A stretch of 64,000 bases of DNA, from the NCBI GenBank assembly GCA_044368015.1, contig JBIPLF010000005.1, positions 2,985 to 66,984 of the forward strand, written 5' to 3'. The position numbers and the translations under genes were made by a program. Source of the stretch: Rickettsiales bacterium. Lineage in GTDB: Bacteria > Pseudomonadota > Alphaproteobacteria > Rickettsiales > RI-342. This document shows positions 1 to 64,000 of the stretch, piece after piece. How positions within the stretch are numbered: the stretch's first letter is position 1; each line of letters starts with the position of its first letter. The notes beneath the pieces were generated by a model that saw only the letters and a program-made list of their open reading frames with translations, did no database searches and had not been told where the DNA came from.

Positions 1-8859: not shown

Positions 8860-9768
8860 TCATTGCGAACCAGCCATCGCCTCCCGGTTCCGCTTCATCT
8901 CCTCGAAATCCTCGCCCGCATGGTGGGAGGAACGGGTGAGCGGACTGGCCGATACCATCAAAAACCCTTTGGTGCGGGCGGCGCGGGTGTAATATTCAAA
9001 TTCGTCCGGATGCACAAAGCGATCCACCGGTGCATGTTTGGGCGTCGGCTGTAAATACTGGCCAATGGTGATGAAATCCACCTCCGCCGCCCGCAAATCA
9101 TCCATCAGTTGAATTACTTCTTCCTTGCTCTCGCCTAACCCCACCATGCAGCCGGATTTGGTAAAAATGGTGGGGTCCAGCTCCTTCACCTTTTGCAGCA
9201 GCGACAATGAGTGGAAATACCGCGCACCGGGCCGAATGGTGCGGTAGAGCCTCGGCACGGTTTCGATATTGTGATTGTATACGTCCGGTTTGGCCGCGAC
9301 TACCGTTTCAATCGCACCGGGTTTTTTGAGGAAATCCGGGGTCAGCACCTCAATCGTCGTGCCGGGCGCAGAAGCGCGGATTTTGCGGATGCAGGCGGCG
9401 AAATGCGCGGCACCGCCATCCTCCAGATCATCGCGATCGACCGAGGTAATCACCACATGCGAAAGCCCCAGCTCCCCCACTGCCTGCGCCAAATGATCCG
9501 GCTCATGCGGGTCGAGCTGGTCGGGCCGCCCCGTCTCCACATTGCAGAAGGCGCAGGCACGGGTACACACACTGCCCAGAATCATCACGGTGGCGTGTTT
9601 TTTGCTCCAGCATTCGCCGATATTAGGGCAGGCAGCTTCCTCGCACACGGTGTTGAGTTTGAGCCGTCGCATCAACTCCCGCGTGGATTGGTATTCGCGG
9701 CTGACGGGGGCTTTCACCCGAATCCAGTCGGGCTTACGGAGCGAGGTCGTAACGGGTGCGGTTTCCAT
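8860..9768 (-). CDS. lipA: Lipoyl synthase
   Basis: Contains [13 protein letters not shown] and the radical-SAM motif CTRACAFC. Start trimmed to ATG 9768 (METAPV...); the longer ORF begins with TTG at 9798. Confidence 0.95.
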
Positions 9769-9850
9769 AGTATGCGACTTTAGGCATAGTCGTCGCAAAA
9801 GTCCAAAAAAAAGGCCGGGATGTATCGCCCAACCAGAAAAAACGCTCGTT

Positions 9851-10083
9851 TCACCCCCTCCCTGAATAGGAGGGGTCGGAATCGTTTACGATTCCGGGGG
9901 GGGATGTCATGCTGAGCGAAGCGAAGCATCTCTCCGCTTGCGTCAACCTATCCGTGTCTCGTAAACGGAGCGATCCTTCGGGAATAAATCCCCTCAGGAT
10001 GCCCCCCCTCTCCCGGTCTCGCAATGGCGATTTGCTACGCTCACGCCGCTCGCCGACCTCCCCCATTAAGGGGGAGGTGAAAC
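9851..10083. repeat. Composite of nested palindromic repeats (families A + B + D)
   Basis: A is TCACCCCCTCCCTGAATAGGAGGGGTCGGAATCGTTTACGATTCCGGGG. B spans 9906-10001. D is GCTACGCTCACGCCGCTCGCCGACCTCCCCCATTAAGGGGGAGGTGA. The same modules recur at 17778-17989 (inverted) and 55691-55833. Confidence 0.85.
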
Positions 10084-10110
10084 ACAGATATGCCTGAAAA
10101 AGCACCGCCT

Positions 10111-11751
10111 CTAAAAATCGAAGAAGCTGTTGTTGATAACGATATTGTTATGCGACACGTGGCTTGCATCTTCAATCGTCAGGCTGGCACCATCGCCAAA
10201 GGTAAAGGTCAGGCTACCATCCTGATGGTAGGAAGCGAGATTCCACAAAGCCCATTGCGTGCACACAGCCTCGCTATCAATCACCAGCACATCGTCACCG
10301 GAGAGGTCGGTGATGACGTCGGCACCGTCACCCACACGATAGACGAAGTGATCGGAACCCTCGCCACCCGTGAGGGTATCGTCTGATCCCCCACCAATGA
10401 GGGTATCATTCCCGGTGCCGCCCATGAGTTCTGTGCGCCCCACACCCGTTTCAAGACGGTCATCCCCACCCATACCCTTCAACACATAGGCGGAGGGATC
10501 TTCAATTGGATCCATATCGATGATCGAGAGTGCATCGTCTGCGTTTGTCAGCACTTCCTGAAAGCGGAAGAAGTTATCCGCCACATAATGACCCAGCGCG
10601 CTTCCGGCCTCCAGCGCATCGGTATTGGAGAACTGCCAGTGAATCCCGCCATAGATGCGACTGATACCGGCTTCGGCTGCGGCATCGCTGAAGCTATCAA
10701 AGCTGCGCGTGACACCGGGAAGGGCATCGCTAACGGTCGTGAATTGCACGCTATCCATGCCGAACACTTCGGACAGAATTGTCGCCGCCGCCGAGCTGAA
10801 GGTGCTGTGACCGGAGATGTAATCCGGGAAGGGCGGTGTGGCAAGCAGCGGCGTCCAGCTGGCATCGGCCGTGGTCGCGGCATTGCCATCGGTATCAGCC
10901 TCGCGGATCGCCTCAATGGGACGCCAGTTGCCATAGGTGTATTTCGCATCCCAGGCCACAATCGCAGCATCGGCCACGGTTGTGCCCAGCATCGCGAGCA
11001 TCCGGGCATGATCTAGCAGCGTATCCGCCAGCAGACCACTGGATTCCGCAACATCCTGCGCGATACTGTTCCAGTGGCCGGGAGGGGTTTCCGTACCCGC
11101 ACCATCGGCCCAGAATTTGGCGATTTCGGTTTGATCCGCTGTCCGCACCGTGCTGGTGGCCGAACCATAGGCTTTTACCTCGTTAAACGCCGCCGTATAT
11201 TCAGCGGAATCCAGCGCAGGAGGGCCATCGGGACGGAACTGATCACCGCTTTGCATCGTCCAGGGATCCACTCCCGGCCATTGCGGCAGCAAGGGGCCTG
11301 CGAATGCGGGCAGCACCGGATGCCAGTTGCCGGGCGCTTCCGGAAGCGTATACGTCACAACATCCTTAGAACCATCATTGGCACGCAGTTCGAGGATCAT
11401 ATTAGCGACTTGCTGCCCCCAGGCGATACCGGCATCCTTGGCTGCACCATTGGCAACGGTGGCCAGACTCTCAGCGTAATGGGTATCGAGGGTCGTAACG
11501 GTTGGAAACAGCGCCTTCATCACCGTATAGGCAGCAGCGGCAACGCCCGCCTCAGCAGAAGCATTCATGGGAATCTGGTGACCGGTATTGACGAGATAGG
11601 ACTCGTAGGGCGAGCCTTCGATGGTATTCACCGTATCAAACACCGCCGTCTGCACCGCCGCCATCGCCTTCGCAGCGACAGGGGGGGGCGTGGAGGTGCT
11701 GCGGATGGCATCCAGCAGGTAATCGTTCCATTGAAAGACGAGATCGCTCAT
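10111..11751 (-). CDS. PAP2 / vanadium-haloperoxidase-like domain fused to C-terminal RTX calcium-binding repeats
   Basis: PAP2 motifs KYTYGNWRP, SGHSTFS and SRIYGGIHWQFSNTD. Three consecutive nonapeptides (GGTGNDTLI, GGGSDDTLT, GGEGSDHFV). No N-terminal signal peptide. ATG 11751 is preceded by AGGAG. Confidence 0.85.
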   Translation of the reverse strand: MSDLVFQWNDYLLDAIRSTSTPPPVAAKAMAAVQTAVFDTVNTIEGSPYESYLVNTGHQIPMNASAEAGVAAAAYTVMKALFPTVTTLDTHYAESLATVANGAAKDAGIAWGQQVANMILELRANDGSKDVVTYTLPEAPGNWHPVLPAFAGPLLPQWPGVDPWTMQSGDQFRPDGPPALDSAEYTAAFNEVKAYGSATSTVRTADQTEIAKFWADGAGTETPPGHWNSIAQDVAESSGLLADTLLDHARMLAMLGTTVADAAIVAWDAKYTYGNWRPIEAIREADTDGNAATTADASWTPLLATPPFPDYISGHSTFSSAAATILSEVFGMDSVQFTTVSDALPGVTRSFDSFSDAAAEAGISRIYGGIHWQFSNTDALEAGSALGHYVADNFFRFQEVLTNADDALSIIDMDPIEDPSAYVLKGMGGDDRLETGVGRTELMGGTGNDTLIGGGSDDTLTGGEGSDHFVYRVGDGADVITDLSGDDVLVIDSEAVCTQWALWNLASYHQDGSLTFTFGDGASLTIEDASHVSHNNIVINNSFFDF

Positions 11752-11873
11752 GATAGGCACTCCTGATATGGTGAATCGTTACTCTTCAGCATTACGCAGA
11801 AAACTTTACAGAATATTACCGAAAATTGTTACAAAATGATTATTGCCCCTTTACTGATACACCTGTACCCAAA

Positions 11874-12515
11874 ATGACACAGCTGTATCTCCTCTCCCCG
11901 CCGACGCTGGAAGCGACGCTTGCGATTCCCACCCCCTTCTTTCAGGAAGCCGTTCCATGCGTGCAGGCATTCCAGCTACGCCTGAAGGATGCGAGCGGCA
12001 ATAGCGCCCCGCGTGAGGACGTCTTGCGGGCAGCGGAGTATCTGCGCCCCCTGTGCAATGCGGCGGGGATCGCGTTTATCGCCAATGACGATCCCCTCCT
12101 TGCCCGCGAATGCGGGGCCGATGGCGTGCATCTTGGGGCCGACGACATGCCCGTCGCCGAAGCGCGCAAGCTGCTGGGAAACGACATGACCATCGGCGCC
12201 AGTTGCTACGATTCCATCCATCTGGCGATGGAAGCAGGCGAAGCCGGAGCCGATTATGTGGCGTTTGGGGCGTTCTTCCCCACCGCCACCAAAACGCCAC
12301 GCGCCATGGCGCATCTGGAGCTGCTGGAAAGCTGGTCGCCGTTTGCGGTCTTGCCAGCGGTGGCGATCGGTGGCATAACGCCAGAGAATTGCGGTGCGCT
12401 GGTGCGTGCGGGCGCGGATTTTCTGGCGGTGATGGCCTCGGTTTGGCATCATCCGGAAGGCCCGCTTGCTGCGCTGCGTGCGTTTGAACAGGCTATCCAA
12501 GGAGCAACAACGTGA
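11874..12515 (+). CDS. thiE: Thiamine-phosphate synthase
   Basis: Contains [16 protein letters not shown] and [16 protein letters not shown]. Start trimmed to ATG 11874. Confidence 0.88.
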
Positions 12516-13075
12516 AAATAGGCGGCAACACCATTCGTCCGGGCAATGTGCTGGAACACAAAGGGAAACTGTGGACAGTTACCAAAACCCAGCATGTAAA
12601 ACCCGGCAAGGGCGGCGCCTTCATGCAGGTAGAAATGAAAGATGTACGCAGCGGCACCAAACTGAATGAACGGTTCCGTTCCTCGGAAGTGGTGGAGCGG
12701 GTGCGGCTCGACCAGAAGGATTTCCAGTTCCTCTTCTCCGATGGCGACCAGCACACCTTCATGGATCAGGACAGCTATGAGCAAATCACCGTCTCTGGCG
12801 ATCTGATCGGCGATCCAGTAGTGTTCCTCACCGATGGCATGAAAGTCATCATGGAAATGCATGAGGGCGAGCCGCTCGGCGTGCAATTGCCGGAGTCCGT
12901 CATCTGCACCATCACCGAAACCGAAGCTGTGGTGAAGGGCCAAACCGCTGCCTCGTCGTACAAACCTGCCACACTGGATAACGGCGTGCGGATTATGGTG
13001 CCCCCTTTCATTGAAAGCGGAGAGAAAGTGGTGGTGAACACCGCCGAAGCCGCGTATGTTGAGCGGGCGAAGTAG
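12512..13075 (+). CDS. efp: Elongation factor P
   Basis: [43 protein letters not shown]. The GTG start overlaps the thiE stop (GTGA). Confidence 0.97.
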
Positions 13076-13100
13076 CGCGATCAAACGGGACGGGAGGAGC

Positions 13101-13197
13101 GTCATCCTGAGGGGATTTATCCCCGAAGGATCTCCCCGTTTACGAAACACGGATAGGTTTGAGCAAGCGGGAGATCCTTCACTCCGTTCAGGATGAC
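13101..13197. repeat. Family B palindromic element
   Basis: GTCATCCTGAGG...TTCAGGATGAC. Confidence 0.85.
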
Positions 13198-13303
13198 ACC
13201 CCCTCCCGGAATCGCTCGCGATTCCTCCCCTTCTCGTTAAGGGAAGAGTGACAGGAGAAGACCCCAAAGAGCCTAAACCACAGAACCCCATTGAGCACCC
13301 ACC

Positions 13304-14104
13304 GTGACCCCCGAATTCTCACAGCTTACCCCCCTCACCCGTATTATGGCAGAGGCCGCCACCAAAGCCGGTCGGCAGGCATTGCGCGATTTTGGCAACC
13401 GTCCGGCGCTGAAAGTGACGCGTAAAGGGCCAACGGATTTTGTCACCAGCGCCGACCTGAAGGCAGAGAAAACCATCCGCCAAACCCTCGGCAAATACTA
13501 TCCGGATTACGGGCTGGTGCAGGAGGAAGGTGGCATTGTGGAAGGCACGCACCCCACCCGTCGCTGGGTGGTAGACCCGATCGACGGCACCAATAACTAC
13601 CTGCGCGGCCTTCCTTATTTCTGTATCTCCATCGGCCTGGAGGAGCAGCAGGCGAACGGCACGGCAGAACCCATCGCCGGAGTGGTGTATGCCCCCGCAA
13701 CCGATGAGCTCTTCTGGGCCGAACGCACCCATGGGGCCTATTGCAACAACCGTCGCTTACGCATTTCCGAATGCCACCGCCTGGAAGAAGCGATGGCCGT
13801 GGTCAGCAGCCGCACCATCTTCCGCCAGCCTGCGGCCCATCCGCTGGACGGCATCGCCAGCATGCGCTGCTTTGGCGCATCGGCACTCGATCTCGCCTAT
13901 TTTGCTGCCGGACGGATTGAAGTGCTGGTGCATCGCGGCCTCAGTTCGTGGGATATGGCGGGCGGTATCGTGATTGCACTGGAAGCAGGTGCCCAGATTG
14001 CCCAAAAACGCACGCTTGCGGACTGTTATGCATCAGGGGAATTCTGCATAACGACAGAGTCCCTCCTGCCCAAACTGCAAAAGCTCTTGAATCATGCCGC
14101 GTAA
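13304..14104 (+). CDS. Inositol monophosphatase family protein (SuhB-like)
   Basis: Contains WVVDPIDGTNNY and WDMAGG. 266 aa, GTG start. Confidence 0.9.
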   Translation: MTPEFSQLTPLTRIMAEAATKAGRQALRDFGNRPALKVTRKGPTDFVTSADLKAEKTIRQTLGKYYPDYGLVQEEGGIVEGTHPTRRWVVDPIDGTNNYLRGLPYFCISIGLEEQQANGTAEPIAGVVYAPATDELFWAERTHGAYCNNRRLRISECHRLEEAMAVVSSRTIFRQPAAHPLDGIASMRCFGASALDLAYFAAGRIEVLVHRGLSSWDMAGGIVIALEAGAQIAQKRTLADCYASGEFCITTESLLPKLQKLLNHAA

Positions 14105-14125
14105 TACCGGATATTCTGCTCCCCT

Positions 14126-16444
14126 ATGAAACAGGTGCGCGCATTATCGCTGGGTCGGGCTGGTCTGTTGTTTAGCGCAACGGCGCTTTCCTCCCTGTAT
14201 CCGTGGATTGCAGGTGCGTATGGTGGCGCTCGGCAGCTTCCGTCGGTGGAAGTGCATCTGGAAGCGCTGGATGATCTCACCCGCCAGCAAGTGCCGCCTC
14301 CCATGCCGGTGGAAACCACCCCGCCGGTACGCCAAACAGCACCCGCTCCCATGCCGCTGCCGGAGCCATACCGCCCTGCGCCTCAGGCCGTGATGCCGCC
14401 ACCTGCTCTTGTGCCCATGCCTGCCCCATCCAAACCCGCGCCGCAAACAGGATGGGAACTGGGGCTTCCCGGCGTCCCGCAACCTCAGGCAACCAAACCC
14501 GCCGCGGTCAAAGCCCCCGAACCGGTAAAGCCCAAGCCACGTCCCAAACCCACGCCTGCTCCTCGCATGGAAGCCCCGAAACCGGCGAAGCAAGCACCCG
14601 TCAAGGAACCGGTCGTGGTGGTGGTACCCGAAGCACCTAAGGCGAAGCCCGCACCCAAAGTGGAAGCGCTGCCACCGCCTCCACCGATGCCGGAAATGCC
14701 AGAACCACCAAAATTTGAACATCTGCCTCCTCCGCCTGCACCGGAAGCGGTGGCCGTTCCTCCGGTCAACGTAGAAAAACCCAAAACACAGGCCAAACAG
14801 GAAACGCCACCCGCCCCTGATCTGCCTCGCATAGACGCAGAGCAAAAGGCTCCACCGCCTCTCCCCAGCGAAGAACTGATCGTCATCGACAAACCCGCGC
14901 AACAGGAATCGACGAAGGGCATTGTGCCACCACTTCCTGATGCCGCTATCCCGCTGCCCGAAGAGCCGGAAAGTGAGGCGCCGCCTCCCCCGCCCGTGGC
15001 GGCTCCTCCTATGCCGGAACCTGCCCCAGCAACCGAAACCTTCAGCCCCAAGGAGGAAAAACCCGCCTATAAACGGGTGATCGATTGGCTGGTCCAAAGC
15101 GAAGACGAGCCAGAGGAGATCGCTCCACCCGCAAAGCCTGCAGTTAAACCCGCGATCGTCACCCCTTCGCCTGCTGCCGAAAAGCCAGAGGTAATGGAAA
15201 AGCCATCCCTCCCTCCCCTTCCGGACATGAAACCGGAGATGGACGCCGCACCCGCCAAGCCTTCCAAAGTGCAGGAATTGCCAGAGCTTGAGGAACTCCC
15301 CGCCGCATCCGAAGATGCACGGGATGGAACATTTGACCCTCCTCTGCCGCCCCTGCCACCGGTGAACGACCTGAAACCCGAGCCAGCCAAGCAGGCGCGA
15401 GCAGAGAAAAAGGCCGATAAACCAAAAGAATCGCCCAAAAAACAAGCCGCACCGGCCAAGTCAGCGAGCAAAGAAGACGCAGAGATTGAGCGGATGCTGG
15501 TAGGAGAAACCCCTCCGCCTGCATTGCCGGAAGTCGCATCCAGTGATACCGCCTTGCCGCCTCCACCGCCCCTTCCCGGTGAGGAGGAAAGCTTGCCGCC
15601 CCTCCCTAGCGCAGACGGAGATACCGACACGCCTCCCCCGCTTCCACCGGTCCCAAAGGAGCCATCCAAGGAATCTGCGGTGAAAAAAGATACCTTCGTC
15701 CCCGTGAAGGAAGAAGGGGTGATCACCAAAACCGTCTCGACCGTTAAGGGCTGGTTTGGTAAAGAAGAAGCACCACAGAAGGCAAAACCAGCCTCTATTC
15801 CCAAAGGAGAGCTGCCACCTCTACCTGCCGCAGGCAACAGTATATCGGGCCTCCCTCCGATCCCCAATGAGATGAAGGGGCCCCCCTCTCCGAAGGCGAA
15901 GGCAGCCCCCACCCCGCCCGTACAGGAGGGGAAGCTCCCTGACCTCTCCTCGCTGGAGCCAGAGGATGCGAAGGTTGAAATCCCGCCACCTTCCAAATTA
16001 CCGCCGGTATCAGACCTCTTCGACAAGCCGGGCAAAAAGCCCGTGCGCCCGGCAGGAAGTGCTGACGATCTGGCCTTCCTAGAAGGTAAAACAGAAACGG
16101 CATCGCCCCCTGAAGCTCCACCAGCGTCGGGTACCGGGGCAGGTACGCATGCCCTGTTGTTCAAGCCCACGGAAACAACCGTTCCCCTTTCCGAGGAAGC
16201 CGCCCTCTCAGCTCTGGCAACCCGCATTCAGTCAAAGGCCGATGCGCGGGTAACCGTGACGGCCTATGCCGGAGGAGATGACGCACAGGCTAGCGCCGCT
16301 CGCCGGGTATCTCTGTCCAGAGCGCTTTCTGTGCGCAGTTTCCTGATTGATAAAGGCGTGGCCAGCACCGCCATCACAGTGAGAACCATGGGGAACAAAC
16401 ATGCCAGTGGCGCACCGGACCGCGTCGATATCGAGTGGCGATAA
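14126..16444 (+). CDS. OmpA/MotB-domain protein with a ~650-aa proline-rich region
   Basis: Signal peptide MKQVRALSLGRAGLLFSATALS, then very long P/A/K/E-rich segments (PPPP, PPLP). The C-terminal OmpA-like domain reads VTVTAYAGGDD...RRVSLSRALSVRSFLIDKGV. Confidence 0.85.
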   Translation: MKQVRALSLGRAGLLFSATALSSLYPWIAGAYGGARQLPSVEVHLEALDDLTRQQVPPPMPVETTPPVRQTAPAPMPLPEPYRPAPQAVMPPPALVPMPAPSKPAPQTGWELGLPGVPQPQATKPAAVKAPEPVKPKPRPKPTPAPRMEAPKPAKQAPVKEPVVVVVPEAPKAKPAPKVEALPPPPPMPEMPEPPKFEHLPPPPAPEAVAVPPVNVEKPKTQAKQETPPAPDLPRIDAEQKAPPPLPSEELIVIDKPAQQESTKGIVPPLPDAAIPLPEEPESEAPPPPPVAAPPMPEPAPATETFSPKEEKPAYKRVIDWLVQSEDEPEEIAPPAKPAVKPAIVTPSPAAEKPEVMEKPSLPPLPDMKPEMDAAPAKPSKVQELPELEELPAASEDARDGTFDPPLPPLPPVNDLKPEPAKQARAEKKADKPKESPKKQAAPAKSASKEDAEIERMLVGETPPPALPEVASSDTALPPPPPLPGEEESLPPLPSADGDTDTPPPLPPVPKEPSKESAVKKDTFVPVKEEGVITKTVSTVKGWFGKEEAPQKAKPASIPKGELPPLPAAGNSISGLPPIPNEMKGPPSPKAKAAPTPPVQEGKLPDLSSLEPEDAKVEIPPPSKLPPVSDLFDKPGKKPVRPAGSADDLAFLEGKTETASPPEAPPASGTGAGTHALLFKPTETTVPLSEEAALSALATRIQSKADARVTVTAYAGGDDAQASAARRVSLSRALSVRSFLIDKGVASTAITVRTMGNKHASGAPDRVDIEWR

Positions 16445-16453
16445 GGAACGACT

Positions 16454-16879
16454 ATGGAAAAAATCACCAAACGCTTCAGAGCCAGCATTCTCCTGATCGA
16501 CGACCACGCCATCAACCGCGATGTCGTGTGCCAAATGCTGCAACTGATGGGCTGCGACGTCACCATTGCCGAAAATGGCCGGGTTGGGCTGGACCTGCTG
16601 GAAAGCCACCGCTACGACTTGCTGCTGGTGGATCTGCAAATGCCAGAAATGAGCGGCTATGAAACGGCGGAGCATATCCGGAACCTCGAGATACGCAAAC
16701 AACGCCCTCACGCCCCCATGCTGGCGATTTCTGCCAATATCTTCAGCGACAACGACCGCGAGCGTTGCGTAGAATTTGGCATGAATGACTGCGTCGCCAA
16801 GCCGGTTACCAGTGCCATGCTGGCACAGGTGCTGGAACGGTATCTGCCACCACAGGCTATTTTAAGGGGAACCCCGTGA
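16454..16879 (+). CDS. Single-domain response regulator (CheY-like receiver)
   Basis: Contains ILLIDDH, LLLVDLQMPEMSG and CVAKPV. Confidence 0.9.
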   Translation: MEKITKRFRASILLIDDHAINRDVVCQMLQLMGCDVTIAENGRVGLDLLESHRYDLLLVDLQMPEMSGYETAEHIRNLEIRKQRPHAPMLAISANIFSDNDRERCVEFGMNDCVAKPVTSAMLAQVLERYLPPQAILRGTP

Positions 16880-17745
16880 CCATATTAGACGAACGGCTGC
16901 GTCAGTGCAGCGAGGATTTACAAGAAAAAATGCGCTGCCTGCTGCCCAAAACCGGGCCAGATGAAGCGCGTCTGGTAGATGCCATGCGTTATTCGGCGCT
17001 CGCCCCCGGCAAGCGGTTGCGCCCGTTTCTGGTGGTGGAATCCGCCTCGCTGTTTGGGGTGGCGCGGGCCTCTGCCCTGCAAGTGGCGTCCGCCATTGAG
17101 TTTCTGCATACCTATTCGCTGGTACATGACGACCTCCCCGCGATGGATGACGATGCCACACGCCGTGGCCAGCCCAGTTGCCATGTGCAGTTCGATGAAG
17201 CAACCGCGATTCTCGCCGGTGACGCCCTGCTGACGCTCGCCTTTGAGATTCTGGCCGATGAAGGCACGCATATGGATCCCAAAGTGCGCTGCGACCTGAT
17301 CCAGACCTTCGCCGTCGCCGGTGGCGTGAATGGCATGGTGGGAGGGCAGATGATCGACATCCTCTCCGAGGGGCAGGAGTTGAATATCGACCAGATTATC
17401 CGCCTGCAACGGCTGAAAACCGGGAAACTCTTTGCCGTTTCCTGTGAGGCCGGAGCGATTCTGGGTAAGGCACCGCAGCGGTTGCGTCAGGCCTTGCTGG
17501 GTTACGCGCACGATATCGGGCTTGCCTTCCAGATCACCGACGACCTGCTGGATGTAGAAGAAACCCGCGAACGGCAGAATAAATCGGCGGGCAAACCAAC
17601 GCTGGTTTCCGTGCTTGGCACCGACCGCGCCCGCGAACAGGCCGAGATGCTTGCCCGTCAGGCGGAACGCCATCTGGACGTGTTTGATGAACGCGCCGAT
17701 GTCCTGCGTCGCCTCGCCCGCTTTGTGGTCGAGCGCCGGGGGTAG
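16876..17745 (+). CDS. ispA: Polyprenyl (farnesyl/geranylgeranyl) diphosphate synthase
   Basis: Contains LVHDDLPAMDDDATRRG and the second Asp-rich motif ITDDLLD. The GTG start overlaps the upstream stop. Confidence 0.92.
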   Translation: MTILDERLRQCSEDLQEKMRCLLPKTGPDEARLVDAMRYSALAPGKRLRPFLVVESASLFGVARASALQVASAIEFLHTYSLVHDDLPAMDDDATRRGQPSCHVQFDEATAILAGDALLTLAFEILADEGTHMDPKVRCDLIQTFAVAGGVNGMVGGQMIDILSEGQELNIDQIIRLQRLKTGKLFAVSCEAGAILGKAPQRLRQALLGYAHDIGLAFQITDDLLDVEETRERQNKSAGKPTLVSVLGTDRAREQAEMLARQAERHLDVFDERADVLRRLARFVVERRG

Positions 17746-17777
17746 TAACCTCTCTCGTGTGATGTGCTTTCTGCCTT

Positions 17778-17989
17778 TTACCTCACCTTTGATGGGGGAG
17801 GTCGGCGAGCGGCGTGAGCATCGCGAATCGCCAGCGAGGCCGGGAGGGGGTGGTCATCCTGAGCCGCAGGCGAAGGATCTCCCAGCTAGGAACGGTATTG
17901 CAAGCGGAGAGATGCTTCACTTCGTTCAGCATGACACCCTCCCCCGGAATCGTGAACGATTCCGACCCCTCCCATTCAGGGAGGGGTGA
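17778..17989. repeat. Composite nested palindromic repeats (D + B + A, inverted relative to 9851-10083)
   Basis: CCTCACCTTTGATGGGGGAGGTCGGCGAGCGGCGTGAGC, then GTCATCCTGAG...CAGCATGAC, then CCGGAATCGTGAACGATTCCGACCCCTCCCATTCAGGGAGGGGTGA. Confidence 0.85.
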
Positions 17990-18040
17990 TGGAGGAAACG
18001 CCAAAGGAAACACACGCACGGTAAAGAGGAAACAGATTGA

Positions 18041-18784
18041 GTGAAACAACGCCTCGACCATGTACTCGTTGCGCGGGGACTTGCCGAAAACCGCACCAAG
18101 GCACAAGCCTATATTCAGGCGGGGCTGGTCTTTTCCGGCGATGTGCGGCTGGACAAGCCGGGGCACCCTTGCGCGGACGATATTCCCCTCACCCTTCAAC
18201 AACCGGAGCACCCCTGGGTGTCGCGTGGCGGCCAGAAGCTCGCCCATGCGCTCTCGCAATTTGGCATCGCCCCCACCGGGCAGGTGATTGCCGATCTCGG
18301 CGCTTCCACCGGCGGTTTTACCGATGTGCTGCTGCATCACGGAGCGCAGAAAATCTACGCGGTGGATGTCGGCTACGGTCAGCTCGATTGGAGACTGCGC
18401 AATGACCCCCGCGTGGTGGTGCTGGAAAAAACCAATGCCCGGTATCTGACCACAGAGCACATCCCCGAACCGCTGGATGCGCTGGTGTGTGACGCCAGCT
18501 TCATCAGCCTGAAGACACTCCTCCCCGCCCCGCTTTCCCTGCTGAAGCCCGGAGGATGGCTGGTGGTGCTCATCAAACCGCAATTTGAGGTGGGCAAAGG
18601 AAGAATTGGCAAGGGTGGCGTGGTGCGCGACCCCGCCCTGCACGAAGCCGTCTGCGCGGAGATCCGCGACTGGATGGAAGCACGTCACATCACCGTGCAC
18701 GGCATCGCCGAAAGCCCCATCACCGGCCCCAAGGGGAATAAGGAGTTTTTGTTATGGGGAATGCATCACCAGCCTGCCCTATAA
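18041..18784 (+). CDS. tlyA: TlyA-family rRNA 2'-O-methyltransferase
   Basis: S4-like N-terminus KQRLDHVLVARGLAENRTKAQAYI, then SRGGQKLAHAL and DLGASTGGFTDVLL. Confidence 0.92.
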   Translation: MKQRLDHVLVARGLAENRTKAQAYIQAGLVFSGDVRLDKPGHPCADDIPLTLQQPEHPWVSRGGQKLAHALSQFGIAPTGQVIADLGASTGGFTDVLLHHGAQKIYAVDVGYGQLDWRLRNDPRVVVLEKTNARYLTTEHIPEPLDALVCDASFISLKTLLPAPLSLLKPGGWLVVLIKPQFEVGKGRIGKGGVVRDPALHEAVCAEIRDWMEARHITVHGIAESPITGPKGNKEFLLWGMHHQPAL

Positions 18785-18864
18785 TCCACGCATGGCCTGC
18801 CCGCCTCGAAGCAGGCGGTAACAGGCGGCCAGATGGATTGGGCGGAGGGATAGGGATCGCCTTT

Positions 18865-19101
18865 ATGCTCCGTGCCAACACACCCAACGCTGAAACACAA
18901 GCCGCCATGCAGGAAGCAGAGGCGGGTCGGGCGGAGCCTTTTGAGAGCCTTGATGCCTTGTTCCATAGTTGGAAGCAGGATGCGTTCGCGTTGCCTCTCA
19001 CCACCCGTCATTGCGAGCACAGCGAAGCAATCCAGCAAAAGAGAACAGACTGGATTGCCACGTCGGCTACGCCTCCTCGCAATGACGGTTCTGGAGGCTA
19101 A
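18865..19101 (+). pseudogene. Possible remnant of a DinJ/RelB-type antitoxin (C-terminal part only) running into a repeat
   Basis: NTPNAETQAAMQEAEAGRAEPFESLDALFHSW resembles the recalled DinJ C-terminus PNQLTIQSIKNSEAGIDVHKAKDADDLFDKL. No RHH N-domain and no toxin partner. The ORF tail is encoded by repeat 19007-19086. Confidence 0.3.
19007..19086. repeat. Family C palindromic element (GTCATTGCGAG...CTCGCAATGAC)
   Basis: GTCATTGCGAGCACAGCGAAGCAATCCAG...CTGGATTGCCACG...CCTCCTCGCAATGAC. Confidence 0.85.
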
Positions 19102-19328
19102 CCGCTCACTGCTGCTTCTGGTGTCACTCTCAGCTTTGCTGCCGTATTACGCAGAGCGGCAACTTCGCCTTCTTGCAATGCAGGCTCTTCACCCGAAGCG
19201 GCACGCGCAATAACGCCGTCGATGGCGTCTGCAAGCTCTGCGGGGGTTCCACCTACCTCCTGAAGCATGGTTTGTAGGGCTTCGCCTGACAAGTGCTCTG
19301 TTTCTACCTGTTGTGCCATTTGCAGCAA
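19098..19328 (-). CDS. Hypothetical small protein
   Basis: 76-aa acidic ORF divergent from ftsA. No recognisable family or SD. Confidence 0.25.
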   Translation of the reverse strand: MLQMAQQVETEHLSGEALQTMLQEVGGTPAELADAIDGVIARAASGEEPALQEGEVAALRNTAAKLRVTPEAAVSG

Positions 19329-19406
19329 CTGCGTGCGCCCTTCGCACCCGCAAAAAAATCTGCGTCACCCCTAGCGCAAAGGTTAAGAACCCTCTATACA
19401 AAATGC

Positions 19407-20651
19407 ATGGCCCGACCGCATGAAACCCTCATTGCCATTTTGGATATCGGCACCAGCAAAGTGGTGTGTTTTATCGCACGCCTGAACCCTGAGGGGACGG
19501 TGGAAATCCTCGGCATCGGGCACCAATTATCGCAGGGGATTCGCGGCGGCGCGGTGACCGATATCGCGGCGGCGAAGACCTCCATTCTCTCCACGCTGCA
19601 TATTGCCGAACAAATGGCCGAGCGACGGATTGAGCGGGTGGTGATCAGCCTTTCCGGCTGTGCGCCGAAATCTTACCATTTATACGGCGAGCTGCCCATC
19701 GGCAACCGGCCGATCGGCGAAAGCGACGTGCAGAAGCTCCTCCATCAGGCGCGGTTGCGGGTGGAAGATGGCCAGCATGATATCCTCCATTGCACCCCAC
19801 TGCGCTACCTGATTGATAACGAGCAGCGCGTGCAGGACCCTCGCGGCATGTATGGCAAGCTGCTCTCCGCCGATGTGCATATCACCACGGTGGCGTCCGG
19901 TGCGGTGCGCAACCTCACCCATTGCGTCGCGCAGTGCCAGCTGGATATCGCCGATTATGTGCTGGCTCCTTATGCCTCCGGTCTTGGTGTGCTGACGGAA
20001 GATGAATTGCAACTGGGCGTGACCGTGATTGATATTGGTGGCGCCAGCACCGGCATTTCGATGTTCACCGAGGGGCAATTTGTGTTTTCCGACGTGATAC
20101 CCATGGGCGGGCGGCACATCACCAACGACATTGCCAAGGGGCTTTCTACCAGCATGCAGCAGGCGGAGCGGATTAAGGCCATTCATGGCAGCGCGATCCC
20201 CATGCCGTCCGACACGCACGAGATGCTGCATGTGCCGACCCTCGGCGAGGATGATCCCGACGAACCGAACATGATTACCCGCGCCATGCTGGTGAGCATC
20301 ATTCGCCCCCGCGTGGAGGAAATTTTCGAGATCGTGCGCAGCAAGATTCAGGAAAGCGGTGCCGATGCGCAGGCGGGCCACCGGGTGGTGCTGACCGGCG
20401 GCGGCAGCCAGTTGATGGGCATACGGGAATTTGTGGCGCAACATCTGAACGCACAGGTGCGGATGGGACGTCCGATTCCGGTTGCAGGGCTGGCGGAATC
20501 CACGGCTGGCCCGTCCTTTGCCACCGCACTCGGACTGCTGGAATATGCACGGCGTCAGGCGATCTCTCATCAGGCGCACGGTGCCCATCATCCGACCAGT
20601 TTCCGCGAAGCCGTGGCAAAAATGGTGCAATGGGTCAAAGAAAACATTTAA
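19407..20651 (+). CDS. ftsA: Cell division protein FtsA
   Basis: MARPHETLIAILDIGTSKVVCFIA..., with actin-fold motifs VIDIGGASTGISMF and VLTGGGSQL. Start trimmed to ATG 19407. Confidence 0.95.
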   Translation: MARPHETLIAILDIGTSKVVCFIARLNPEGTVEILGIGHQLSQGIRGGAVTDIAAAKTSILSTLHIAEQMAERRIERVVISLSGCAPKSYHLYGELPIGNRPIGESDVQKLLHQARLRVEDGQHDILHCTPLRYLIDNEQRVQDPRGMYGKLLSADVHITTVASGAVRNLTHCVAQCQLDIADYVLAPYASGLGVLTEDELQLGVTVIDIGGASTGISMFTEGQFVFSDVIPMGGRHITNDIAKGLSTSMQQAERIKAIHGSAIPMPSDTHEMLHVPTLGEDDPDEPNMITRAMLVSIIRPRVEEIFEIVRSKIQESGADAQAGHRVVLTGGGSQLMGIREFVAQHLNAQVRMGRPIPVAGLAESTAGPSFATALGLLEYARRQAISHQAHGAHHPTSFREAVAKMVQWVKENI

Positions 20652-20795
20652 GCGTGGCGGGATCTGGCGATTTCGGTAGAAATGTCGCCTTTTCGTCACA
20701 AGAGCGGTTGCGGTGCATTCATAAATGTAGTATGAACAGTCCCGTTCATCCCAAGATATAGGCTTAACCCACTCACCGATCATTGGAGTCTCCTT

Positions 20796-22442
20796 ATGAG
20801 CATTCACCTCCAACTGCCCCCTACGACCGATTACCTGAAACCCCATATTACGGTGGTGGGTGTGGGTGGCGCCGGTGGGAATGCCGTCAATAACATGATC
20901 ACCTCCAAGCTGGAGGGCGTGAACTTTATCACCGCCAATACTGACGCGCAGGCGCTCAGCACCTCACTGGCGGAAAAACGCGTGCAATTGGGGTCGAACG
21001 TCACCGGAGGACTTGGTGCGGGCGCTTCTCCCGATACGGGACGCGCCGCCGCAGAGGAATCGCTGGAAGAAATCGAATCGCTGATTCAGGGCACCAATAT
21101 GCTGTTTATCACCGCCGGAATGGGCGGTGGCACGGGCACGGGCGCAAGCCCGGTGATCGCCCGTCTGGCGCGTGAGATGGGCGTGCTGACGGTGGGGGTG
21201 GTTACCAAGCCCTTCCAGTTTGAGGGCGCGCACCGGATGCGTCTGGCCGAGCGCGGCGTGGCCGAGCTGCAAAGCTTTGTGGATACGCTGATTGTGATCC
21301 CCAACCAGAATCTGTTCCGTATCGCCAACGAAAAAACCACCTTCGCCGATGCGTTTGCGATGGCCGATGAGGTGCTGCATTCCGGGGTGCGGGGTGTCAC
21401 CGATCTGATGGTGATGCCGGGGCTCATCAATCTCGACTTTGCCGATATCCGCGCCGTGATGGGTGAAATGGGCAAGGCCGTGATGGGGACGGGCGAGGCC
21501 GAGGGCGATCGCCGGGCGCTCGATGCCGCCGAGGCCGCTATTTCCAACCCGCTGCTGGATGATATGTCGATGCAGGGGGCACGGGGTATGTTGATCAACG
21601 TCACCGGTGGGCCGGACATGACCCTGTTTGAGGTGGACGAAGTCGCCAATCGCGTCCGCGACGAGGTCGATCCCGACGCCAACATCATTTTCGGTGCCAC
21701 CTTCAACGACGCGCTGATGGGTAAAATCCGCGTGTCGGTGGTGGCGACCGGTATCGGTAAGGAAGTCACGCAATCGCATGATTCCTCCGGCGGCACGGTG
21801 ATCTCCTCGCTGTCGCGTGGCGGAGCCGATGGCCGTAAATTTTATACCCGCACCACTCCCGCACCGTCGGTTGCGGTATCCGAACGCGTTCCCGATTTCC
21901 GTGCGTCCGCTGCAGTGCGCAATGCTCCTGCGCCTGTTCCCGTAGCCGAGCCGGTCGCTACCCGCTTGGAACCCGTGGAGGCCGCGCCTGCTCCTGCGCC
22001 CGTTATTTCGGTACTGGCTGAAAAGCGCGAAACCGTGGTGGCGATTCAGGAAACGCCAGTCCCCGCCGAGCGCGAACCGGAGCTATTCCAGAAGCCGGAA
22101 TCCTCCATCAGCCCTGCGGCGTTTGGCCGTCCGCGTGGTTCCTTCACCAAACAGCCGGAACGTGCGCAGACGACGGTTCAGCCCCAACCACAGGCGGTCG
22201 ATAAGGAGCGGGACGAGGTCCCCACCTTCAAATTCATGCAGAAATTTGCCGGTGTGGGTAAAGCACTCACCACCCCGCAACCAACGCGCCAGGAGGCCCC
22301 CAGGCAGACCGTCACCAAGGTGGAAGCGGTGGTAGAACGTCCCCAGCAGCCCGTTCACACCCGTCCGGCGACCGGGAATGCCGGTTCCGAAGGGGAGGAA
22401 TATCTGGATATTCCGGCTTTCCTGCGGCGTCAGGCGAATTAG
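20796..22442 (+). CDS. ftsZ: Cell division protein FtsZ
   Basis: Contains [13 protein letters not shown], the tubulin signature GGGTGTGA, a long Pro/Ala-rich linker, and a C-terminal [11 protein letters not shown] peptide. Confidence 0.98.
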
Positions 22443-22492
22443 GAACGGGAGTGTTGGGGTAATCTCGCAGCAACGCCAATATACGGATCGGC

Positions 22493-22580
22493 GTCATTGC
22501 GATGAGGCAAAGCCGACGCGGCAATCCATGCTTTATTTATGCGCTGGATTGCCGCGTTCGCGTTGCTCGCTCGCAATGAC
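22493..22580. repeat. Family C palindromic element
   Basis: GTCATTGCGATG...GCTCGCTCGCAATGAC. Confidence 0.8.
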
Positions 22581-22623
22581 GCATCGCACGGTGTAACCTT
22601 TCCCGAAATACGAGCCACTCTCT

Positions 22624-25331
<2,708 letters not shown>

Positions 25332-25366
25332 CTTTCAGGAAATGTTGGTGCCGCTTTGGTCTGCCC

Positions 25367-25554
25367 GTCATTGTTGCCTTGCGAAAGGTTAGGGTCTCGC
25401 GTCATCCCAGCGAAAGCTGGGATCCAGAAGGGACAGAAAGACTGGATTCCAACGTTCGTTGGAATGACGATGTGGGGATGCTTCCGCTCCATGCCGACGT
25501 TTATGCAAAGGTTCCTTCTGGATTGCCACGCTCGCGTTGCTCACTCGCAATGAC
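25367..25554. repeat. Family C element with a second palindrome nested inside
   Basis: GTCATTGTTGCC...CTCGCAATGAC encloses CGTCATCCCAGCGAAAGCTGGGATCCAG...CTGGATTCCAACGTTCGTTGGAATGACG. Confidence 0.8.
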
Positions 25555-25645
25555 GGAGTCCCCCTTTTTTCCGTTTCCCCTTGCAATCTTCGTTCCTATA
25601 CCCCATTATTTTAGTAAGGCATTCACCTATCAAGGAGGAGTTACC

Positions 25646-26353
25646 ATGAACATGATGCCCAATCGCAGTACCACCTACACTGAAGCCGTGGGCTTCGATG
25701 CGGGCCTGCGCAGCTACATGCTGAAGATTTACAATCTTATGGCCGGCGCACTGGCGTTGACCGGTGTGGTGGCCTTTTTCACCGCGCAATCGCCTGCCAT
25801 GCTTAACCTGCTGTTCAACACCCCGCTGAAATGGGTGATTATGCTCGCCCCGCTGGGGATGAGCCTGGTGTTCAGCTTCCGCCTGCAATCCATGTCGATC
25901 AGCGGTGCCAAAATGCTCTTCTGGGCCTTTGCCGGGGTGATGGGCCTTTCCATGTCGTCGATTTTCATCGTCTTCACCGGTCAGGATATTGCCCGCGCCT
26001 TTTTCATCACCGCCGCCACCTTTGGCTCCATGAGCCTGTATGGCTACACCACCAAACGGGATCTGTCAGGCTTTGGCTCGTTCCTCATCATGGGGGTGTT
26101 TGGCATTCTGATCGCCTCGCTGGTGAATCTGTTCATGCAAAGCTCGGCGATGCAGATGGCGATCTCTGTGCTCAGCGTGCTGATTTTCACCGGACTGACC
26201 GCTTATGACACGCAGAAGCTGAAGCATATGTATTATGCTTTTGGTGGCGAGATGCGCGATAAACTAGCGATTATGGGGGCGCTGAACCTCTATTTCGACT
26301 TTATCATCATCTTCCAGAACCTGCTGCAACTGATGAACAGCAACCGGGAGTAG
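25646..26353 (+). CDS. Bax inhibitor-1/YccA family membrane protein
   Basis: Start at ATG 25646 after AAGGAGG. Contains LRSYMLKIYNLMAGALALTG, seven hydrophobic segments, and DTQKLK. Confidence 0.9.
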   Translation: MNMMPNRSTTYTEAVGFDAGLRSYMLKIYNLMAGALALTGVVAFFTAQSPAMLNLLFNTPLKWVIMLAPLGMSLVFSFRLQSMSISGAKMLFWAFAGVMGLSMSSIFIVFTGQDIARAFFITAATFGSMSLYGYTTKRDLSGFGSFLIMGVFGILIASLVNLFMQSSAMQMAISVLSVLIFTGLTAYDTQKLKHMYYAFGGEMRDKLAIMGALNLYFDFIIIFQNLLQLMNSNRE

Positions 26354-26362
26354 TTGCGATAC

Positions 26363-26446
26363 GTCATTGCGAGCGTAAGCGAAGCAATCCAGCAAAGAAT
26401 CCGTTTTCTGGATTGCCACGTTGGGCTACGCCCTCCTCGCAATGAC
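26363..26446. repeat. Family C palindromic element
   Basis: GTCATTGCGAGCGTAAGCGAAGCAATCCAG...CTGGATTGCCACG...CTCGCAATGAC. Confidence 0.85.
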
Positions 26447-26506
26447 GAGAGTAGCTTTATTGCCGAAAGGCCTTCCTCCGGGGAGGCCTTTTTGCTATGA
26501 GGGGGC

Positions 26507-27283
26507 ATGTCTGTTGCGACTTCCTCCCTGATTAGCGTTTCTACCCTCTATTGGCGGGAGGTGTGGCGATTTCTGAAGGTCTACAACCAAACCATTCTGG
26601 CGCCGGTTGCGACGAATTTGCTGTTTCTGGCGGTGTTTACGCTGGCGCTGGGCGGCAGTGAACGCATGGTGGCGGGGATGCCCTTCCACCAGTTTATTAT
26701 CCCCGGCCTCACCATGATGGCGATCACCCAGAATGCCTTCGCGAATACGGCATCCTCGCTGATGCTTTCCAAGGTGCAGGGGGTGATTATCGACCTACTC
26801 ATGCCCCCCTTCACCCCCGGAAACCTCACCTTTGCGCTGGCAATGGGCGGGGTCACGCGGGGCTTGTGTGTTGGCATTGCAGTGGTGGTGGCGATGGTGC
26901 CGTTTGTGCCTTTTACCATCCTGCATCCCGGTTTGGCGCTGTTTTACACCCTCTCCGCCTCGCTAATGCTCGCTCTGATGGGCATCCTCACCGGTATCTG
27001 GTCGCAGAGCTTCGACCAGATGTCCGCCATTACCAATTATGTGATAACGCCACTGGCGTTTCTTTCCGGCACATTCTACTCCGTACACCAGTTGCCGCCC
27101 TTCTGGCAGGCGGTGAGCCATGCCGACCCGTTTTTCTACATGATCGACGGCATGCGCTACAGCTTCACGGGACATGCCGATGCGCCGATCATGACTGGTA
27201 TCCTCGTGATGGTCGGCATCAACGCGGGACTGTGGATCCTCACCCACTGGATTTTGGCGAAAGGCTATCGGTTAAAGCAATAG
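26507..27283 (+). CDS. ABC-2 type transporter permease
   Basis: 258 aa with six hydrophobic segments. Contains LYWREVWRFLKVYNQTILAPV, typical of the ABC-2/YadH family. No cognate ATPase gene is adjacent. Confidence 0.8.
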   Translation: MSVATSSLISVSTLYWREVWRFLKVYNQTILAPVATNLLFLAVFTLALGGSERMVAGMPFHQFIIPGLTMMAITQNAFANTASSLMLSKVQGVIIDLLMPPFTPGNLTFALAMGGVTRGLCVGIAVVVAMVPFVPFTILHPGLALFYTLSASLMLALMGILTGIWSQSFDQMSAITNYVITPLAFLSGTFYSVHQLPPFWQAVSHADPFFYMIDGMRYSFTGHADAPIMTGILVMVGINAGLWILTHWILAKGYRLKQ

Positions 27284-27296
27284 CGGCGCTTCCATG

Positions 27297-27325
27297 CTGA
27301 CATCACGCGCATCTCCATCTATAAT
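27297..27325 (+). promoter_or_regulatory. Sigma-70-type promoter, possibly producing a leaderless transcript for the large pilin-like operon
   Basis: CTGACA-17 nt-TATAAT. The -10 element ends 6 nt before ATG 27332 and there is no SD. Confidence 0.45.
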
Positions 27326-27331
27326 GGGCGG

Positions 27332-28747
27332 ATGCGCTTGTTCCGCTCCATGCGAGGCTTCAGCCTCATTGAACTTTCGATTCTGCTCGCCGTGTTTGGC
27401 GCAGCGGCAGCGGCGGCGTTGAGCTGGTTGCAACCCAGCGGGCTGGATGAGTGGCAGAAGGTGGAACTCACGCGCCAGCGGCTGGGGGTGATTGAGCGCT
27501 CGCTGCAAACCTTCCGCGTGCAACAGGGGCGGCTGCCCTGCGCCGCCGACCGGTCGCTGGCCAGCACAGCGGCGGAAGTGGGACAGGAAGATTGCCAGAG
27601 TGCAGGCAGCAGCCTGAATGTGGGGGTGGTCCCCACCCGCACGCTGGGACTGGATATTCAATATATGGAGGATGGCTGGGGACGGCGTTTCTCCTACGCC
27701 GTGGCAACGGATGTGTGCCCCATCAGCACCGTTGCGCCGCTCAACGCGCCACTCAATTGTACGGCGATCACCTATACGTCTGGGACGGGGAATCTCACGG
27801 TGCGCACGCATGATTTACTCACCCCCAACAACACCACCTACGCCAGCGGCACCGCAAATACCTGGGATAACCTCACGACGAGCGCCCTCTATGTGGTCAT
27901 CAGCCATGGCCCCAATGGCGACGGCGCCTGGATGGGAAGCGGCACCCAGAACGCCGTTTCCGGCACGCTCTCAGCGAAGGAAACCGAAAACACCAACCTG
28001 ACCACCGACAGTCTTTTCTTCACCGACGTGCAACGCCCGGATTTCGACGATCTGGTGATTTACGCCACCAAGGCGCAACTGGATGCGGTAACACTCACCA
28101 CCGACCGCTATCCCATCACCAAAAACGAATGCCACGACATCACCAAAACCATCGGCGCGCTCACGGTGGCCGAGGCAGGCGACATGGATAACCTCACCTG
28201 GGATGGCGGTGACACGGCCGATGTGGACATGCTTCGAGTGCTTTGGACCATGCGGGAGGTCTGCTACCGTTACTACGCGCAGGTGGTGGGCGATTGCAAC
28301 GGTGGAACCGGAGAAACGCTCTACACCAAAACCACACCGGGAGCGAAGGCGATTGGTAGTATCGTGTTCTCGGCCAATCCCGCCAATAGCAATACGATTA
28401 CGCTGAACGGTGTCGTCTGGACCTTTGTTAGTGGTGCGGCATCGGGGAATCAAACCCAGATTCAGGGTACATTGGCAAGCACACTAACCCAGCTCGTGAC
28501 CGATCTCAATGCCTCCACCAATAGTTCGTTAGATGACGCCACCTACTCCACCACAAGCGGCACGGCACTGGTGATTTCCCATGACACACCGGGATCAGGT
28601 GGAAACGCCTATACCCTCACCGCTGGAGTGGGTACGGCAAGCGGCGCCACCCTCACCGGAGGTGGCAATGGTGCGGAGAATATCAGTTTCTGCATCGATT
28701 GCCCCACGGGTTTCACCTGGAATGCGGGGAGCGCCACATGCGACTAA
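27332..28747 (+). CDS. Large prepilin-type N-terminal domain protein (471 aa)
   Basis: MRLFRSMRGFSLIELSILLAV. Shares RLPCxA, GWGRRFSY, YVVISHGPNGDGAW and DFDDLVIY with the next gene. The C-terminal ~130 aa are Thr/Ser/Gly/Asn-rich. Confidence 0.85.
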   Translation: MRLFRSMRGFSLIELSILLAVFGAAAAAALSWLQPSGLDEWQKVELTRQRLGVIERSLQTFRVQQGRLPCAADRSLASTAAEVGQEDCQSAGSSLNVGVVPTRTLGLDIQYMEDGWGRRFSYAVATDVCPISTVAPLNAPLNCTAITYTSGTGNLTVRTHDLLTPNNTTYASGTANTWDNLTTSALYVVISHGPNGDGAWMGSGTQNAVSGTLSAKETENTNLTTDSLFFTDVQRPDFDDLVIYATKAQLDAVTLTTDRYPITKNECHDITKTIGALTVAEAGDMDNLTWDGGDTADVDMLRVLWTMREVCYRYYAQVVGDCNGGTGETLYTKTTPGAKAIGSIVFSANPANSNTITLNGVVWTFVSGAASGNQTQIQGTLASTLTQLVTDLNASTNSSLDDATYSTTSGTALVISHDTPGSGGNAYTLTAGVGTASGATLTGGGNGAENISFCIDCPTGFTWNAGSATCD

Positions 28748-29841
28748 TCCCCCCCCCCCATACCGCTTCACGGCTCGGCTATACGCTGATTGAGATGGCG
28801 ATTGTCCTCACCATTGTCGGCGTGATGGTGGCTAGTGTCCTCACCGTCGTGCAGCAAAAAACTGAGGCCGATAAATACCGGCTGACGCTGGAGCGCATGG
28901 ATGCCATTGAATCGGCGCTGATGCGCTATTTTGAACGCAACCGGTCCCTCCCCTGCCCGGCCAGTGGTGCTGCGCGGTACGAATCCGAAACCAGCGGAAG
29001 CTGGGGAGCGGCACTCACCTACGCAACCGCGACCAGCTCCTGCCCCAATGCACCGACGGACGCACGCGGCGTGCCTCCAGTGCGCACCCTGCTGCTCCCC
29101 GACGAGACGATGTATGATGGCTGGGGACGGAAATTCTCCTATCAGCTTTCCAACGGCATGGGATCGCAGGACGACCTCTACAATCAGGATAATAAAGGCA
29201 ATCTGAGTGTCAAAAACCTGCAAGGGTTTGAACTCACCACCCTGAACTTCGAGGGAAAATATGGTGCGGTCTATGTGCTCATCAGCCATGGTCGCAATGG
29301 GTTGCGTGCCTGGCTACCGAATGTATCGGGCAGCGATGCCCTCACCTATATCGACACCGATATTCCGACGACCGACACCCTGCTGGGCGTGGAAATCGAG
29401 AATGTGGATGCTGATACCACCTTCATGCAGGACCTCACCGCTCAGGATTTTGACGATATTTTGCGCTTCAAAACCAAGTCGCAGATTTATGCCGATAAAC
29501 GGTATGTCTCCCCCATACGCCTTTCGTCCCGTGCGTGTGAGAGCGCCCGCGAAGCCCTGACCCATGCAACCGAAAGCTGGGCAGCCTACACCGCCAGCAC
29601 CGCCGTTCCCACGGGTTCGCTCACCGGTAAAAACAAAAAGGACATGATCCTCACCGCCGCACGGGCGCTGGACAAACTCTGCAATGGGAATGTGACCCCA
29701 CTCACCGACGAGTGCGATAGCGACGCCAACGTCACCTGGCAGGGACCGCCCTCCTATGGCCTGTCGGATTGCCGCTGCGTCACCGCAGGGCAACGCCACA
29801 AAACCGATCTGGAAGATGCTCCTCTCGGCGGCTGCGAATAA
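28738..29841 (+). CDS. Large prepilin-type N-terminal domain protein (367 aa), paralog of the preceding gene
   Basis: MRLIPPPHTASRLGYTLIEMAIVLTIVGV. Contains SLPCPA, GWGRKFSY, YVLISHGRNGLRAW and DFDDILRF. The ATG overlaps the upstream stop by 10 nt. Confidence 0.85.
   Translation: MRLIPPPHTASRLGYTLIEMAIVLTIVGVMVASVLTVVQQKTEADKYRLTLERMDAIESALMRYFERNRSLPCPASGAARYESETSGSWGAALTYATATSSCPNAPTDARGVPPVRTLLLPDETMYDGWGRKFSYQLSNGMGSQDDLYNQDNKGNLSVKNLQGFELTTLNFEGKYGAVYVLISHGRNGLRAWLPNVSGSDALTYIDTDIPTTDTLLGVEIENVDADTTFMQDLTAQDFDDILRFKTKSQIYADKRYVSPIRLSSRACESAREALTHATESWAAYTASTAVPTGSLTGKNKKDMILTAARALDKLCNGNVTPLTDECDSDANVTWQGPPSYGLSDCRCVTAGQRHKTDLEDAPLGGCE
28749..28759 (+). repeat. Homopolymeric C11 tract in codons 4-8 of the pilin-like gene
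   Basis: ATG CGA CTA ATC CCC CCC CCC CAT, read directly from the sequence. Confidence 0.95.
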
Positions 29842-29912
29842 CCTGTTTCTTCACTTTTCCCGGTTTTCGTCATCGTTCTGTTACATTCCCATGTCATAGA
29901 TGGGGGTAACCT

Positions 29913-32129
29913 ATGACCATCACGCAGTGGCAGAACGGATTTCGGGTTGATACGCGCAGGGAGCAATCCGGCAGCGTCAGCGGATTCCTGCACCTTCCGG
30001 AGGGGATGGATGCCACCTCTCTCCACCGTTTGCAAACCGCCTGCACCGCCAGAGGGTTACGCACTGATCTGGCCCTTATTCCCCAAAGCACGCAGGCGAT
30101 CCGCGTGCACGGCCTCTCTGCGGAGGATCGGCAAGCACTCCACACGGCCCTGCAACCGAAACTGCGCCCCGGAACCTCTACAGAGATCGAGGGCGACGAG
30201 CTGCTCATCACGGGACTGACCAGCGAGGCAAGCGCGGGATTCCGCCGCTGGATTGAGCGCTATGGCCGTCGCCATCAACTGACGCCTGAGCTGGAATCTT
30301 ACTCAGCCCCCCTCCCGCCCCTGCAAGGCTTGCAGGTGAGCGGTGCGAAAGATGAAAAATCGCTATTCCGCATGGTTGAGGAACTGGAGCTGGGAACCGG
30401 CAAACGCCGCGACGAATATACCGACCTCTCCCCCTGGCGCAAACGCTGGACCCAGATGGTCGAGCAGGCGCGAAGCTGGATGGCGGCTTCGTTTCTGGTC
30501 GGCGACGGACTGACCATCACCTCCACCGTGGTGGATGCGCATCGGCGCGGCATCAACCCACTCGCCCATGAGCAAATGGCGGAAGGGCTGGGATTTGCCA
30601 CCGGGAGCGGGCTGGTATTGCTGGGTGAGAAGCTCGCCAAACCCGCCAGCGAGGAGGCTGTCGTCACCCGTGCCCTCAACGCCTTCCGCAGCGGCGATGG
30701 GTTTGATTTCTCGCATTCCGGACCGTTTGAGCGGGACGGAGCGGTGATCGGTCGTGGCCCGCAACTAGTGCGGCAATGGGTGCAGCATAACAATGTCGAA
30801 TCGCTGATGCTGGCTGATCTCTGGGCGGGTTCCGGCATGTGGAGAGGGCGCAAAATGCGCACCTTCGCCGACCGCAAAGACGCCGACGGCTTCCATGTGG
30901 TACTGGATGACGAAGGCGGTGCCATGCAAACCCATGAACGCCATAAATGGAATGATTATTACTCCGGTATCGCCTACCCCACCGCAGCGGCGATCACCGC
31001 CTTTGTGCCCAAGGAAGGTGACCCCAAACCCTTCATGCATTACCGCAACATGGGGAATCAACTAACGGAGAACCCGTTCGTTTCCGGTCTGCGCAAGGCA
31101 TGGGACGGTTTCCGCGATTCCCCCATCGGACAGGCGATTGCCTACCCGTTTGAGGTGGCGAGCGATTTTATGACCCGCGATCCCTACAAGGTGGGCGGGG
31201 CGTTATTCCTGTCGCACAATATCGGGCAGATTGTGTTCAATGGCCTGTATGCCATGCAGGATCGCGGCAAACGTAACGCCATGCGCTCGCAGTTTGAGGA
31301 TAAATACGAGGCGCTGCTCACCCAGACCGACGTGTCGTTTAAGGGCGAAACACTCCCCCTCACGACGGAATTGCGGCAGAAACTGGCCGAGCTGTACGAT
31401 ACCCATACCCCCATGCTGCCGATCCGGGAAACCGATGCCAGCGGTGCGCCGGTGGAATATGGCAACCGGATGCTGAAAGAACTGGCAGAGAAGCGCCAGC
31501 GCGTGGGCAATGAGGGCCTTTCCACCGAGGACCGCTTCCTGATGCAGGAGGCCTCCGACCGCTACTACCTGACGCATCTGGAAAAACAAACGCAGAGTCT
31601 GGGTCTGCGCTTCGCCGCCTATGCCACCTTCCTGTTTGGTAACGGGATGCTGGCCATGGCCGGGAAAAAGCACGACGCGCAGTCGAACGCACTGGAAACG
31701 CAGGTGAATCCCCTTGCGGTGGTGCGCGGCATGGCGGAAAAGCTACAGGCTGCGAACCTCTCCCCCGAACAGCGGGAACAGGCGGTGACGAACATCGCAA
31801 CCTACCTGCATCAGGACGAAGCGCTGACCCGTTATGGTTTTTCGCAAGCCGAGTATCAGGAGATGCTGCGGGCGAAACTCACCGGACGAACGTCCGAGGT
31901 GGAAGCGGCCTATCTGGCGCAATCGCCGTTACTGAGCGTCATCCTGACGCCGAGCGAAGCGAAGCGGAAGGCCCCCGCAGCAGGCGTGATGTCTGGCGGA
32001 GAGATGCTTCGCGCTGCTCAGCATGACGGATTGAACGCCCTCGCCTCCCTCGCCGCCGCCCCCCAAACCGAAACCGCCACCCCCGACAATATGCGGGCAG
32101 TGGCGGAGATCGGCGATCGAGGGAAGTAG
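29913..32129 (+). CDS. Hypothetical 738-aa protein, distant paralog of 37421-39397
   Basis: Long ORF with SD GGGGG, co-directional with the two pilin-like genes. Several weakly hydrophobic segments; no recognisable catalytic motif. Confidence 0.8.
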   Translation: MTITQWQNGFRVDTRREQSGSVSGFLHLPEGMDATSLHRLQTACTARGLRTDLALIPQSTQAIRVHGLSAEDRQALHTALQPKLRPGTSTEIEGDELLITGLTSEASAGFRRWIERYGRRHQLTPELESYSAPLPPLQGLQVSGAKDEKSLFRMVEELELGTGKRRDEYTDLSPWRKRWTQMVEQARSWMAASFLVGDGLTITSTVVDAHRRGINPLAHEQMAEGLGFATGSGLVLLGEKLAKPASEEAVVTRALNAFRSGDGFDFSHSGPFERDGAVIGRGPQLVRQWVQHNNVESLMLADLWAGSGMWRGRKMRTFADRKDADGFHVVLDDEGGAMQTHERHKWNDYYSGIAYPTAAAITAFVPKEGDPKPFMHYRNMGNQLTENPFVSGLRKAWDGFRDSPIGQAIAYPFEVASDFMTRDPYKVGGALFLSHNIGQIVFNGLYAMQDRGKRNAMRSQFEDKYEALLTQTDVSFKGETLPLTTELRQKLAELYDTHTPMLPIRETDASGAPVEYGNRMLKELAEKRQRVGNEGLSTEDRFLMQEASDRYYLTHLEKQTQSLGLRFAAYATFLFGNGMLAMAGKKHDAQSNALETQVNPLAVVRGMAEKLQAANLSPEQREQAVTNIATYLHQDEALTRYGFSQAEYQEMLRAKLTGRTSEVEAAYLAQSPLLSVILTPSEAKRKAPAAGVMSGGEMLRAAQHDGLNALASLAAAPQTETATPDNMRAVAEIGDRGK
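31938..32027. repeat. Family B palindromic element inside the 738-aa ORF (in frame)
   Basis: GTCATCCTGACGCCGAGCGAAGCGAAGCGG...GAGATGCTTCGCGCTGCTCAGCATGAC, translated as VILTPSEAKRKAPAAGVMSGGEMLRAAQHD. Confidence 0.8.
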
Positions 32130-32246
32130 AGGGGGGCAAGCGGACGGGACACGGGAACACCTTGACACTAATTTGTTAATTATACTATTTACTTTGTATT
32201 TAGAATCGGCTAATGCTTCCAGCCATAATGCAGGAGGTCCGCACAC

Positions 32247-35200
32247 ATGGAATCGCACGATCAATCGCCCAAATGGTGGCAAAATGCTATTATTTATCAG
32301 GTCTACCCCCTCACCTTCCATGCCCCTGACGGGCAATATGGAACGTTACAGGGGGTTACCGAAAAAATGGATCATATCCAATCGCTTGGCGTGGATGCCA
32401 TTTGGTTATCGCCCTTTTTCAAATCTCCACTAGCGGAAGGGTTTGGGTACAATGTAACCGATTATCGCGACATCGCCCCAGAGCTTGGCTCCATGGGCGA
32501 TACAGAAGCCATGATTGCGACGGCTCATGACAAAGGCATGAAGGTGATCTTTGATTTGGTAGTCAATCACACCTCTGATAAACACCCATGGTTTGAAGCG
32601 AGTCGCAATCCCAACCACCCCGACCATTTAAAATACAAAGACTTTTATGTGTGGGCAGACCCCACCTCTGGAGAGGGCGATCCTTCGCTACGCCCACCCA
32701 GCAATTGGAAAGAAATCATTCCTCCTTTTGACGAAAGTGCCTGGACGTGGGAGCCGGAACGGCAGCAATTCTACCTGCATAATTTTGTGGATAGCATGCC
32801 GGATTTGAACCTGCGCAATCCAGAACTGGTCAAGGAATGTCAGGATATCGTGCGCTTCTGGCTGGATAAGGGAGTGGATGGTTTCCGCATGGACGCCATT
32901 CCATTCTTTCTGCATGACGAATCTCTTGCCGATGCGGATTTGGAAAATCCGGACTTCGATGCGCGCTACGCACGTCAGCGTGGCCTGCCGGAAACCACTG
33001 ACGTATTGCGTCAATTACGGGAAGTTGAAAAGGATTATAACCGCGACATCTTCTGGGTTGGGGAGGTTTTTGCCGGCGCTCCTTCCTCCGCTTACGGCGC
33101 GCTCTACACGCAGCCAGGTGCGAATGATCAGGCCTATACGGCATTATTAGCAGGCTCTCCCTTCACTGCGGATGATTGGCCTGCTGCGCTGCAGACCCTT
33201 GCCCCCGAAAAAACCAACTTCGCCAACAGCAACCACGACATGGCACGTGCCATTTCGCGCTGGAATCTGGAGAAAGGCGGGGATGCAGCGGCAAAAATGA
33301 TCGCCGCGCTTACCCTTTCCCTCCCCGGCAGCATCTGCCTTTTTCAAGGCGAAGAACTGGGCCTGCCAGATGCCCCCATCAGTGATATTCGGCGAGACTT
33401 ATTGCATTTTTCTAATCTGGAAGCGCATCGCGACTACGACCCGATCAATATTGCAAAAAATCTTGGCGACGGGGAAACCTGCCGCTCCATGATGCCATGG
33501 TCCATGGATACGGTGAAGCGCAATGACGGCTGGGTGGGCATGCCCGCCAACTATAAAAAATATACCGCCGAAGCACAGGAACAAAATCCCGATTCCGTCC
33601 TCAACTTCTACCGCGCTTTTATCCAGATGCGTAAAACACAGCCCGCGCTTCTGCATGGCGATATCCGGATGCTGGATGATACGCCGGACGGTATCTGTGC
33701 CTTTACACGCTCCTCGCCGGAGCAAAACATCTTATGCGCCTTCAACGGAACCGCGAAGGCACAGACGCTTACCTTGCCGCTTGAGTTAGCACTCGAATAT
33801 CAAACCTCCACGATTACGCTCCCTCCCTATGGGATGGCGTTGCACGATGCGAAAGGCCCTCTTGCGTTGCCGGACGAAATCACCCATAGCAAAAATTTCG
33901 CGCTGGTAGAGACGCAGCCCGATCACTCAGCAGGCGAAAAACTGCGTATCCTGATTGCATCCGCCGAAATCTCGCCCTTCAGCAAGGCAGGCGGATTGGG
34001 GGAGGCCACCAAAGGATTAACTGAGGGACTCGCCGCATTGGGACATGAGGTGCTGGTGATCTCTCCCTGGTACCAAACGAATCATAATGCATTTAAGCCC
34101 GAATGGATCGGAGATGTCAGCGTCCCCTTCGATGGTGAGTATGCAAACGCCAGCGTGGGCTGTGCAGAACGAAACGGAGTAAAGTACGCCTTCGTAGGAT
34201 ATGAACCCTATTTCGGTCGCGATAAGCTTTACGGACATGATGATGATAGCAAGCGTTTCGCGTTGCTAAACCGCGCCGTGCCGGAAGTCGCGGCCAAGCT
34301 GGGCTTCACCCCCGATGTCATCCATGCCAATGATTGGCACACCGGTTACATCCCCGCCATCCTGCACGAGAGTAGTGCGGCGCTGCTTCCGGATGGATTT
34401 GCAGATATTCCTACCGTTGCGAGCATCCATAATGCTCCCTATCAGGGTCAAGCAGGGTTGAAAGACGCCATTCACTGGCTTCGTCTTCCTGGAGATCTCA
34501 CCAACAGAGATGGTATCCGACATCACGGCGATGCTAATCCCCTGCAAGCCAACATCAACTACGCCGATGCGGTGATCACGGTGAGTCCCGGTTATGCAAA
34601 CGAACTGCGCACGCAGCCGGAATTTCAAGCGGGACTGGATATTCACTCCAATGAGCATAAGCTGATCGGCATCACAAACGGGATTGATATCGTCACCTAC
34701 AACCCAGCGAACGATTCCCTCATTCCATCCCCCTTCGATGCCCAGGACCTCTCTGGCAAGCAGGATGCCAAAACACGCTTGTGTCAAACGGTAGGCTTAA
34801 CGGAACCGGAACGCCCCATCGCCAGCATTCTTTCCCGCTTCACTCACCAGAAAGGCGTGGATATTATCGCCCAATCCATGGACGAAATGATCGCACAAGG
34901 GTGGAATCTGGTACTGGCAGGCGGTGGAGATCCGGACCTCACCGCTATGATGCAGCAAGCGGCGAAACATCATCCGGGACGTATTATCATCATCCCCCAA
35001 TTCGTTGGGGCTGAGATGGAACATTTGATCTATGCAGGTAGCGATACCACGCTTCTGCCAAGCCGCTATGAGCCTTGTGGGCAGAATCAAATGCTTGGCC
35101 AGCGATATGGAACCCTCCCCATCGCTCGTCGTACGGGTGGGCTGCAAGACACCGTAGAACACGGTAAGAATGGCTTTGTCTTTGATGAATTAACCCCAGA

Positions 35201-35438
35201 AGCATTCCAGACGGCCTGCCGCGAAGCGATCAGCTTGTATGGCACCCCCGCATGGCAAAAGATGCAACAGACGGCTATGCAGCAGGATAACTCGTGGGCA
35301 CATGCTGCCAAACAATATGAATCCATCTATTATCTACTGCATGAGGCGCGGCAAGCCAAACAATCCGATCATCATCCCGGACACGATTCTTTACGGGAGA
35401 TACAAGATGGGCTGAAGAAGCAAACACAGATAGCTTGA
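32247..35438 (+). CDS. glgA: Fusion protein: GH13 alpha-glucosidase-like domain + glycogen/starch synthase (GT5, GlgA)
   Basis: N-terminal half contains WWQNAIIYQVYPLTF, DLVVNHTS, GVDGFRMDA, VGEVF and SNHDMARA. From about nt 33939 it reads KLRILIASAEISPFSKAGGLGE (the KxGGL motif), with YEPCGQNQM and RRTGGLQDTV later. It is one uninterrupted ORF with SD GGAGG. Confidence 0.9.
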   Translation: MESHDQSPKWWQNAIIYQVYPLTFHAPDGQYGTLQGVTEKMDHIQSLGVDAIWLSPFFKSPLAEGFGYNVTDYRDIAPELGSMGDTEAMIATAHDKGMKVIFDLVVNHTSDKHPWFEASRNPNHPDHLKYKDFYVWADPTSGEGDPSLRPPSNWKEIIPPFDESAWTWEPERQQFYLHNFVDSMPDLNLRNPELVKECQDIVRFWLDKGVDGFRMDAIPFFLHDESLADADLENPDFDARYARQRGLPETTDVLRQLREVEKDYNRDIFWVGEVFAGAPSSAYGALYTQPGANDQAYTALLAGSPFTADDWPAALQTLAPEKTNFANSNHDMARAISRWNLEKGGDAAAKMIAALTLSLPGSICLFQGEELGLPDAPISDIRRDLLHFSNLEAHRDYDPINIAKNLGDGETCRSMMPWSMDTVKRNDGWVGMPANYKKYTAEAQEQNPDSVLNFYRAFIQMRKTQPALLHGDIRMLDDTPDGICAFTRSSPEQNILCAFNGTAKAQTLTLPLELALEYQTSTITLPPYGMALHDAKGPLALPDEITHSKNFALVETQPDHSAGEKLRILIASAEISPFSKAGGLGEATKGLTEGLAALGHEVLVISPWYQTNHNAFKPEWIGDVSVPFDGEYANASVGCAERNGVKYAFVGYEPYFGRDKLYGHDDDSKRFALLNRAVPEVAAKLGFTPDVIHANDWHTGYIPAILHESSAALLPDGFADIPTVASIHNAPYQGQAGLKDAIHWLRLPGDLTNRDGIRHHGDANPLQANINYADAVITVSPGYANELRTQPEFQAGLDIHSNEHKLIGITNGIDIVTYNPANDSLIPSPFDAQDLSGKQDAKTRLCQTVGLTEPERPIASILSRFTHQKGVDIIAQSMDEMIAQGWNLVLAGGGDPDLTAMMQQAAKHHPGRIIIIPQFVGAEMEHLIYAGSDTTLLPSRYEPCGQNQMLGQRYGTLPIARRTGGLQDTVEHGKNGFVFDELTPEAFQTACREAISLYGTPAWQKMQQTAMQQDNSWAHAAKQYESIYYLLHEARQAKQSDHHPGHDSLREIQDGLKKQTQIA

Positions 35439-35497
35439 CTTTTCCGCTGCCTCGCGCCATCCCTCTCCTGTCAAACTCGTTTACAAGGATGGAAGCG

Positions 35498-37129
35498 ATG
35501 CAAATCCCCGGCATGGAAAATGAATGGTGGCGCGGCGGTATTATTTACCAGATTTACCCGCGCAGCTTCGCCGATAGCAATAATGACGGCATTGGCGATC
35601 TGCCGGGCATCACCGCGAAGCTCGACTATATTGCGAGTCTGGGGGTGGACGCGATCTGGATTTCGCCCTTCTTCACCTCGCCGATGAAGGATTTCGGCTA
35701 TGATGTCTCCGACTATTACAGCGTTGACCCGATGTTTGGCACCATTGCCGATTTTAAGGCGCTGACGGAAAAAGCCCACGCACTGGGCATCAAGGTGATG
35801 ATTGATCAGGTGATCAGCCATTCCTCCGACCAACATGTCTGGTTTACCGAAAGCCGGGCAAACAAAACCAATCCCAAAGCCGATTGGTATGTGTGGGCCG
35901 ATGCTAAACCGGACGGCACTCCTCCCAACAACTGGTTGTCCATTTTCGGCGGCAGCGCGTGGGAATGGGATACGCGTCGCCAACAATATTACATGCATAA
36001 CTTCCTGAAATCACAGCCAGACCTCAACTTCCACAATCCGGAAGTGCGGCAGGCGTTGCTCGATATTCTGGAATTCTGGCTGAAGCTGGGAGTAGATGGG
36101 TTCCGCTTAGATACCGCTAATTATTATTTCCACGACCAGCAATTGCGCGATAATCCGGCCAACAGCGAAAAACTCTCCGACGTGCCGGAATCCAACCCCT
36201 ACAGCAAGCAGCAGCATATCTACGACAAAACCCGTCCGGAGAATGTGGCGTTTCTGGAGGATCTCCGCAAGGTGCTGGACAAATACCCCGGCAGCACCAC
36301 GGTCGGCGAGATCGGTGCGCATAACGCGCTGGAGATTATGCCCGTCTATACCGAGCACAATAAACGCCTGCATATGGTGTATAGTTTCGAGTTTCTGAAC
36401 AACCAGTATGGCGCAGGCTATTTCCGTCAGGTGATTACCCAACTGGAATCGAAAATCCACAATGGCTGGCCCTGCTGGGCCTTCGGTAATCACGACGTGC
36501 CGCGTGCCGTGAGCCGCTGGGGGGCGCATCTCACCCCCGCACAACAGGAGCGGTTTGCGACGTTCCTGCCGGGGCTGCTACTCAGCTTCCGCGGTTCCTA
36601 CTGCCTGTATCAGGGCGAGGAACTGGGGCTGCTGGAAGCCGAAATTCCGTTCGAGAAACTGCAAGACCCCTATGGCATTACCTTCTGGCCGGAGTTCAAG
36701 GGCCGCGATGGATGCCGCACGCCGATCCCGTGGGAATCGGGCAAACCGAATGCCGGTTTTTCGAGTGCCGAGCCATGGCTTCCCGTACCCGCCGATCACC
36801 AGTCTCGCGCCGCGAACACACAGAATGGCAAACCCAGTTCCACGCTGGAACATTACCGGAACATCCTGCATTGGCGGAAATCGCAACCCGCGCTGCGCTT
36901 CGGGGAGATTGCGTTTGTGGATGCGCCGGAACCGCTGCTGGTGTTCGACCGTACCTATCAGGGGACGACGATCCGCGTGGTGGCGAATATGAGTGAAACC
37001 GCCCAAACCCTCTCCATTGCGGGCTGGCCTGCCATGCAACCGCTGGAAGGGCATGGCTATGACGCGAGCCTCAACGGCACGACGCTCTCGCTGCCCGGTC
37101 ACAGCTTGTGGTTTGGCACGGTGGGGTAG
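35498..37129 (+). CDS. Alpha-glucosidase (GH13)
   Basis: Contains WWRGGIIYQIYPRSFADSNNDGIGDL, DQVISHSS, GVDGFRLDT, VGEI and GNHDVPR. Start chosen at ATG 35498 after AAGGA. Confidence 0.92.
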   Translation: MQIPGMENEWWRGGIIYQIYPRSFADSNNDGIGDLPGITAKLDYIASLGVDAIWISPFFTSPMKDFGYDVSDYYSVDPMFGTIADFKALTEKAHALGIKVMIDQVISHSSDQHVWFTESRANKTNPKADWYVWADAKPDGTPPNNWLSIFGGSAWEWDTRRQQYYMHNFLKSQPDLNFHNPEVRQALLDILEFWLKLGVDGFRLDTANYYFHDQQLRDNPANSEKLSDVPESNPYSKQQHIYDKTRPENVAFLEDLRKVLDKYPGSTTVGEIGAHNALEIMPVYTEHNKRLHMVYSFEFLNNQYGAGYFRQVITQLESKIHNGWPCWAFGNHDVPRAVSRWGAHLTPAQQERFATFLPGLLLSFRGSYCLYQGEELGLLEAEIPFEKLQDPYGITFWPEFKGRDGCRTPIPWESGKPNAGFSSAEPWLPVPADHQSRAANTQNGKPSSTLEHYRNILHWRKSQPALRFGEIAFVDAPEPLLVFDRTYQGTTIRVVANMSETAQTLSIAGWPAMQPLEGHGYDASLNGTTLSLPGHSLWFGTVG

Positions 37130-37154
37130 GATAGCATTCTCATTGCACAATCTA

Positions 37155-37193
37155 GTCCCTCTCCCGCTTGCGGGGGGTTAGGGAGGGGTGTTG
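37155..37193. repeat. Half-copy of the family P palindromic element
   Basis: GTCCCTCTCCCGCTTGCGGGGGGTTAGGGAGGGGTGTTG matches the right arm of the elements at 52875-53078 and 62198-62386. Confidence 0.7.
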
Positions 37194-37328
37194 CCGCCTA
37201 ATCTCGAGCGCACTTCTCCAAGGGTGGTGAGCTCAGGATTACCAAGAAGGCCTCTTTCGTACAGGTGAACAGTTGTGCCATCCGGAAGGCCAGCGGTGAG
37301 TGGTCCCGCCTGTTCATTGGGAATAACG

Positions 37329-37340
37329 CCCCCCCCCCCC
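37329..37340. repeat. Homopolymeric C12 (G12 on the minus strand) tract
   Basis: Read directly from the sequence. It lies 81 nt beyond the stop of the 658-aa gene. Confidence 0.95.
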
Positions 37341-37420
37341 TCTCCTGGTGGAGCTGTACCTGTCCTCCCTCAAGATTACAGATCATAGTTATCCATGTTT
37401 TTTCATGCATCATCTCTCTC

Positions 37421-39397
37421 CTATCCGTGGTGCGCGCCCTGCACCGCCGCTTGCTGCTCGGTGACAGCACGCAAGGAAGCATCCTCGACCGTCGGTTCGG
37501 CCGGAGCATGTTCGGCGGTCTGGGCGGCGGCGGCGTGCTTCAACCCACTTTCCTTGGCGATTGGGGCCACGCTGTGTGCCACGGCAAGCATGGGCGTGTT
37601 GCCTTTGGGAATGGATGCGAGTTTGGTCGGTTGGGAAACAAACCGGTTTTCCTCCATTTTCTCCACCATCTGGGTCAGATTCTGGCGGATTTCTTCTGCA
37701 CTCACCGCAAATTTATCAACCACAGTGCTGAGATGCGTCGCCATTTCCGTGATGGCACGGCCACGGTCTTCCGGTGCCACGGCAAGGGCCATCTGGGCAT
37801 AGCGTCCCAGCACCATTTTGCCCGCGGGGCCTTGTTTTTCCAGCCAGCTTTTATCGGCGCCATCGCTTCCCAGTTCCGAGCCATGCTGCTTGGAAGTGAT
37901 CGCCGTCATGGCGCTCGACATCGTCCACAGCCCCAGACTGGCAATGGCCGCCGTATAGGCATTTTTGAACGGGTTTTTGGAGCCGCTTTGATCCGAGGCT
38001 TCCGCCTTTTCGGCGGTGGCGAGTTCGCTTTCCACCTGCCCGCGCACATCCAACAATTGATGCAGCTTTTCCAGCCCCGTGACCCCGGTCCGCTCAATGA
38101 CCGTTTGCAGGCGGTGTTCCGGATTATTTTGCAAGCTGCGAGCTTTCCATTTCTCCTGTAACGCATCGGGCGAGAATCCGGCCAGCGTCGCCTTGGCCGA
38201 TTCCATAATCCCTTCCAGGCTGAGCTTCGCTTCCGGTGTATCCTGACGCTCCGTTTCCAGAAACTCCTTGCGCCATTCCTGAATCCGCCCGGCAATGGTC
38301 GTACCTTTGGGGCCTACTGCATTCCAATCCACCCCGCCCAGCAGCACATCGCTGATGGCCTGATTGGCGCGGTCACGCAGTTCGTAATGCGAGGCGTGCT
38401 GGGTACCGTCCTTATCCGTCCAACCCGTCATGCGCTTGGTGTAGGTGCTTTTGAGGGAGAGCACGTCGGCCCACATCAGCGCGTTATCCAACAACTGATT
38501 CAGCCCCATGATCCGCACCGGGCGTTCCTGCACGAAGGAAATAAACCGACGGATCGGCCCCGGATTTTCCGGCATCCGCTGATCTTCCACCGCTTTTTCG
38601 GGTAGCAGGGAGGCGGTCAGCGCACCGGCGGCAGCGGTCGCCCCCGCAAAGGCACGGGTATATTGGCGATCATCAAGCCCGGATTTCACCAGTTGCAGGT
38701 TCCCCGGAATCCCCAAGGACGCATTCACCAGAATCGGATTGCGGGAGACAAATCCCACAAATTTTTGCAGAATATTACGGTTGTCCTGCATCTCCTGATG
38801 CGTGGTTTCATATTCGCTTTTTTCAATCTCGATGCCGCTTTTGGAAAGCTGATGGCGCGTTTCGTTGGCCAGGTTCTCAACGGAGGCGTTCAGCGCCTGC
38901 GCACCATTCCCGAATGCCGCCAGAATAATGGTCGCCGCACCATAGAGCTTCGATGCGCTGACAATGGATTCATCATCCAGAATCCGCCCGCGACGGTAGA
39001 GAAACACATGCCCCAAACAACCGAAGGTGCCGTCCAGCCGGGTGGCGTTACGCTGTATATTCACCCATGCCCGTTGCAAGAAATTGCCGCTTTGCTCGCG
39101 TGCATCGGAGAATTCCACCTGTGGTTCGCCGGAGATCGCTCCGGCCTGATGGAGGGCGCGAGTCAGAGACTTTTCATTACGACCAAGCGCCACCATCAGC
39201 ACATTTTCGCCATCCACCACGGAGGGAACGGCCTGAAACCCCTGTTTCAGCAGATGGGTAGCCAGTTGTTGCTGGTCGCCCGGCATCCCGGCTTCGCCCG
39301 CATGGAGAATAGCGAACTTACCCATGGGGCTGTGATCGATATCGATTTTGCTAACAACCGAACCGGTATTCTTCCAATGCAGGCTTTTGGTGATCAT
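37421..39397 (-). CDS. Hypothetical 658-aa protein, distant paralog of 29913-32129
   Basis: Long ORF with SD GGGGA, directly downstream of pilin-like gene 39474-40220. The plus-strand ORFs 37265-38161 and 38663-39454 are judged to be shadows. Confidence 0.75.
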   Translation of the reverse strand: MITKSLHWKNTGSVVSKIDIDHSPMGKFAILHAGEAGMPGDQQQLATHLLKQGFQAVPSVVDGENVLMVALGRNEKSLTRALHQAGAISGEPQVEFSDAREQSGNFLQRAWVNIQRNATRLDGTFGCLGHVFLYRRGRILDDESIVSASKLYGAATIILAAFGNGAQALNASVENLANETRHQLSKSGIEIEKSEYETTHQEMQDNRNILQKFVGFVSRNPILVNASLGIPGNLQLVKSGLDDRQYTRAFAGATAAAGALTASLLPEKAVEDQRMPENPGPIRRFISFVQERPVRIMGLNQLLDNALMWADVLSLKSTYTKRMTGWTDKDGTQHASHYELRDRANQAISDVLLGGVDWNAVGPKGTTIAGRIQEWRKEFLETERQDTPEAKLSLEGIMESAKATLAGFSPDALQEKWKARSLQNNPEHRLQTVIERTGVTGLEKLHQLLDVRGQVESELATAEKAEASDQSGSKNPFKNAYTAAIASLGLWTMSSAMTAITSKQHGSELGSDGADKSWLEKQGPAGKMVLGRYAQMALAVAPEDRGRAITEMATHLSTVVDKFAVSAEEIRQNLTQMVEKMEENRFVSQPTKLASIPKGNTPMLAVAHSVAPIAKESGLKHAAAAQTAEHAPAEPTVEDASLRAVTEQQAAVQGAHHG

Positions 39398-39473
39398 AGA
39401 GCGTCCCCTGTTACATTACCTCCCATTGTGGCTAGTTTTGTTACAGGAGTGTGACAGGTTTCTATTTTTTCAC

Positions 39474-40220
39474 TTATTGGCCACTGCTCCGCTTTAGCGC
39501 AAAAGATAGGGCGCAGCTTCTGCCGGCACTGGCCAGTGTATTGTAGATCATCCGCCCGCCGGATGTGGTGGTGCAGGCGGTTCCCACACGCGACTGCACA
39601 CGCCCGGAATCCGGCCAGCCATCATCGGCTTTGGTGTCGATGGCTTTCGCCTCATTCTGACTGAGTATGGTAGTGGAGCTAAAACTTGCAGCGGTTTGCC
39701 CTCCCAGTACCAGCACATTGCCTACGCTGTTGTTGGTGACCGTGACAGCCGCAGTTCCGGGGGTATCGCTGTGTTTCCAGATGGCGTCGGCAGGGGCGAT
39801 GTAATAAAAGGAATAACCCGCCGCCTTATTAATTTTGGATGCCGGAATATTCGTGCCAATCACCGCCATGGCGCTGGACACCGCCCCCGTATAACGGCCG
39901 GGAATCAGTTTGGTTTGCATCAGGTGATACCAGGCTTGCAGCCCTTCCGTATTCCATGGGCTGATCTGCCCATCACCATTGCCATTGACCGCTGCCGTCC
40001 ACGCCGTTTGCGATGTCGCCAGCACAAAATCGCCGGGCAATCCCTGATATTGGGTTTCAAACTCATGCACTCCCCGGCGATAGGCTTCCACTTCCTCTAC
40101 CACGCCCTGAATTTTGCTGGCGCGGATCATGGACTGAGCCGCAATCACCGCTCCGGCCAGAATGCCCACAATCGTGAGTACAATAGCCAGTTCCACCAAT
40201 GAAAAACCCCGATTATCCAT
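39474..40220 (-). CDS. Prepilin-type N-terminal domain protein (small pilin-like paralog 2)
   Basis: MDNRGFSLVELAIVLTIVGILAGAV, with a 5-aa leader and SD GGAG. Shares YQGLPGD, NGDGQI and DTKADDGWP with the other small paralogs. Confidence 0.85.
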   Translation of the reverse strand: MDNRGFSLVELAIVLTIVGILAGAVIAAQSMIRASKIQGVVEEVEAYRRGVHEFETQYQGLPGDFVLATSQTAWTAAVNGNGDGQISPWNTEGLQAWYHLMQTKLIPGRYTGAVSSAMAVIGTNIPASKINKAAGYSFYYIAPADAIWKHSDTPGTAAVTVTNNSVGNVLVLGGQTAASFSSTTILSQNEAKAIDTKADDGWPDSGRVQSRVGTACTTTSGGRMIYNTLASAGRSCALSFALKRSSGQ

Positions 40221-40332
40221 CGCACACACTCCTGAGAAAAGAGGAGGATGCGACTGATGGAAGCGGAAGTCAAGAACGCCCGCCCCCGCCACGGATATTG
40301 CCTTTTGATCCGCATCTGCTACTGTGGGCCGC

Positions 40333-40524
40333 ATGTCGCTATGGGATGAAGACACACCGAAAACCCTTCCCGCCACGCACCGGATCGGCGAGGATGTGTC
40401 GCTTGTCTCTGCCGATGAATTGCGGGTACGCATTGGGCTGTTGCAGGCAGAAATCACCCGGCTGGAACGCGAAGTCACCGCCCGGCACGCTGCCCGCTCG
40501 CAGGCGGAGGCGTTTTTTCAGTAG
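40333..40524 (+). CDS. DUF1192 family small protein
   Basis: IGEDVSLVSADELRVRIGLLQAEITRLEREVTARHAARSQAEAFF matches the recalled pattern of the alphaproteobacterial DUF1192 coiled-coil family. Confidence 0.7.
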   Translation: MSLWDEDTPKTLPATHRIGEDVSLVSADELRVRIGLLQAEITRLEREVTARHAARSQAEAFFQ

Positions 40525-40583
40525 GTGGTGGACAACGCGTCTATCAAGACGTAGCTTATGCGGAGAACAGGATACACGTCATG

Positions 40584-40615
40584 CTCAGCACTCAGCACTC
40601 AGCACTCAGCACTCA
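40584..40615 (+). repeat. Heptanucleotide tandem repeat (CTCAGCA) x4 plus a partial copy
   Basis: Read directly from the sequence. It ends 9 nt before the pilin-like ATG at 40625. Confidence 0.95.
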
Positions 40616-40624
40616 CGGCGTGCC

Positions 40625-41344
40625 ATGCGTAGCCCGCGCCAGCAAGGCTTCACGCTGGTGGAGCTTTCCATCGTCCTTGTCATCGTCGGCCTGATTCTCG
40701 GCGGCGTGATGGTGGGGCGGAGTATGATACGCAGCAGTCAGGTCGGTAAAATTGGGCAAGATTTGCAGGCCTATGAAGCAGCAACCCAGATGTTCATCGA
40801 TAAATATCAGGGTTTACCGGGAGATATGACCAATGCGACGACATTCTGGACGGGTGCGGTTAATGGAAATGGAGATGGGCTCATCAATGTCAGTGATGAA
40901 TCATTTCGGTCTTGGCAGCACCTTACGTCTGCGGGCCTGATTAAAGGTCGCTTCAGTGGGGTCACAGGGAGCGGATCTGTAACAGATTTTGAGCCAGGTA
41001 ATAATGTCCCACGCGGTCCCGTTTCTGGAACGGGCTATATGCTATTCAATCTGGGAACCGTAACCATTGGCTGTGATTGGTGGCCGTATGCGTACCGGAA
41101 TGTTCTGCTTTACGGCAAAGACAGTGGCACATCCTATACCTATCAGGCTATCCTGACCCCTGCAGAATTGTATGCGATTGACCTTAAGTACGATGATGGC
41201 AAACCGGTAACTGGCATCGTATTCTCAGGCCAGAAAGCCTGCGCGACGGTCAATTGTACCACCACAACCGATCCCGCCACGACGGACTATAACACATCCT
41301 ATCAGGGAGAAGCCTGCAATCTCATCTATCGGCTGAATGTTTAG
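40625..41344 (+). CDS. Prepilin-type N-terminal domain protein (small pilin-like paralog 3)
   Basis: MRSPRQQGFTLVELSIVLVIVGLILGGVMVGRSMIRSSQV, with a canonical 8-aa leader. Close paralog of 7860-8732. Confidence 0.9.
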   Translation: MRSPRQQGFTLVELSIVLVIVGLILGGVMVGRSMIRSSQVGKIGQDLQAYEAATQMFIDKYQGLPGDMTNATTFWTGAVNGNGDGLINVSDESFRSWQHLTSAGLIKGRFSGVTGSGSVTDFEPGNNVPRGPVSGTGYMLFNLGTVTIGCDWWPYAYRNVLLYGKDSGTSYTYQAILTPAELYAIDLKYDDGKPVTGIVFSGQKACATVNCTTTTDPATTDYNTSYQGEACNLIYRLNV

Positions 41345-41426
41345 CCCCACTCGCCTTGCACGACCCCATTGACTCTTTGGGCGTTCCTCCCATAATACGC
41401 CGCTCTTTTGACATCAAGGGCGTGCC

Positions 41427-42614
41427 ATGACCATCTCCTCTGTACTACCCGTTTATCAGCGCACTGCGTTCGCGGTGGCGCGTGGCGAGGGCGTGTATCT
41501 GTTCGATACCGACGGGCGACGTTATCTGGATTTTGCAGCGGGGATTGCGGTCAACAGTTTGGGCCATTGCCATCCGCATGTGACCAAAGCCTTGTGCGAT
41601 CAGGCACATACGCTGTGGCATGTCTCCAACATGTACCGGGTGCCGGGGCAGGAAAAGCTGGCGGAACGGCTGATCGCCCGCAGCTTCGCCGATACCGCAT
41701 TCTTCTGCAATTCGGGGGCAGAAGCCAATGAGTGCGCGATCAAAATGATGCGCCGCTACCATTACACCAAGGGCAATCCGGAACGCTATCATATCATCAC
41801 GCTGGAAGGCTGCTTCCACGGGCGCACCATGGCGACCATCTCCGCCAGCGGCAAACCAAAGGTGATGCAGGGGTTTGAACCGGCGCTTGATGGTTTCCGC
41901 CGCGTGCCGTTTGGCGATCTGGAGGCGCTGAAAGCCGCGATCACCCCGGAGGTCGGGGGCATTCTGTTTGAGCCGATTTTGGGTGAAGGCGGGGTGAAAC
42001 AACTCTCCGTTGAGTATCTGCGCGCCGCACGCGCCCTGTGCGACGCACACGACATGCTGCTAATGCTGGACGAAGTGCAATGCGGGGTCGGGCGCACCGG
42101 GCATCTCTTCTCCTATGAACCCGCGGGCATTGAACCGGATGTGGTGACGCTCGCCAAGGGGATCGGCACCGGGTTTCCGCTCGGCATTTGCCTCGCCAAT
42201 GAGCGGGCGGCATCGGGGATGGTGGTCGGATCGCACGGCACCACCTATGGCGGCAATCCACTGGCGATGGCGGTAGGAAACGCCGTGCTGGACGTGATTC
42301 TGGCCCCGGATTTCATCCCCAACGTCCGCGCACGCGGGGCGGAATTGCGGACGGCGCTGGAAGGGCTGGTGGCACGCTATCCTTCGCTACTCACCGGCAT
42401 TCGCGGCGAAGGGCTGATGCTGGGGCTTGTCACGCAATGCGATCCGGTAGAGTTCGTCAAAAAGGGCCGCGAAGTGGGGATTCTCACCGTGGCGGCAGCG
42501 GAAAACACCATCCGCATCCTGCCGCCGCTGATTGTCGAATCCGCCCATATTGCGGAAGCGATACAGCTATTTGAAGCGACCTGCGAAGGGATGATTCGCG
42601 ATGCAGCGGCTTAG
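41427..42614 (+). CDS. argD: Acetylornithine aminotransferase
   Basis: 395 aa, class III aminotransferase. Contains FCNSGAEANE, DEVQCGVGRTG and TLAKGIG. TTGACT-17 nt-ATAATA lies upstream at 41369-41397. Confidence 0.95.
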   Translation: MTISSVLPVYQRTAFAVARGEGVYLFDTDGRRYLDFAAGIAVNSLGHCHPHVTKALCDQAHTLWHVSNMYRVPGQEKLAERLIARSFADTAFFCNSGAEANECAIKMMRRYHYTKGNPERYHIITLEGCFHGRTMATISASGKPKVMQGFEPALDGFRRVPFGDLEALKAAITPEVGGILFEPILGEGGVKQLSVEYLRAARALCDAHDMLLMLDEVQCGVGRTGHLFSYEPAGIEPDVVTLAKGIGTGFPLGICLANERAASGMVVGSHGTTYGGNPLAMAVGNAVLDVILAPDFIPNVRARGAELRTALEGLVARYPSLLTGIRGEGLMLGLVTQCDPVEFVKKGREVGILTVAAAENTIRILPPLIVESAHIAEAIQLFEATCEGMIRDAAA

Positions 42615-42629
42615 TCATCACTTATTCCT

Positions 42630-42684
42630 TCACCCCTCCCTGAATGGGAGGGGTCGGAATCGTTCACGATTCCGGGGGAGGGTG
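42630..42684. repeat. Family A hairpin element
   Basis: TCACCCCTCCCTGAATGGGAGGGGTCGGAATCGTTCACGATTCCGGGGGAGGGTGA. Confidence 0.85.
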
Positions 42685-42760
42685 ATGCTGTTTTCCCCCC
42701 CCCCCGACCCCTCCCCCCCTGACGGGGGGGGGCCATGTTAAGTTGATTTGAGAGGTAAAT

Positions 42761-43669
42761 GTGCCCCATTTCCTAGACCTCGCGCCGCTGGAACCCGCTA
42801 CGCTGCGGCACATCCTGCGGCTTGCATCCGACCTCAAAACCCGTTGGAAGGCGGGGGATCGCCCGCGCCTGCTCGATGGCAAAGTGCTCGCGATGATTTT
42901 CGAGAAAAGCTCCACCCGCACCCGCATTTCGTTTGAGGTGGCGATGCTGCAACTGGGCGGAAACGCGACCATCCTCACCAAGGAAAATTCGCAACTGGGA
43001 CGCGGCGAATCCCCCGCCGATACCGCCCGGACGCTCTCCCGCTATACGGATGCGATCATGATGCGCTGCTACAAGCAGGAGGATCTGGAGATCATGGCGG
43101 AAACCGGTTCCGTGCCGGTGATTAATGGGCTGACCGATTACAGCCACCCCTGTCAGGTAATGGCGGATATCCTGACCTTTGAGGAGCATCGCGGGCCGAT
43201 CACCGGCAAACGTATTGCGTGGATTGGCGACGGCAACAACATGGCGGTTTCCTGGATTCACGCGGCGGCGCGGCTTGGGTTCACCCTGTCGCTTGCCTAT
43301 CCGGAGAATTTCGCGCCGTTTCAAACCGTGCTCGACTGGGCGAAGGCGGAAGGCGCGGATATTCGCATCTGCCGCACCCCACAGGAGGCCGTCGCGGGCG
43401 CGAGTCTTATCAACACCGATACTTGGATTTCCATGCACGATCAGGACAGCCCCCTGCGCGGGCGCATCTTCCAGCCCTATCAGGTCAATGATGCGCTGAT
43501 GGCGCTCGCCAGTCCGGACGCGCTCTTCATGCACTGCCTGCCTGCCAAACGCGGCGAGGAAGTCACCGAAAGCGTGCTCGACGGCCCACAATCGGTCATC
43601 TGGGATGAGGCCGAAAACCGCCTGCATATCCAGAAGGCGATTCTGGCGTGGTGTTTGGGGGTGGGGTGA
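42761..43669 (+). CDS. argF: Ornithine carbamoyltransferase
   Basis: Contains STRTRISFE, HPCQ and HCLPA. GTG start. Confidence 0.96.
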   Translation: MPHFLDLAPLEPATLRHILRLASDLKTRWKAGDRPRLLDGKVLAMIFEKSSTRTRISFEVAMLQLGGNATILTKENSQLGRGESPADTARTLSRYTDAIMMRCYKQEDLEIMAETGSVPVINGLTDYSHPCQVMADILTFEEHRGPITGKRIAWIGDGNNMAVSWIHAAARLGFTLSLAYPENFAPFQTVLDWAKAEGADIRICRTPQEAVAGASLINTDTWISMHDQDSPLRGRIFQPYQVNDALMALASPDALFMHCLPAKRGEEVTESVLDGPQSVIWDEAENRLHIQKAILAWCLGVG

Positions 43670-43677
43670 GGGAGAGG

Positions 43678-43735
43678 GATCAGGATTCGGGATTCAGGGG
43701 TCAGTAAACGCCCCCTCCCTATCCCTCCGCTTCGC
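43678..43735. repeat. GGATTCA-type heptamer module plus the left arm of family P
   Basis: GATCAGGATTCGGGATTCAGGGGTCAG followed by CCCCCTCCCTATCCCTCCGCTTCGC. Confidence 0.75.
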
Positions 43736-43796
43736 AGCTGTTGGCGGCGGCTTACCCATACCAAGCGGATTGGGGAACCGACGGATGGCTGGGGGG

Positions 43797-44009
43797 TTAC
43801 CCCCGTAAAGATTCCGTGGCCGGAGGCTTAGAGAGGTCGCCAGCCAGTTGACCTAGCCGCACCACCGTACCAGCAGTAACTGGTACAGCTCCGCCGCTCA
43901 CTACAGTGCCGATGGGTGTGGGTGTTACCGCGAACCCATCTCCTACAGGAGTAGACGGAAGCGGGCCTCCATCGTTTGCATCGTGTAGAAGATATTCTGA
44001 TTTTTCCAT
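43797..44009 (-). CDS. Small hypothetical protein A (70 aa)
   Basis: Strong SD AAGGAGG 4 nt before the ATG. A conserved upstream element is shared with 51906-52202. LHDANDGGPLPSTP is weakly similar to LHSNDTDGLPKGAP in protein B. Confidence 0.5.
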   Translation of the reverse strand: MEKSEYLLHDANDGGPLPSTPVGDGFAVTPTPIGTVVSGGAVPVTAGTVVRLGQLAGDLSKPPATESLRG

Positions 44010-44036
44010 ACGTCCTCCTTGAATCTATAAGGAGGT

Positions 44037-44092
44037 AATGCTAACCCGCCGATGTTGCTTTTTTTTTCGGATTGATGACTGTTTCGTGACAA
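44037..44092 (-). promoter_or_regulatory. Conserved upstream element, copy A
   Basis: The minus strand reads TTGTCACGAAACAGTCATCAATCCGAAAAAAAAAGCAACATCGGCGGGTTAGCATT. By hand alignment, 45 of 55 positions are identical to copy B. Confidence 0.5.
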
Positions 44093-44112
44093 ACCCATAA
44101 CGTAGGAATAGA

Positions 44113-45051
44113 ATGACCGTTCCCGATTCCCCCACGCTGGATATCCACCAGCCTTTCATGATCGAAACCTCCAACCTGCGCGGGCGGGCAGTGCGGCTGG
44201 GGCCGATTTTGCATCACATCATCACGCGGCACGACTATCCGGCGCGGGTAAATGGCTGGCTCGCCGAGCTGGTGTTGCTGGCGGCGCTCCTGTCGCGGAT
44301 GCTGAAGAGCGGCAACGGGTTGACCATTCAGGTGCAGGGCGACGGCCCCCTGAAGCTCATGGTGGCCGATGTGATGGCAAACGGCGATTTGCGCGCCTGC
44401 GCGACGCTGGATGCGGAATCCCCCCTCTTCCACACCGTCAACGATGCCGAGCTTCCCTTGCAGGATTTCACCGGCAAAGCCTATCTGGCGATTACGCTGG
44501 AGCCGGGCGATGGCGGCGAACGCTATCAGGGGATTGTACCGCTGGAACATGCAAGCCTCAGCGAATGCGTCATCGCCTATTTCCGCCAGTCGGAGCAGAT
44601 TGAGGTCGCCCTGCAACTGGCCGCCGGGCCGGATAAGCAAGGAAACTGGCATGCGGGCGGCATTCTGCTTCAGCAATTGCCGGAACAGAGCGCCCCCGCC
44701 ACCGAGAATGTGTTGTTTCTGGATTTCGGGGGCGATACCTCCGCATCCTATGGCAGTGAGGCCTGGAACCGCGCCAAGCTTTTTTTACGCAGCGTCACCC
44801 GCTACGAGTTGCTGGACGCCGAACTCCCCATGCCGGATTTGCTCTACCGCCTGTTCCATGAGGAAGGCGTGCGGCTGTTCGACGCCACCCCACTCACCGA
44901 GGGCTGCCGCTGCTCCCGCGAGCGCATCGAGGGGTTTTTGCGCGATCTCTCCCCCGGCGAGCGCGAGGAACTCTACGAGGCAGGCTTCATCCGCGTGCGG
45001 TGCGAATTCTGCAACCGCGAGGAGCTATTTGACGATGAGTTGCGGGGGTAG
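44113..45051 (+). CDS. hslO: Redox-regulated chaperone Hsp33
   Basis: The C-terminal zinc centre reads CRCSRERIEGFL...VRCEFCNREELF. The argD-argF-hslO order is typical of alphaproteobacteria. Confidence 0.95.
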   Translation: MTVPDSPTLDIHQPFMIETSNLRGRAVRLGPILHHIITRHDYPARVNGWLAELVLLAALLSRMLKSGNGLTIQVQGDGPLKLMVADVMANGDLRACATLDAESPLFHTVNDAELPLQDFTGKAYLAITLEPGDGGERYQGIVPLEHASLSECVIAYFRQSEQIEVALQLAAGPDKQGNWHAGGILLQQLPEQSAPATENVLFLDFGGDTSASYGSEAWNRAKLFLRSVTRYELLDAELPMPDLLYRLFHEEGVRLFDATPLTEGCRCSRERIEGFLRDLSPGEREELYEAGFIRVRCEFCNREELFDDELRG

Positions 45052-45114
45052 ACTCATCTTGTCACTCGGCAGTTGAAACTTGACAATCTGTCTACTATAG
45101 TATACGGTTATAGC

Positions 45115-45408
45115 ATGGTTGAGCTGATTCGCAGCGATGTATTCATCACATGGTTCTACGGATTGAGAGACTCGCGGGCGGTGGCCGCTATTGCCAGCCG
45201 ACTGGAACGCATGGAAATGGGAAACAACGGGGATGTCGAGCCTGTGGGCGAAGGCGTCAGCGAAGCGCGCATCCATTACGGCCCCGGCTACCGGCTCTAT
45301 TTTCTGCAACGTGGCACGCAGGTCGTTGTGCTGCTGTGCGGCGGGAACAAGGCTACGCAGAAACGGGATATTCAACAGGCCAAACAACTGGCGGAACAAT
45401 GGAGATAA
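45115..45408 (+). CDS. Type II toxin, addiction-module killer protein (HigB/RelE superfamily)
   Basis: MVELIRSDVFITWFYGLRD...GDVEPVGEGVSEARIHYGPGYRLYFLQRG..VVLLCGGNKATQKRDI matches the recalled killer-protein family pattern. TTGAAA-18 nt-TATAGT lies upstream. Confidence 0.85.
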   Translation: MVELIRSDVFITWFYGLRDSRAVAAIASRLERMEMGNNGDVEPVGEGVSEARIHYGPGYRLYFLQRGTQVVVLLCGGNKATQKRDIQQAKQLAEQWR

Positions 45409-45411
45409 GCA

Positions 45412-45708
45412 ATGGAAATGCCCGCAGGATTTAGCAAGCTGGATATCGCAGATCTGCTTCGCACCCCTGAACAGCAGGCCGCCTACCTGGATGTCGTACT
45501 GGAAGAAGGCGGTGACGATCCGGCGTTTGTTGTCAAAGCGCTGGAAACCATTGCCAGAGCACGCGGCATGACCCAGCTTGCGCGTGATACCGGCATGTCC
45601 CGTGCGGGTGTGTATAAAGCCCTTTCCCCAGACGGAAACCCCGAATTTGCCACCATCCTCAAAATGATCAACGCGTTGGGGCTGCGCCTGCATGTATCGC
45701 CTGCATAG
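45412..45708 (+). CDS. Type II antitoxin, addiction-module antidote protein (HigA family, HTH)
   Basis: AAYLDVVLEEGGDDPAFVVKALETIARARGMTQLARDTGMSRAGVYKALSPDGNPEFATILKMINALGLRL. It starts 3 nt after the toxin stop. Confidence 0.85.
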   Translation: MEMPAGFSKLDIADLLRTPEQQAAYLDVVLEEGGDDPAFVVKALETIARARGMTQLARDTGMSRAGVYKALSPDGNPEFATILKMINALGLRLHVSPA

Positions 45709-45775
45709 GGACTAAACACCTAGTAACGCACTCCCCCCTTGCCCTCCCCCCCTCCGGGCGCTACCATCCCCGCCC

Positions 45776-46270
45776 ATGCAGAAGCTCGCCCCCCTCACCG
45801 TTGGCTGGAAAGAATGGATCAGCCTGCCGCAGCTTGGCCTGCCCGCCGTGAAAGCGAAGATGGATACAGGAGCGCGGACCTCCTCCATCCATGCGGAGGA
45901 GATGCACAGCTTCACCCGTGACGGCATCGCGTACCTGCGGTTTGTGGTGCATCCCCTGCAACGCAAAAAACTGGCGGTGTGTTGCGAAGCGCCACTGGTG
46001 GATGAACGGTCGGTGAAAAGTTCCAGCGGCCACCGCGAACAGCGCCCGGTGATCCGCACATCCCTAAGCCTTGGCGGGCGGGAATGGGTGATTGATCTCA
46101 ACCTCACCGACCGGGGTTCCATGGGGTCGCGGATGTTGATTGGGCGCGAAGCGATGCAGGGATACCTCATCATCGACCCGCATTCCATGTTTCGGTTCGG
46201 TCCGCGCTTGAAAGCCGATCTGGCGGCGGTATATGGTATGGAGGCTTCAGCAAAAGGTTCCGCCGTATGA
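45776..46270 (+). CDS. RimK-associated ATP-dependent zinc protease-like protein (retropepsin-like, COG4067 type)
   Basis: [32 protein letters not shown]. It overlaps the rimK start (ATGA). Confidence 0.8.
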
Positions 46271-47172
46271 AAATCGCGATTCTCTCCCGTAATCCGCGCC
46301 TCTATTCCACCCATCGCCTAGTGGAGGCTGGGTTGCAGCGCGGCCATGAAATGCGCGTGATCGACGTGCAGAAATGCTACATGGATATCAGCGCCCACAA
46401 CCCGCATATCTATTACCGCGACGAAAAGCTGGAAGGGTTCGACGCCGTGATCCCGCGTATCGGCGCTTCCAATACCTTCTACGGTACGGCCGTGCTGCGC
46501 CAGTTTGAGATGGCAGGGGTGTACAGTGTCAACGAATCCGTGGCGGTGGCACGCTCTAAGGACAAGCTGCGGGCGCACCAGCTCTGCTCACGCAAGGGCA
46601 TCGGGATGCCCGTCACCGGTTTTGCCCATGCGGCGGGTAATACGCATGATCTCATCAAGATTGTCGGCGGCGCGCCGCTCATCATTAAGCTGCTGGAAGG
46701 CACGCAGGGCAAGGGCGTGGTGCTGGCCGAAACCGATAAAGTCGCCGAGGCCGTGATCGACGCCTTCCGTCAGGTCAATGCGTATTTTCTGGTGCAGGAA
46801 TTTATCAAGGAAGCCGGTGGCGCAGACATCCGCTGCTTTGTGGTGGGCGAAAAAGTGGTGGCGGCGATGATGCGCAAAGCCCAGCCGGGAGAGTTTCGCT
46901 CTAACCTGCATCGCGGTGGCTCTGCTGCGCTGATTAAAATCACGCCGATTGAGCGCAAAACAGCGGTGCAAGCGGCCAAGGCAATGGGGTTGAACGTCGC
47001 GGGTGTGGATATTGTGCGTTCCAGCCGGGGTCCGCTGGTGCTGGAGGTGAACTCCTCGCCGGGACTCAAAGGCATCGAAGCCGCCACCAAAAAGGATGTC
47101 GCGGGGATGATCATCCAGTTTGCAGAAGATAATGCCCGCCCCGGCCGCACCCGTCAGAAGGGGAAGGGGTAG
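46267..47172 (+). CDS. rimK: Ribosomal protein S6--L-glutamate ligase
   Basis: [22 protein letters not shown]..., [17 protein letters not shown] and [13 protein letters not shown]-grasp fold. Confidence 0.95.
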
Positions 47173-47242
47173 CCCCCCTCTGATTCCATGGCATCACGGC
47201 CAGTCATCGAGCAACCGACTTCGTTGTGACACCTTGCATGGT

Positions 47243-48406
47243 CTAGACGCTGTGCACGGCGGAGCACGAGGGAACGACCAGCCCCTCATGCACGCGCTTG
47301 AGCTGAAACACACTCCCTGCGGGGAGTGCGTCGATGAGGGGATGGGTATCGGGTGTCACGCCGGGGATTTTCAGTGGGTAAAGCCCCGTAGCCCAGCGTG
47401 CCGATTCCGTCTCTACCTGCTGTGCGCGCAACCGATCCACTGCCGGAATCAGTTGCGCATAGGCTTTACCGTTCTGTATCTGGGTTGCGTGCTGGCTGAG
47501 CGCGTGTAATTTGGATTGCTGCGCCTCGTCAGAGGAGAGCACAATAAAGGGCGGCACGGCAATCGGCCCATCAAACACAAAGGATGCCGGATCATGCGCG
47601 TGCGTGACATCGCCCGCCGGGTGAATAAACCCGCTTTCATCCACATGGTAACGGTACTGGTAGGGGCAGGTGAAAGCGGCCTGATCCAGTGCCTCCATCA
47701 CCCAGGGCTGGCCAAGCGTCAGCGCAAATTCCGGATCGCTGGTGAGGATTTCCACCGGCCCATGCGCGGCCTCATGAAAGAATCCCTCCTCGCGCAGTTC
47801 TACCACCGCCTGAATGGCAGCAAGTGCCGTTGCCAGATGATCGGGGTGGTCGGGATAGAGCGACGGCAGCGCCAGCCGACGGGGTGCGGCGTCGCGGATC
47901 GCCTCTTTGAGTCTGGCGGTGACGGCGGGCAGGCAATCCAGCAATCCGCCATCGGGGAAATAGGCGCTATTATCCTGAAAGGCGCAATCCCCCGGCTTCC
48001 GGGTGAGATAAGCGATATTGATGCGGGTGATCGCCGCTGAACGGGCTTCCTCTCCGCGGCGAATTTCCATCACCTCGGCGGGGTCGCGGGGTAGATCGCC
48101 CTTCTCGCCGCGGGTGAGGATAAGCTGCTGATAACTCCCCCCCACCGCCTGTAAATGATGGATCAGGAGCGGGTAAAAATCGGCGCTGACATCCGACGGG
48201 TGCGGCGAAAGGAACAGGGTATCCCCCGGCGGAAGCGGTCTGCCCGTCTCACGCGATACATAGGCATAGCCATCGGGAGTGGCACGCGCAGGCGCGTGAC
48301 CTGCTCCCTGCAACAGGCCGCGGATCAGTTCCGGCTGCGGTGTGTCATGTATCCGCTCGGAGAGCGTGTGGACGTCGGTAAATGGCATGGGATAAAGTAC
48401 ATTCAT
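47243..48406 (-). CDS. PIG-L/LmbE-like deacetylase family protein (tentative)
   Basis: LFLSPHPSDVS...LILTRGEKG...YPDHPDH resembles the PIG-L motifs (HPDD...T.G..G...HPDH), though the first motif is a variant. The extra C-terminal ~180 aa are unassigned. Confidence 0.55.
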   Translation of the reverse strand: MNVLYPMPFTDVHTLSERIHDTPQPELIRGLLQGAGHAPARATPDGYAYVSRETGRPLPPGDTLFLSPHPSDVSADFYPLLIHHLQAVGGSYQQLILTRGEKGDLPRDPAEVMEIRRGEEARSAAITRINIAYLTRKPGDCAFQDNSAYFPDGGLLDCLPAVTARLKEAIRDAAPRRLALPSLYPDHPDHLATALAAIQAVVELREEGFFHEAAHGPVEILTSDPEFALTLGQPWVMEALDQAAFTCPYQYRYHVDESGFIHPAGDVTHAHDPASFVFDGPIAVPPFIVLSSDEAQQSKLHALSQHATQIQNGKAYAQLIPAVDRLRAQQVETESARWATGLYPLKIPGVTPDTHPLIDALPAGSVFQLKRVHEGLVVPSCSAVHSV

Positions 48407-48507
48407 TTAATGTTGAATTGCGCGGACAACATAAATATAATGTAATATGCAGGTACGAGCAAGCGGGAAGAAAAAATTTAACAAAAAGAGGGGGGAGAGG
48501 GGGAACC

Positions 48508-48605
48508 ATCATCCTGAGCCGCAGGCGAAGGATCTCTCCGTTTGCGTCAATCTATTCGTGTCTCGCTTGTGGGGAGATCCTTCGGGATAAACCCCTCAGG
48601 ATGAC
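48508..48605. repeat. Family B palindromic element
   Basis: ATCATCCTGAGCCGCAGGCGAAGGATCTC...GGGGAGATCCTTCGGG...CCTCAGGATGAC. Confidence 0.85.
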
Positions 48606-48613
48606 GAAACGCC

Positions 48614-50416
48614 TCAATCATCCCCCATTTTCAGCGCGGCGATGAAGGCGGATTGCGGAATATCCACGCTGCCGAACTGGCGCATGCGTTTTTTGCCTTC
48701 CTTCTGCTTATCCAGCAGCTTGCGCTTACGGGAGATATCGCCCCCATAGCATTTGGCGGTGACGTCCTTGCGGAGTGCGCTGATGGTTTCGCGGGCGATC
48801 ACCTTGCCGCCGATCGCCGCCTGAATGGGGATTTTGAACAAATGTTGGGGGATCAGGTCTTTGAGGCGTTTGCACAAAGCCCGCCCGCGCATGTCCGACT
48901 GCGAGCGGTGGACAATCAGTGAGAGCGCGTCCACAATTTCAGCGTTGACGCGAATATCCACTTTCACCAGATCGCCCTGTTCATAGCCGTCGAACTGGTA
49001 ATCGAAGCTCGCATAGCCTTTGCTCACCGATTTCAACCGGTCGTAAAAATCGAACACCACTTCGTTGAGTGGCAGGCGATAGACCAGCATCGCCCGGTTG
49101 CCCGCATAGGTGAGATCCTTCTGCACGCCGCGCTTTTCGGTGCAGAGTGAGAGCACATTGCCTAAATAGGCATCTGGCACCAGAATCGTCGCGTTGATCC
49201 AGGGTTCTTCCATTCGCTCAATATGGGTGGGGTCGGGCATGTCAGCGGGGTTGTGGAGTTCGGTTTCCTTACCATTGCGGAAATACAGCTTATAAATCAC
49301 GCTCGGCGCGGTGGTGATGAGGTCCAGATCGAACTCGCGCTCCAGCCGTTCCTGAATAATCTCCAGATGCAGCAGCCCTAAGAATCCACAGCGGAACCCG
49401 AACCCCAGCGCGGCAGAGCTTTCGCCCTCATAGGTGAAGCTGGCATCGTTCAGCCGCAGCTTGGCGAGCGCCTCGCGCATCCGCTCAAAATCAGACGCAT
49501 CGGTGGGGAATAAACCACAAAACACCACTGGCTGGGTGGGTTTGAATCCGGGCAACGCCTGCGCGGTTGGCTTGGCATCATCGGTGATCGTATCACCCAC
49601 ATGGCAATCCGCCACTTCCTTGATTGCGGCGGTGATGTACCCCACCTCGCCTGGCCCTAAACTCGCCACCACCTGCTTTTTCGGGGTGAACACGCCCACC
49701 TGCTCGGTATGATACACCCGCCCGGTAGACATCATCCGCACCTTCATGCCTTTTTTGAGGTGACCGTCGATCACCCGCACCAGAATGACGACGCCTAAGT
49801 AAGCATCGTACCAGCTATCCACCAGCAGCGCCTTGAGGGTGGCATCCGGATCGCCCTCCGGCGCGGGGAGCTGGGTAACGACTGCCTCCAGGATGTCGTC
49901 GATGCCGATCCCCGATTTGGCAGAGGCGAGGACGGCGTGGGAGGCGTCGATCCCCACCACTTCCTCAATCTGCTCGCGGATGCGTTCCGGCTCAGCGGCG
50001 GGGAGGTCGATCTTGTTCAGCACAGGGATTATTTCATGATTGTTATCAATCGCCTGATACACGTTGGCGAGCGTCTGCGCTTCCACCCCCTGACTCGCAT
50101 CCACGACGAGCAACGAGCCTTCGCACGCGGCGAGACACCGATTCACCTCATAGGCAAAATCCACATGGCCCGGCGTATCCATCAGGTTGAGGATGTATTC
50201 CAACCCGTCCTTGGCCTGATAGCGCAGCCGCACCGTCTGCGCCTTGATGGTGATGCCACGCTCCTTCTCAATATCCATGGAATCCAGCACCTGCGCGGAC
50301 ATTTCGCGCAACTCCAGCCCGCCGCAGCGTTCGATCAGCCGGTCGGCGAGGGTGGATTTCCCATGGTCAATATGGGCGATAATCGCAAAATTGCGGATGT
50401 TGGTTTGTGTGCTCAT
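48614..50416 (-). CDS. lepA: Translation elongation factor 4
   Basis: [35 protein letters not shown] and NKID, with the LepA-specific C-terminus. Start trimmed to ATG 50416. Confidence 0.97.
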
Positions 50417-50504
50417 GCCGGAACTTCTAGCAAATGCAGGGGTTGCACACAATCACGCTTTTGCGTATCGTGTCGGACAATGGAATTGTGAGGGGCGTGC
50501 CCGC

Positions 50505-50597
50505 GTCATCCTGAGCCGCAGGCGAAGGATCTCGCCGCAAGCGAAACGCGGATAGGTTGACGCAAATGGAGAGATGCTTCGTTGCACTCAGCATGAC
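50505..50597. repeat. Family B palindromic element
   Basis: GTCATCCTGAGCCGCAGGCGAAGGATCTC...GAGAGATGCTTCGTTGCACTCAGCATGAC. Confidence 0.85.
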
Positions 50598-50622
50598 GCC
50601 CCCCGTGCAAACCTCGTATTGA

Positions 50623-51663
<1,041 letters not shown>

Positions 51664-51905
51664 TTTTTGGCGTCGAACGCTACTACGGCGCGCTGCACCT
51701 TTCGCACTTCTGCGCTTCCGGCTTTCACGTATGTGAAATACGCTGGAACTTCCGGTTCTCAAAGTGCTAAAGGTTCGCGTGACCGTAGCGCATTCGGCAC
51801 CCAAAAACGGGGGGTTAGGGGTGAGTGTGAAGGGCTGGTTTTGCTGGCCGCACTGCGTATGTCTTTTTGCGACTGGAAACGTAACCCATTCAGGGAAAAA
51901 GAACC

Positions 51906-52202
51906 CTAACCCCCAAGAACGTTGCGCCTGTTCCTCCAGTCCCCCCCTCCCGCAGCACTGGTAACAGCTGCTACGGTTCGGTAATCTTCTAAGTCACCCT
52001 CGCCCATAGCCCGGATCTCACCCAGCGATGTGTCCCCCAGTACCCTTCTGATCCCTTTTGCTTCCTGATAGGAGGCTGCGTTGCCAGTTATGGGGGCACC
52101 TTTAGGGAGACCGTCTGTGTCATTGGAATGTAAAGCTTGACCATAGTCTTGACCGATACCATGTTCATGATGGTTATAGTTATAGTTATTAACGTTTGGC
52201 AT
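51906..52202 (-). CDS. Small hypothetical protein B (98 aa)
   Basis: Start trimmed to ATG 52202 (MPNVNNYNYNHHEHG...), with SD GGGAG. Preceded by the conserved upstream element, copy B. Confidence 0.45.
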   Translation of the reverse strand: MPNVNNYNYNHHEHGIGQDYGQALHSNDTDGLPKGAPITGNAASYQEAKGIRRVLGDTSLGEIRAMGEGDLEDYRTVAAVTSAAGGGDWRNRRNVLGG

Positions 52203-52236
52203 CTGTATGCTCCCGTATGATTTGTGACACGAAGAA

Positions 52237-52292
52237 AATCCTAACCCACGGATGTGTCTTTTTTTTTCTGAAAGATGAATGTTTTGTGACAG
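52237..52292 (-). promoter_or_regulatory. Conserved upstream element, copy B
   Basis: The minus strand reads CTGTCACAAAACATTCATCTTTCAGAAAAAAAAAGACACATCCGTGGGTTAGGATT. A second TGTCACAAATC box lies at 52219-52229. Confidence 0.5.
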
Positions 52293-52299
52293 TGAGGGT

Positions 52300-52422
52300 G
52301 TCATGCTGACCCTGAGCAACGCGAAGGGGAAGTATCTCCCCGCTGGGACAGACAATACGGTGGTGCCTTATCCTATGCAGTGCCCTGCCAGTGGAGGGAT
52401 GCTTCGTTGCACTCAGCATGAC
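52300..52422. repeat. Family B palindromic element
   Basis: GTCATGCTGACCCTGAGCAACGCGAAGGGGAAGTATCTCCCCGC...GGAGGGATGCTTCGTTGCACTCAGCATGAC. Confidence 0.85.
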
Positions 52423-52475
52423 GGATATCCCCTCCGCTGTTGCCATTCCTCGCATCATCCATTATCCAGTCGTCC

Positions 52476-53447
52476 ATGACCCCACTCTCCTTCATCCACA
52501 CGTTGGCCGACCTCGCGGGCGAGGTACTCCGCCCCTATTACCGCTCGCCGCTGGTGATTGATTCCAAGGGCGACCGCTCGCCGGTTACCGAGGCCGACCG
52601 CGCCGTGGAACGTGCCTTGCGGGAAGCCATCCGCAAGGCCTATCCGGAGCATGGGATTGTGGGGGAGGAATACGGCGCGGAAAACCCGGACGCCGAGTTC
52701 TGCTGGTATCTGGACCCCATCGACGGCACGCTGTCCTTCATGCATGGCAAGCCGCTCTTCACCACGCTGATTGCGCTCTGCCATCGCGGCATTCCGGTGC
52801 TGGGATGCATCGACCAGCCGATTCTTGGGGATCGCTGGGTGGGGGGAAAGGACGCACCGACGGTGCATCAGGGGTCAGGGTTCAGGATTCAGGATTCAGG
52901 ATACCCCCTCCCTATCCCTCCCCCGCAAGCGGGAGAGGGGACCGGAGGAGAGGCCTCTCCTACTGACCAAACGTTGATCGTAAAGCGCGATGGTGCATCC
53001 GGTCCCCTCTCCCGCTTGCGTGGGAGGGATAGGGAGGGGGTGTTGTTTGCAAGCCACCAGCCACTAATCACTAGCCACTGTAAAACCCGCCCCTACACCT
53101 CCCTCGCCGAGGCCAGCTTCTCCACCACCTCGCCCTATCTCTTTAACCCGCAGGAGCGGGCGGCGTTTGAGCGCATCCGCGAGCAGTGCCGCTACACGCT
53201 GTTTGGGGGCGATGCCTACGCCTACGGGATGCTCGCTTCCGGGCAGATCGATTTAGTAGTGGAGGCAGGCTTACAGGATCACGATTTTCTGCCGCTCGTC
53301 GCGGTGATTGAAGGCGCGGGCGGCATCATGACCGACTGGGAGGGCAACCCGCTCACCACCCAATCCGACGGACGGGTGATCGCCGCGGGGGATAGAAGAG
53401 TGCATGCACAGGTGGTGGGGATGCTATCGGGAGGAGGACCCATGTAA
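52476..53447 (+). CDS. Inositol monophosphatase family protein, histidinol-phosphatase (HisN)-like, carrying a 68-codon in-frame repeat insertion
   Basis: Contains SPVTEADRAVE, WYLDPIDGT, FGGDAYAYGMLASGQIDLVVE and LPLVAVIEGAGGIMTDW. The conserved sequence is interrupted at 52875-53078. Confidence 0.85.
   Translation: MTPLSFIHTLADLAGEVLRPYYRSPLVIDSKGDRSPVTEADRAVERALREAIRKAYPEHGIVGEEYGAENPDAEFCWYLDPIDGTLSFMHGKPLFTTLIALCHRGIPVLGCIDQPILGDRWVGGKDAPTVHQGSGFRIQDSGYPLPIPPPQAGEGTGGEASPTDQTLIVKRDGASGPLSRLRGRDREGVLFASHQPLITSHCKTRPYTSLAEASFSTTSPYLFNPQERAAFERIREQCRYTLFGGDAYAYGMLASGQIDLVVEAGLQDHDFLPLVAVIEGAGGIMTDWEGNPLTTQSDGRVIAAGDRRVHAQVVGMLSGGGPM
52875..53078. repeat. Composite repeat inside the CDS: GGATTCA heptamers + family P palindrome + CCACT/AGCCAC module
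   Basis: 204 nt (68 codons). TCAGGGTTCAGGATTCAGGATTCAGGATA, then CCCCCTCCCTATCCCTCCCCCGCAAGCGGGAGAGGGGACCGG...CCGGTCCCCTCTCCCGCTTGCGTGGGAGGGATAGGGAGGGGG. Confidence 0.85.
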
Positions 53448-53636
53448 AGACTCACGCCGATCTCTCGTCTCTTTACTGATGCCCGGCCACCCGCGCTGCC
53501 AGTTAGTTGCCTCATTAAACTCCCGCCGAGCCTGTTCCGAAGTAAACACTATGCCTGCCGGTCCTATTATTGGTTGCCCAGCTTCCGGTGCGATGGGTTG
53601 TTCGCCAGAAATTTGATCGGTAACGAAATCATTCAT
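53424..53636 (-). CDS. Small hypothetical protein C (70 aa)
   Basis: Preceded by a diverged copy of the conserved upstream element. Weak SD. The 3' end overlaps the convergent hisN-like gene by 24 nt. Confidence 0.3.
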   Translation of the reverse strand: MNDFVTDQISGEQPIAPEAGQPIIGPAGIVFTSEQARREFNEATNWQRGWPGISKETRDRRESLHGSSSR

Positions 53637-53682
53637 AAAATAGCTTTCTTCTCATGATCCAGATCGCATACTTGTAGCGCAT

Positions 53683-53726
53683 CAATGTGTCTTTTTTGTT
53701 GCCGAAGAACGAAACTTTTGTGATTG
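53683..53726 (-). promoter_or_regulatory. Conserved upstream element, diverged copy C
   Basis: The minus strand reads CAATCACAAAAGTTTCGTTCTTCGGCAACAAAAAAGACACATTG. Confidence 0.35.
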
Positions 53727-53743
53727 CGGCCTAACTTTGCGGG

Positions 53744-55480
53744 TTACCCCTCCGCCCCCTGATGGGCCACAAGCCGCGCATAAGCGCCGTTTCTAGCCAA
53801 CAATGCCGCGTGCGTACCGGATTCCACCACCCTTCCGCCTTCCACGACATAAATACAATCGGCGTGGCGGATGGTGGAAAGCCGGTGCGCGACGGCAATC
53901 ACCGTATGCGTGCCGCGAATCCGCTCCAACGCCTGCTGAATCTGCTGTTCGGAGACGGTATCGAGCGCTGCCGTCGCTTCGTCAAACAGCAGAATCGGTG
54001 CGTTGCGGTAGAGGGCGCGGGCAATCGCTAACCGCTGACGCTGCCCACCGGAAAGCGTGACGCCGTGTGGGCCGATGGGGGTGTCATACCCTTGCGGCAG
54101 GTTGCGGATGAAACTATCCGCGGCAGCGTCGGTTGCTGCCTGCTCCACCCGTGCGCGGTCGGGCGAGGCATCCCCATAGGCGATGTTGGCGGCCACCGAA
54201 TCGTCAAACAGATAGGTATCCTGCCCCACATAGCCGAACTGGGCACGCAAGCTCTCCAGCGTGAGGCCCCGCACCTCCTGCCCGTCGATCAGAATTCTCC
54301 CCTGCTGCGCATCGTAAAAGCGCAGGAGCAACTGAATCAGCGTCGATTTTCCGCCGCCCGAAGGCCCGGCGAGCGCGACAAACTGCCCCGGTTCGATGGT
54401 CAGCGACAGCGATTCCAGCGCCGGGCGATCGTTCTGATAGCGGAACCCCACCTCCTCCAGCGTAATCCGCCCTTCGGCGCGGGGGAGTGTTACCGCGTCC
54501 GGCGCGTTCTGGATGGTGGCGACCTCATCCAGCCGGGCGAAGAGGCGTGTCCCGGCGGCCAGCCCCTCCTGCAAACTGGTATTGAGTCCCGCGATGCTCT
54601 TTACCGGCTTATAGGCCATCATCGTCGCCGCCAGAAAGGACACAAACGCCCCTTGTGTGGTGTGGCCGTTGATCACCTCAAACCCGCCATACCAGATCAC
54701 CCCCGCCACCGCGAGTCCGGTGAGCATTTCCATCAGCGGCGAGGACGCCGCCTTAATGCGGAACCCTTTGATATACAGCTGATACACCCGTTCAATCGCC
54801 GCCCGCGCCTTGCCGGTTTCGTACCCTTCACCACCATAGGCCTTGATCACCGCCATGGCACGGAAGGCTTCGTCCAGATCAGCGGTGATGTTGCCCAACT
54901 GCGCCTGCGTGTCATTGGAGACTTTCCGCATCCGCTTGCCCATGCGGAGGATCGGCAGCACCCCAAACGGAAAGGCAACCAGCGCAATCAGGCTCAGCAC
55001 CGTGCTTTGGTAAAACATCACGCCTACTAGGAATATCAGCGTGCTCCATTCTTTCACGATCCCCGTCGTGACGTTGGTGAGTGCGTCGCGCAGCACGGTG
55101 ATGTCGTTGGTCAGCCGCGAGATCAGCTTGCCCGACCCTTCCTGATGAAACTGCGCCATATCGGCCCGCAGCAGGTGCTCGTACAGTTGCAACTGCATGT
55201 CGCACATGATGCGTTGCCCCACCCCGCGCATGGTGGTTTCCTGAAAATAACTGGCGACGGCCTTAATGACGGCCAACCCCATCACCGCCAGCGGCAACAG
55301 CAGCAGCTTGGTGGCGTCTTTGTTGAGGAAAATATCGTCCAGCACCTGCTCCAGCAGTAGGGCGTTGGCGGCGGTGGTCGCCGCCACCACAATCATGGCC
55401 AGCATGGCAAGCCCAATACGCCGCGCATGAAGGCGCAGATACTGTTGACGTAACCGACGGATGATGGGAGAGGATGGCAC
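53744..55480 (-). CDS. ABC transporter ATP-binding/permease protein (MsbA-like exporter)
   Basis: Six N-terminal TM segments, Walker A GPSGGGKST, signature LSGGQRQRLAIARAL and Walker B ILLFDEATAALD. GTG start. Confidence 0.93.
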   Translation of the reverse strand: MPSSPIIRRLRQQYLRLHARRIGLAMLAMIVVAATTAANALLLEQVLDDIFLNKDATKLLLLPLAVMGLAVIKAVASYFQETTMRGVGQRIMCDMQLQLYEHLLRADMAQFHQEGSGKLISRLTNDITVLRDALTNVTTGIVKEWSTLIFLVGVMFYQSTVLSLIALVAFPFGVLPILRMGKRMRKVSNDTQAQLGNITADLDEAFRAMAVIKAYGGEGYETGKARAAIERVYQLYIKGFRIKAASSPLMEMLTGLAVAGVIWYGGFEVINGHTTQGAFVSFLAATMMAYKPVKSIAGLNTSLQEGLAAGTRLFARLDEVATIQNAPDAVTLPRAEGRITLEEVGFRYQNDRPALESLSLTIEPGQFVALAGPSGGGKSTLIQLLLRFYDAQQGRILIDGQEVRGLTLESLRAQFGYVGQDTYLFDDSVAANIAYGDASPDRARVEQAATDAAADSFIRNLPQGYDTPIGPHGVTLSGGQRQRLAIARALYRNAPILLFDEATAALDTVSEQQIQQALERIRGTHTVIAVAHRLSTIRHADCIYVVEGGRVVESGTHAALLARNGAYARLVAHQGAEG

Positions 55481-55690
55481 GAATTAGGTCGCCCGATCGT
55501 AGGGAGGGGTGTGGATTTGATGCTCTTCCCCTGCCATCAACGTAGCGCGGGCGGGTACCGAACGGCCTTGCACCATCTCCAGTGTCTCGTGCAGCCCTTC
55601 CAGAATATCCTGCCCCAGAGGGCTGAGAGAATAGAGGTGATCATCTGTCATAGGACGCAGCTTTCAATGATGATGTACGTTCGATCCCGT

Positions 55691-55833
55691 CGCCCCTCCC
55701 TGAATGGGAGGGGTCGGAATCGTTTACGATTCCGGGGGAGGGTGAATTGCCTCTACGCCACCCCCTCCCGGACTTGCTGGCGATTCGCTACGCTCACGCC
55801 GCTCACCGACCTCCCCCATCAAGGGGGAGGTGA
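55691..55833. repeat. Composite palindromic repeats (family A + family D)
   Basis: CGCCCCTCCCTGAATGGGAGGGGTCGGAATCGTTTACGATTCCGGGGGAGGGTGA, then GCTACGCTCACGCCGCTCACCGACCTCCCCCATCAAGGGGGAGGTGA. Confidence 0.85.
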
Positions 55834-55853
55834 AGAAACAATCCGCACCAAGC

Positions 55854-57182
55854 TCACGCTCCCGCGATGGTCATGCCCTCAATGCGGAGGGTCGGGCTGT
55901 TGGTGCGGGCATCGAACGCCAGATCATTCGCCGGGGTGAGGTTGCGAAACATGGTTTTCAGGTTTCCGGCGATGGTGATTTCGCTCACCGGATAGGCGAG
56001 CTGTCCGTTTTCGATCCAGAAGCCCGCGGCACCCTGACTGTAATCACCGGTGACCTGATTCACCCCCATCCCCATCAGATCGGTGACGTAAAAGCCGGAA
56101 GCGATGTCCGCCAGCAGCTCCTGCGGGGGGAGCGTTCCCGGCTCCATCCAGAAATTGGTGGGGCTTGGCGAAGGCGGGGATGCTAACCCCCGCGAGGCAT
56201 GTCCGGTGCTGCGCATTCCCAGTTGCGCGGCGGAACGCTGATCCAGAAACCAACTGGTCAGCACGCCGTTTTCCACAATCGCCCGGCGTTTGCCGCCCAT
56301 CCCTTCACCGTCAAAGGGGCGGGAACCGAGGCCCTTGGGTAGCCAGGGATCGTCATAGAGGGTGATCGAGGGGGCGAAGAGTTCCGTTCCCATCGCATCT
56401 TTCAGGAAGCTGGTGCCACGCGCGACCGCCGCACCGGAAATGGCCGAAGCGAAAGCGGAAAGCAGCGATTTGGCGATGCGCGATTCAAACACTACCGGCA
56501 CCTGACAGCTTGGCGCTTTGCGCGGATGGACGCGGGTGGTGGCGCGTTCGGCGGCTTCCCAGCCGAGTGCCTCTGCGGTGGGGAGATCGGCCGCAAACCG
56601 GCGCGAGGCATAGGCGTAATCGCGTTCCATGCCGGTGCCTTCGCCCGCCAGCACGGTGATGGAAACGCCGGTGGAGCGGGTGCGGTAATGCCCGGCAAAC
56701 CCCTTGCTGGTGGCCAGCCACACATGGGAGCGCGTATGCCCTACCCCCGCCCCTTGCGAGTTGGTAACGCCCGGAACGGCCCGCGCATGATTTTCTGCCT
56801 CGCGAGCATAATCGGTGAGCTGCGCCTCGGTAAGCGGATCGGGATCCTCCAGCATCAGGTCGGGATGGTTGCTGATAAAATCCTTCGGCTCGGTGAGGCG
56901 GGCGAAGGGATCCTCCGGCGCGGCTTTGGCCATTTCCACCGTGCGTTCCGCGAGCAGCTTCAGCGCATCGGGCGAGAGGTCGGTGGTAGAGCTACTGGCA
57001 ATGCGGTTGCCCACAAACACGCGCAGGCCCACGGCGTCCGACTGCGCGGATTGGAGGTTTTCCAACGCTCCCAAACGCCAGTTGAGGCTCCATTCCTCAC
57101 TTTGCAGGCGCAGGGCATCGGCATCCGTGGCACCACAGCGTTTCGCGTGGCTCAGTAATTGGGAGAGAGGTTCCTGTTGCAT
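55854..57182 (-). CDS. pmbA: TldD/PmbA family metalloprotease (PmbA/TldE-like)
   Basis: 442 aa. Contains GLRVFVGNRIASSSTTDL and the C-terminal pattern GDYSQGAAGFWIENGQLAYPV. Confidence 0.9.
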   Translation of the reverse strand: MQQEPLSQLLSHAKRCGATDADALRLQSEEWSLNWRLGALENLQSAQSDAVGLRVFVGNRIASSSTTDLSPDALKLLAERTVEMAKAAPEDPFARLTEPKDFISNHPDLMLEDPDPLTEAQLTDYAREAENHARAVPGVTNSQGAGVGHTRSHVWLATSKGFAGHYRTRSTGVSITVLAGEGTGMERDYAYASRRFAADLPTAEALGWEAAERATTRVHPRKAPSCQVPVVFESRIAKSLLSAFASAISGAAVARGTSFLKDAMGTELFAPSITLYDDPWLPKGLGSRPFDGEGMGGKRRAIVENGVLTSWFLDQRSAAQLGMRSTGHASRGLASPPSPSPTNFWMEPGTLPPQELLADIASGFYVTDLMGMGVNQVTGDYSQGAAGFWIENGQLAYPVSEITIAGNLKTMFRNLTPANDLAFDARTNSPTLRIEGMTIAGA

Positions 57183-57312
57183 GGGCCGGAGTGTAGACGA
57201 AGCGCGCAGCGAGATACAAGGGTTTTGCGGAAACCAATCAAGAGCACGTCACAAAACATTAATACATATGTGGTATCGTTTGCTTCGGTTCAATTAAATG
57301 ATGGAGTGATAT

Positions 57313-57640
57313 ATGGTTATGAAGGTCAATGGAAATGAAGGCGGCCCGATCGTTAATCTTTATACAGGAGATCGTGGTGCATTTCAGGTGGGCGGGCAAG
57401 GCTACAGCATTAACATATTGGATCAACAGCGTAACGAGTTGGATACTTTCACCCCCCCCCCCCGCAGGGCAGGATGCGGTGGAGTATGTGGCGAACGCGT
57501 TAACTGGTGCCGTGCTCAAACACGGGGCCGGTGAGATACACGGCGTTGATATCGATCGTCGCTATGATGATAATGCACGGAGTAAACACTGGATCGCAGA
57601 TGTGGCCACAACGCTGCGTAACAATGGAGTTGTGAAATAG
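57313..57640 (+). pseudogene. Small gene split by a C12 tract (two frames: 57313-57534 and the tail of 57329-57640)
   Basis: In frame 1, MVMKVNGNEGGPIVNLYTGDRGAFQVGGQGYSINILDQQRNELDTFTPPP looks protein-like up to the tract. After the tract, frame 2 (AGQDAVEYVANALTGAVLKHGAGEIHGVDIDRRYDDNARSKHWIADVATTLRNNGVVK) looks protein-like, while frame 1 turns Arg/Cys-rich. Confidence 0.5.
57452..57463 (+). repeat. Homopolymeric C12 tract
   Basis: Read directly from the sequence. Confidence 0.95.
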
Positions 57641-57692
57641 AAACGTGTATTATTGTTATTCTCAAACGCAATGATCGAAAAGGATAATCCTC

Positions 57693-57950
57693 ATGATAAC
57701 CATTACAGGAAGAATTGTTGTAGAACAAGACGGGGCCACCACTACAGTGGTTGAAGCCACCTTGCCGGATGGAGGCAAACTCGGCGTAGACAGTCTTACA
57801 TTCGCTGAGCACGGCGGCAAACCAGCAGCCGTGAGAAATCTAGCAGAAAGATTATCTTGCGAACCGGAAGTAGAAACAGGCATCGGCGGACTCAAGCAGG
57901 TAATCGACAGCGCCTGGAATCAGCCTGGGCAAGGTTTTACTGCAAGCTAA
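57693..57950 (+). CDS. Hypothetical small protein (85 aa)
   Basis: ORF in the same visibly low-G+C islet. Weak SD (AAGGAT); no recognisable family. Confidence 0.4.
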   Translation: MITITGRIVVEQDGATTTVVEATLPDGGKLGVDSLTFAEHGGKPAAVRNLAERLSCEPEVETGIGGLKQVIDSAWNQPGQGFTAS

Positions 57951-57968
57951 AACGGCGAAAATACAGGC

Positions 57969-59261
57969 TCACTCCTCCCCTACATCGCGCCCATATTCCT
58001 GTAGCTTGTTGCGCAGGGTGCGGATGGAGATGCCTAGAATCGTCGCCGCTTTGGTGCGGTTGCCCATGCAATGGTCGAGCGTTTCAAGAATCAGGTCACG
58101 CTCCACACTTGCCACCGTGCGCCCGACATGGGATTTGGAGGCAACCTCCCCCGCGGCCGCACGCGGCGGGGTGAGCATCAGGGCGGAGGGGTCGATCTCC
58201 TCGCCTCGCGCCAGCAGCACGGCGCGGTGGACGGTGTTTTCCAGCTCGCGCACATTGCCCGGCCAGGGGTGGGCTTTCAGCATGGCAAGCGCCTTATCAC
58301 CGAAATGCCGGGGGCTTAGGTGATTCAGCTCCGAATAGCGCGCCGCAAAATGGCGAGCAAGCGCCGGGATATCCTCCTGCCGTTCACGAAGAGGGGGAAG
58401 ATGCAACGTAATCACATTGAGACGGAAGAATAAATCCTCACGGAATTTTCCCTCTGCCACATAGTCTGGCAGGTTGCGGTTGCTGGTGGCGAGAATCCGC
58501 AGATCCACCTTCACCGGCGCGGTACCGCCCACCCGGTCGATCTCGCGCTCCTGAATGGCCCGCAGCAGCTTGGATTGCAACCGCAGTTCCATCTCGCTGA
58601 TTTCATCCAGCAACAGGGTGCCGCCGCTGGCTTCCTCGAATTTCCCCACCCGACGCGCCACCGCTCCGGTGAAAGCGCCTTTTTCGTGACCAAACAGCTC
58701 CGATTCCAGCAGATTATCGGGAATCGCCGCGCAATTGACCGAGACAAACCGCTTTTGCGCCCGGCGGCTTTTTTCGTGGATAAACCGGGCCATCACTTCT
58801 TTACCGGTCCCGGATTCCCCGGTAATCAGCACGCTGGCATCCGATGGCGCAATCCGTTCGGCCAGTTCCAGCACCTGCTGCATCGCGGGAGACGAAACCA
58901 CCAGGCTTTGCTGCTCGTCGGCGATCGCCTCCAGCACCGCGGCGATCATTTCGGCATCGGGCGGGAAGGGCAAAAATTCCATCGCCCCGGCCTTAATGGC
59001 ACGCACGGCGTCGCTGCTGGACGCATTCAGCCCGCAGGCCACGACGGGGACGTTGATATGCTCCGCCCGCAAGGAGGCAATGAGCCGGGGAATATCCCCG
59101 CGCGCTTCCATCAGAATCAGTTCGGCACCCTGCCCGGAACGCACCAATTCCAGCGCCGCGTCGATGTCGTCGGCCTGTGCAACCTCCGCGCCGCGCTCCC
59201 GCGCAATGCGGCTGGCCGCGCCGATCTGTCCTTCCAGCGTACCGATAATGAGCAATCGCAT
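57969..59261 (-). CDS. flbD: Sigma-54-dependent transcriptional regulator, FlbD-like (flagellar class III/IV activator)
   Basis: [12 protein letters not shown]... is a receiver-like domain without the usual acidic pocket, like recalled Caulobacter FlbD (MRLLVVGKLNGQ). Also contains [23 protein letters not shown] and a C-terminal [23 protein letters not shown]. Confidence 0.88.
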
Positions 59262-59429
59262 AGCAACAGCTTTAACGGCTTTACGGTAAAGATCAAGTTA
59301 ACCTGTACCGCTATTCACTGCTTACCTCCTGATTGAACTGCCGGTGAGGATAATATAGCGATTGGCTTTTGTGAGCGGGCTGATATAAACGCGGTTTGGA
59401 AGATCGATTCACACGGAGAGGGAGGCACC

Positions 59430-59933
59430 ATGGCAGGCAGCGTTAATAAGGTTATTCTGGTTGGAAATCTGGGGGCAGACCCGGAAATTCGCAGCACGCA
59501 GGACGGGCGCGAGATCGCCAAGCTGCGTATCGCCACCTCGGAGTCCTGGAAGGACCGCGCCAGTGGGGAGCGCCGCGAGCGCACCGAATGGCACAATGTG
59601 GTGATTTTCAGCGACGCGCTGGTGAATGTGGTGAAGAACTACACCCATAAAGGCTCCAAGCTGTATATCGAAGGCGCACTGCAAACCCGGAAATGGACCG
59701 ACCAACAAGGTCAGGAACGCTACACCACCGAAGTGGTGCTGCAAGGGTTCAACGCCACCCTCACCCTGCTCGACAGCAAGGGGTCAGGCGGCGGAGCGGG
59801 CGCGGGCTATAACGATAATTACAGTGGCCAATCGGCCCCCAGCGGCGGCGGTTATGCGCCCTCCTATCCGGGCAACAATGCGCCTGCTATGGCCGGTGCC
59901 GGTGGCGAACTGGACGATGAAGTGCCGTTTTAG
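59430..59933 (+). CDS. ssb: Single-stranded DNA-binding protein
   Basis: MAGSVNKVILVGNLGADPEIR, a Gly-rich linker, and the acidic tail DDEVPF. Confidence 0.97.
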   Translation: MAGSVNKVILVGNLGADPEIRSTQDGREIAKLRIATSESWKDRASGERRERTEWHNVVIFSDALVNVVKNYTHKGSKLYIEGALQTRKWTDQQGQERYTTEVVLQGFNATLTLLDSKGSGGGAGAGYNDNYSGQSAPSGGGYAPSYPGNNAPAMAGAGGELDDEVPF

Positions 59934-59942
59934 GAGTTGTCA

Positions 59943-59993
59943 GTTGTGAGTTGCCAGTTATCAGAACTCCCTTGCCGACTGGCAACTCACAAC
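59943..59993. repeat. Inverted repeat built from the AACTGGC/GCCAGTT module
   Basis: GTTGTGAGTTGCCAGT-19 nt-ACTGGCAACTCACAAC gives a 16-bp perfect stem. A further ACTGGCAACT copy follows. Confidence 0.9.
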
Positions 59994-60013
59994 TAATCAC
60001 TGGCAACTCCCCC

Positions 60014-60868
60014 ATGTCCCTCTTCTACGTCAATGGCCACTACGTCCCCCGCGCTCACGCGATGCTTCCGGTGGAGGACCGCGCCACGCAGTTTGGCGAC
60101 AGCGTGTATGAAGTGATTGCGCTTCAGGAGGGCGGCCTGATTGATGCCGAACCGCATTTTGCGCGGCTGGAACGCTCGCTGGCCGAGCTTTCGATTCCCC
60201 TGCCCATGCCGATTGCGGCGCTCAAACTCATCTGCCGCGAGGTAATCCGCCGCAACCGGCGGCGCGATGGCGGCCTGTATATTCAGATCACCCGTGGGGT
60301 AGCCCCGCGCCTGCACGCCTTCCCCGCCGATATTACCCCAAGCGTCGTCGTGTGCGTGCTCAATGCCCGCTGGCCGAGTGACGCGGTGGTGGCGAAGGGT
60401 GTCGGCGCCCGCATTCTCCCCGATATCCGTTGGGGACGGCGCGACATCAAAACCACCGGACTCCTCCCCAATGTGCTGGGCAAGCAAGCAGCCCTTGATA
60501 GCGGCGCGAAAGAAGCGATTTTTGTGGAGCCAGACGGCACCGTGACCGAAGGCTCGGCAACCAATCTGTTTATCATCACGGCAGAGGGCGAGCTGTGGAC
60601 CCACCCGACCGATACCCATATTCTGTGCGGCGTCACCCGCAATGTGATTCTGGCACTGGCGAAAGCGCAAGGGATTCCGGTGCGCGAGCAGCGCTTCACC
60701 CGCGAGGCGCTGATGGCCGCCCGCGAGGTCTTTGTCAGCGGTACCGTCTCGCGGCTTACCCCCATTGTGCGGCTGGATGATACGCCTGTTGGCAACGGCC
60801 TGCCGGGCGAAATCACCCTCTCCTTATGGCGGGCGCTCACCGCCCATTGCGAAGCGCAGGTCGCATGA
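60014..60868 (+). CDS. Class IV aminotransferase (D-amino-acid transaminase-like)
   Basis: MSLFYVNGHYVP...EDRATQFGDSVYEVI. Start trimmed to ATG 60014, since the upstream part of the ORF is repeat-encoded. Confidence 0.85.
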   Translation: MSLFYVNGHYVPRAHAMLPVEDRATQFGDSVYEVIALQEGGLIDAEPHFARLERSLAELSIPLPMPIAALKLICREVIRRNRRRDGGLYIQITRGVAPRLHAFPADITPSVVVCVLNARWPSDAVVAKGVGARILPDIRWGRRDIKTTGLLPNVLGKQAALDSGAKEAIFVEPDGTVTEGSATNLFIITAEGELWTHPTDTHILCGVTRNVILALAKAQGIPVREQRFTREALMAAREVFVSGTVSRLTPIVRLDDTPVGNGLPGEITLSLWRALTAHCEAQVA

Positions 60869-60878
60869 GTCGTATTAC

Positions 60879-60966
60879 GTCATTGCGAGCGACCGCAGGG
60901 AGCGTGGCAATCCAGAAAACGGATTGTAGCTGGATTGCTTCGTCGTCTACGACTCCTCGCAATGAC
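60879..60966. repeat. Family C palindromic element
   Basis: GTCATTGCGAGCGACCGCAGGGAGCGTGGCAATCCAG...CTGGATTGCTTCG...CTCGCAATGAC. Confidence 0.85.
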
Positions 60967-60980
60967 GGGAAGGGTGCAGC

Positions 60981-61358
60981 ATGAGTCCCTGGCTGTTCCT
61001 CTTCGCCTCAATTGCGCTCGAAATCACCGCCACCACGCTGCTGCGGATGTCCGAGGGTTTCGCGCATATGCAGTATGCGGTGATTTCGGTCTGCCTGTAT
61101 ATTGTGTGCTTCTTTTGTTTTTCGCAAAGCCTGAAGGTGATTCCGCTCAGCGTCGCCATTTCCATCTGGTCGGGGGTGGGAGTGTTGTGCATTTCCCTCA
61201 TCAGTGCGCGGTTGTTTGCGGAGGGCTTCCCGCCACTTAAAATTGCGCTGATTGGTATGGTTGTCACCGGCTGCGTGGGGCTGATGGCGATCACGAAGAC
61301 GCAGGATTCAGGTGCCGGGATTCAGGATTCAGAACAGAAGCAAGGACCCGTCTCGTGA
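60981..61358 (+). CDS. SMR family small multidrug resistance transporter
   Basis: MSPWLFLFASIALEITATTLLRMSEGF (with the conserved membrane Glu) and four TM segments. The C-terminal tail TQDSGAGIQDSEQ is encoded by GGATTCA heptamers. Confidence 0.88.
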   Translation: MSPWLFLFASIALEITATTLLRMSEGFAHMQYAVISVCLYIVCFFCFSQSLKVIPLSVAISIWSGVGVLCISLISARLFAEGFPPLKIALIGMVVTGCVGLMAITKTQDSGAGIQDSEQKQGPVS

Positions 61359-62935
61359 CCCCCCTCTGGACCGCCGCGGAAGTGCGCGAAGCCACGCATG
61401 GCACCGGAGCGGGCGAGTGGCAGGCCAGTGGCGTTTCCATTGATACCCGCAGCCTGCAACCGGGCGACCTGTTCATTGCACTCACCGGATCGCAAAGCGA
61501 CGGGCACCGCTATCTGGCACAGGCAGCCGAGAAGGGCGCCGTGGCGGCGATCGTCTCGCAGGAGGTGGCATCCCCCCTCCCCTCCATCCGCGTCCCGGAT
61601 ACCGAAAAGGCGCTGTGGGCACTTGGAGTGGCGGCACGCGCACGCACGCAGGCGACCATCCTCGCCGTAACGGGGAGTGTGGGCAAAACCACCGCCAAGG
61701 AAATGCTGCGCGCCGCTTTCGCCGCCTATGGCACCACCTACGCTACCGGCGGCAATTTCAACAACCATCTGGGTGCGCCGCTCAGCCTCGCCCGGATGCC
61801 CCGCGATACCGAGTACGGTATTTTTGAACTGGGCATGAACCATGCGGGCGAACTTGCCGCCCTCACCCGGCTGGTCACGCCGCATGTGGCGATGATCACC
61901 ACCGTAGCCGCCGCGCATCTGGAGCATTTTGCCTCCGAGGCCGCGATTGCCGACGCCAAGGCCGAGATTTTTGAGGGGCTTTCCAGAAAGCAGGTTTCAG
62001 GATTCAGGATTCAGGCACAGGGCATCGCCCTGATCCCCAGCGACAATCCCCACACCCCCCGGCTGCGGGAAGCGGCAACGCACCATGCCACCCGCATTGC
62101 CGCCTTCGGGCGTAGCGGCGATACCGATATGCAGGTGGTGGGAACGGTGCCGGAGGGGGAAAGACTTCGCGTCTCCCTTCATTTAAAGCACACATCCCCC
62201 CCCCTCCCTATCCCTCCCCCGCAAGCGGGAGAGGGAACCGGATGCAGCATCACGCCTCACGACCAGCATCTGTTTACAGGAGAGGCCTTTCCTCCGGTCC
62301 CCTCTCCCGCGGAGCGGGGGAGGTTGGAGGCAGTGCCTCCAAGGGAGGAGGTAACACACAACTGGCAACTGACAACTGGCAACTATTCCCTCTCCCTGCC
62401 CTCTCTCGCCGAGCATTGGGCAGACCTCGCCGCGCTGACCCTGCTGGCGGTGACGTCCCTGCATCTGCCGCCCGCGCCCGCGATGGCCGCACTGGAAACC
62501 ATGCCGGTTCCCGAAGGGCGCGGCGGTTGGCGAACCGCGACCATCAACGGGGCGTCGATCCGGGTGATGGATGATAGCTACAATGCCAACCCCGCTTCGA
62601 TGGCGGCAGCACTCTGCACCTTTGCCCGTACGCCGGTCACAGGGCGACGCATTGCACTGCTGGGGGATATGCTGGAGCTGGGACCGGGCGCGCCCCGCTT
62701 CCACCGCGAGTTGGCGGCAGTGATTGCCCCCCTCCCCCTTGATCTGGTCGGTAGCTCCGGACCGTTGATGCGCCATCTGCATGACGCGTTGCCGGAAGGG
62801 CTGCGCGGTCCCCATGCCGAGACGCCGGAAACCTTATGGGAACGGCTTCAACCGCAACTCAGGGCAGGCGACGCGCTCCTCATCAAAGGTTCGCATGGCA
62901 GCGGGATGTATCGGTTGGTGAAGGGGTTATCCTGA
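61355..62935 (+). CDS. murF: UDP-N-acetylmuramoyl-tripeptide--D-alanyl-D-alanine ligase, carrying in-frame repeat insertions
   Basis: Contains LQPGDLFIAL, TGSVGKTTAKEM, NNHLGAPLSL and DSYNANP. Interrupted at 61994-62020 and 62198-62386. The GTG start overlaps the SMR stop. Confidence 0.92.
   Translation: MTPLWTAAEVREATHGTGAGEWQASGVSIDTRSLQPGDLFIALTGSQSDGHRYLAQAAEKGAVAAIVSQEVASPLPSIRVPDTEKALWALGVAARARTQATILAVTGSVGKTTAKEMLRAAFAAYGTTYATGGNFNNHLGAPLSLARMPRDTEYGIFELGMNHAGELAALTRLVTPHVAMITTVAAAHLEHFASEAAIADAKAEIFEGLSRKQVSGFRIQAQGIALIPSDNPHTPRLREAATHHATRIAAFGRSGDTDMQVVGTVPEGERLRVSLHLKHTSPPLPIPPPQAGEGTGCSITPHDQHLFTGEAFPPVPSPAERGRLEAVPPREEVTHNWQLTTGNYSLSLPSLAEHWADLAALTLLAVTSLHLPPAPAMAALETMPVPEGRGGWRTATINGASIRVMDDSYNANPASMAAALCTFARTPVTGRRIALLGDMLELGPGAPRFHRELAAVIAPLPLDLVGSSGPLMRHLHDALPEGLRGPHAETPETLWERLQPQLRAGDALLIKGSHGSGMYRLVKGLS
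62198..62386. repeat. Family P palindromic element + ACTGGCAACT module inside murF
   Basis: 189 nt (63 codons). The arms match the copy at 52875-53078, and the central ~52 nt is the reverse complement of that copy. Confidence 0.85.
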
Positions 62936-62947
62936 AGCGTGTCCCCC

Positions 62948-63715
62948 CTACTCCACGCTCTTTGCCTTGCAGGTGGCGAAGTCAGGGCAGCGGGCGGCGA
63001 GTTCGGCGGTGGCGGAACCAATCAGCGCGGCGCCGCTGGCTTTGACGGGTAGCATACCGGCATTATCCTCCACCCAGATGGTGATGTCCGGCTCCTGATT
63101 TTGCATCTTTTTTATTTCCTTATCCGTGAAACCGGCAATCGGGTCACGTCGGAAACGGAAGCCCAGCAGGTCGTCCTTGGCACCCACATAGCGTAAGCGG
63201 AGATCGGCCAGCCGCCGCCCATCATACATGGGAGTGCTGTAAGAGACCGGCGCGGTTCCGGCCTTCCATTCGCGTAATTTCTGCCACACCAGTGGAATCA
63301 TGGTGAGGGTGTCGTACGCCCCGTTGCGTTGGCCGTCTGGCACTTTTTTGCGCTTCCACACCGGGTCCGGCGGAGAGTAGGAATCGCTGATAATCCGTCG
63401 CTGACGGTCCCAGAAGAGGGTGATGCGTTTTTCGCCGCTCTTGCGGGTGCGGGACCAGGTTTCAAACCGCTGGGGGATGTAGTCTTTCCCCTCGCGAATG
63501 CCCTCTACCGTGGTGAGGCTTTTGTATTTGCTGATGCTGCGGGCCAGCCCCAGCGCCACCATATCCACCTTGATGCGATAGCTGGTTGCGTCTTCCTGAA
63601 CTTCCGCCACCAGATTGCCGATATGCATCGGCCCCCAATAGACGCGGTACCACGCGGCTTGTGTCGCGGCGTGGAGGGGGGGGGCGAGGAGGAGGAACAG
63701 GAGGAGCGCCGTCAT
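62948..63715 (-). CDS. DUF3108 domain protein (secreted)
   Basis: Start trimmed to ATG 63715 (MTALLLFLLLAPPLHA, a signal peptide). YRVYWGPMHIGNLV...YDTLTMIPLV... matches the recalled DUF3108 pattern. The upstream part of the ORF is repeat-encoded. Confidence 0.8.
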   Translation of the reverse strand: MTALLLFLLLAPPLHAATQAAWYRVYWGPMHIGNLVAEVQEDATSYRIKVDMVALGLARSISKYKSLTTVEGIREGKDYIPQRFETWSRTRKSGEKRITLFWDRQRRIISDSYSPPDPVWKRKKVPDGQRNGAYDTLTMIPLVWQKLREWKAGTAPVSYSTPMYDGRRLADLRLRYVGAKDDLLGFRFRRDPIAGFTDKEIKKMQNQEPDITIWVEDNAGMLPVKASGAALIGSATAELAARCPDFATCKAKSVE

Positions 63716-63976
63716 CCTGAGGGGGCTTGCCCCCGAAGGATCGCTCCGTTTACGAAACAGAGGGTGTTTCCTCGTTTTTCCCGCACGCAGCCATTCGTCA
63801 CTCTTTCCGGAGTGAGGGGGTGTCATGCTGAACGGAGTGAAGCATCGCTCCACTGGCGTTAACCTATCCGTACGGAGAGATCCTTCGGGGATAAACCCCT
63901 CAGGATGACGCAACCTATCCACGCTACGCCAAGCGGGGAGATACTTCCCCTTCGCTACGCTCAGCGTCAGGATGAC
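63711..63976. repeat. Cluster of nested family B palindromic elements
   Basis: GTCATCCTGAGGGGGC..., GTCATGCTGAACGGAGTGAAGCATCGC..., CCTCAGGATGACGC... and GCGTCAGGATGAC. Confidence 0.8.
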
Positions 63977-64000
63977 GCCCCTCATCATGTGCCTACCCCT

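Follow-up and report, generated by a model that had tools for sequence, protein, structure and literature searches.

Modular pilins combine a class III signal and a pilin module with an additional module that is not peculiar to pili, and they have been described as displaying such modules, including LamG-type ones, at the filament tip (PMC8179133). Described examples include PilB (vWA module) and PilC (concanavalin/LamG lectin module) of Streptococcus sanguinis, as well as CofB/TcpB, ComZ and GspK (PMC8179133). In basal Rickettsiales, type IV pilus components have been reported and a role in attachment has been proposed (PMC9352585, PMC10847448). Here we analyzed a stretch of 64,000 nucleotides from a Rickettsiales bacterium (the window), in which a first-pass annotation had pointed to an operon of two large prepilin-type proteins (here O1 and O2) and a 738-aa protein (O3), and had suggested a self-contained minor-pilin/tip-adhesin module or a novel pseudopilus cargo system. 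On balance, O1 and O2 are probably modular type IV pilin-like proteins, conserved as a co-translated pair, and belong to a T4P/T2SS-like system whose ATPase, platform, secretin and prepilin peptidase would lie in another part of the genome. Judged by their sequences, O1 and O2 are paralogues in a large type IV pilin-like family that is described by neither Pfam nor NCBIfam; the family is widespread yet uncharacterized.

Gene layout of the O1-O2-O3 locus

The three reading frames lie on the forward strand, as first annotated: O1 (27332-28747; 471 aa, a modular prepilin-type protein of the O1-type orthologue group), O2 (28738-29841; 367 aa from its ATG, prepilin-type, of the O2-type orthologue group) and O3 (29913-32129; 738 aa, belonging to a separate, small family). 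The coding regions of O1 and O2 overlap by 10 nt, O2 and O3 are separated by 71 nt, and no terminator-like sites were found between the three genes on the forward strand. The longest reading frame in the frame of O2 begins at a TTG (28699), the JGI entry for O2 is a 348-aa version that starts at Met20, and O2 is preceded by a Shine-Dalgarno-like GGGGAG, 6 nt upstream. Codons 4-8 of O2, within the leader peptide, contain a homopolymer of 11 C (28749-28759, forward strand), a candidate site of slipped-strand mispairing that may act as a phase-variation switch. The promoter-like site also stands where it had been placed: a sigma-70-like CTGACA-17-TATAAT (27297-27325, forward strand), of predicted function, ends 6 nt before the ATG of O1. 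When at most one mismatch is allowed, it is the sole match to TTGACA-N17-TATAAT on the two strands of the 64 kb, where 0.08 were expected by chance and 8 of 100 shuffles yielded one. From this geometry, a leaderless O1 mRNA is plausible; the same geometry is not kept in relatives.

O1 and O2 as prepilin-type paralogues

Both prepilin motifs (G/xxLIE, with the slash at the predicted cleavage site) were confirmed in O1 and O2 at the positions claimed for them. A class III signal comprises a hydrophilic leader up to a Gly, a hydrophobic residue at +1 and a Glu at +5, and each protein has all of these: the leader of O1 (MRLFRSMRG/FSLIEL) has 9 aa and that of O2 (MRLIPPPHTASRLG/YTLIE, i.e. ..ASRLG/YTLIEM) has 14 aa, both end in Gly with Glu at +5, and the stretch after the motif is strongly hydrophobic (KD 2.26 in O1 and 2.67 in O2). 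O2 scores above the cut-off of TIGR02532 (20.5 vs 16.3 bits) and below that of PF07963 (N_methyl; 19.7 vs 21.2 bits), and O1 scores just below both (15.4 and 15.1 bits, respectively). The two proteins are 30% identical across ~250 aa (E = 4e-24), which identifies them as paralogues, and the internal motifs that had been noted as common to them (RLPC/SLPC, GWGR[RK]FSY, Y[VL][VL]ISHG.NG..AW and DFDD[LI]) were all found, most of them being invariant throughout the family. O1 and O2 keep every family-invariant residue (E5, LPCP, C102, DGW, SHG and FDD), and their reading frames are intact.

In both proteins the pilin module extends to ~aa 255, followed in O1 by a helical hairpin (~aa 264-323) and a Cys-rich C-terminal motif (FCIDCP..W..C), and in O2 by a Cys-rich C-terminal module; the cysteine content (10 in O1, 8 in O2) fits exported, disulfide-bonded proteins. 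The AlphaFold2 model of O2 (pTM 0.67, pLDDT mostly >90 over aa 20-200) consists of a 52-residue alpha1 (helix 17-68) and a beta-sheet of 6 strands, i.e. the pilin arrangement of a ~50-residue alpha1 on an antiparallel beta-sheet. Its best PDB match in Foldseek was the full-length type IVb pilin CofA (9iuf_A; probability 1.0, E = 4e-3), with 176 aligned columns, 15% identity and a TM of 0.27 (query-normalized) or 0.45 (target-normalized), and the other top pilins were the gonococcal pilin 1ay2 and CofA 3s0t, all at TM <=0.45. The resemblance of the modeled globular module to solved pilins is marginal (TM 0.45). The model of O1 is poor over aa 145-265, and a PDB sequence-profile search matched O1 and O2 at the alpha1 helix alone, not at the globular part.

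The pair falls outside the characterized minor-pilin families, in agreement with the first-pass annotation. GspG (TIGR01710) gave 15.9 bits for O1 and 25.3 bits for O2, in the N-terminal helix region only, vs an equivalog cut-off of 88.85 bits; profiles for GspH/I/J, ComGC/D/E, PpdD-like proteins and Myxococcus PilA gave at most 25 bits vs NCBIfam cut-offs of 44-400; and the PilV, PilW, PilX, FimT and FimU profiles did not match. The NCBIfam minor-pilin and pseudopilin matches span only the first ~30-65 residues of O1 and O2.

Filament machinery and partner-type pilins

The reported absence of pilus and secretion machinery genes from the 64 kb was borne out by domain searches: T2SSE, T2SSF, secretin and peptidase A24 domains were found neither in window ORFs of at least 100 aa nor in the 10 kb that precede the window on its left side. 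In 27 of 80 genome loci, a PilB/MshE-like ATPase is encoded no more than 10 kb from the family gene; GspF is also present in 24 of these and a secretin in 15, and the machinery clusters further contain conserved genes for TPR, ~540-aa and ~215-aa proteins. More distant relatives of O1 and O2 are embedded in complete type IV filament clusters (secretin, PilB/MshE-like ATPase, GspF platform). In L010, L023 and L034 the family gene or genes have a secretin nearby, with a clearly O1/O2-differentiated pair in L010 only. The search recovered 303 O2 homologues, and the order O1-type to O2-type is kept in 15 distinct loci of uncultured Alphaproteobacteria, where the paired reading frames usually overlap or abut. 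We infer that a type IV filament machine exists in this organism itself.

Three further prepilin-type genes in the window had been overlooked at first reading. These are the paralogues pA (approx. 7887-8732, forward strand; GFTLVEL), pB (approx. 39474-40220, reverse strand; GFSLVEL) and pC (approx. 40625-41344, forward strand; GFTLVEL), of which pC is divergent from pB and 49% identical to pA; pB is followed on the same strand by a 658-aa orphan ORF (37421-39397, reverse strand). The 64 kb hold five intact prepilin genes. Full-length homologues of the pA/pB/pC type occur in 13 loci, most of them containing machinery, and such a homologue lies directly upstream of the family gene in L056 and L064; we infer that pA is a subunit of the same filament system as O1 and O2. 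Relatives within complete machinery clusters, together with the pA/pB/pC homologues found there and the three partner-type pilins in the window, mark the O1/O2 pair as a scattered component and do not support the notion of a self-contained module.

The composition of these clusters also bears on whether O1 and O2 are T2SS-like pseudopilins, forming a periplasmic piston with C-terminal modules that touch secreted cargo, a reading that we regard as rather unlikely. The clusters are T2SS-like in having a secretin, a GspE-like ATPase and GspF, but the related ATPase scores equally as PilB and GspE and carries an MshE-type c-di-GMP motif, and the T2SS-specific GspC, GspL and GspM profiles were not seen. 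GspG and GspH alone among the named profiles give any signal beyond alpha1, a distant family member matches GspG (E = 1.6e-10) and JGI labels both O1 and O2 'pseudopilin PulG', yet the two proteins themselves stay far under the GspG/H/I/J cut-offs. In addition, bulky LamG or beta-propeller modules and orthologues of >1000 aa are better suited to external display than to a piston in the periplasm.

C-terminal modules and the probable role of the pair

Orthologue sizes are highly variable (up to 1335 aa), with LamG modules (PF13385) on O1-type as well as O2-type orthologues, and NHL, WD40, PD40 and pentapeptide modules on other family members. O1 carries, near its C-terminus, an inserted domain of ~110 aa (28331-28708, forward strand; aa ~334-459), which sits inside the C-terminal knob instead of being fused to the end of the protein. 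A domain that occurs in phage tail-tube (PF18906), sheath-like, head-closure and TadG-like proteins is 50-68% identical to it. The O1 domain also matches phrog_28344 and is modeled (aa 334-445) as a separate alpha/beta domain (pLDDT 94-98), with structural matches to viral major tail proteins (E = 8e-11 to 5e-9) and the sheath of cyanophage A-1(L) (8kee, E = 2e-4) and weak structural similarity to flagellin outer domains. The PF18906 tube core was unmatched in O1 in a Pfam search, and the similarity of phage-like 424-aa proteins to O1 is limited to residues ~90-205, their own inserted domain. The Thr/Ser/Asn/Gly-rich C-terminal region that had been noted in O1 is real, but is a discrete folded domain (pLDDT >90) and not of low complexity. 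By virtue of this domain, O1 joins a pilin module to a separately folded non-pilus domain; the C-terminal module of O2 itself is modeled at low pLDDT and contains no known domain, and PF13385 is found on O2-type orthologues. The earlier tip-adhesin idea fits this modular design and the swapping of C-terminal modules among orthologues, and survives to that extent, though not as a self-contained module.

Outer domains such as flagellin D2/D3 and those of phage sheaths coat their polymers. Since the phage-type domain normally decorates repeating polymer subunits, O1 could instead be an abundant shaft subunit, in which case O1, perhaps with O2, would be the major subunit of a thick filament, with the inserted domain coating the filament surface. 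We consider this improbable. Elsewhere the domain sits on proteins that repeat in helical polymers (tail tube, sheath and sheath-like), and it weakly resembles flagellin outer domains in structure, but among the pilin-family proteins recovered it was found in O1 only. The near-consensus promoter upstream of O1 suggests strong expression, but the three smaller pilins (~240 aa), which are of the type that comes first in related clusters, are more likely to include the major pilin. Moreover, the one-to-one pairing of O1 with O2 and the variable module sizes are typical of minor or tip subunits.

The third gene of the locus, O3, belongs to a family with 14 representatives among 1.8 billion, and its product lacks a signal peptide as well as any strong or clear transmembrane segment. 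Its N-terminus is possibly SPOR-like: O3 itself does not match SPOR (PF05036, gathering cut-off 21 bits), but its homologue P0243 does so with 24.7 bits at aa 32-85, aligned to O3 ~aa 25-78, another homologue (P0252) reaches 18.5 bits, and a PDB profile search with O3 returned no SPOR structure. The first-pass annotation had placed O3 in an operon or cargo system with the pilins, and had named beforehand its co-conservation with the pair as a point on which this depended; the O3 family is present at 0 of the 15 other O1-O2 loci, and O3 homologues occur without pilins, as a tandem pair in L008 and beside a histidine kinase in L089. Going by these sequence comparisons, O3 is probably not in the same functional unit as the pilin pair, and would be a lineage-specific insertion beside it. 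That O1, O2 and O3 make up a self-contained novel pseudopilus or cargo module without canonical machinery, in which O3 would be the cargo or a factor for assembly, is very unlikely and, given the missing O3 family, largely refuted. The shared strand, the close spacing, the lack of terminator-like sites between the genes and the absence of machinery within 64 kb would suit such a module, as would two weak similarities: in L002, a large orphan protein comes after the pair and resembles the O3 family weakly at the profile level (hhalign 81%, E = 1e-5), and the 658-aa orphan after pB matches the same O3-family region very weakly. Against it stand the pilin-free homologues, the lack of a signal peptide or clear transmembrane segment in O3, and the family relatives in canonical machinery clusters; moreover, prepilins depend on a peptidase, an ATPase and a platform for processing and polymerization. 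If the pair were instead the decaying or non-functional leftover of a lost pilus system and had persisted by chance, this would account for the unlinked machinery, the 11-C tract as a possible frameshift hotspot in the O2 leader and the shorter gene call (348 aa) in another assembly, but such a reading is hardly credible given two intact ORFs with all invariant residues, a pair and order kept across 15 loci, promoter-like and Shine-Dalgarno-like signals, and five intact prepilin genes in 64 kb.

Under our preferred reading of O1 and O2 as a modular type IV pilin-like pair, the class III signals observed in both proteins would direct them into the inner membrane, where the peptidase would cut after Gly9 (O1) and Gly14 (O2). 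Through alpha1 and the pilin module they would then dock in a filament, the bulk of which is probably formed by smaller pilins of the pA/pB/pC type, as suggested by how the genes are ordered where relatives have complete clusters. O1 and O2 are large and strictly paired, which points to subunits of low abundance that probably act as a tip or priming pair; tip location and an O1-O2 heterodimer are putative. Their C-terminal parts, i.e. the helical hairpin and disulfide-rich knob and, in O1, the inserted tail/sheath-type decoration domain, have an architecture consistent with binding modules exposed on the outside, and orthologues have a LamG lectin or other modules in place of this part, as in modular pilins.

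Among solved pilins, CofA (ETEC CFA/III; 9iuf, 3s0t) shares a large pilin head with O2. CofA and other type IVb leaders are long, whereas the leaders of O1 and O2 (9 and 14 aa, with F/Y at +1) are of type IVa/T2SS style, and a type IVb/Tcp-like machinery context is absent around the pair. GspG/GspH and the PulG COG share with O1 and O2 a short leader, a motif of G followed by F/Y-T-L-I-E and a long alpha1; TIGR01710 and TIGR01708 give weak matches, and relatives adjoin a secretin, a GspE-like ATPase and a GspF-like platform. O1 and O2 differ from GspG in scoring 16-25 bits vs cut-offs of 80-89, in being 2.5 to 3.5 times longer, in having a globular part that GspG profiles do not recognize, and in a best structural match to a type IVb pilin, not GspG. 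In phage tail-tube and tail-sheath proteins the outer decoration domain is, like that of O1, inserted within a carrier protein, but the decoration domain alone is shared: O1 has no match to any tube or sheath core, and its carrier is a pilin.

Compared with described modular pilins, O1 and O2 have a distinct pilin module of ~240 aa that is without a Pfam model and carries LPCP, DGWGR and ISHG.NG, followed by a helical hairpin and a CxC...C knob; in O1, the phage tail/sheath domain is inserted into this knob, not appended. The host also differs, being a diderm alphaproteobacterium in which the machinery is unlinked. At the same time, O1 and O2 resemble modular pilins in that a class III signal and a pilin module bear an extra module that is not pilus-specific. 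Orthologues of O1 and O2 have, like PilC, a LamG module (PF13385), and the paired encoding of the two large proteins, for which low abundance is expected, recalls the PilA-PilC complex. Finally, modular pilins and the O1/O2 family follow the same evolutionary pattern, in which modules are swapped between orthologues.

The O1/O2 pair and its family

O1 and O2, the adjacent large prepilin-type proteins, are encoded on the forward strand at 27332-28747 (471 aa) and 28738-29841 (367 aa from its ATG, with a GGGGAG Shine-Dalgarno-like sequence 6 nt upstream), and are followed by O3, a 738-aa neighbor on the same strand (29913-32129). The O1 and O2 coding regions overlap by 10 nt, 71 nt separate O2 from O3, and all three open reading frames (ORFs) match exactly the coordinates reported in the first-pass annotation. 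The assignment of both proteins to the prepilin type was borne out by a class III signal (MRLFRSMRG/FSLIEL in O1 and ...SRLG/YTLIEM in O2), Glu5 and a strongly hydrophobic helix in each. The internal motifs that the two were said to have in common are also present, and the proteins are paralogues (30% identity across 250 aa, E = 4e-24). Pfam and NCBIfam recognize only the N-terminal motif of either protein, and a profile of the O1/O2 pilin-like family (hereafter the family), searched against all PDB sequences, gave matches confined to pilin alpha1 helices.

The structural model of O1 was poor at aa 145-265, and in a Foldseek search with the whole O1 model an inserted domain dominates the matches, making them uninformative on the pilin head; O2 was modeled separately with a deeper alignment (87 sequences). 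In the resulting AlphaFold2 model (pTM 0.67) a beta-sheet comes after an alpha1 of 52 residues, and the top PDB match of the model is CofA of the ETEC type IVb pilus (probability 1.0, E = 4e-3, TM 0.45), followed by the gonococcal pilin and the CofA crystal structure. The predicted fold of O2 is pilin-like, yet far from every solved pilin. In both models the pilin module is followed by a helical hairpin at about aa 264-320, and the proteins end in Cys-rich motifs, [FY]CxCP..W..C at the C-terminus of the O1 type and DCxC...FGxC[E] in the O2 type.

Homologues of O2 (n = 303) came from metagenome-assembled genomes (MAGs) labeled Rickettsiales, Alphaproteobacteria or Rhodospirillaceae, as well as from Betaproteobacteria and a few Planctomycetes, with the invariants E5, LPCP, a second Cys, DGW.R..Y, SHG.NG and FDD delimiting a module of ~240 aa. 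Using a separate HMM for each paralogue group, we found the order O1-type then O2-type at 15 distinct loci beyond the window, where the two genes share a strand and in most cases overlap or directly adjoin each other. Flanking synteny is also common to several of the closest relatives, with a Bax1-I/YccA gene upstream. Because order, overlap and synteny have been kept, the pair points to an old duplication that would have given rise to two interdependent products. The definition of this pilin-module family, together with its conserved O1/O2 pairing, is new, and turns two 'PulG-like' or 'hypothetical' annotations into a defined family of >300 members with a distinct pilin module for which there is no Pfam model.

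Other prepilins and the filament machinery

Three further prepilin genes, absent from the first-pass annotation, lie in the window: pA (about 7887-8732, forward strand) and the divergently oriented pB (39474-40220, reverse) and pC (40625-41344, forward). Their products carry GF[TS]LVEL, have a mature size of about 240 aa and are mutually paralogous (35-49% identity), while their likeness to O1 and O2 is limited to the N-terminal helix. As had been stated earlier, no pilus machinery is encoded in the 64 kb: a domain scan of all window ORFs of at least 100 aa found no T2SSE, T2SSF, secretin or peptidase A24 domain, nor was any found in the 10 kb that adjoin the window on its left.

Relatives place the family beside such machinery. 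Of the 80 genome loci that the family profile recovered, 27 have a PilB/GspE-type ATPase within 10 kb of a family gene, 24 of these also a GspF-type platform and 15 a secretin, and conserved TPR, ~540-aa and ~215-aa genes recur in the machinery loci. In two of them (L056 and L064) the order runs from a secretin through two other genes to a pA-type pilin, a family gene, a family-like gene, one other gene, the ATPase, the platform and the 540-aa and 215-aa genes; in L063, a secretin, TPR gene, ATPase and platform precede, at some remove, a family gene, a family-like gene and a pilin. A secretin is also close to family genes in L010, L023 and L034, with a clearly differentiated O1/O2 pair in L010 only. 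Full-length homologues of pA, pB and pC (28-34% identity, about 250 aa) were recovered at 13 loci, mostly machinery-containing, and in L056 and L064 such a homologue is the pilin gene directly upstream of the family gene. Since these homologues adjoin the family in machinery loci, the five pilin genes spread over 34 kb of the window appear to comprise the two classes of pilin of a single filament system, whose machinery is absent here and, we infer, encoded elsewhere in the genome.

The ATPases of the machinery loci score equally as PilB and GspE and carry an MshE-type c-di-GMP motif, and on O1 and O2 themselves the GspG, GspH, GspI and ComG profiles reach 12-25 bits vs cut-offs of 44-89; a role for the pair in a pseudopilus like that of type II secretion (T2SS) is, in our judgment, unlikely. 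That O1, the larger protein of the pair, could be a decorated major subunit seems quite improbable, the pA type being the better candidate for that position by its first place in the cluster and its size, so that O1 and O2 would be minor subunits.

Pilins of another kind are suggested by two adjacent TrbC/VirB2-type genes (the type IV secretion pilin type) on the reverse strand, at 4404-5678 and about 4024-4329. The former encodes a 424-aa protein with a long C-terminal extension that contains Cys-bearing 'LDANG.P.C' repeats; a DUF6973 protein gene (2518-3540, reverse) adjoins the two, and no other type IV secretion genes were seen near them.

Proposed promoter, O3 and the poly-C tract

The near-consensus promoter proposed upstream of O1 (CTGACA-17-TATAAT, 27297-27325, forward) ends 6 nt 5' of the O1 ATG, and holds up as the sole match to the sigma-70 consensus with at most one mismatch in the whole window, vs 0.08 expected. 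Calling it a sigma-70 promoter is reasonable, and a leaderless O1 mRNA is plausible from the geometry of promoter and ATG; the same arrangement, sought upstream of O1 orthologues, is not conserved. An Rfam scan of the whole window returned zero RNA families, and the GC composition of 27.3-32.1 kb bears no foreign-DNA signature. O3 may be co-transcribed with the pair, because no terminator-like site lies on the forward strand between the genes.

A word-based homology search with O3 recovered only O3 itself, and an exhaustive HMMER search found 14 representatives of its family in 1.84 billion proteins. O3 has zero Pfam domains, lacks a signal peptide and shows no convincing membrane-spanning segment, and its family has zero homologues among PDB sequences; one of the O3 homologues attains the SPOR gathering score over a region that aligns to about aa 25-78 of O3, a weak lead towards a peptidoglycan-binding-like N-terminus. 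O3-family genes occur at none of the 15 other pair loci (HSP20, infC or other genes lie downstream there). Tandem O3 homologues of 702 and 725 aa stand with no pilin genes nearby at L008 (3656-7987), on a contig from the same sample as pair locus L002 (SRR33375164), so the O3 family expands independently of pilins; at L089 an O3 homologue is found beside a histidine kinase. We conclude that O3 is a lineage-specific neighbor outside the pilin unit. The earlier proposal that O1, O2 and O3 form a self-contained module or cargo system is thus not supported, the O3 family being absent from the other pair loci and occurring without pilins, and relatives of the pair being embedded in type IV filament machinery clusters; we give it very little credence. 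That the pair, standing apart from its machinery, is a decaying remnant is just as hard to credit, and its order is retained across 15 further loci.

Kinship of O3 with other orphan proteins encoded next to pilins was considered, and is unproven. A 612-aa gene product 3' of the L002 pair gives a marginal hhalign match to the O3 family (81%, E = 1e-5) and zero BLASTP matches to O3, hhalign found nothing for a 590-aa protein of L005, and hmmsearch with the O3 family did not recover the large pilin-adjacent orphans even at E up to 10. A 658-aa orphan ORF directly downstream of pB (37421-39397, reverse; zero Pfam matches) gives a very weak hhalign match (11%, E = 0.003) to the same O3-family region as the 612-aa protein; it may be a remote relative, or the match may be due to chance. 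Elsewhere in the window, we observed a 1063-aa fusion of an alpha-amylase and a glycogen-synthase-type glycosyltransferase (GT5/GT1; 32247-35438, forward), a second alpha-amylase-family gene that overlaps it by 4 nt (35435-37129, forward), and a 549-aa PAP2/vanadium-haloperoxidase-like protein with an RTX calcium-binding repeat (10111-11760, reverse), whose gene has a G8 tract near its 5' end.

An uninterrupted C11 tract (28749-28759) occupies codons 4-8 of O2, within the leader peptide. G/C homopolymers of at least 9 nt number seven in the window and zero in about 120 kb from relatives; the other six lie at 37329-37340, 42695-42705, 42724-42732, 57452-57463, 62196-62204 and 63676-63684. Some sit in murE and a DUF3108 gene, and since housekeeping genes such as murE contain them, not all can be switches. 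At 42695-42732, between class-III aminotransferase and ornithine carbamoyltransferase genes, C11 and G9 are separated by an 18-nt spacer, and the arms could form a hairpin of G-C pairs only. A 348-aa version of O2 in JGI starts at Met20 and would consequently be without the prepilin motif, as would be expected if the tract differed in length in the other assembly. Phase variation of O2 through C11 is possible, and we offer it as a lead only. In Neisseria, phase variation of the pilC adhesin depends on a poly-G tract in the part of the gene that encodes the signal peptide, and the position of C11 in O2 is parallel to it.

Display modules and a candidate adhesive tip

The orthologues of the pair are between about 340 and 1335 aa long. 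LamG/concanavalin-like lectin domains (PF13385) occur in both O1-type and O2-type orthologues (L014, L016, L017), with one to three LamG domains in O2-type proteins of 1155-1335 aa at L016 (9956-13963) and L017 (7511-10978). Further family members carry NHL, SMP-30, WD40, PD40 or pentapeptide modules, and a 737-aa large prepilin-type protein in or beside the family (L027, 11430-13643) has thrombospondin type-1 repeats; such very large proteins are striking cases of pilins that display modules. In O1, an insert of ~110 aa (aa 334-445, pLDDT 94-98) lies immediately N-terminal to the final Cys motif. It has 50-68% identity with a domain lying at residues ~90-205 within proteins of 424 aa, which themselves give matches to PF18906 (phage tail tube) and phrog_290. 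Head-closure-like (PF11134), sheath-like and TadG-like (PF13400) proteins contain this type of domain too, in some cases two copies of it. Foldseek matched the insert to predicted viral major tail proteins (E = 8e-11 to 5e-9), to the sheath outer domain of cyanophage A-1(L) (E = 2e-4) and, weakly, to flagellin D2/D3 and other sheath outer domains. Of all recovered members of the pilin family, O1 alone carries the insert; this unique insertion of a phage decoration domain into a pilin is new, and provides an example of domain traffic between phages and host surface filaments.

Taking together the signal motifs, the pilin-like model fold, the paralogy and pairing, the swapping of modules among orthologues and the machinery linkage in relatives, we consider it probable that O1 and O2 act as a filament-borne pair. 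The two would be made together, processed by a prepilin peptidase and incorporated, probably as a pair of low abundance or at the tip and perhaps as a heterodimer, into a filament built mainly of pA/pB/pC-type subunits by a type IV filament machine whose genes lie elsewhere; their C-terminal knobs, including the phage-type domain of O1, would face outward as putative ligand-binding modules. A bolder version, to which we assign little weight, is a phase-switchable variable adhesive tip on an undescribed type IV filament subtype of uncultured Rickettsiales-like Alphaproteobacteria, in which the captured phage domain would bind phage-used host or prey glycans, or act as a decoy, and O3-type proteins would be exported through the filament machine.

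Earlier papers report type IV pili in basal Rickettsiales (PMC9352585, PMC10847448). Such pili are suspected to take part in host-cell attachment by basal and environmental Rickettsiales-like bacteria, in which O1/O2-type pairs are obvious candidates for specificity-determining adhesins. The family can be described as a conserved O1-then-O2 pair with interchangeable display modules and a linked machinery gene set, in Alphaproteobacteria and Betaproteobacteria. The general view of how type IV filaments work is unchanged, and the value lies in annotation and in the choice of experimental candidates. Type IV pilins of modular build, and pilin genes that lie apart from their machinery, are already known. 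Modular pilins, such as PilB and PilC of S. sanguinis, are reported to be widespread and architecturally diverse, with display at the filament tip considered probable (PMC8179133), and the architecture of the O1/O2 family follows the same design.

Follow-up and report, generated by a model that had tools for sequence, protein, structure and literature searches.

A 55-nt sequence element that recurs upstream of small ORFs in this uncultured Rickettsiales relative is probably an activator-dependent, sigma-70-type promoter with a double Pho box, and its 11 full copies would be the double-box members of a regulon comprising about 70 promoters. In the mechanism that appears most likely, a PhoB orthologue would bind each copy as tandem dimers and recruit RNA polymerase in place of a -35 element, and each copy would drive one lineage-specific orphan ORF of 65-98 aa. 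The other predicted regulon members are pstCAB, rvh-type type IV secretion system (T4SS) genes (virB3-virB4-virB6 paralogues and a VirB2-like pilin), RTX-like proteins, and about 40 other orphan ORFs.

Architecture and ancestry of the 55-nt element

A genome-wide nhmmer search (1.92 Mb) retrieved 11 full copies (E-values from 1e-17 to 4e-06) and two decayed copies. The following features were located in the window, that is, the whole 64-kb stretch of DNA that was analysed.

44037..44091, minus strand: element A, 55-nt two-Pho-box promoter (TGTCACGAAACAGTCATCAATCCGAAAAAAAAAGCAACATCGGCGGGTTAGCATT), nhmmer E 7e-14
44075..44091, minus strand: distal consensus Pho box of element A, units 1-2 (TGTCAC GAAAC AGTCAT), matching the CTGTCAT-type 11-nt repeats of E. 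coli (PMC4415409)
44059..44067, minus strand: A9 run of element A, unit 3 of the 11-bp register
44038..44043, minus strand: -10 hexamer TAGCAT of element A, preceded by GGGT (extended -10), 10 nt past the half-site GCAAC
44029..44035, minus strand: anti-Shine-Dalgarno (anti-SD) arm CCTCCTT of element A, beginning 3 nt past the -10; duplexfold duplex from nt 2
44014..44020, minus strand: Shine-Dalgarno (SD) sequence AAGGAGG of ORF A, 3' arm of the stem
43797..44009, minus strand: ORF A, 70 aa, orphan, rich in G, P, T and V
52237..52291, minus strand: element B, consensus-like, with A9 at 52259-52267 and -10 TAGGAT at 52238-52243
51906..52202, minus strand: ORF B, 98 aa, orphan
52300..52422, no strand assigned: REP-like palindrome of about 120 bp, ending 8 nt upstream of element B
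53685..53725, minus strand: decayed copy C (AATCACAAAAGTTTCGTTCTTCGGCAACAAAAAAGACACAT), nhmmer E 0.01, -10 part not conserved
53424..53636, minus strand: ORF C, 70 aa, orphan
57247..57279, plus strand: box-only promoter (CGTCACAAAACATTAAT, 10 nt, TATCGT) before a small gene (ATG at 57313), described earlier as split by a C12 run
5701..5728, minus strand: three consecutive half-sites (TGTGATGAAAC, CGTCAAAAAAA, TGTCAT), 10 nt, TAAGGT, before a VirB2-like pilin gene

The proximal half-site of element A, GCAAC, is degenerate. The preliminary description had counted 45 identical positions among 55 ungapped ones between elements A and B, and this count holds, with both elements on the minus strand. 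The diverged copy that it placed before ORF C was recovered at 53685-53725, and the isolated box at 57247-57263 on the plus strand. ORFs A, B and C all lie on the minus strand, each with an SD sequence and an ATG downstream of its element. Element B, including its A9 run, is identical in an independent run assembly.

All 13 copies in the genome are located upstream of ORFs in a single orientation, and all 11 full copies are followed by an SD-ATG at a strict distance and orientation. The element is also far better conserved than the coding regions, with a mean pairwise identity of 0.81 over the 55 nt versus 0.29 in the CDS. Its borders are sharp, with identity of 0.27 in the upstream 30 nt and 0.39 just past the -10.

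Each full copy consists of four 11-bp units in strict register, followed by TGGGT and the -10 hexamer TAGGAT (extended -10, TGGGTTAGGAT). The four units read nTGTCACAAAA, CCTTCATTTTT, CAGAAAAAAAA, and AGACACATCCG. Units 1-2 together make up a Pho box of consensus sequence. Unit 3, which lacks a TGTCA-like core, is replaced by an A-run. The degenerate half-site of unit 4 (GACAC) comes 10 nt before the -10, where ordinary Pho promoters have their proximal half-site. The consensus box of the full element sits 21 nt further upstream than unit 4, with the -10 at 30-32 nt. In E. coli, the PHO box comprises two 11-nt direct repeat units, each with a 7-nt core (CTGTCAT) and a less conserved 4-nt tail (PMC4415409). 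The direct repeats at 11-bp spacing noticed earlier in the 5' part are of this type, and the geometry of box, 10 nt and -10 matches that of PhoB-dependent promoters.

The A-run between units 2 and 4 is present in all 11 copies (A8-10), and its length differs among the paralogous copies. Eight of the 14 A/T runs of at least 9 nt in the genome lie inside these elements. A simple repeat between the activator/-35 site and the -10 is the arrangement expected of a phase-variable promoter, and the A8-10 run may tune promoter phasing or switch the promoter on and off.

Other assignments of the element were rejected. A sigma-54 promoter (TGGCAC-N5-TTGC) would require the GG and GC invariants, neither of which occurs in the distal box or in GACACATCCGTGGGT. 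The CtrA helix of this genome is presumably Caulobacter-like and implies TTAA sites, while the box core is GTCA. An IHF site (WATCAANNNNTTR) does not match the consensus, and the AAC/CGT pair of an ECF-type -35/-10 is absent at the proper spacing.

The TTTTCAG and ATCCG positions are nearly invariant among the full copies and variable in box-only promoters. PhoB is not expected to read these positions strictly, so that PhoB contacts alone would be insufficient to explain their conservation, which suggests common ancestry or the binding of a second factor. It is quite possible, though we lean against it, that one promoter, perhaps together with a REP-like palindrome, was recently copied, or that small genes were inserted as complete cassettes. 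In either case, the conservation would be a sign of ancestry rather than of dense functional contacts; as this concerns only origin, it is compatible with a Pho-type function. Such copying would fit the drop in identity, at sharp borders, from 0.81 in the element to about 0.28 in the sequence on either side, and also the non-contact positions fixed in the full copies. Similar promoters before non-homologous genes of one genome are a described phenomenon (mobile promoters or promoter reuse; Nijveen, Matus-Garcia and van Passel 2012, PMC3575422), and near-identical promoters precede non-homologous genes here as well; unlike in those cases, a readable regulatory grammar and a fixed series of anti-SD, SD and small ORF downstream are found here.

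The palindrome adjoins six of the 11 full copies and only one of the 65 box-only promoters, which also favours copying. However, its end lies at a variable distance from the box (6-31 nt), five full copies have no palindrome, and the genome encodes no RAYT/Y1 transposase. We found neither terminal repeats or target duplications nor any cassette boundary or transposition machinery at the element loci, and the sequence downstream of the stop codons has neither a conserved motif nor a conserved 3' boundary. The possibility raised earlier that the similarity belongs to a dispersed repeat family is not borne out, as most palindrome ends (75 with a strict pattern, 323 with a looser one) have no promoter. 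For the double-Pho-box promoter, the palindrome may provide added insulation or may be a trace of the spread of the unit.

The base composition of the downstream ORFs looks foreign: their G+C content is 0.46-0.57 and their GC3 0.36-0.58, compared to 0.595 and 0.70 in long genes, so that the low-G+C islets noted earlier are real. The islet of ORF A, between argF and hslO, is absent from four relatives (G001-G004), and one of these, G004 of a sister genus, has its own propagated family of box-(CT)n-leader promoters, with (CT)6-11 in place of the A-run. Both observations speak for copying, but the relatives within the family are very distant (HslO 41-52% identical), and lineage-specific therefore need not mean recent. 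The full 55-nt element was not found in 40 relatives, nor in four family members searched with 3 mismatches. JGI metagenome contigs, queried with two patterns, and contigs of GTDB genomes returned just one chance match, in a Ruminococcus MAG. As these searches recovered no full element outside this genome, there is no phylogenetic footprint for the whole 55 nt.

The box regulon and its candidate regulator

The distal box alone (TGTCAYAAAACNKTCAT) exceeds background by about 70 occurrences, and a -10 usually follows it after 10 nt. Allowing up to 3 mismatches, 91 boxes were found in the genome compared to 16-28 in reversed or block-shuffled genomes, and about 75 of them are intergenic. A PWM built from the 91 instances reads TGTCA(C/T)AAAAC-n-(G/T)TCAT. 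The offset from box to -10 peaks sharply at 10 nt (TAnnnT in 13/65, TAnnnN in 23/65), and secondary peaks at +21-23 and +32-33 indicate an 11-bp periodicity. With the element one-oriented upstream of ORFs and part of a putative regulon of about 70 sites, the co-regulated gene set proposed in the preliminary description is supported.

Boxes precede pstCAB, the virB3-virB4-virB6 genes, RTX-like genes, the gene for a VirB2-like pilin, and some 40 small ORFs without relatives. At C4:12767, a 104-aa ORF and pstCAB follow a box that has 2 mismatches. The box at C87:19925 precedes virB3 (PF05101, E 5e-26), virB4, and three large ORFs assigned to virB6 by size, and a half-site in the correct register stands before virB8. 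The mark of a T4SS effector regulon, a regulatory site shared by apparatus genes and candidate substrates, is thus present, and the small ORFs may be effectors. By eye, their C-termini have no common charge pattern.

A PhoB equivalog is encoded in the genome (TIGR02154, 353.9 bits against a cut-off of 296). Its recognition helix is RTVDVHVRRLRKAL, which we take to be the same as that of E. coli PhoB. Signalling partners are encoded too: PhoU and a PhoR-like kinase (310.7 bits, narrowly missing the cut-off of 334). PstB scores above its cut-off, and pstC and pstA were assigned from operon position and size. The features of a PhoB promoter, namely at least two 11-nt repeat units, a box that serves as -35 and ends about 10 bp before the -10, and PhoB with its Pst, PhoU and PhoR partners, are all found here. 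PhoB is most likely the regulator, as judged from box identity and helix conservation.

Another winged-helix response regulator, either the OmpR-like protein at C5:692-1438 or the receiver-less C36 orphan, might read the box instead, and the regulon would then be of a virulence type unrelated to phosphate. We consider this unlikely. Of the five Trans_reg_C proteins encoded in the genome, two reach none of the NCBIfam equivalog cut-offs, and the C36 orphan has no NCBIfam match at E≤1e-10. Secretion genes and orphans, not classical Pho genes, dominate the regulon, and no box was found before the only PstS-like gene (C5:8012), phoU or phoB. Moreover, the virB3 promoters of seven relatives have a tandem repeat 10 nt before a -10, and variant repeats (TGTAAG..TGAAAC or TTAA-N7-TTAAC) in virB3 promoters of relatives suggest regulator turnover. 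Against a different regulator, the PhoB recognition helix is conserved, whereas the OmpR-like protein has an OmpR-type helix (RTVDVQITRLRRKI) and the CtrA helix is presumably Caulobacter-like. A box precedes pstCAB, and the box excess tracks PhoB orthologues: boxes are enriched in 16/16 relatives with a PhoB orthologue of at least 65% identity versus 1/14 without, a correlation confounded by phylogeny and base composition. Finally, the box is the same as the PhoB consensus of E. coli, down to the A-rich spacers of 4 nt and the 10 nt that separate it from the -10 (PMC4415409).

Leaders and small ORFs downstream of the element

Each copy has its own anti-SD arm, placed between the -10 and the predicted transcription start. 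The SD pairing probability is 0.86 in the full copies versus 0.40 in the background (p 1e-5). The duplexes are copy-specific and covary, with a mean energy of -10.3 kcal/mol for own partners and -7.6 kcal/mol for cross partners (permutation p 0.00025), as expected for an SD-sequestering stem. In six of the seven strong cases, the arm starts 1-3 nt past the -10 hexamer. Sigma-70 holoenzyme normally starts at about position 7-8 after the -10, and a purine following a pyrimidine run occupies position 7-8 in 8/10 copies, as read from the sequences. Given the arm position, a canonical start would leave most of the arm out of the RNA.

We infer that the arm insulates the small ORFs from read-through. 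Only read-through transcripts would carry the anti-SD arm and be translationally silent, while PhoB-driven transcripts would start within or after it. The same geometry is known from IS10/Tn10 (Davis, Simons and Kleckner 1985, cited in PMC13181058): there, the ribosome-binding site is paired with a stretch that lies ahead of the start of the element's own transcript, so that only read-through transcripts are silenced. Here, the genes are chromosomal small ORFs rather than a transposase, and the start is predicted. If the true start lay upstream of the arm, the insulation model would fail.

In that case, with transcription starting at or before the first base of the arm, the stem would sequester the SD in the native mRNA and work as a translational switch, either thermometer-like or opened by a factor, or else stabilise the mRNA at its 5' end. 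The strong, copy-specific complementarity of arm and SD would suit this, and in the virB3 leader the anti-SD lies well inside the predicted transcript. It seems improbable, because an arm only 1-3 nt past the -10, together with the purine at position 7-8, excludes most of the arm from the RNA. Despite the high conservation of the 55 nt and their location before genes, it is hardly credible that they form a structured RNA, be it a small RNA or a cis-regulatory leader, or a dispersed repeat without function, since RNAalifold gave zero consensus base pairs over the 11 copies, no Rfam match reached the gathering threshold in the window, the element closes with its -10 and leaves 26-40 nt to the ATG, and orientation and SD-ATG distance (11/11) as well as the 11-bp register are strict.

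Each copy of the element, full or decayed, is followed by one monocistronic ORF of 65-98 aa in the same orientation, with a chance of staying open of 0.006-0.065 per reading frame. The ORFs had been described as a family, but they share no detectable homology: in an all-against-all BLASTP of about 60 regulon proteins, the downstream small ORFs showed no similarity at E<0.01, and the sole matching pair was two RTX-like proteins. The LH-x-ND-x-G-LP motif reported for proteins A and B is not significant, with no A-B match at E<1. Secretion of the peptides by the Sec route finds no support either, as no ORF has a suggestive N-terminal hydrophobic segment.

The absence of a recognisable protein family was upheld, with only sub-threshold Pfam matches (DUF6699, E 0.16; HVO_2248, E 0.0044). 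Searches of PHROGs and an exact-cluster look-up returned self-matches only, as did a word-indexed search with ORF A. An exhaustive phmmer search with ORF B detected no relative among 1.84 billion representatives apart from itself, and the exact sequence of ORF C is absent from the protein collection. The AF2 model of ORF B is uninformative (pLDDT 46). For the C64 ORF, one of five AF2 models has a generic ferredoxin-like beta-alpha-beta-beta-alpha-beta fold (pLDDT 88), with generic structure matches only.

Comparison with known systems and biological meaning

At pstS, two boxes stand in a 22-bp register and the promoter-proximal box is the weaker; the same layout is seen here. Tandem-Pho-box promoters of this type in E. 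coli also share the 11-nt units with a TGTCA(Y) core and an A/T-rich 4-nt tail, the box in place of the -35 ending 10 nt before the -10, and a PhoB equivalog with presumably the same recognition helix (PMC4415409). Unlike in E. coli, unit 3 is a pure A-run here, and 11 promoters with unrelated genes behind them share about 81% identity over the 55 nt. Orphan ORFs and secretion genes, rather than phosphate-scavenging enzymes, are the predicted targets.

The PmrA regulon of Legionella and Coxiella, in which a winged-helix-turn-helix (wHTH) response regulator activates about 40 Icm/Dot effector genes (PMC6989116), resembles the present regulon in having a tandem repeat for a wHTH regulator just upstream of the -10 of dozens of scattered, mostly uncharacterised genes. 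In L. pneumophila, regulation of the icm/dot genes is credited to CpxR and not to PmrA (PMC6989116), whereas T4SS components carry the repeat here too. The motif is TGTCA instead of TTAAT, the regulator is a different family member, and the secretion system is of the rvh/VirB type and not Dot/Icm. Most of the small candidate proteins are shorter than known effectors.

Promoters with a homopolymer are known from other multigene sets. In the vlp genes of Mycoplasma hyorhinis, near-identical promoter regions precede divergent coding regions and poly(A) length gates transcription, as may be the case here. In contrast, the vlp products are lipoproteins homologous to one another, and the tract sits in the -35/-10 spacer of an activator-independent promoter. 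The fim promoters of Bordetella are activated by BvgA. In this activator-dependent family (fim2, fim3 and fimX, with a fim box and a C-stretch), the length of the promoter homopolymer sets transcription (PMC1891110). Compared to fim, the run is A8-10 instead of C10-18, the downstream genes are not paralogous, and the length differences were seen between copies only.

If this interpretation is true, one promoter grammar marks about 70 co-regulated genes in an uncultured Rickettsiales relative, and a secretion machine together with about 50 proteins without relatives would provide a candidate list of host-interaction factors. A nutrient-sensing regulator would have been recruited as a master switch over secretion genes; our literature search turned up no report of a connection between Pho boxes and type IV secretion in this order. 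The copies would also show promoter copying in front of new or foreign small genes, and would place three stacked safeguards (activator dependence, a length-variable spacer, and an anti-SD across the start) on genes that have to stay off until they are required. As box enrichment extends to many families of the order, the approach would be transferable to other genomes. More speculatively, and with the odds somewhat against it, the PhoB regulon of this deep-branching Rickettsiales-like lineage may have become a contingency system, in which families of near-identical double-Pho-box promoters with a hypermutable repeat between strong activator site and -10 (A8-10 here, (CT)6-11 in the sister genus), fast-evolving or new small proteins, T4SS co-regulation and anti-SD shielding would yield phosphate-cued, stochastically expressed factors for interaction with a host or prey.

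Copies and architecture of the 55-nt element

The element, or its 5' box alone, was located at four sites in the window:
44037–44091, minus strand, element A, upstream of small ORF A
52237–52291, minus strand, element B, upstream of small ORF B
53685–53725, decayed copy, before ORF C
57247–57263, plus strand, 5' box alone

Elements A and B agree at 45 of 55 ungapped positions, as the preliminary description had counted. A genome-wide search was performed on the source assembly (1.92 Mb, 57% G+C, 87 contigs; the window is C8:2985–66984) with a profile built from eight copies. This search retrieved 11 full copies (E values 1e-17 to 4e-06) and two decayed copies, far beyond chance. The copies are oriented toward a downstream ORF of 65–98 aa with a Shine-Dalgarno (SD) sequence and an ATG, with exceptions on contig C33, where the frame is interrupted, and on contig C76, which has no convincing ORF. 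At the C33 copy (C33:37324, minus strand) the frame is broken after 31 codons, and the remainder, ending in ...TYTIKE, resembles the other small ORFs in style; this locus is probably a recently broken member. Mean pairwise identity among copies is 0.81 over the 55 nt, compared with 0.27 over the preceding 30 nt, 0.39 just past the -10 hexamer and 0.29 in the coding sequence. Eleven contigs of 2.5–4.2 kb in the same assembly (C37–C39, C43, C51, C53, C57, C60–C62 and C72) have a G+C content below 45% and may represent a foreign replicon or bin contamination.

The consensus of the element, TGTCACAAAACCTTCATTTTTCAGAAAAAAAAAGACACATCCGTGGGTTAGGATT, can be parsed in 11-nt steps:
Unit 1, nTGTCACAAAA
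Unit 2, CCTTCATTTTT
Unit 3, CAGAAAAAAAA, the A-run
Unit 4, AGACACATCCG, with GACAC, a half-site with one mismatch
Spacer and -10 hexamer, TGGGT and TAGGAT

A PHO box is currently defined as a pair of 11-nt direct-repeat units, in each of which seven positions are conserved and four less so, the E. coli core being CTGTCAT (PMC4415409). Units 1 and 2 fit this definition, confirming the Pho-box-like 11-nt repeat previously suspected in the 5' part. No consensus RNA secondary structure was found among the copies, and the element has no match in Rfam. The element is a real, promoter-like sequence with a double-Pho-box grammar.

Full copies are linked to a REP-like palindrome of approximately 110–120 bp, which ends 6–31 nt upstream of 6 of the 11 full copies versus 1 of 65 box-only promoters (those lacking the full element). 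This linkage may bear on how the promoter spread. Palindrome ends number 75 genome-wide with a strict pattern and 323 with a looser one, and most of them lack the promoter, which argues against the alternative that the element is simply part of a dispersed repeat family. No RAYT is encoded in the genome.

Box regulon and candidate regulator

The distal box was searched as the 17-mer TGTCA(C/T)AAAAC-n-(G/T)TCAT with ≤3 mismatches. It occurs 91 times in the genome versus 16–28 times in reversed or block-shuffled genomes, and approximately 75 instances are intergenic and aimed at a nearby ORF. Among 65 intergenic box-only cases, TAnnnT peaks exactly 10 nt past the box (13 cases; 23 for TAnnnN), with lesser hexamer peaks at +21–23 and +32–33, showing an 11-bp periodicity. 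In PhoB-dependent promoters of E. coli the box replaces the -35, the same box-to-hexamer geometry as seen here, and the pstS promoter of E. coli contains two boxes, of which the proximal one is weaker. In the full element, the -10 lies 30–32 nt past the consensus box and the degenerate unit 4 occupies the canonical 10-nt position, indicating a double-box promoter. The box regulon is genome-wide and has canonical geometry.

Five Trans_reg_C proteins are encoded in the genome:
C58:83933–84628, PhoB equivalog (NCBIfam TIGR02154, 353.9 bits, cut-off 296)
C58:8399, CtrA equivalog (NCBIfam)
C22 and C5, proteins under all NCBIfam equivalog cut-offs
C36, orphan protein with no NCBIfam family at E ≤ 1e-10

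The helix of PhoB, RTVDVHVRRLRKAL, agrees with the DNA-contacting residues of E. coli PhoB, and the CtrA helix is of the Caulobacter type, implying TTAA sites. The genome further encodes PhoU, pstCAB and a PhoR-like kinase. A box precedes a 104-aa ORF followed by pstCAB, and none was found at the sole PstS-like gene of the genome. In 40 relatives from the order, box matches were further compared with a control pattern. A box excess (12–66 matches versus 0–8 for the control) is seen in every one of the 16 genomes whose PhoB orthologue has ≥65% identity, and is lacking in 13 of the 14 that have no orthologue. This distribution agrees with PhoB, but relatedness and base composition confound it. 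PhoB is a reasonably well-favoured candidate for the regulator reading the box; it would bind there in response to phosphate.

Orphan small ORFs and their leaders

None of the ten small ORFs tested has a Pfam match above threshold or any PHROG match, and all are singleton 90% clusters. ORF A (43797–44009, minus strand) matched only itself among 5.8 billion proteins, and ORF B (51906–52202, minus strand) only itself in an exhaustive reading of 1.84 billion representatives, consistent with the earlier impression that these ORFs belong to no recognisable family. No similarity among them was detected either, which does not support a protein family, and the motif assigned to A and B is not significant. 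The chance of an open frame is 0.006–0.065 for each of nine frames, and an SD at a fixed distance precedes all of them. GC3 of the small ORFs is 0.36–0.58 versus 0.70 in long genes, in keeping with the lower-G+C islets noted before. For the 84-aa ORF on contig C64, one of five AF2 models run on the single sequence gave a confident ferredoxin-like domain (pLDDT 88) whose fold matches were all generic, and ORF B was unpredictable by AF2 (pLDDT 46).

In four family relatives argF and hslO are adjacent with no such ORF between them, indicating that the ORF A islet (43670–44112) is lineage-specific. In the interval 43640–43760, the stops of argF and ORF A are separated by an imperfect inverted stretch, G-rich/C-rich (GGGGTGGGGTGAGGGAGAGGGATCAGGATTCGGGATTCAGGGGTCAG ... 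CCCCCTCCCTATCCCTCC), which could act as a bidirectional terminator between these convergent genes. On the plus strand, the region of copy A's distal box (44075–44112) reads TTGATG-N17/18-CATAAC immediately ahead of hslO, whose start is at 44113, and the -35-like TTGATG arises where copy A departs from the consensus. This box may lie within the hslO promoter in part, in which case regulator binding could repress hslO.

The SD pairs with upstream sequence with a mean probability of 0.86 in full copies versus 0.40 in 416 background genes (p 1e-5); the value for box-only members is 0.54. The duplex between the 5' segment and the SD region averages -10.3 kcal/mol for a copy's own SD versus -7.6 kcal/mol for those of other copies (permutation p 0.00025), indicating that the complementarity is copy-specific. 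The anti-SD 5' arm begins 1–3 nt past the -10 hexamer in 6 of 7 strong cases, and 8 of 10 copies have a purine after a pyrimidine run at position 7–8, the normal start for the sigma-70 holoenzyme. Transcripts from the element's own promoter, if they start there, would lack most of the anti-SD, and those that read in from elsewhere would include it and stay silent. With a start further upstream, the stem would instead be an ordinary translational switch. Insulation from read-through, which the arm may provide at the predicted start site, would follow the logic described for IS10 (Davis et al., 1985, as cited in PMC13181058).

Simple repeats and type IV secretion genes

The A-run is 8, 9 or 10 nt long depending on the copy, and the spacer thus varies in length among copies. 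Eight of the 14 A/T runs of ≥9 nt in the genome fall inside elements, and the A9 of copy B is identical in an independent run assembly. Homopolymers of ≥8 nt within 110 nt downstream of boxes number 17 versus 0.85 expected, a 20-fold enrichment. Other box loci (C10:6832, C11:5590, C34:35876, C50:26517, C59:92081 and C79:7046) have G/C or T runs of 8–10 nt in their promoter, their leader or the first codons of the small ORF, and the small gene at 57313–57534 of the window is C12-split according to the preliminary description. The box regulon looks rich in contingency-type tracts.

The genome G004 represents another genus within the family. In it, at least six loci (L054, L057, L070, L071, L072 and L074) share TGTCAYAAAAAYTTCAT-TTGC-(CT)6-11-AATGTGGGTAGCGT, where TGTCAYAAAAAYTTCAT is a Pho box. 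A conserved leader of approximately 170 nt follows, with a long hairpin ending in GAAAGGGTGGTGTGACATG. These loci precede different small ORFs (46–135 aa), of which those at L071 and L072 are similar by eye, and the box-to-hexamer offsets are 30, 32, 34, 34 and 36. A further G004 locus, L053, has a G10 run in place of (CT)n. With the A-run here and (CT)n in G004, a simple repeat between a strong activator site and the -10 recurs in two genera. This arrangement recalls the Bordetella fim promoters, which combine a conserved fim box with a C-stretch that sets transcription through its length (PMC1891110). The spacer may mediate phase variation.

A box is located upstream of virB3 (PF05101, E 5e-26). 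Next come an 805-aa virB4 and three ORFs of approximately 500 aa, putatively VirB6-like from their size and position. This gene order is the Rickettsiales rvh arrangement, and 40 of 41 genomes in the order Rickettsiales have VirB3. One related site lies in the window:
5701–5728, three consecutive half-sites, upstream of a VirB2-like pilin gene

Further box members encode two RTX-like proteins, one HU-like, one RamC_N-fold and one alpha/beta-hydrolase-like protein, seven proteins of 259–482 aa without Pfam matches, and approximately 40 small ORFs of 40–110 aa. The RamC_N match (E 2e-9) is in a 232-aa ORF (C13:13335, minus strand), a candidate enzyme among the orphans; the RamC_N domain is related to the phosphothreonine-lyase fold that some secreted effectors have.

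The virB3 promoters of relatives across the order (L012, L016, L017, L023, L026, L035 and L036) were compared. In seven relatives they contain a tandem repeat with variant cores, placed 10 nt ahead of a -10, and two relatives, G010 (L017) and G020 (L035), instead have a perfect CtrA-type TTAA-N7-TTAAC. The core is of the TGTCA type in the source genome and in G039, and TGTAAG..TGAAAC in several genomes. A changing core at a constant architecture suggests regulator turnover. In Legionella, the winged-helix regulator PmrA activates about 40 effector genes (PMC6989116). The box regulon here resembles that regulon, with the small proteins as putative substrates only, and may have a secretion-linked role in host or prey interaction.

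Orphan small ORFs, a PhoB equivalog and copy-specific anti-SD arms are all present in this genome. Collectively, the system is a variant combining known kinds, namely Pho-box promoters, promoter reuse and contingency promoters, rather than a new category. Of moderate interest is how these are combined and tied to the type IV secretion genes of the lineage.

Follow-up and report, generated by a model that had tools for sequence, protein, structure and literature searches.

A selfish palindromic repeat in frame in hisN of a Rickettsiales bacterium is probably tolerated by the enzyme and has end units in common with DUF559 nuclease genes

The gene hisN, coding for a histidinol-phosphate phosphatase of the IMPase type, contains in a Rickettsiales bacterium a composite palindromic repeat. 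The locus raises the questions of what the repeat is, whether the enzyme still works with it, and by which agent such repeats may have been spread in the genome. The source genome has a size of 1.92 Mb in 87 contigs and a G+C content of 57 %; the window analysed is a stretch of 64 kb (positions 2985-66984 of one contig, G000:C8), and coordinates refer to this window unless another contig is named. A preliminary description had reported heptamers, a long palindrome and an AGCCAC-type module at 52875-53078, with the frame kept and free of stops. The sequence was found as described, and the open reading frame runs across the insert. On the evidence presented below, a selfish repeat resides in frame in hisN, and it is likely that the repeat is translated and tolerated and that the enzyme is still working.

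The Pfam scan of the encoded protein yielded Inositol_P as sole domain. Against the NCBIfam equivalog TIGR02067, which has a curated cut-off for HisN of 275.15 bits, the protein with the insert scored 269.3 bits, split in two stretches. After removal of 66 amino acids, the score was 281.9 bits in one stretch, covering profile positions 3-251 of 252. The alignment to PDB 4n81, the Z. mobilis enzyme established as histidinol-phosphatase by experiment (PMC5516325), paired query residues 6-134 with chain residues 12-140 and query residues 204-309 with chain residues 144-249. Nineteen orthologues were cut from related genomes, including four of the same family. All 19 presented a gap of 66 columns between ...HQG and SHCKT..., hence the insertion is a clean indel; two of these relatives carry the hairpin unit elsewhere in their genomes. 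The best 119 homologues among 5.8 billion proteins, the query aside, had a length of 244-279 aa and lacked the insert. The preliminary description had named a homologous segment in orthologues as evidence against an insertion, and none was present among the orthologues examined. Its statement of a 68-residue indel held for the frame-keeping insert; the exact size has to be given as 66-68 codons rather than a fixed 68, and the final AGCCAC may belong either to the original gene or to the repeat. A search with the insert peptide in the 5.8 billion proteins matched only hisN and queA of the source organism.

The insert is a non-autonomous, hairpin-forming selfish repeat with a core of 137-139 nt and two heptamer borders, kept in frame. 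From 5' to 3' it is composed of (TCAGGAT)x5, a palindrome of 139 nt whose arms of 44 nt enclose a centre of 51 nt, a spacer of 10 nt and (AGCCACT)x4 (Table 1). The first unit of the left tract, TCAGGGG, overlaps the conserved Gln-Gly codons of hisN. The first unit of the right tract is AGCCACC; as read from the sequence, the consensus T at position 53058 would create an in-frame TAG. The two arms are 98 % complementary at a distance of 51 nt. The core can be described as a head-to-head pair of units of about 40 nt, each with 'tail plus hairpin', and the tails point outward in hisN. The RNA fold of the region had an energy of -137 kcal/mol (z = -9.8), and none of 200 shuffled sequences was equally stable. 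A promoter and terminator scan inside the insert gave no hit, although this simple scan is blind to stems with long loops. The Rfam search revealed only far-sub-threshold look-alikes of miRNA precursors, that is, generic long hairpins, and neither a bacterial RNA family nor an intron family was matched. An intein was rejected by the lack of a Hint domain and of intein blocks, by the junction residues (G/S and H/C) and by the repeat-derived nature of the insert. A translational bypass of the T4 gene 60 type was discarded as well, the insert being open in frame with no stop after a take-off codon. Since intron and Hint/intein domain are both missing, the insert is apparently retained in the protein.

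Table 1 Features of the hisN locus and of related copies in the 64-kb window
Feature	Position	Strand	Remarks
hisN (IMPase-type histidinol-phosphate phosphatase)	52476..53447	+	323 aa including insert; TIGR02067, motif 5, metal ligands
Left heptamer tract, TCAGGAT-type x5	52868..52902	+	TCAGGGG TCAGGGT TCAGGAT x3; translated (Q)GSGFRIQDSG
Left arm	52903..52946	+	5' tail CCCCCTCCCTAT, then hairpin CCCTCCCCCGC-AA-GCGGGAGAGGG
Palindrome centre, 51 nt	52947..52997	+	holds small palindrome GGAGAGGCCTCTCC; most variable part between copies
Right arm, inverted left arm	52998..53041	+	one mismatch (GCGTGGG)
T-rich spacer, 10 nt	53042..53051	+	GTTGTTTGCA
Right heptamer tract, AGCCACT-type x4	53052..53079	+	AGCCACC AGCCACT AATCACT AGCCACT; translated SHQPLITSH
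Sister copy in murF (ORF 61355-62935)	62200..62325	-	in frame; Mur_ligase_M 143-297, Mur_ligase_C 431-552, element 320-362 (stop-to-stop frame)
Partial copy: heptamer tract and truncated arm	43678..43735	+	intergenic, 9 nt past stop of ornithine-carbamoyltransferase-like ORF (read from translation)
Single degenerate hairpin unit	37155..37193	+	intergenic, 26 nt past stop of alpha-glucosidase-like ORF (read from translation)

The palindromic element is dispersed in the genome. Of the about 74 loci identified by an iterated nhmmer search, 30 have the full length of 135-140 nt; several are situated at contig ends. At least 12 copies are mid-gene and in frame, among them those in murF, dapD, ribD, bioD, queA and addA, so that beside hisN at least 11 further positions in housekeeping genes are read through the element. 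The Pfam scan covered nine host frames, while addA was judged from its translation alone. Host domains flank the element on both sides in several frames, e.g., in murF, ribD, dapD, queA and a gene for a GT4 glycosyltransferase; the best Pfam match was one-sided for bioD (two copies), a thrB-like APH gene and mrp/nuoN. One copy fuses murE and a HAD hydrolase into a single frame. Ten of the 12 mid-gene copies use reading phase 2, whichever the orientation of the core, and the full-length ones translate to PLPIPPPQAGEGTG...PVPSPAxRGRDREGV or a close variant. The comparison of copies revealed nearly invariant arms, together with variation in the centre and in the small loops of the arms; the closest sister copy to the hisN insert is 91 % identical. 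The modules had also been reported from two intergenic sites of the window. They are indeed present there, but both copies are partial. A core that is 'stop-free by design' was considered and dismissed: 64 of the 180 frames of full copies were open, by a rough estimate about the share that GC-rich sequence gives, and therefore the core is not specially stop-free. A consistent target-site duplication was absent from the flanks of the 30 copies, which showed just a YA...TR extension of the palindrome. Among 201 genomes of the order, the full-length core was detected in the source genome only.

Motif content and structural modelling agree that the HisN enzyme looks intact. Following the definitions of HolPase motifs 1-6 by Kulis-Horn et al. 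(PMC5516325), motif 1 is SKGDRSPVTEAD with K31, D33 and PVT kept, motif 2 is GEE (G63-E64-E65), motif 3 is LDPIDGT (D80-T85), motif 4 is HGKPLFTTLIAL, motif 5 is FGGDAYAY with the pattern GGD-x-Y-x-Y, and motif 6 is the D270 region; both the metal ligands and the invariant columns are conserved. The AlphaFold2 model, based on 44 sequences, had a pLDDT above 90 for 236 residues and a pTM of 0.81. Superposition gave TM-scores of 0.89 with 4n81 (Z. mobilis HisN), 0.90 with the HisN of M. tuberculosis and 0.84-0.87 with plant HPP. Residues 134-201, the insert, were modelled as low-confidence coil between the strands 127-133 and 198-201. In this model the insert is located at the turn joining two antiparallel β-strands, between HisN motifs 4 and 5, and the loop proposed in the preliminary description is probably a floppy, disordered surface extension of this β-hairpin turn. 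The genes hisD, hisB (IGPD) and hisC are all above the cut-offs in the genome. Profile searches of the genome detected no histidinol-phosphatase of the PHP or HAD type. Two other IMPase paralogues reached at most 158 bits against TIGR02067; the one at 13304-14104, with 157.8 bits against the cut-off of 275.15, has instead the SuhB-type motif FGASALDL. A second intact hisN, which had been named as evidence against a functional reading, is thus lacking, and hisN is the sole recognisable histidinol-phosphatase of the genome. The insert would be transcribed and translated with hisN, and the enzyme would tolerate a disordered loop of 66-68 residues rich in Pro, Gly and Arg and still work.

The most serious rival to this tolerated insertion is a loss of function. 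hisN may be a young pseudogene in an organism that is either auxotrophic for histidine or depends on a promiscuous phosphatase, e.g., the SuhB-like paralogue at 13304-14104. We consider this unlikely. The insertion lengthens a compact enzyme of two domains by 68 residues in its middle part, the hairpin in the mRNA is very stable, and two further IMPase-family paralogues are at hand; in C. glutamicum, a second IMPase-like enzyme has histidinol-phosphatase activity (PMC5516325). The near-perfect arms are also compatible with a recent insertion: from their 98 % complementarity the copy could be young, with decay perhaps not begun. However, the closest sister copy is just 91 % identical, which does not make a very recent insertion evident. 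None of the catalytic or HisN-specific motifs is damaged, hisC, hisB and hisD are kept in a genome of 1.9 Mb, and the model places the insert at the turn of a β-hairpin. The first unit of the right tract departs from the consensus precisely where a TAG would form. Moreover, the element is also read through in murF, murE, dapD and further genes, and to regard all these genes as dead is implausible given the complete marker genes.

A co-option of the insert has a very low probability in our view. In this case the loop would enable HisN to contact a further partner, or hisN would be regulated by the hairpin, as RNA or as DNA, via mRNA stability, attenuation or replication pausing. The arms are much more conserved than the centre across the copies, the structure is extremely stable, and for BoxC/TMECO units, triplex formation in vitro and an association with local genomic instability have been described (PMC4666352). 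A role specific for hisN is opposed by the occurrence of the element between genes as well as within a dozen genes that have no relation to each other; furthermore, orthologues of hisN have nothing at the insertion site, and the model predicts no ordered structure for the insert. A chimera induced by repeats during assembly would be another origin of the insert, and the draft state with 87 contigs, several of which terminate within repeat copies, gives reason to consider it. We regard it as hardly credible: the two halves of the gene share contig and frame, and in the orthologue alignment they join at precisely one position; moreover, eleven more in-frame cases speak against chance mis-joins. 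The identical protein is recorded for both a 70-kb and a 202-kb contig, and its presence on the latter, a second record, argues against mis-assembly. Against a tolerated insert stand possible effects on expression. The 44-bp GC-rich stem in the mRNA could be a target of RNase III or a brake for ribosomes, and the T-rich spacer behind the stem might cause transcription attenuation.

The heptamer borders distinguish the mid-gene copies. A 7-nt tract was adjacent to 10 of the 12 mid-gene copies, whereas among the 30 remaining copies only 3 had one (Fisher p = 1e-5, for copies that are not independent). The tract was defined by a minimum of 12 matches out of 14 at lag 7, at a distance of up to 45 nt from the copy, and the mid-gene labels were assigned by the analyst; the random-window background for a flanking tract was 0.3 %. 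The genome has 56 tracts of the TCAGGAT type, 29 of them in long frames. Only 13 adjoin a core, and many form facing pairs alone. The tracts are therefore a separate module that is tolerated in genes. Since 7 equals 1 modulo 3, slippage-prone 7-nt units might allow a core with a length that is not a multiple of three to persist in genes (137 + 7 = 144). Alternatively, the tracts would mark permissive sites that were occupied beforehand. Either role, frame rescue or marker of occupied sites, has to be seen as doubtful at present.

The arms resemble the BoxC/PIT/TMECO repeats, for which, to our knowledge, neither origin nor mobility has become known since the 1990s. Each arm consists of a 12-nt tail followed by an imperfect hairpin. 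On the minus strand the arm reads CCCTCTCCC-N7-GGGGGAGGG-ATA-GGGAGGGGG, a fit to the relaxed triplex motif (window positions 52904 and 62200). The general BoxC/TMECO architecture is thereby present, namely a pyrimidine block, a loop, a complementary purine block, N3 and a second purine block. The strict consensus, CCCTCNCCC-N3-6-GGGNGAGGG-N3-GGGNGAGGG, was not matched by the hisN arms, which differ in a loop of 7-8 nt and in the third block, GGGAGGGGG. Elsewhere in the genome 31 units of the strict consensus were found, and the relaxed motif matched 136 times, compared to 0 matches in the shuffled genome. With a strict-type doublet of the source genome as query, 3676 of 5426 E. coli genomes were matched. 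Consensus and triplex motif were taken from Holder et al. 2015 (PMC4666352). Singles and inverted pairs occur in both the known repeats and the units described here. In E. coli MG1655, TMECO are reported to be always intergenic and to have no mobility gene nearby (PMC4666352), in contrast to the units here, which are translated in frame within genes and flank DUF559 genes.

All three DUF559 genes of the source genome are free-standing and bracketed by hairpin-plus-tail units. At C82:44263-44571, a unit ...GGGTTAGGGAGGGGG ends 8 nt before the ATG and CCCTCCCCCTATCCC... begins 3 nt past the stop; the DUF559 gene at C29:5272-5583 directly abuts a full core, and the third gene is situated at C68:31-348. 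A 39-nt arm without the full core was present in 29 of the 200 other genomes of the order, with 82-100 % identity, and in one of these relatives the arms bracket a DUF559 domain in frame inside ValRS. DUF559 occurred in 57 of these 200 genomes, and about half of the 95 matches were in open frames of more than 400 aa. By Pfam, the host genes code for class-I aminoacyl-tRNA synthetases, Mfd, RecJ, an aminotransferase and AroE, and no Hint domain was detected by Pfam in the host frames. Inverted repeats flanked 25 of 29 DUF559 domains in the order compared to 2 of 290 control windows. DUF559 was present in 27 of 29 arm-positive versus 30 of 171 arm-negative genomes (p = 2e-15, a value inflated by the kinship of the genomes). 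Among about 85 arm loci in other genomes, 8 had a DUF559 gene at a distance of no more than 100 nt, compared to 0.04 expected by chance. Two sites in ValRS, sites 1 and 2, hold a cassette in some families and unit pairs lacking the nuclease, or nothing, in others; at site 2, the source genome has unit pairs with no nuclease. A hairpin-flanked, in-frame DUF559 cassette was not found described in the consulted papers mentioning DUF559 or in the PD-(D/E)xK survey.

The hisN insert contains no nuclease, and a nuclease was never seen at the hisN site. Its end units are those of the DUF559 cassettes in the opposite relative orientation: in the cassettes the tails face the nuclease gene, in the hisN core they face outward. 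The BoxC-like doublet between flgG and flgH of E. coli 042, a single locus, has no DUF559 gene nearby, and therefore the link to DUF559 is not universal. The reversed tails, the many solitary units and the lack of a known cleavage site or target duplication imply that the nuclease could be a passenger. By analogy to REP (repetitive extragenic palindromes) and RAYT (REP-associated tyrosine transposases), it is nonetheless possible that DUF559 proteins, which are Vsr-like PD-(D/E)xK nucleases, act on the units in trans. Pairs devoid of the nuclease, the hisN core among them, would then be moved or maintained in trans, and the full cassette would occupy recurrent sites in conserved genes, in frame and unspliced. 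We put forward as a more far-reaching, tentative proposal that BoxC/PIT/TMECO repeats are the ends of a DUF559 selfish element inserted in frame as an unspliced cassette, with the hisN core as a non-autonomous derivative and the heptamers as frame adaptors.

These observations provide a well-documented genome other than Rickettsia in which a selfish palindrome is translated in a dozen essential or housekeeping enzymes, and they illustrate the tolerance of proteins for loop insertions. RPE-like in-frame repeats, BoxC/PIT/TMECO repeats and the uncharacterised DUF559 nucleases are brought together in a single hypothesis open to test: a DUF559 nuclease would have cognate hairpin ends, as RAYT has REP, and would be a candidate for the agent making and moving BoxC-type repeats. 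Genome annotation is also affected: inserts drop genuine enzymes under curated HMM cut-offs, as 269 versus 275 bits for hisN demonstrates, and they can fuse neighbouring genes, as seen for murE and the HAD hydrolase.

Rickettsia genomes are AT-rich. The core described here is GC-rich and built of BoxC/TMECO-like units; in this respect, and in the heptamer borders of mid-gene copies and the units bracketing DUF559 nuclease genes, it is unlike the Rickettsia palindromic elements (RPE). The preliminary description had compared the insert to RPE by behaviour, and the clean indel together with the in-frame copies in at least 11 other gene positions supports this likeness. RPE (Ogata et al. 2000; behaviour as summarised in PMC10969869 and PMC3733652) are likewise palindromes of about 140-150 bp scattered over a small genome of an alphaproteobacterium, and many copies interrupt unrelated housekeeping genes in frame and are read as extra peptide loops. 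The likeness concerns behaviour, and the elements were set beside RPE by description. That such behaviour is rare outside Rickettsia was somewhat overstated, as in-frame palindromic repeats beyond this genus are treated by Di Nocera 2013 (PMC3733652).

A second resemblance exists to REP/REPIN-RAYT systems (PMC3733652), which share short imperfect palindromes, singlets and head-to-head dimers, some of them within known genes, and a small nuclease-type gene between inverted units. A test for REP-type units of 20-40 nt yielded partial matches at model positions of about 96-137 as singles and 30 doublets. The GTAG/CGTC tag of REPs was absent; in the copy alignment, the units end with CCCCCTCCC... 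and ...GGGGAC(CGGA). RAYT (Y1_Tnp, PF01797) had no match in the genome, which has a marker completeness of 100 %, while control genomes were matched. The flanked gene is a PD-(D/E)xK DUF559 gene, not a Y1 transposase. For a classification as MITE, the inverted arms stand beside the lack of a consistent target-site duplication, and the search for a parent transposase covered RAYT. Vsr-like homing endonucleases are known with I-Bth0305I (PMC3239194) and in fractured genes (PMC2677866). The DUF559 cassettes are similar in sharing ValRS sites 1 and 2 across families, with nuclease-less remnants there, and differ from inteins and homing introns in being without intron and without Hint domain. By this analogy, the DUF559 pattern looks like the life cycle of a homing endonuclease without splicing. 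In-frame palindromic repeats as such are known; new in this genome are the heptamer borders of the mid-gene copies and the ends in common with DUF559 genes.

The element, a hairpin-forming repeat, appears to have joined two genes in the studied genome: a single open frame of 748 aa contains murE and a HAD-family hydrolase, bridged by one copy (locus L006). The Mur ligase domains extend to residue 444 and HAD_2 begins at residue 534, thus the frame is an apparent repeat-mediated gene fusion. Other copies lie within genes. In murF, the in-frame sister copy of the palindrome separates the middle from the C-terminal domain, and a heptamer tract, translated as VSGFRIQAQG, lies upstream of and apart from this copy. 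In bioD, a frame of 381 aa, the element occurs twice in a shorter variant (PHPSLSHREREPEERPL...GEGGVRE), and both copies are bordered by degenerate heptamers.

Location of the features; G000 is the studied genome, C its contigs
Feature	Location	Remark
SuhB-like IMPase paralogue	window 13304-14104	
Pro/Ala/Lys-rich ORF	window 14126-16444	772 aa
Strict-consensus unit CCCTCTCCCTGTGGGAGAGGGCCGGGGTGAGGG	window 7901-7933	fits E. coli BoxC/TMECO consensus
murF	window 61355-62935	host of palindrome sister copy
Heptamer tract in murF	window 61990-62017	TCAGGAT-type
Palindrome sister copy in murF	window 62200-62325	in frame
Element copy linking murE and HAD-family hydrolase	G000:C3:26902-27038	locus L006
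ValRS	G000:C21:13388-16381	hairpin- or heptamer-coded inserts
Two bioD element copies	G000:C31:1975-2477	shorter variant of element
Third DUF559 gene	G000:C68:31-348	

The ValRS of the studied genome carries at least two inserts coded by hairpin or heptamer sequence; the site of one of them, before LYPADLRPQAHEIIRTW, is occupied in two relatives by a full in-frame DUF559 cassette (loci L162, L168). In six relatives from five families (G142, G052, G016, G002, G020, G047; loci L144, L148, L150, L154, L158, L167) a class-I aaRS has a DUF559 cassette at apparently one common site, judged by eye from the flanking peptides (...YACVxVE / cassette / VCYILAK...). The hairpin-unit variants differ among these six cassettes.

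The ORF following the SuhB-like IMPase paralogue is extremely rich in Pro, Ala and Lys, and its C-terminus looks OmpA-like.

A doublet of strict BoxC-type units precedes the third DUF559 gene, whose contig ends 6 nt past the stop codon; a possible implication is that every DUF559 gene has its own repeat subfamily as partner. Within the window, CCCTCTCCCTGTGGGAGAGGGCCGGGGTGAGGG, one of 31 such units in the genome, matches the strict BoxC/TMECO consensus of E. coli.

Follow-up and report, generated by a model that had tools for sequence, protein, structure and literature searches.

How does the gene for an essential cell-wall enzyme come to carry two blocks of repeat DNA, and what becomes of them in its product? 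We asked this question of murF (UDP-MurNAc-tripeptide--D-Ala-D-Ala ligase) in a Rickettsiales bacterium. The gene lies at 61355..62935 on the plus strand of the window, the whole stretch of 64,000 nucleotides analyzed here, and encodes 526 amino acids. Its assignment draws on the list of open reading frames, Pfam, PDB matches, and AF2/Foldseek: the product contains Mur_ligase, Mur_ligase_M, and Mur_ligase_C, matches MurF entries of the PDB down to E = 5.5e-58, and is modeled by AF2 as a confident MurF fold (pLDDT 87.8, pTM 0.86) that Foldseek aligns with solved MurF structures at a TM of 0.85-0.87. The GTG start of murF sits in a GTGA overlap with the stop of an upstream small multidrug resistance (SMR) gene (60981-61358, plus strand). 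Within the SMR product the Pfam match to Multi_Drug_Res ends at residue 93 of 125, and the C-terminal tail is encoded by a GGATTCA-type array (61302..61332, plus strand; Tandem Repeats Finder, period 7). Both the tail and the overlap are as a preliminary description, made from the sequence alone, had reported.

The two inserts of murF

We found that MurF of this genome contains extra residues at two sites, +10 and +62 amino acids, relative to all 49 homologues compared; these are length differences, and the insert boundaries themselves are ambiguous. Thus, an essential cell-wall enzyme can bear 72 extra repeat-derived residues. The preliminary description had recognized both segments, placed them in frame, and quoted their translations and flanks exactly as we read them, while its sizes of 9 and 63 codons gave way to the length differences above. 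Insert 1 (61993..62020, plus strand) is a heptamer array, GGTTTCA GGATTCA GGATTCA GGCACAG, read as (Q)VSGFRIQAQ; Tandem Repeats Finder places a period-7 array at 61991-62015, and codons 214-222 (61994-62020) translate to VSGFRIQAQ. The corresponding alignment columns (amino acids 211-220) are filled only in this MurF, and the site contains 22 residues here compared to 12 in 47 of the 49 homologues.

Insert 2 occupies the region of codons 282-344 (62198-62386), between ...RVSLHLKHTS and SLSLPSLAEHW, and is a composite. Its proximal arm, CCCCCTCCCTATCCCTCCCCCGCAAGCGGGAGAGGGAACCGGA (62200..62242, plus strand), is an exact match to the arm pattern described below; its opposite strand reads as a motif of BoxC/TMECO type, one substitution away from the TMECO consensus. 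The arm is followed by a centre of approximately 50 nt (62243..62292, minus strand) and by a distal arm (62293..62351, plus strand; inverted repeats I1, I3, and I5) of a subfamily with the 19-nt palindrome TTGGAGGCAGTGCCTCCAA (62324-62342). A CAACTGG/CAACTGA heptamer array (62358..62384, plus strand; 3.7 copies of a 7-nt period by Tandem Repeats Finder) closes the composite and is read as NWQLTTGN. The peptide encoded within the insert includes the stretch PPLPIPPPQAGEGTG..., and a phmmer search of the insert peptide against 1.84 billion representatives returned three proteins only, all from this genome.

Mapped onto the AF2 model, as the preliminary description had proposed, both inserts are predicted to lie in loops between secondary-structure elements of the MurF fold. 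Insert 1 falls in the loop that connects helix 195-208 to strand 224-228 (pLDDT approximately 63), while insert 2 lies between strands 270-277 and 342-348 and is predicted to be disordered, residues 287-338 having a pLDDT below 50. The alignment with orthologs, named earlier as the comparison that could overturn the description, upheld it: neither insert is present in any of the 49 database homologues or in the MurF of 18 of 19 relatives. The exception, G021, has unrelated MurF inserts. Although it belongs to another family, a different 68-nt palindrome (GTCATTGCGAGG...CTCGCGATGAC) occupies the same MurF beta-hairpin as insert 2, and extra residues are present at site 1 too, which supports the permissiveness of these loops and suggests that Mur ligases have definable permissive sites, of potential use for tagging or protein engineering. 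Among longer MurF homologues (482-489 amino acids), the extra length lies in N- and C-terminal extensions and not at site 2.

That murF might be a decaying pseudogene, or the insert an artefact of assembling a repeat-rich metagenome bin, is a concern raised by the 87 contigs of the assembly, several of which end in the element (seven of its copies or fragments lie at contig ends). We consider it extremely improbable. The murF reading frame is intact, the insert is flanked on either side by unique murF sequence in the same frame, and all 55 invariant residues remain, those of the P-loop GSVGKT and of DDSYNANP among them. The identical 526-amino-acid protein is on record twice, from JGI and NCBI, on contigs of up to 202 kb. 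A profile search of the whole genome found murF as a single copy in a bin scored as 100% complete, and the other Mur ligases are present: there are five Mur_ligase_M matches genome-wide, including murE and murF, of which two are presumably murC and murD and one is presumably folC. These five matches with one murF among them, together with the complete set of invariant residues, rule out the counter-explanation suggested earlier, a second, uninterrupted murF beside a decaying present copy. Besides the identical protein, a database of 5.8 billion proteins contains no MurF above 56% identity, and we found no empty-site allele or close relative of this murF in public data.

A family of palindromic elements inside and outside genes

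Insert 2 belongs to a dispersed family with approximately 43 members that reach 100 nt or more, besides fragments, and a modal length of 137 nt genome-wide. The element consists of two inverted 43-nt arms around a polar centre of approximately 52 nt, each arm being itself a local hairpin, and is thus a REPIN-like doublet. In the window, the 40-nt arm pattern occurs at three sites (52904, 53001 on the minus strand, and 62200) and at none in shuffled sequences. The first two belong to a sister composite in an IMPase/HisN-like gene (52440-53447), where a GGATTCA array, the 137-nt element in forward orientation (52904-53040), and an AGCCACT array follow one another (52868..53079, plus strand); in the product, the Pfam match to Inositol_P runs across the insert, from residue 19 to residue 325. 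The claim that murF and this gene contain the same element in opposite orientations is borne out: the murF copy aligns at full length with 52904-53040 on the minus strand only (86% over 124 nt), while a forward comparison matches the 43-nt arm alone, which indicates that the centre of the murF copy is inverted relative to its counterpart. The closest sibling of the murF copy, 95% identical, lies within a glycosyltransferase gene. The arm variant with the 19-nt palindrome recurs in copies at C14, C20:4912, C29:15320, C79, C86:1825, and C31; the palindrome is a subfamily trait of approximately seven copies and not a separate event.

Approximately 12 of the 43 copies are intragenic and in frame, and their hosts are housekeeping genes: MurF, IMPase, RibD, DapD, QueA, BioD (two copies), GT4, Mrp/Nuo, HSK, AddA-like, and MurE-HAD, most with Pfam matches on both sides. 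The domains split by sister copies, with matches on either side of the element in the same frame, are RibD_C, THDPS_N_2 (DapD), Queuosine_synth (QueA), AAA_26 (BioD, twice), and GT1. The boundaries of the insert vary from host to host. Since orientation and reading frame differ from copy to copy, the encoded peptides are unrelated, and there is no single conserved peptide.

These copies bear on the question of whether the inserts reach the mature protein at all. Removal beforehand, by RNA excision, protein splicing, or ribosomal bypass, would be conceivable for a very stable hairpin (about -76 to -114 kcal/mol), which is processable in principle; we nevertheless judge it very improbable. Excision requires neither the host frame nor the lack of stops, yet every genic copy keeps both, with Pfam matches continuing on both sides. 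Likewise, the variable boundaries, the lack of intein motifs or domains in Pfam, and the lack of an intron or ribozyme family in Rfam speak against removal. For murF, Pfam found only Mur ligase domains and no intein or other domain in insert 2, and Rfam returned no family for the insert but only hairpin matches far below threshold, ruling out an intein or a group I or II intron. In the mRNA of an essential gene, so stable a hairpin could be expected to be costly.

The preliminary description had noted that the element is stop-free in frame in both orientations, implying a design that our data do not support. Intragenic copies have on average 2.45 open frames of six and other copies 2.11, compared to 2.18 in shuffled sequences and 2.19 in random genomic 137-mers. 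The open state of five of the six arm frames follows simply from the polypyrimidine/polypurine tracts that make up the arms. Counts equal to the shuffled and genomic expectation rule out selection for freedom from stops, and since these counts are at chance level, the open frame of genic copies reflects survivorship. Folding energy per nucleotide is alike in genic and other copies (-0.79 and -0.78), the centre peptide is highly variable among copies, and pN/pS is 0.64-0.68 in five same-frame genic copies. Our data show that the encoded peptide is weakly constrained while the hairpin potential is fully retained; the pN/pS below 1 leaves room for mild constraint on the peptide.

Heptamer arrays accompany the element. 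The GGATTCA dimer occurs 7 times in the window compared to 0.1 expected, and 7 is the commonest tandem period genome-wide (198 arrays; the AACTGGC and AACTGAC classes number 23 and 14). Seven equals 1 modulo 3, and the arrays are stop-free in the sense direction. The preliminary description had called the heptamer block of murF separate, which is correct as to its site but not in the sense of unrelated: an adjacent GGATTCA array is present at 11 of 12 intragenic copies and at 4 of 31 other copies (p = 2.5e-6). Passive tolerance alone does not explain this pairing.

Could the inserts have been co-opted? A shared module, GSGFRIQDS - PLPIPPPQAGEGTG... - RGRDREGV, might serve as a common proline-rich disordered tag in MurF and a dozen other enzymes, acting in partner binding, localization, or turnover, or the mRNA hairpin might regulate expression. 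The same module in approximately 10 housekeeping enzymes would fit this idea, as would the excess of GGATTCA arrays at intragenic copies and the pN/pS below 1. However, the centre peptide varies strongly, copies in both orientations and different frames yield unrelated peptides, the host enzymes are functionally unrelated, close relatives of the same family (G001-G004) lack the inserts, and disorder is predicted for the inserted region. We therefore regard co-option as unlikely.

Our analysis argues strongly for tolerated selfish insertions of dispersed repeat DNA in murF, comparable in kind to Rickettsia palindromic elements (RPEs) and built from BoxC/TMECO-type repeats. Dispersed repeat DNA of non-coding type would have landed in, or spread into, murF; insert 2 would be a family member of the 19-nt-palindrome subfamily with a CAACTGG array attached, and insert 1 a GGATTCA array, the usual companion of intragenic copies. 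Only in-frame, stop-free insertions at permissive loops would have outlived selection, and the murF inserts would persist because the frame is kept and surface loops tolerate extra residues. In the manner of RPEs, translation apparently runs across them to give floppy loops at the protein surface, and we infer that they are translated, neutral or slightly deleterious passengers.

Relation to known repeat families

RPEs are described, in the accounts of Ogata et al. 2000 given by PMC10969869 and PMC3733652, as dispersed palindromes of approximately 100-150 bp inside and between genes. By the same accounts, a large share lies in frame in unrelated, intact housekeeping genes at fold-compatible positions (PMC10969869, PMC3733652). 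The present element resembles them as a dispersed palindrome (43 copies of at least 100 nt) found in frame in intact conserved genes and in fold-compatible loops. It differs in its GC-rich polypurine/polypyrimidine arms, RPEs being AT-rich and unrelated in the appearance of their sequences; in its host, a 57% GC genome that is not Rickettsia; and in its build, a BoxC-type doublet with heptamer arrays, whose copies occur in genes in both orientations and in several reading frames. Since composition and host differ from those of RPE-1 to RPE-10, we claim likeness of kind and not of family. The murF case thus suggests that in-frame colonization of housekeeping genes by palindromes is not peculiar to Rickettsia.

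The arms are better compared with BoxC/PIT/TMECO repeats, whose intrastrand-triplex consensus is CCCTCNCCC-N3-6-GGGNGAGGG-N3-GGGNGAGGG (PMC4666352). The murF arm, CCCTCTCCCGCTTGCGGGGGAGGGATAGGGAGGGGG, departs from it by the one substitution already noted. Allowing one stem mismatch and using the reversed sequence as control, we found 31 exact matches genome-wide, 65 with at most one substitution, and 81 with at most two, compared to 0, 1, and 1 in the control. Loops are variable and stems conserved with one stem mismatch, as in BoxC/TMECO repeats, whose palindromic motif pairs are present in E. coli as well. By this match to the consensus, the arms are of the BoxC/PIT/TMECO type; the triplex class is assigned through the consensus, and the hairpin folding is computed. 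TMECO repeats are always intergenic in E. coli K-12 and lack a linked mobility gene (PMC4666352), whereas doublets of this genome have a conserved polar centre, lie within genes and in frame in over a quarter of copies, and share their motif with flanked DUF559 genes. In-frame colonization of genes would thereby extend to this widespread class of repeats.

REPIN/RAYT populations offer a third comparison. They are accompanied by low-copy enzyme genes flanked by repeats, and intragenic REP dimers encoding 20-30 amino acids are documented (PMC3116915, PMC3337134, PMC3733652). The unit is similar here, two inverted hairpin repeats with a spacer, but the genome lacks a RAYT, the ends of the element lack a GTAG or CGTC tag, and the flanked gene is a Vsr-like DUF559 nuclease, a candidate by virtue of its flanking motifs.

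The short heptamer arrays, built from a few fixed 7-nt units and scattered many times over one genome, recall a further group. Heptamer tandem repeats of this sort, termed STRR, were reportedly described in cyanobacteria by Mazel et al. in 1990. STRR heptamers serve for typing (PMC5088731). Unlike STRRs, the arrays here have the units GGATTCA and CAACTGG, come from a different phylum, and in many cases lie in frame inside genes, adjoining palindromic elements.

DUF559 genes as candidate movers of the element

All three DUF559 nuclease genes of this genome, which are small (C29:5272-5583, C82:44263-44571, and C68:31-348), are bracketed by inverted BoxC-type arm motifs that match the dispersed copies in subfamily. 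The arms around the first two genes are of subfamily 1, those around the C68 gene of subfamily 2. The same bracketing is present at 10 of 16 DUF559 loci in relatives and, when sampled across the phylum, at 15 of 28; in that sample, 26 motifs fall within 8.4 kb near DUF559 compared to 15 in 74 kb of farther flank. We found no published description of this pairing. Because the same arm motif flanks these genes, DUF559 is a candidate mobilizing enzyme, as yet unproven, and the only candidate for the element: the genome gave no match to RAYT (PF01797), which is matched in control genomes, searches for DDE_Tnp_1 and TnpB-type transposases found none, and there is a single rve integrase match, on C87. 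A MITE would have terminal inverted repeats, a duplicated target site, and a parent IS sharing its ends; the element has inverted repeats, and the flanks of the 43 copies contain no consistent target-site duplication. The DUF559 copies share only 41-60% identity among themselves. The data do not support a recent horizontal exchange of a DUF559 cassette between this genome and G021, since the proteins are only 46-51% identical.

Within the reading of tolerated repeat insertion, a more specific and tentative proposal, which we hold to be possible but doubtful, is that the murF insert is a non-autonomous, REPIN-like derivative of a nuclease system of DUF559 (Vsr fold), with the heptamer arrays as a working part of the composite, serving as frame adapters and flexible linkers for in-frame settling. 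If this were true, BoxC-type repeats would be served by an enzyme of their own and would have a way into coding sequence. The tie between heptamers and intragenic copies and the arm-flanked DUF559 genes provide testable handles on the movement of these repeats, and may show how new disordered protein segments originate.

A 38-nt arm is 97% identical between this genome and G021.

The two inserts of murF

The murF gene (61355-62935, plus strand) is a 526-aa open reading frame (ORF) with three Mur ligase Pfam domains, and its product matches solved MurF structures in the PDB at E = 5.5e-58. In a 50-sequence alignment, we found that this MurF is longer than its homologues at two sites. The stretch at site 1, with a GGATTCA-type heptamer array (61993-62020), has 22 residues compared to 12 in 47 of 49 homologues (+10 aa), and the stretch at site 2, with a palindromic element followed by a CAACTGG array (62198-62386), has 81 residues compared to 19 in all 49 homologues (+62 aa). 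Both segments translate exactly as a preliminary description of this DNA had given them. Tandem Repeats Finder detected period-7 arrays at site 1 (61991-62015), at the end of insert 2 (62358-62384) and, bearing out a further array in that description, in the tail of the small multidrug resistance gene directly upstream of murF (61302-61332). Within the window, GGATTCA dimers have 7 matches compared to 0.1 expected, and the 40-nt arm pattern of the element has 3 compared to 0 in shuffles. The murF copy had also been described as inverted relative to the copy in an IMPase/HisN-like gene (52904-53040); indeed, the two align over their full length solely in reverse orientation (86%), the forward match being limited to the 43-nt arm.

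Of 19 relatives, 4 from the same family and 15 from the same order, 18 lack both segments in MurF; the exception is G021, which belongs to another family of this order. The identical 526-aa MurF has records from two sources, with contigs of up to 202 kb, and apart from this protein a collection of 5.8 billion proteins has no other MurF above 56% identity. When the 63 residues of the insert were searched with phmmer in 1.84 billion representative proteins, just three were returned, all from the host genome. Neither an intein or other domain (Pfam) nor an RNA family (Rfam) was found within the murF insert.

We considered whether this murF might be a decaying copy accompanied by a second, uninterrupted one. 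The host genome (1.92 Mb, 87 contigs, scored 100% complete) has five Mur_ligase_M matches, which are murE, murF, two genes taken as murC and murD, and one taken as folC, and thus a single murF. All 55 invariant alignment columns are kept, those of the P-loop and the DDSYNANP block among them. Against solved MurF structures, the AlphaFold2 model (mean pLDDT 87.8, pTM 0.86) reaches target-normalised Foldseek TM scores of 0.85-0.87. In this model insert 1 falls in the stretch that joins helix 195-208 to strand 224-228 (pLDDT approximately 63), and residues 287-338 of insert 2 (pLDDT below 50) lie in a turn between strands 270-277 and 342-348. Judged from its sequence, this murF is a working copy, and we infer that its inserts are translated.

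A BoxC-type doublet and its heptamer arrays

Genome-wide BLAST of the host genome identified 43 element copies of at least 100 nt (modal length 137 nt) in addition to approximately 30 fragments; 7 copies are at contig ends. Once copies are oriented by their centre, the left arm reads CCCCCTCCCTATCCCTCCCCCGC, a variable loop of 4-6 nt and then GCGGGAGAGGGGACCGGA, the centre (approximately 52 nt) opens with the palindrome GGAGAGGCCTCTCC, and the right arm is the reverse complement of the left. Every arm is a local hairpin on its own. The additional palindrome of the murF copy, TTGGAGGCAGTGCCTCCAA, characterises a subfamily of approximately 7 copies, all of which have it in one and the same arm once oriented by the centre, and this shows that the element is truly polar. 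In a second subfamily, the arms are of CCCTCACCCCTCCCTCTCCC type. A copy in a glycosyltransferase gene shares 95% identity with that of murF.

The arm fits, with one substitution, the published TMECO (BoxC/PIT) consensus, CCCTCNCCC-N3-6-GGGNGAGGG-N3-GGGNGAGGG (PMC4666352), which has 31 exact matches in the host genome and 65 with at most one substitution, compared to 0 and 1 in a reversed-sequence control. This fit, together with the arm and centre anatomy, indicates that the element is a palindromic doublet of BoxC-type motifs in a REPIN-like arrangement. Palindromic repeats lie in frame within intact housekeeping genes in the case of Rickettsia palindromic elements (PMC10969869), and intragenic REPs do likewise (PMC3733652). 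In Escherichia coli K-12, TMECO/BoxC is reported to be always intergenic and without a partner gene (PMC4666352), whereas the doublets of the host genome are partly genic and in frame. The murF case thus adds a variant to a known kind of insertion; what is new, as far as sequence tells, is that an essential gene is read through a BoxC-type doublet and heptamer arrays.

Of the tandem repeats in the host genome, those of period 7 are the most frequent (198 arrays), the chief classes being GGATTCA (45 arrays and 24 variants) and CAACTGG and CAACTGA (23 and 14 arrays). Of the 12 genic element copies, 11 have a GGATTCA-type array (read GSGFRIQDS) just upstream in gene direction, irrespective of element orientation, compared to 4 of 31 other copies (Fisher p = 2.5e-6). 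A second array with a varied unit (AGCCACT, CTTACCA, CTCATCC, ATCATCG, CAACTGG, or inverted GGATTCA) often stands behind the element, so that the composite resembles a mosaic element. In murF, a gap of approximately 200 nt separates the GGATTCA array (insert 1) from the element downstream, and the CAACTGG array lies behind the element. The association of arrays with genic copies would most simply reflect co-mobility of the composite; that the arrays act as a frame adapter or linker is an idea rather than a result.

Other repeats were observed in the window. A CAACTGR-type array (AGTTGTC as reported; 59935-59964) lies just upstream of a class IV aminotransferase gene, whose longest ORF reads it as TGNSQLITGNS; since the JGI contig gene call is 284 aa compared to 305 aa for this ORF, the start is probably downstream of the array. 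Two further arrays, TGCCAGT x6.1 (7804-7846) and CTCAGCA x4.6 (40584-40615), have 100% matches. Repeats of another palindromic family (…CATCCTGAGGGGGCTTGCCCCCGAAGGATC…, …TCAGGATGACG…) occupy 63700-63990 upstream of a DUF3108 gene, and the 346-aa version of the DUF3108 ORF that reads through them probably has an over-extended N-terminus.

Copies in other genes and in relatives

Approximately 12 element copies lie in frame deep within conserved genes, as counted from greedy longest-ORF tiling with Pfam for 12 hosts rather than a trained gene finder; several apparent N-terminal cases, probably 5' untranslated regions, were left out. The hosts are MurF, IMPase, RibD, DapD, QueA, BioD (two copies), a GT4 glycosyltransferase, an Mrp/Nuo antiporter subunit, a homoserine-kinase-like APH, an AddA-like helicase and the junction of a MurE-HAD fused ORF. 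In RibD, DapD, QueA, BioD and the glycosyltransferase, the element interrupts a Pfam domain that continues in the same frame.

The suggestion that the element is built to be stop-free in both orientations did not hold: on average 2.45 of six frames are open in genic copies and 2.11 in other copies, compared to 2.18 in shuffled sequences and 2.19 in random genomic 137-mers. The arms consist of pyrimidine or purine tracts, which by itself leaves five of their six frames open. Among genic copies both orientations occur, and the reading frame varies too, since differences in loop length displace it within the element; given this, their peptides are unrelated. Among five same-frame copies pN/pS is 0.64-0.68, and folding energy per nt is equal in genic and other copies. 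The palindrome of the element is conserved, and the encoded peptide weakly so.

In bioD (C31:1766-2902), two copies in opposite orientation (aa 140-183 and 277-312) each stand behind a GGATTCA-type array. At C3:26204-28441, outside the window, murE continues as a single 745-aa ORF into a HAD phosphatase domain, compared to open frames of 468-542 aa for MurE in relatives, the sole link being a GGATTCA remnant, a 137-nt element and an inverted GGATTCA array. We saw no ATG, GTG or TTG from the element up to the HAD FDWDNT motif; the repeat may have fused two genes here.

Among 31 genomes searched, the full element was found in the host genome alone, while its 38-nt arm is present in 6 relatives, with up to 97% identity in G021, the only relative with GGATTCA arrays in numbers. 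In translated G021 sequence, in-frame repeats lie in products that we read as MurE (position approximately 450 of locus C12:3422-7147; a GGATTCA array, GIQGTGFRIQDSG), MurD, RsmH, a BioF-like enzyme, RsmE, XseA and KdpA. The G021 MurF, from this locus, carries an unrelated 68-nt palindrome, GTCATTGCGAGG...CTCGCGATGAC (translation SLRGAISDVAIQPGSPRFARDDE), in the beta-hairpin where the host MurF has insert 2, and approximately 11 extra residues at site 1. That these two loops were each hit independently speaks for permissive sites.

Antisense GGATTCA arrays, at the host MurE-HAD junction and at two G021 loci (L111, L112), are readable as LNPESRI thanks solely to a CGAATCC variant, the unit at the position that would otherwise put TGA in frame. 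Selection could have left this footprint, or the variant may just be common.

DUF559 genes beside the arm motif

We found no RAYT gene and no DDE_Tnp_1 or TnpB-type gene in the host genome, and a single rve match (on C87). All three of its small DUF559 (Vsr-fold nuclease) genes have the arm motif within 60 nt: the gene at C82:44263-44571 has inverted motifs on both sides, the stop of that at C29:5272-5583 adjoins a full doublet, and that at C68:31-348 has subfamily-2 motifs. An adjacent motif is present at 10 of 16 DUF559 loci in relatives and at 15 of 28 in a phylum-wide Pseudomonadota sample, where 26 motifs lie in 8.4 kb near the gene compared to 15 in 74 kb of farther flank. Typically, a plus-strand motif lies 45-70 nt upstream and a minus-strand motif 5-30 nt downstream (loci L113-L158).

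The DUF559 proteins share 41-60% mutual identity. The pairing with BoxC looks like a long-standing one in the style of RAYT and REPIN rather than a recent transfer; we found no statement of it in the literature. DUF559 is a candidate mobilising enzyme only. At four loci in relatives (L114, L115, L117 and L121, of G016, G002, G020 and G011, respectively), the DUF559 domain is part of open frames 1239-1467 aa long that have no adjacent BoxC motif and could be helicase fusions or in-frame cassettes.
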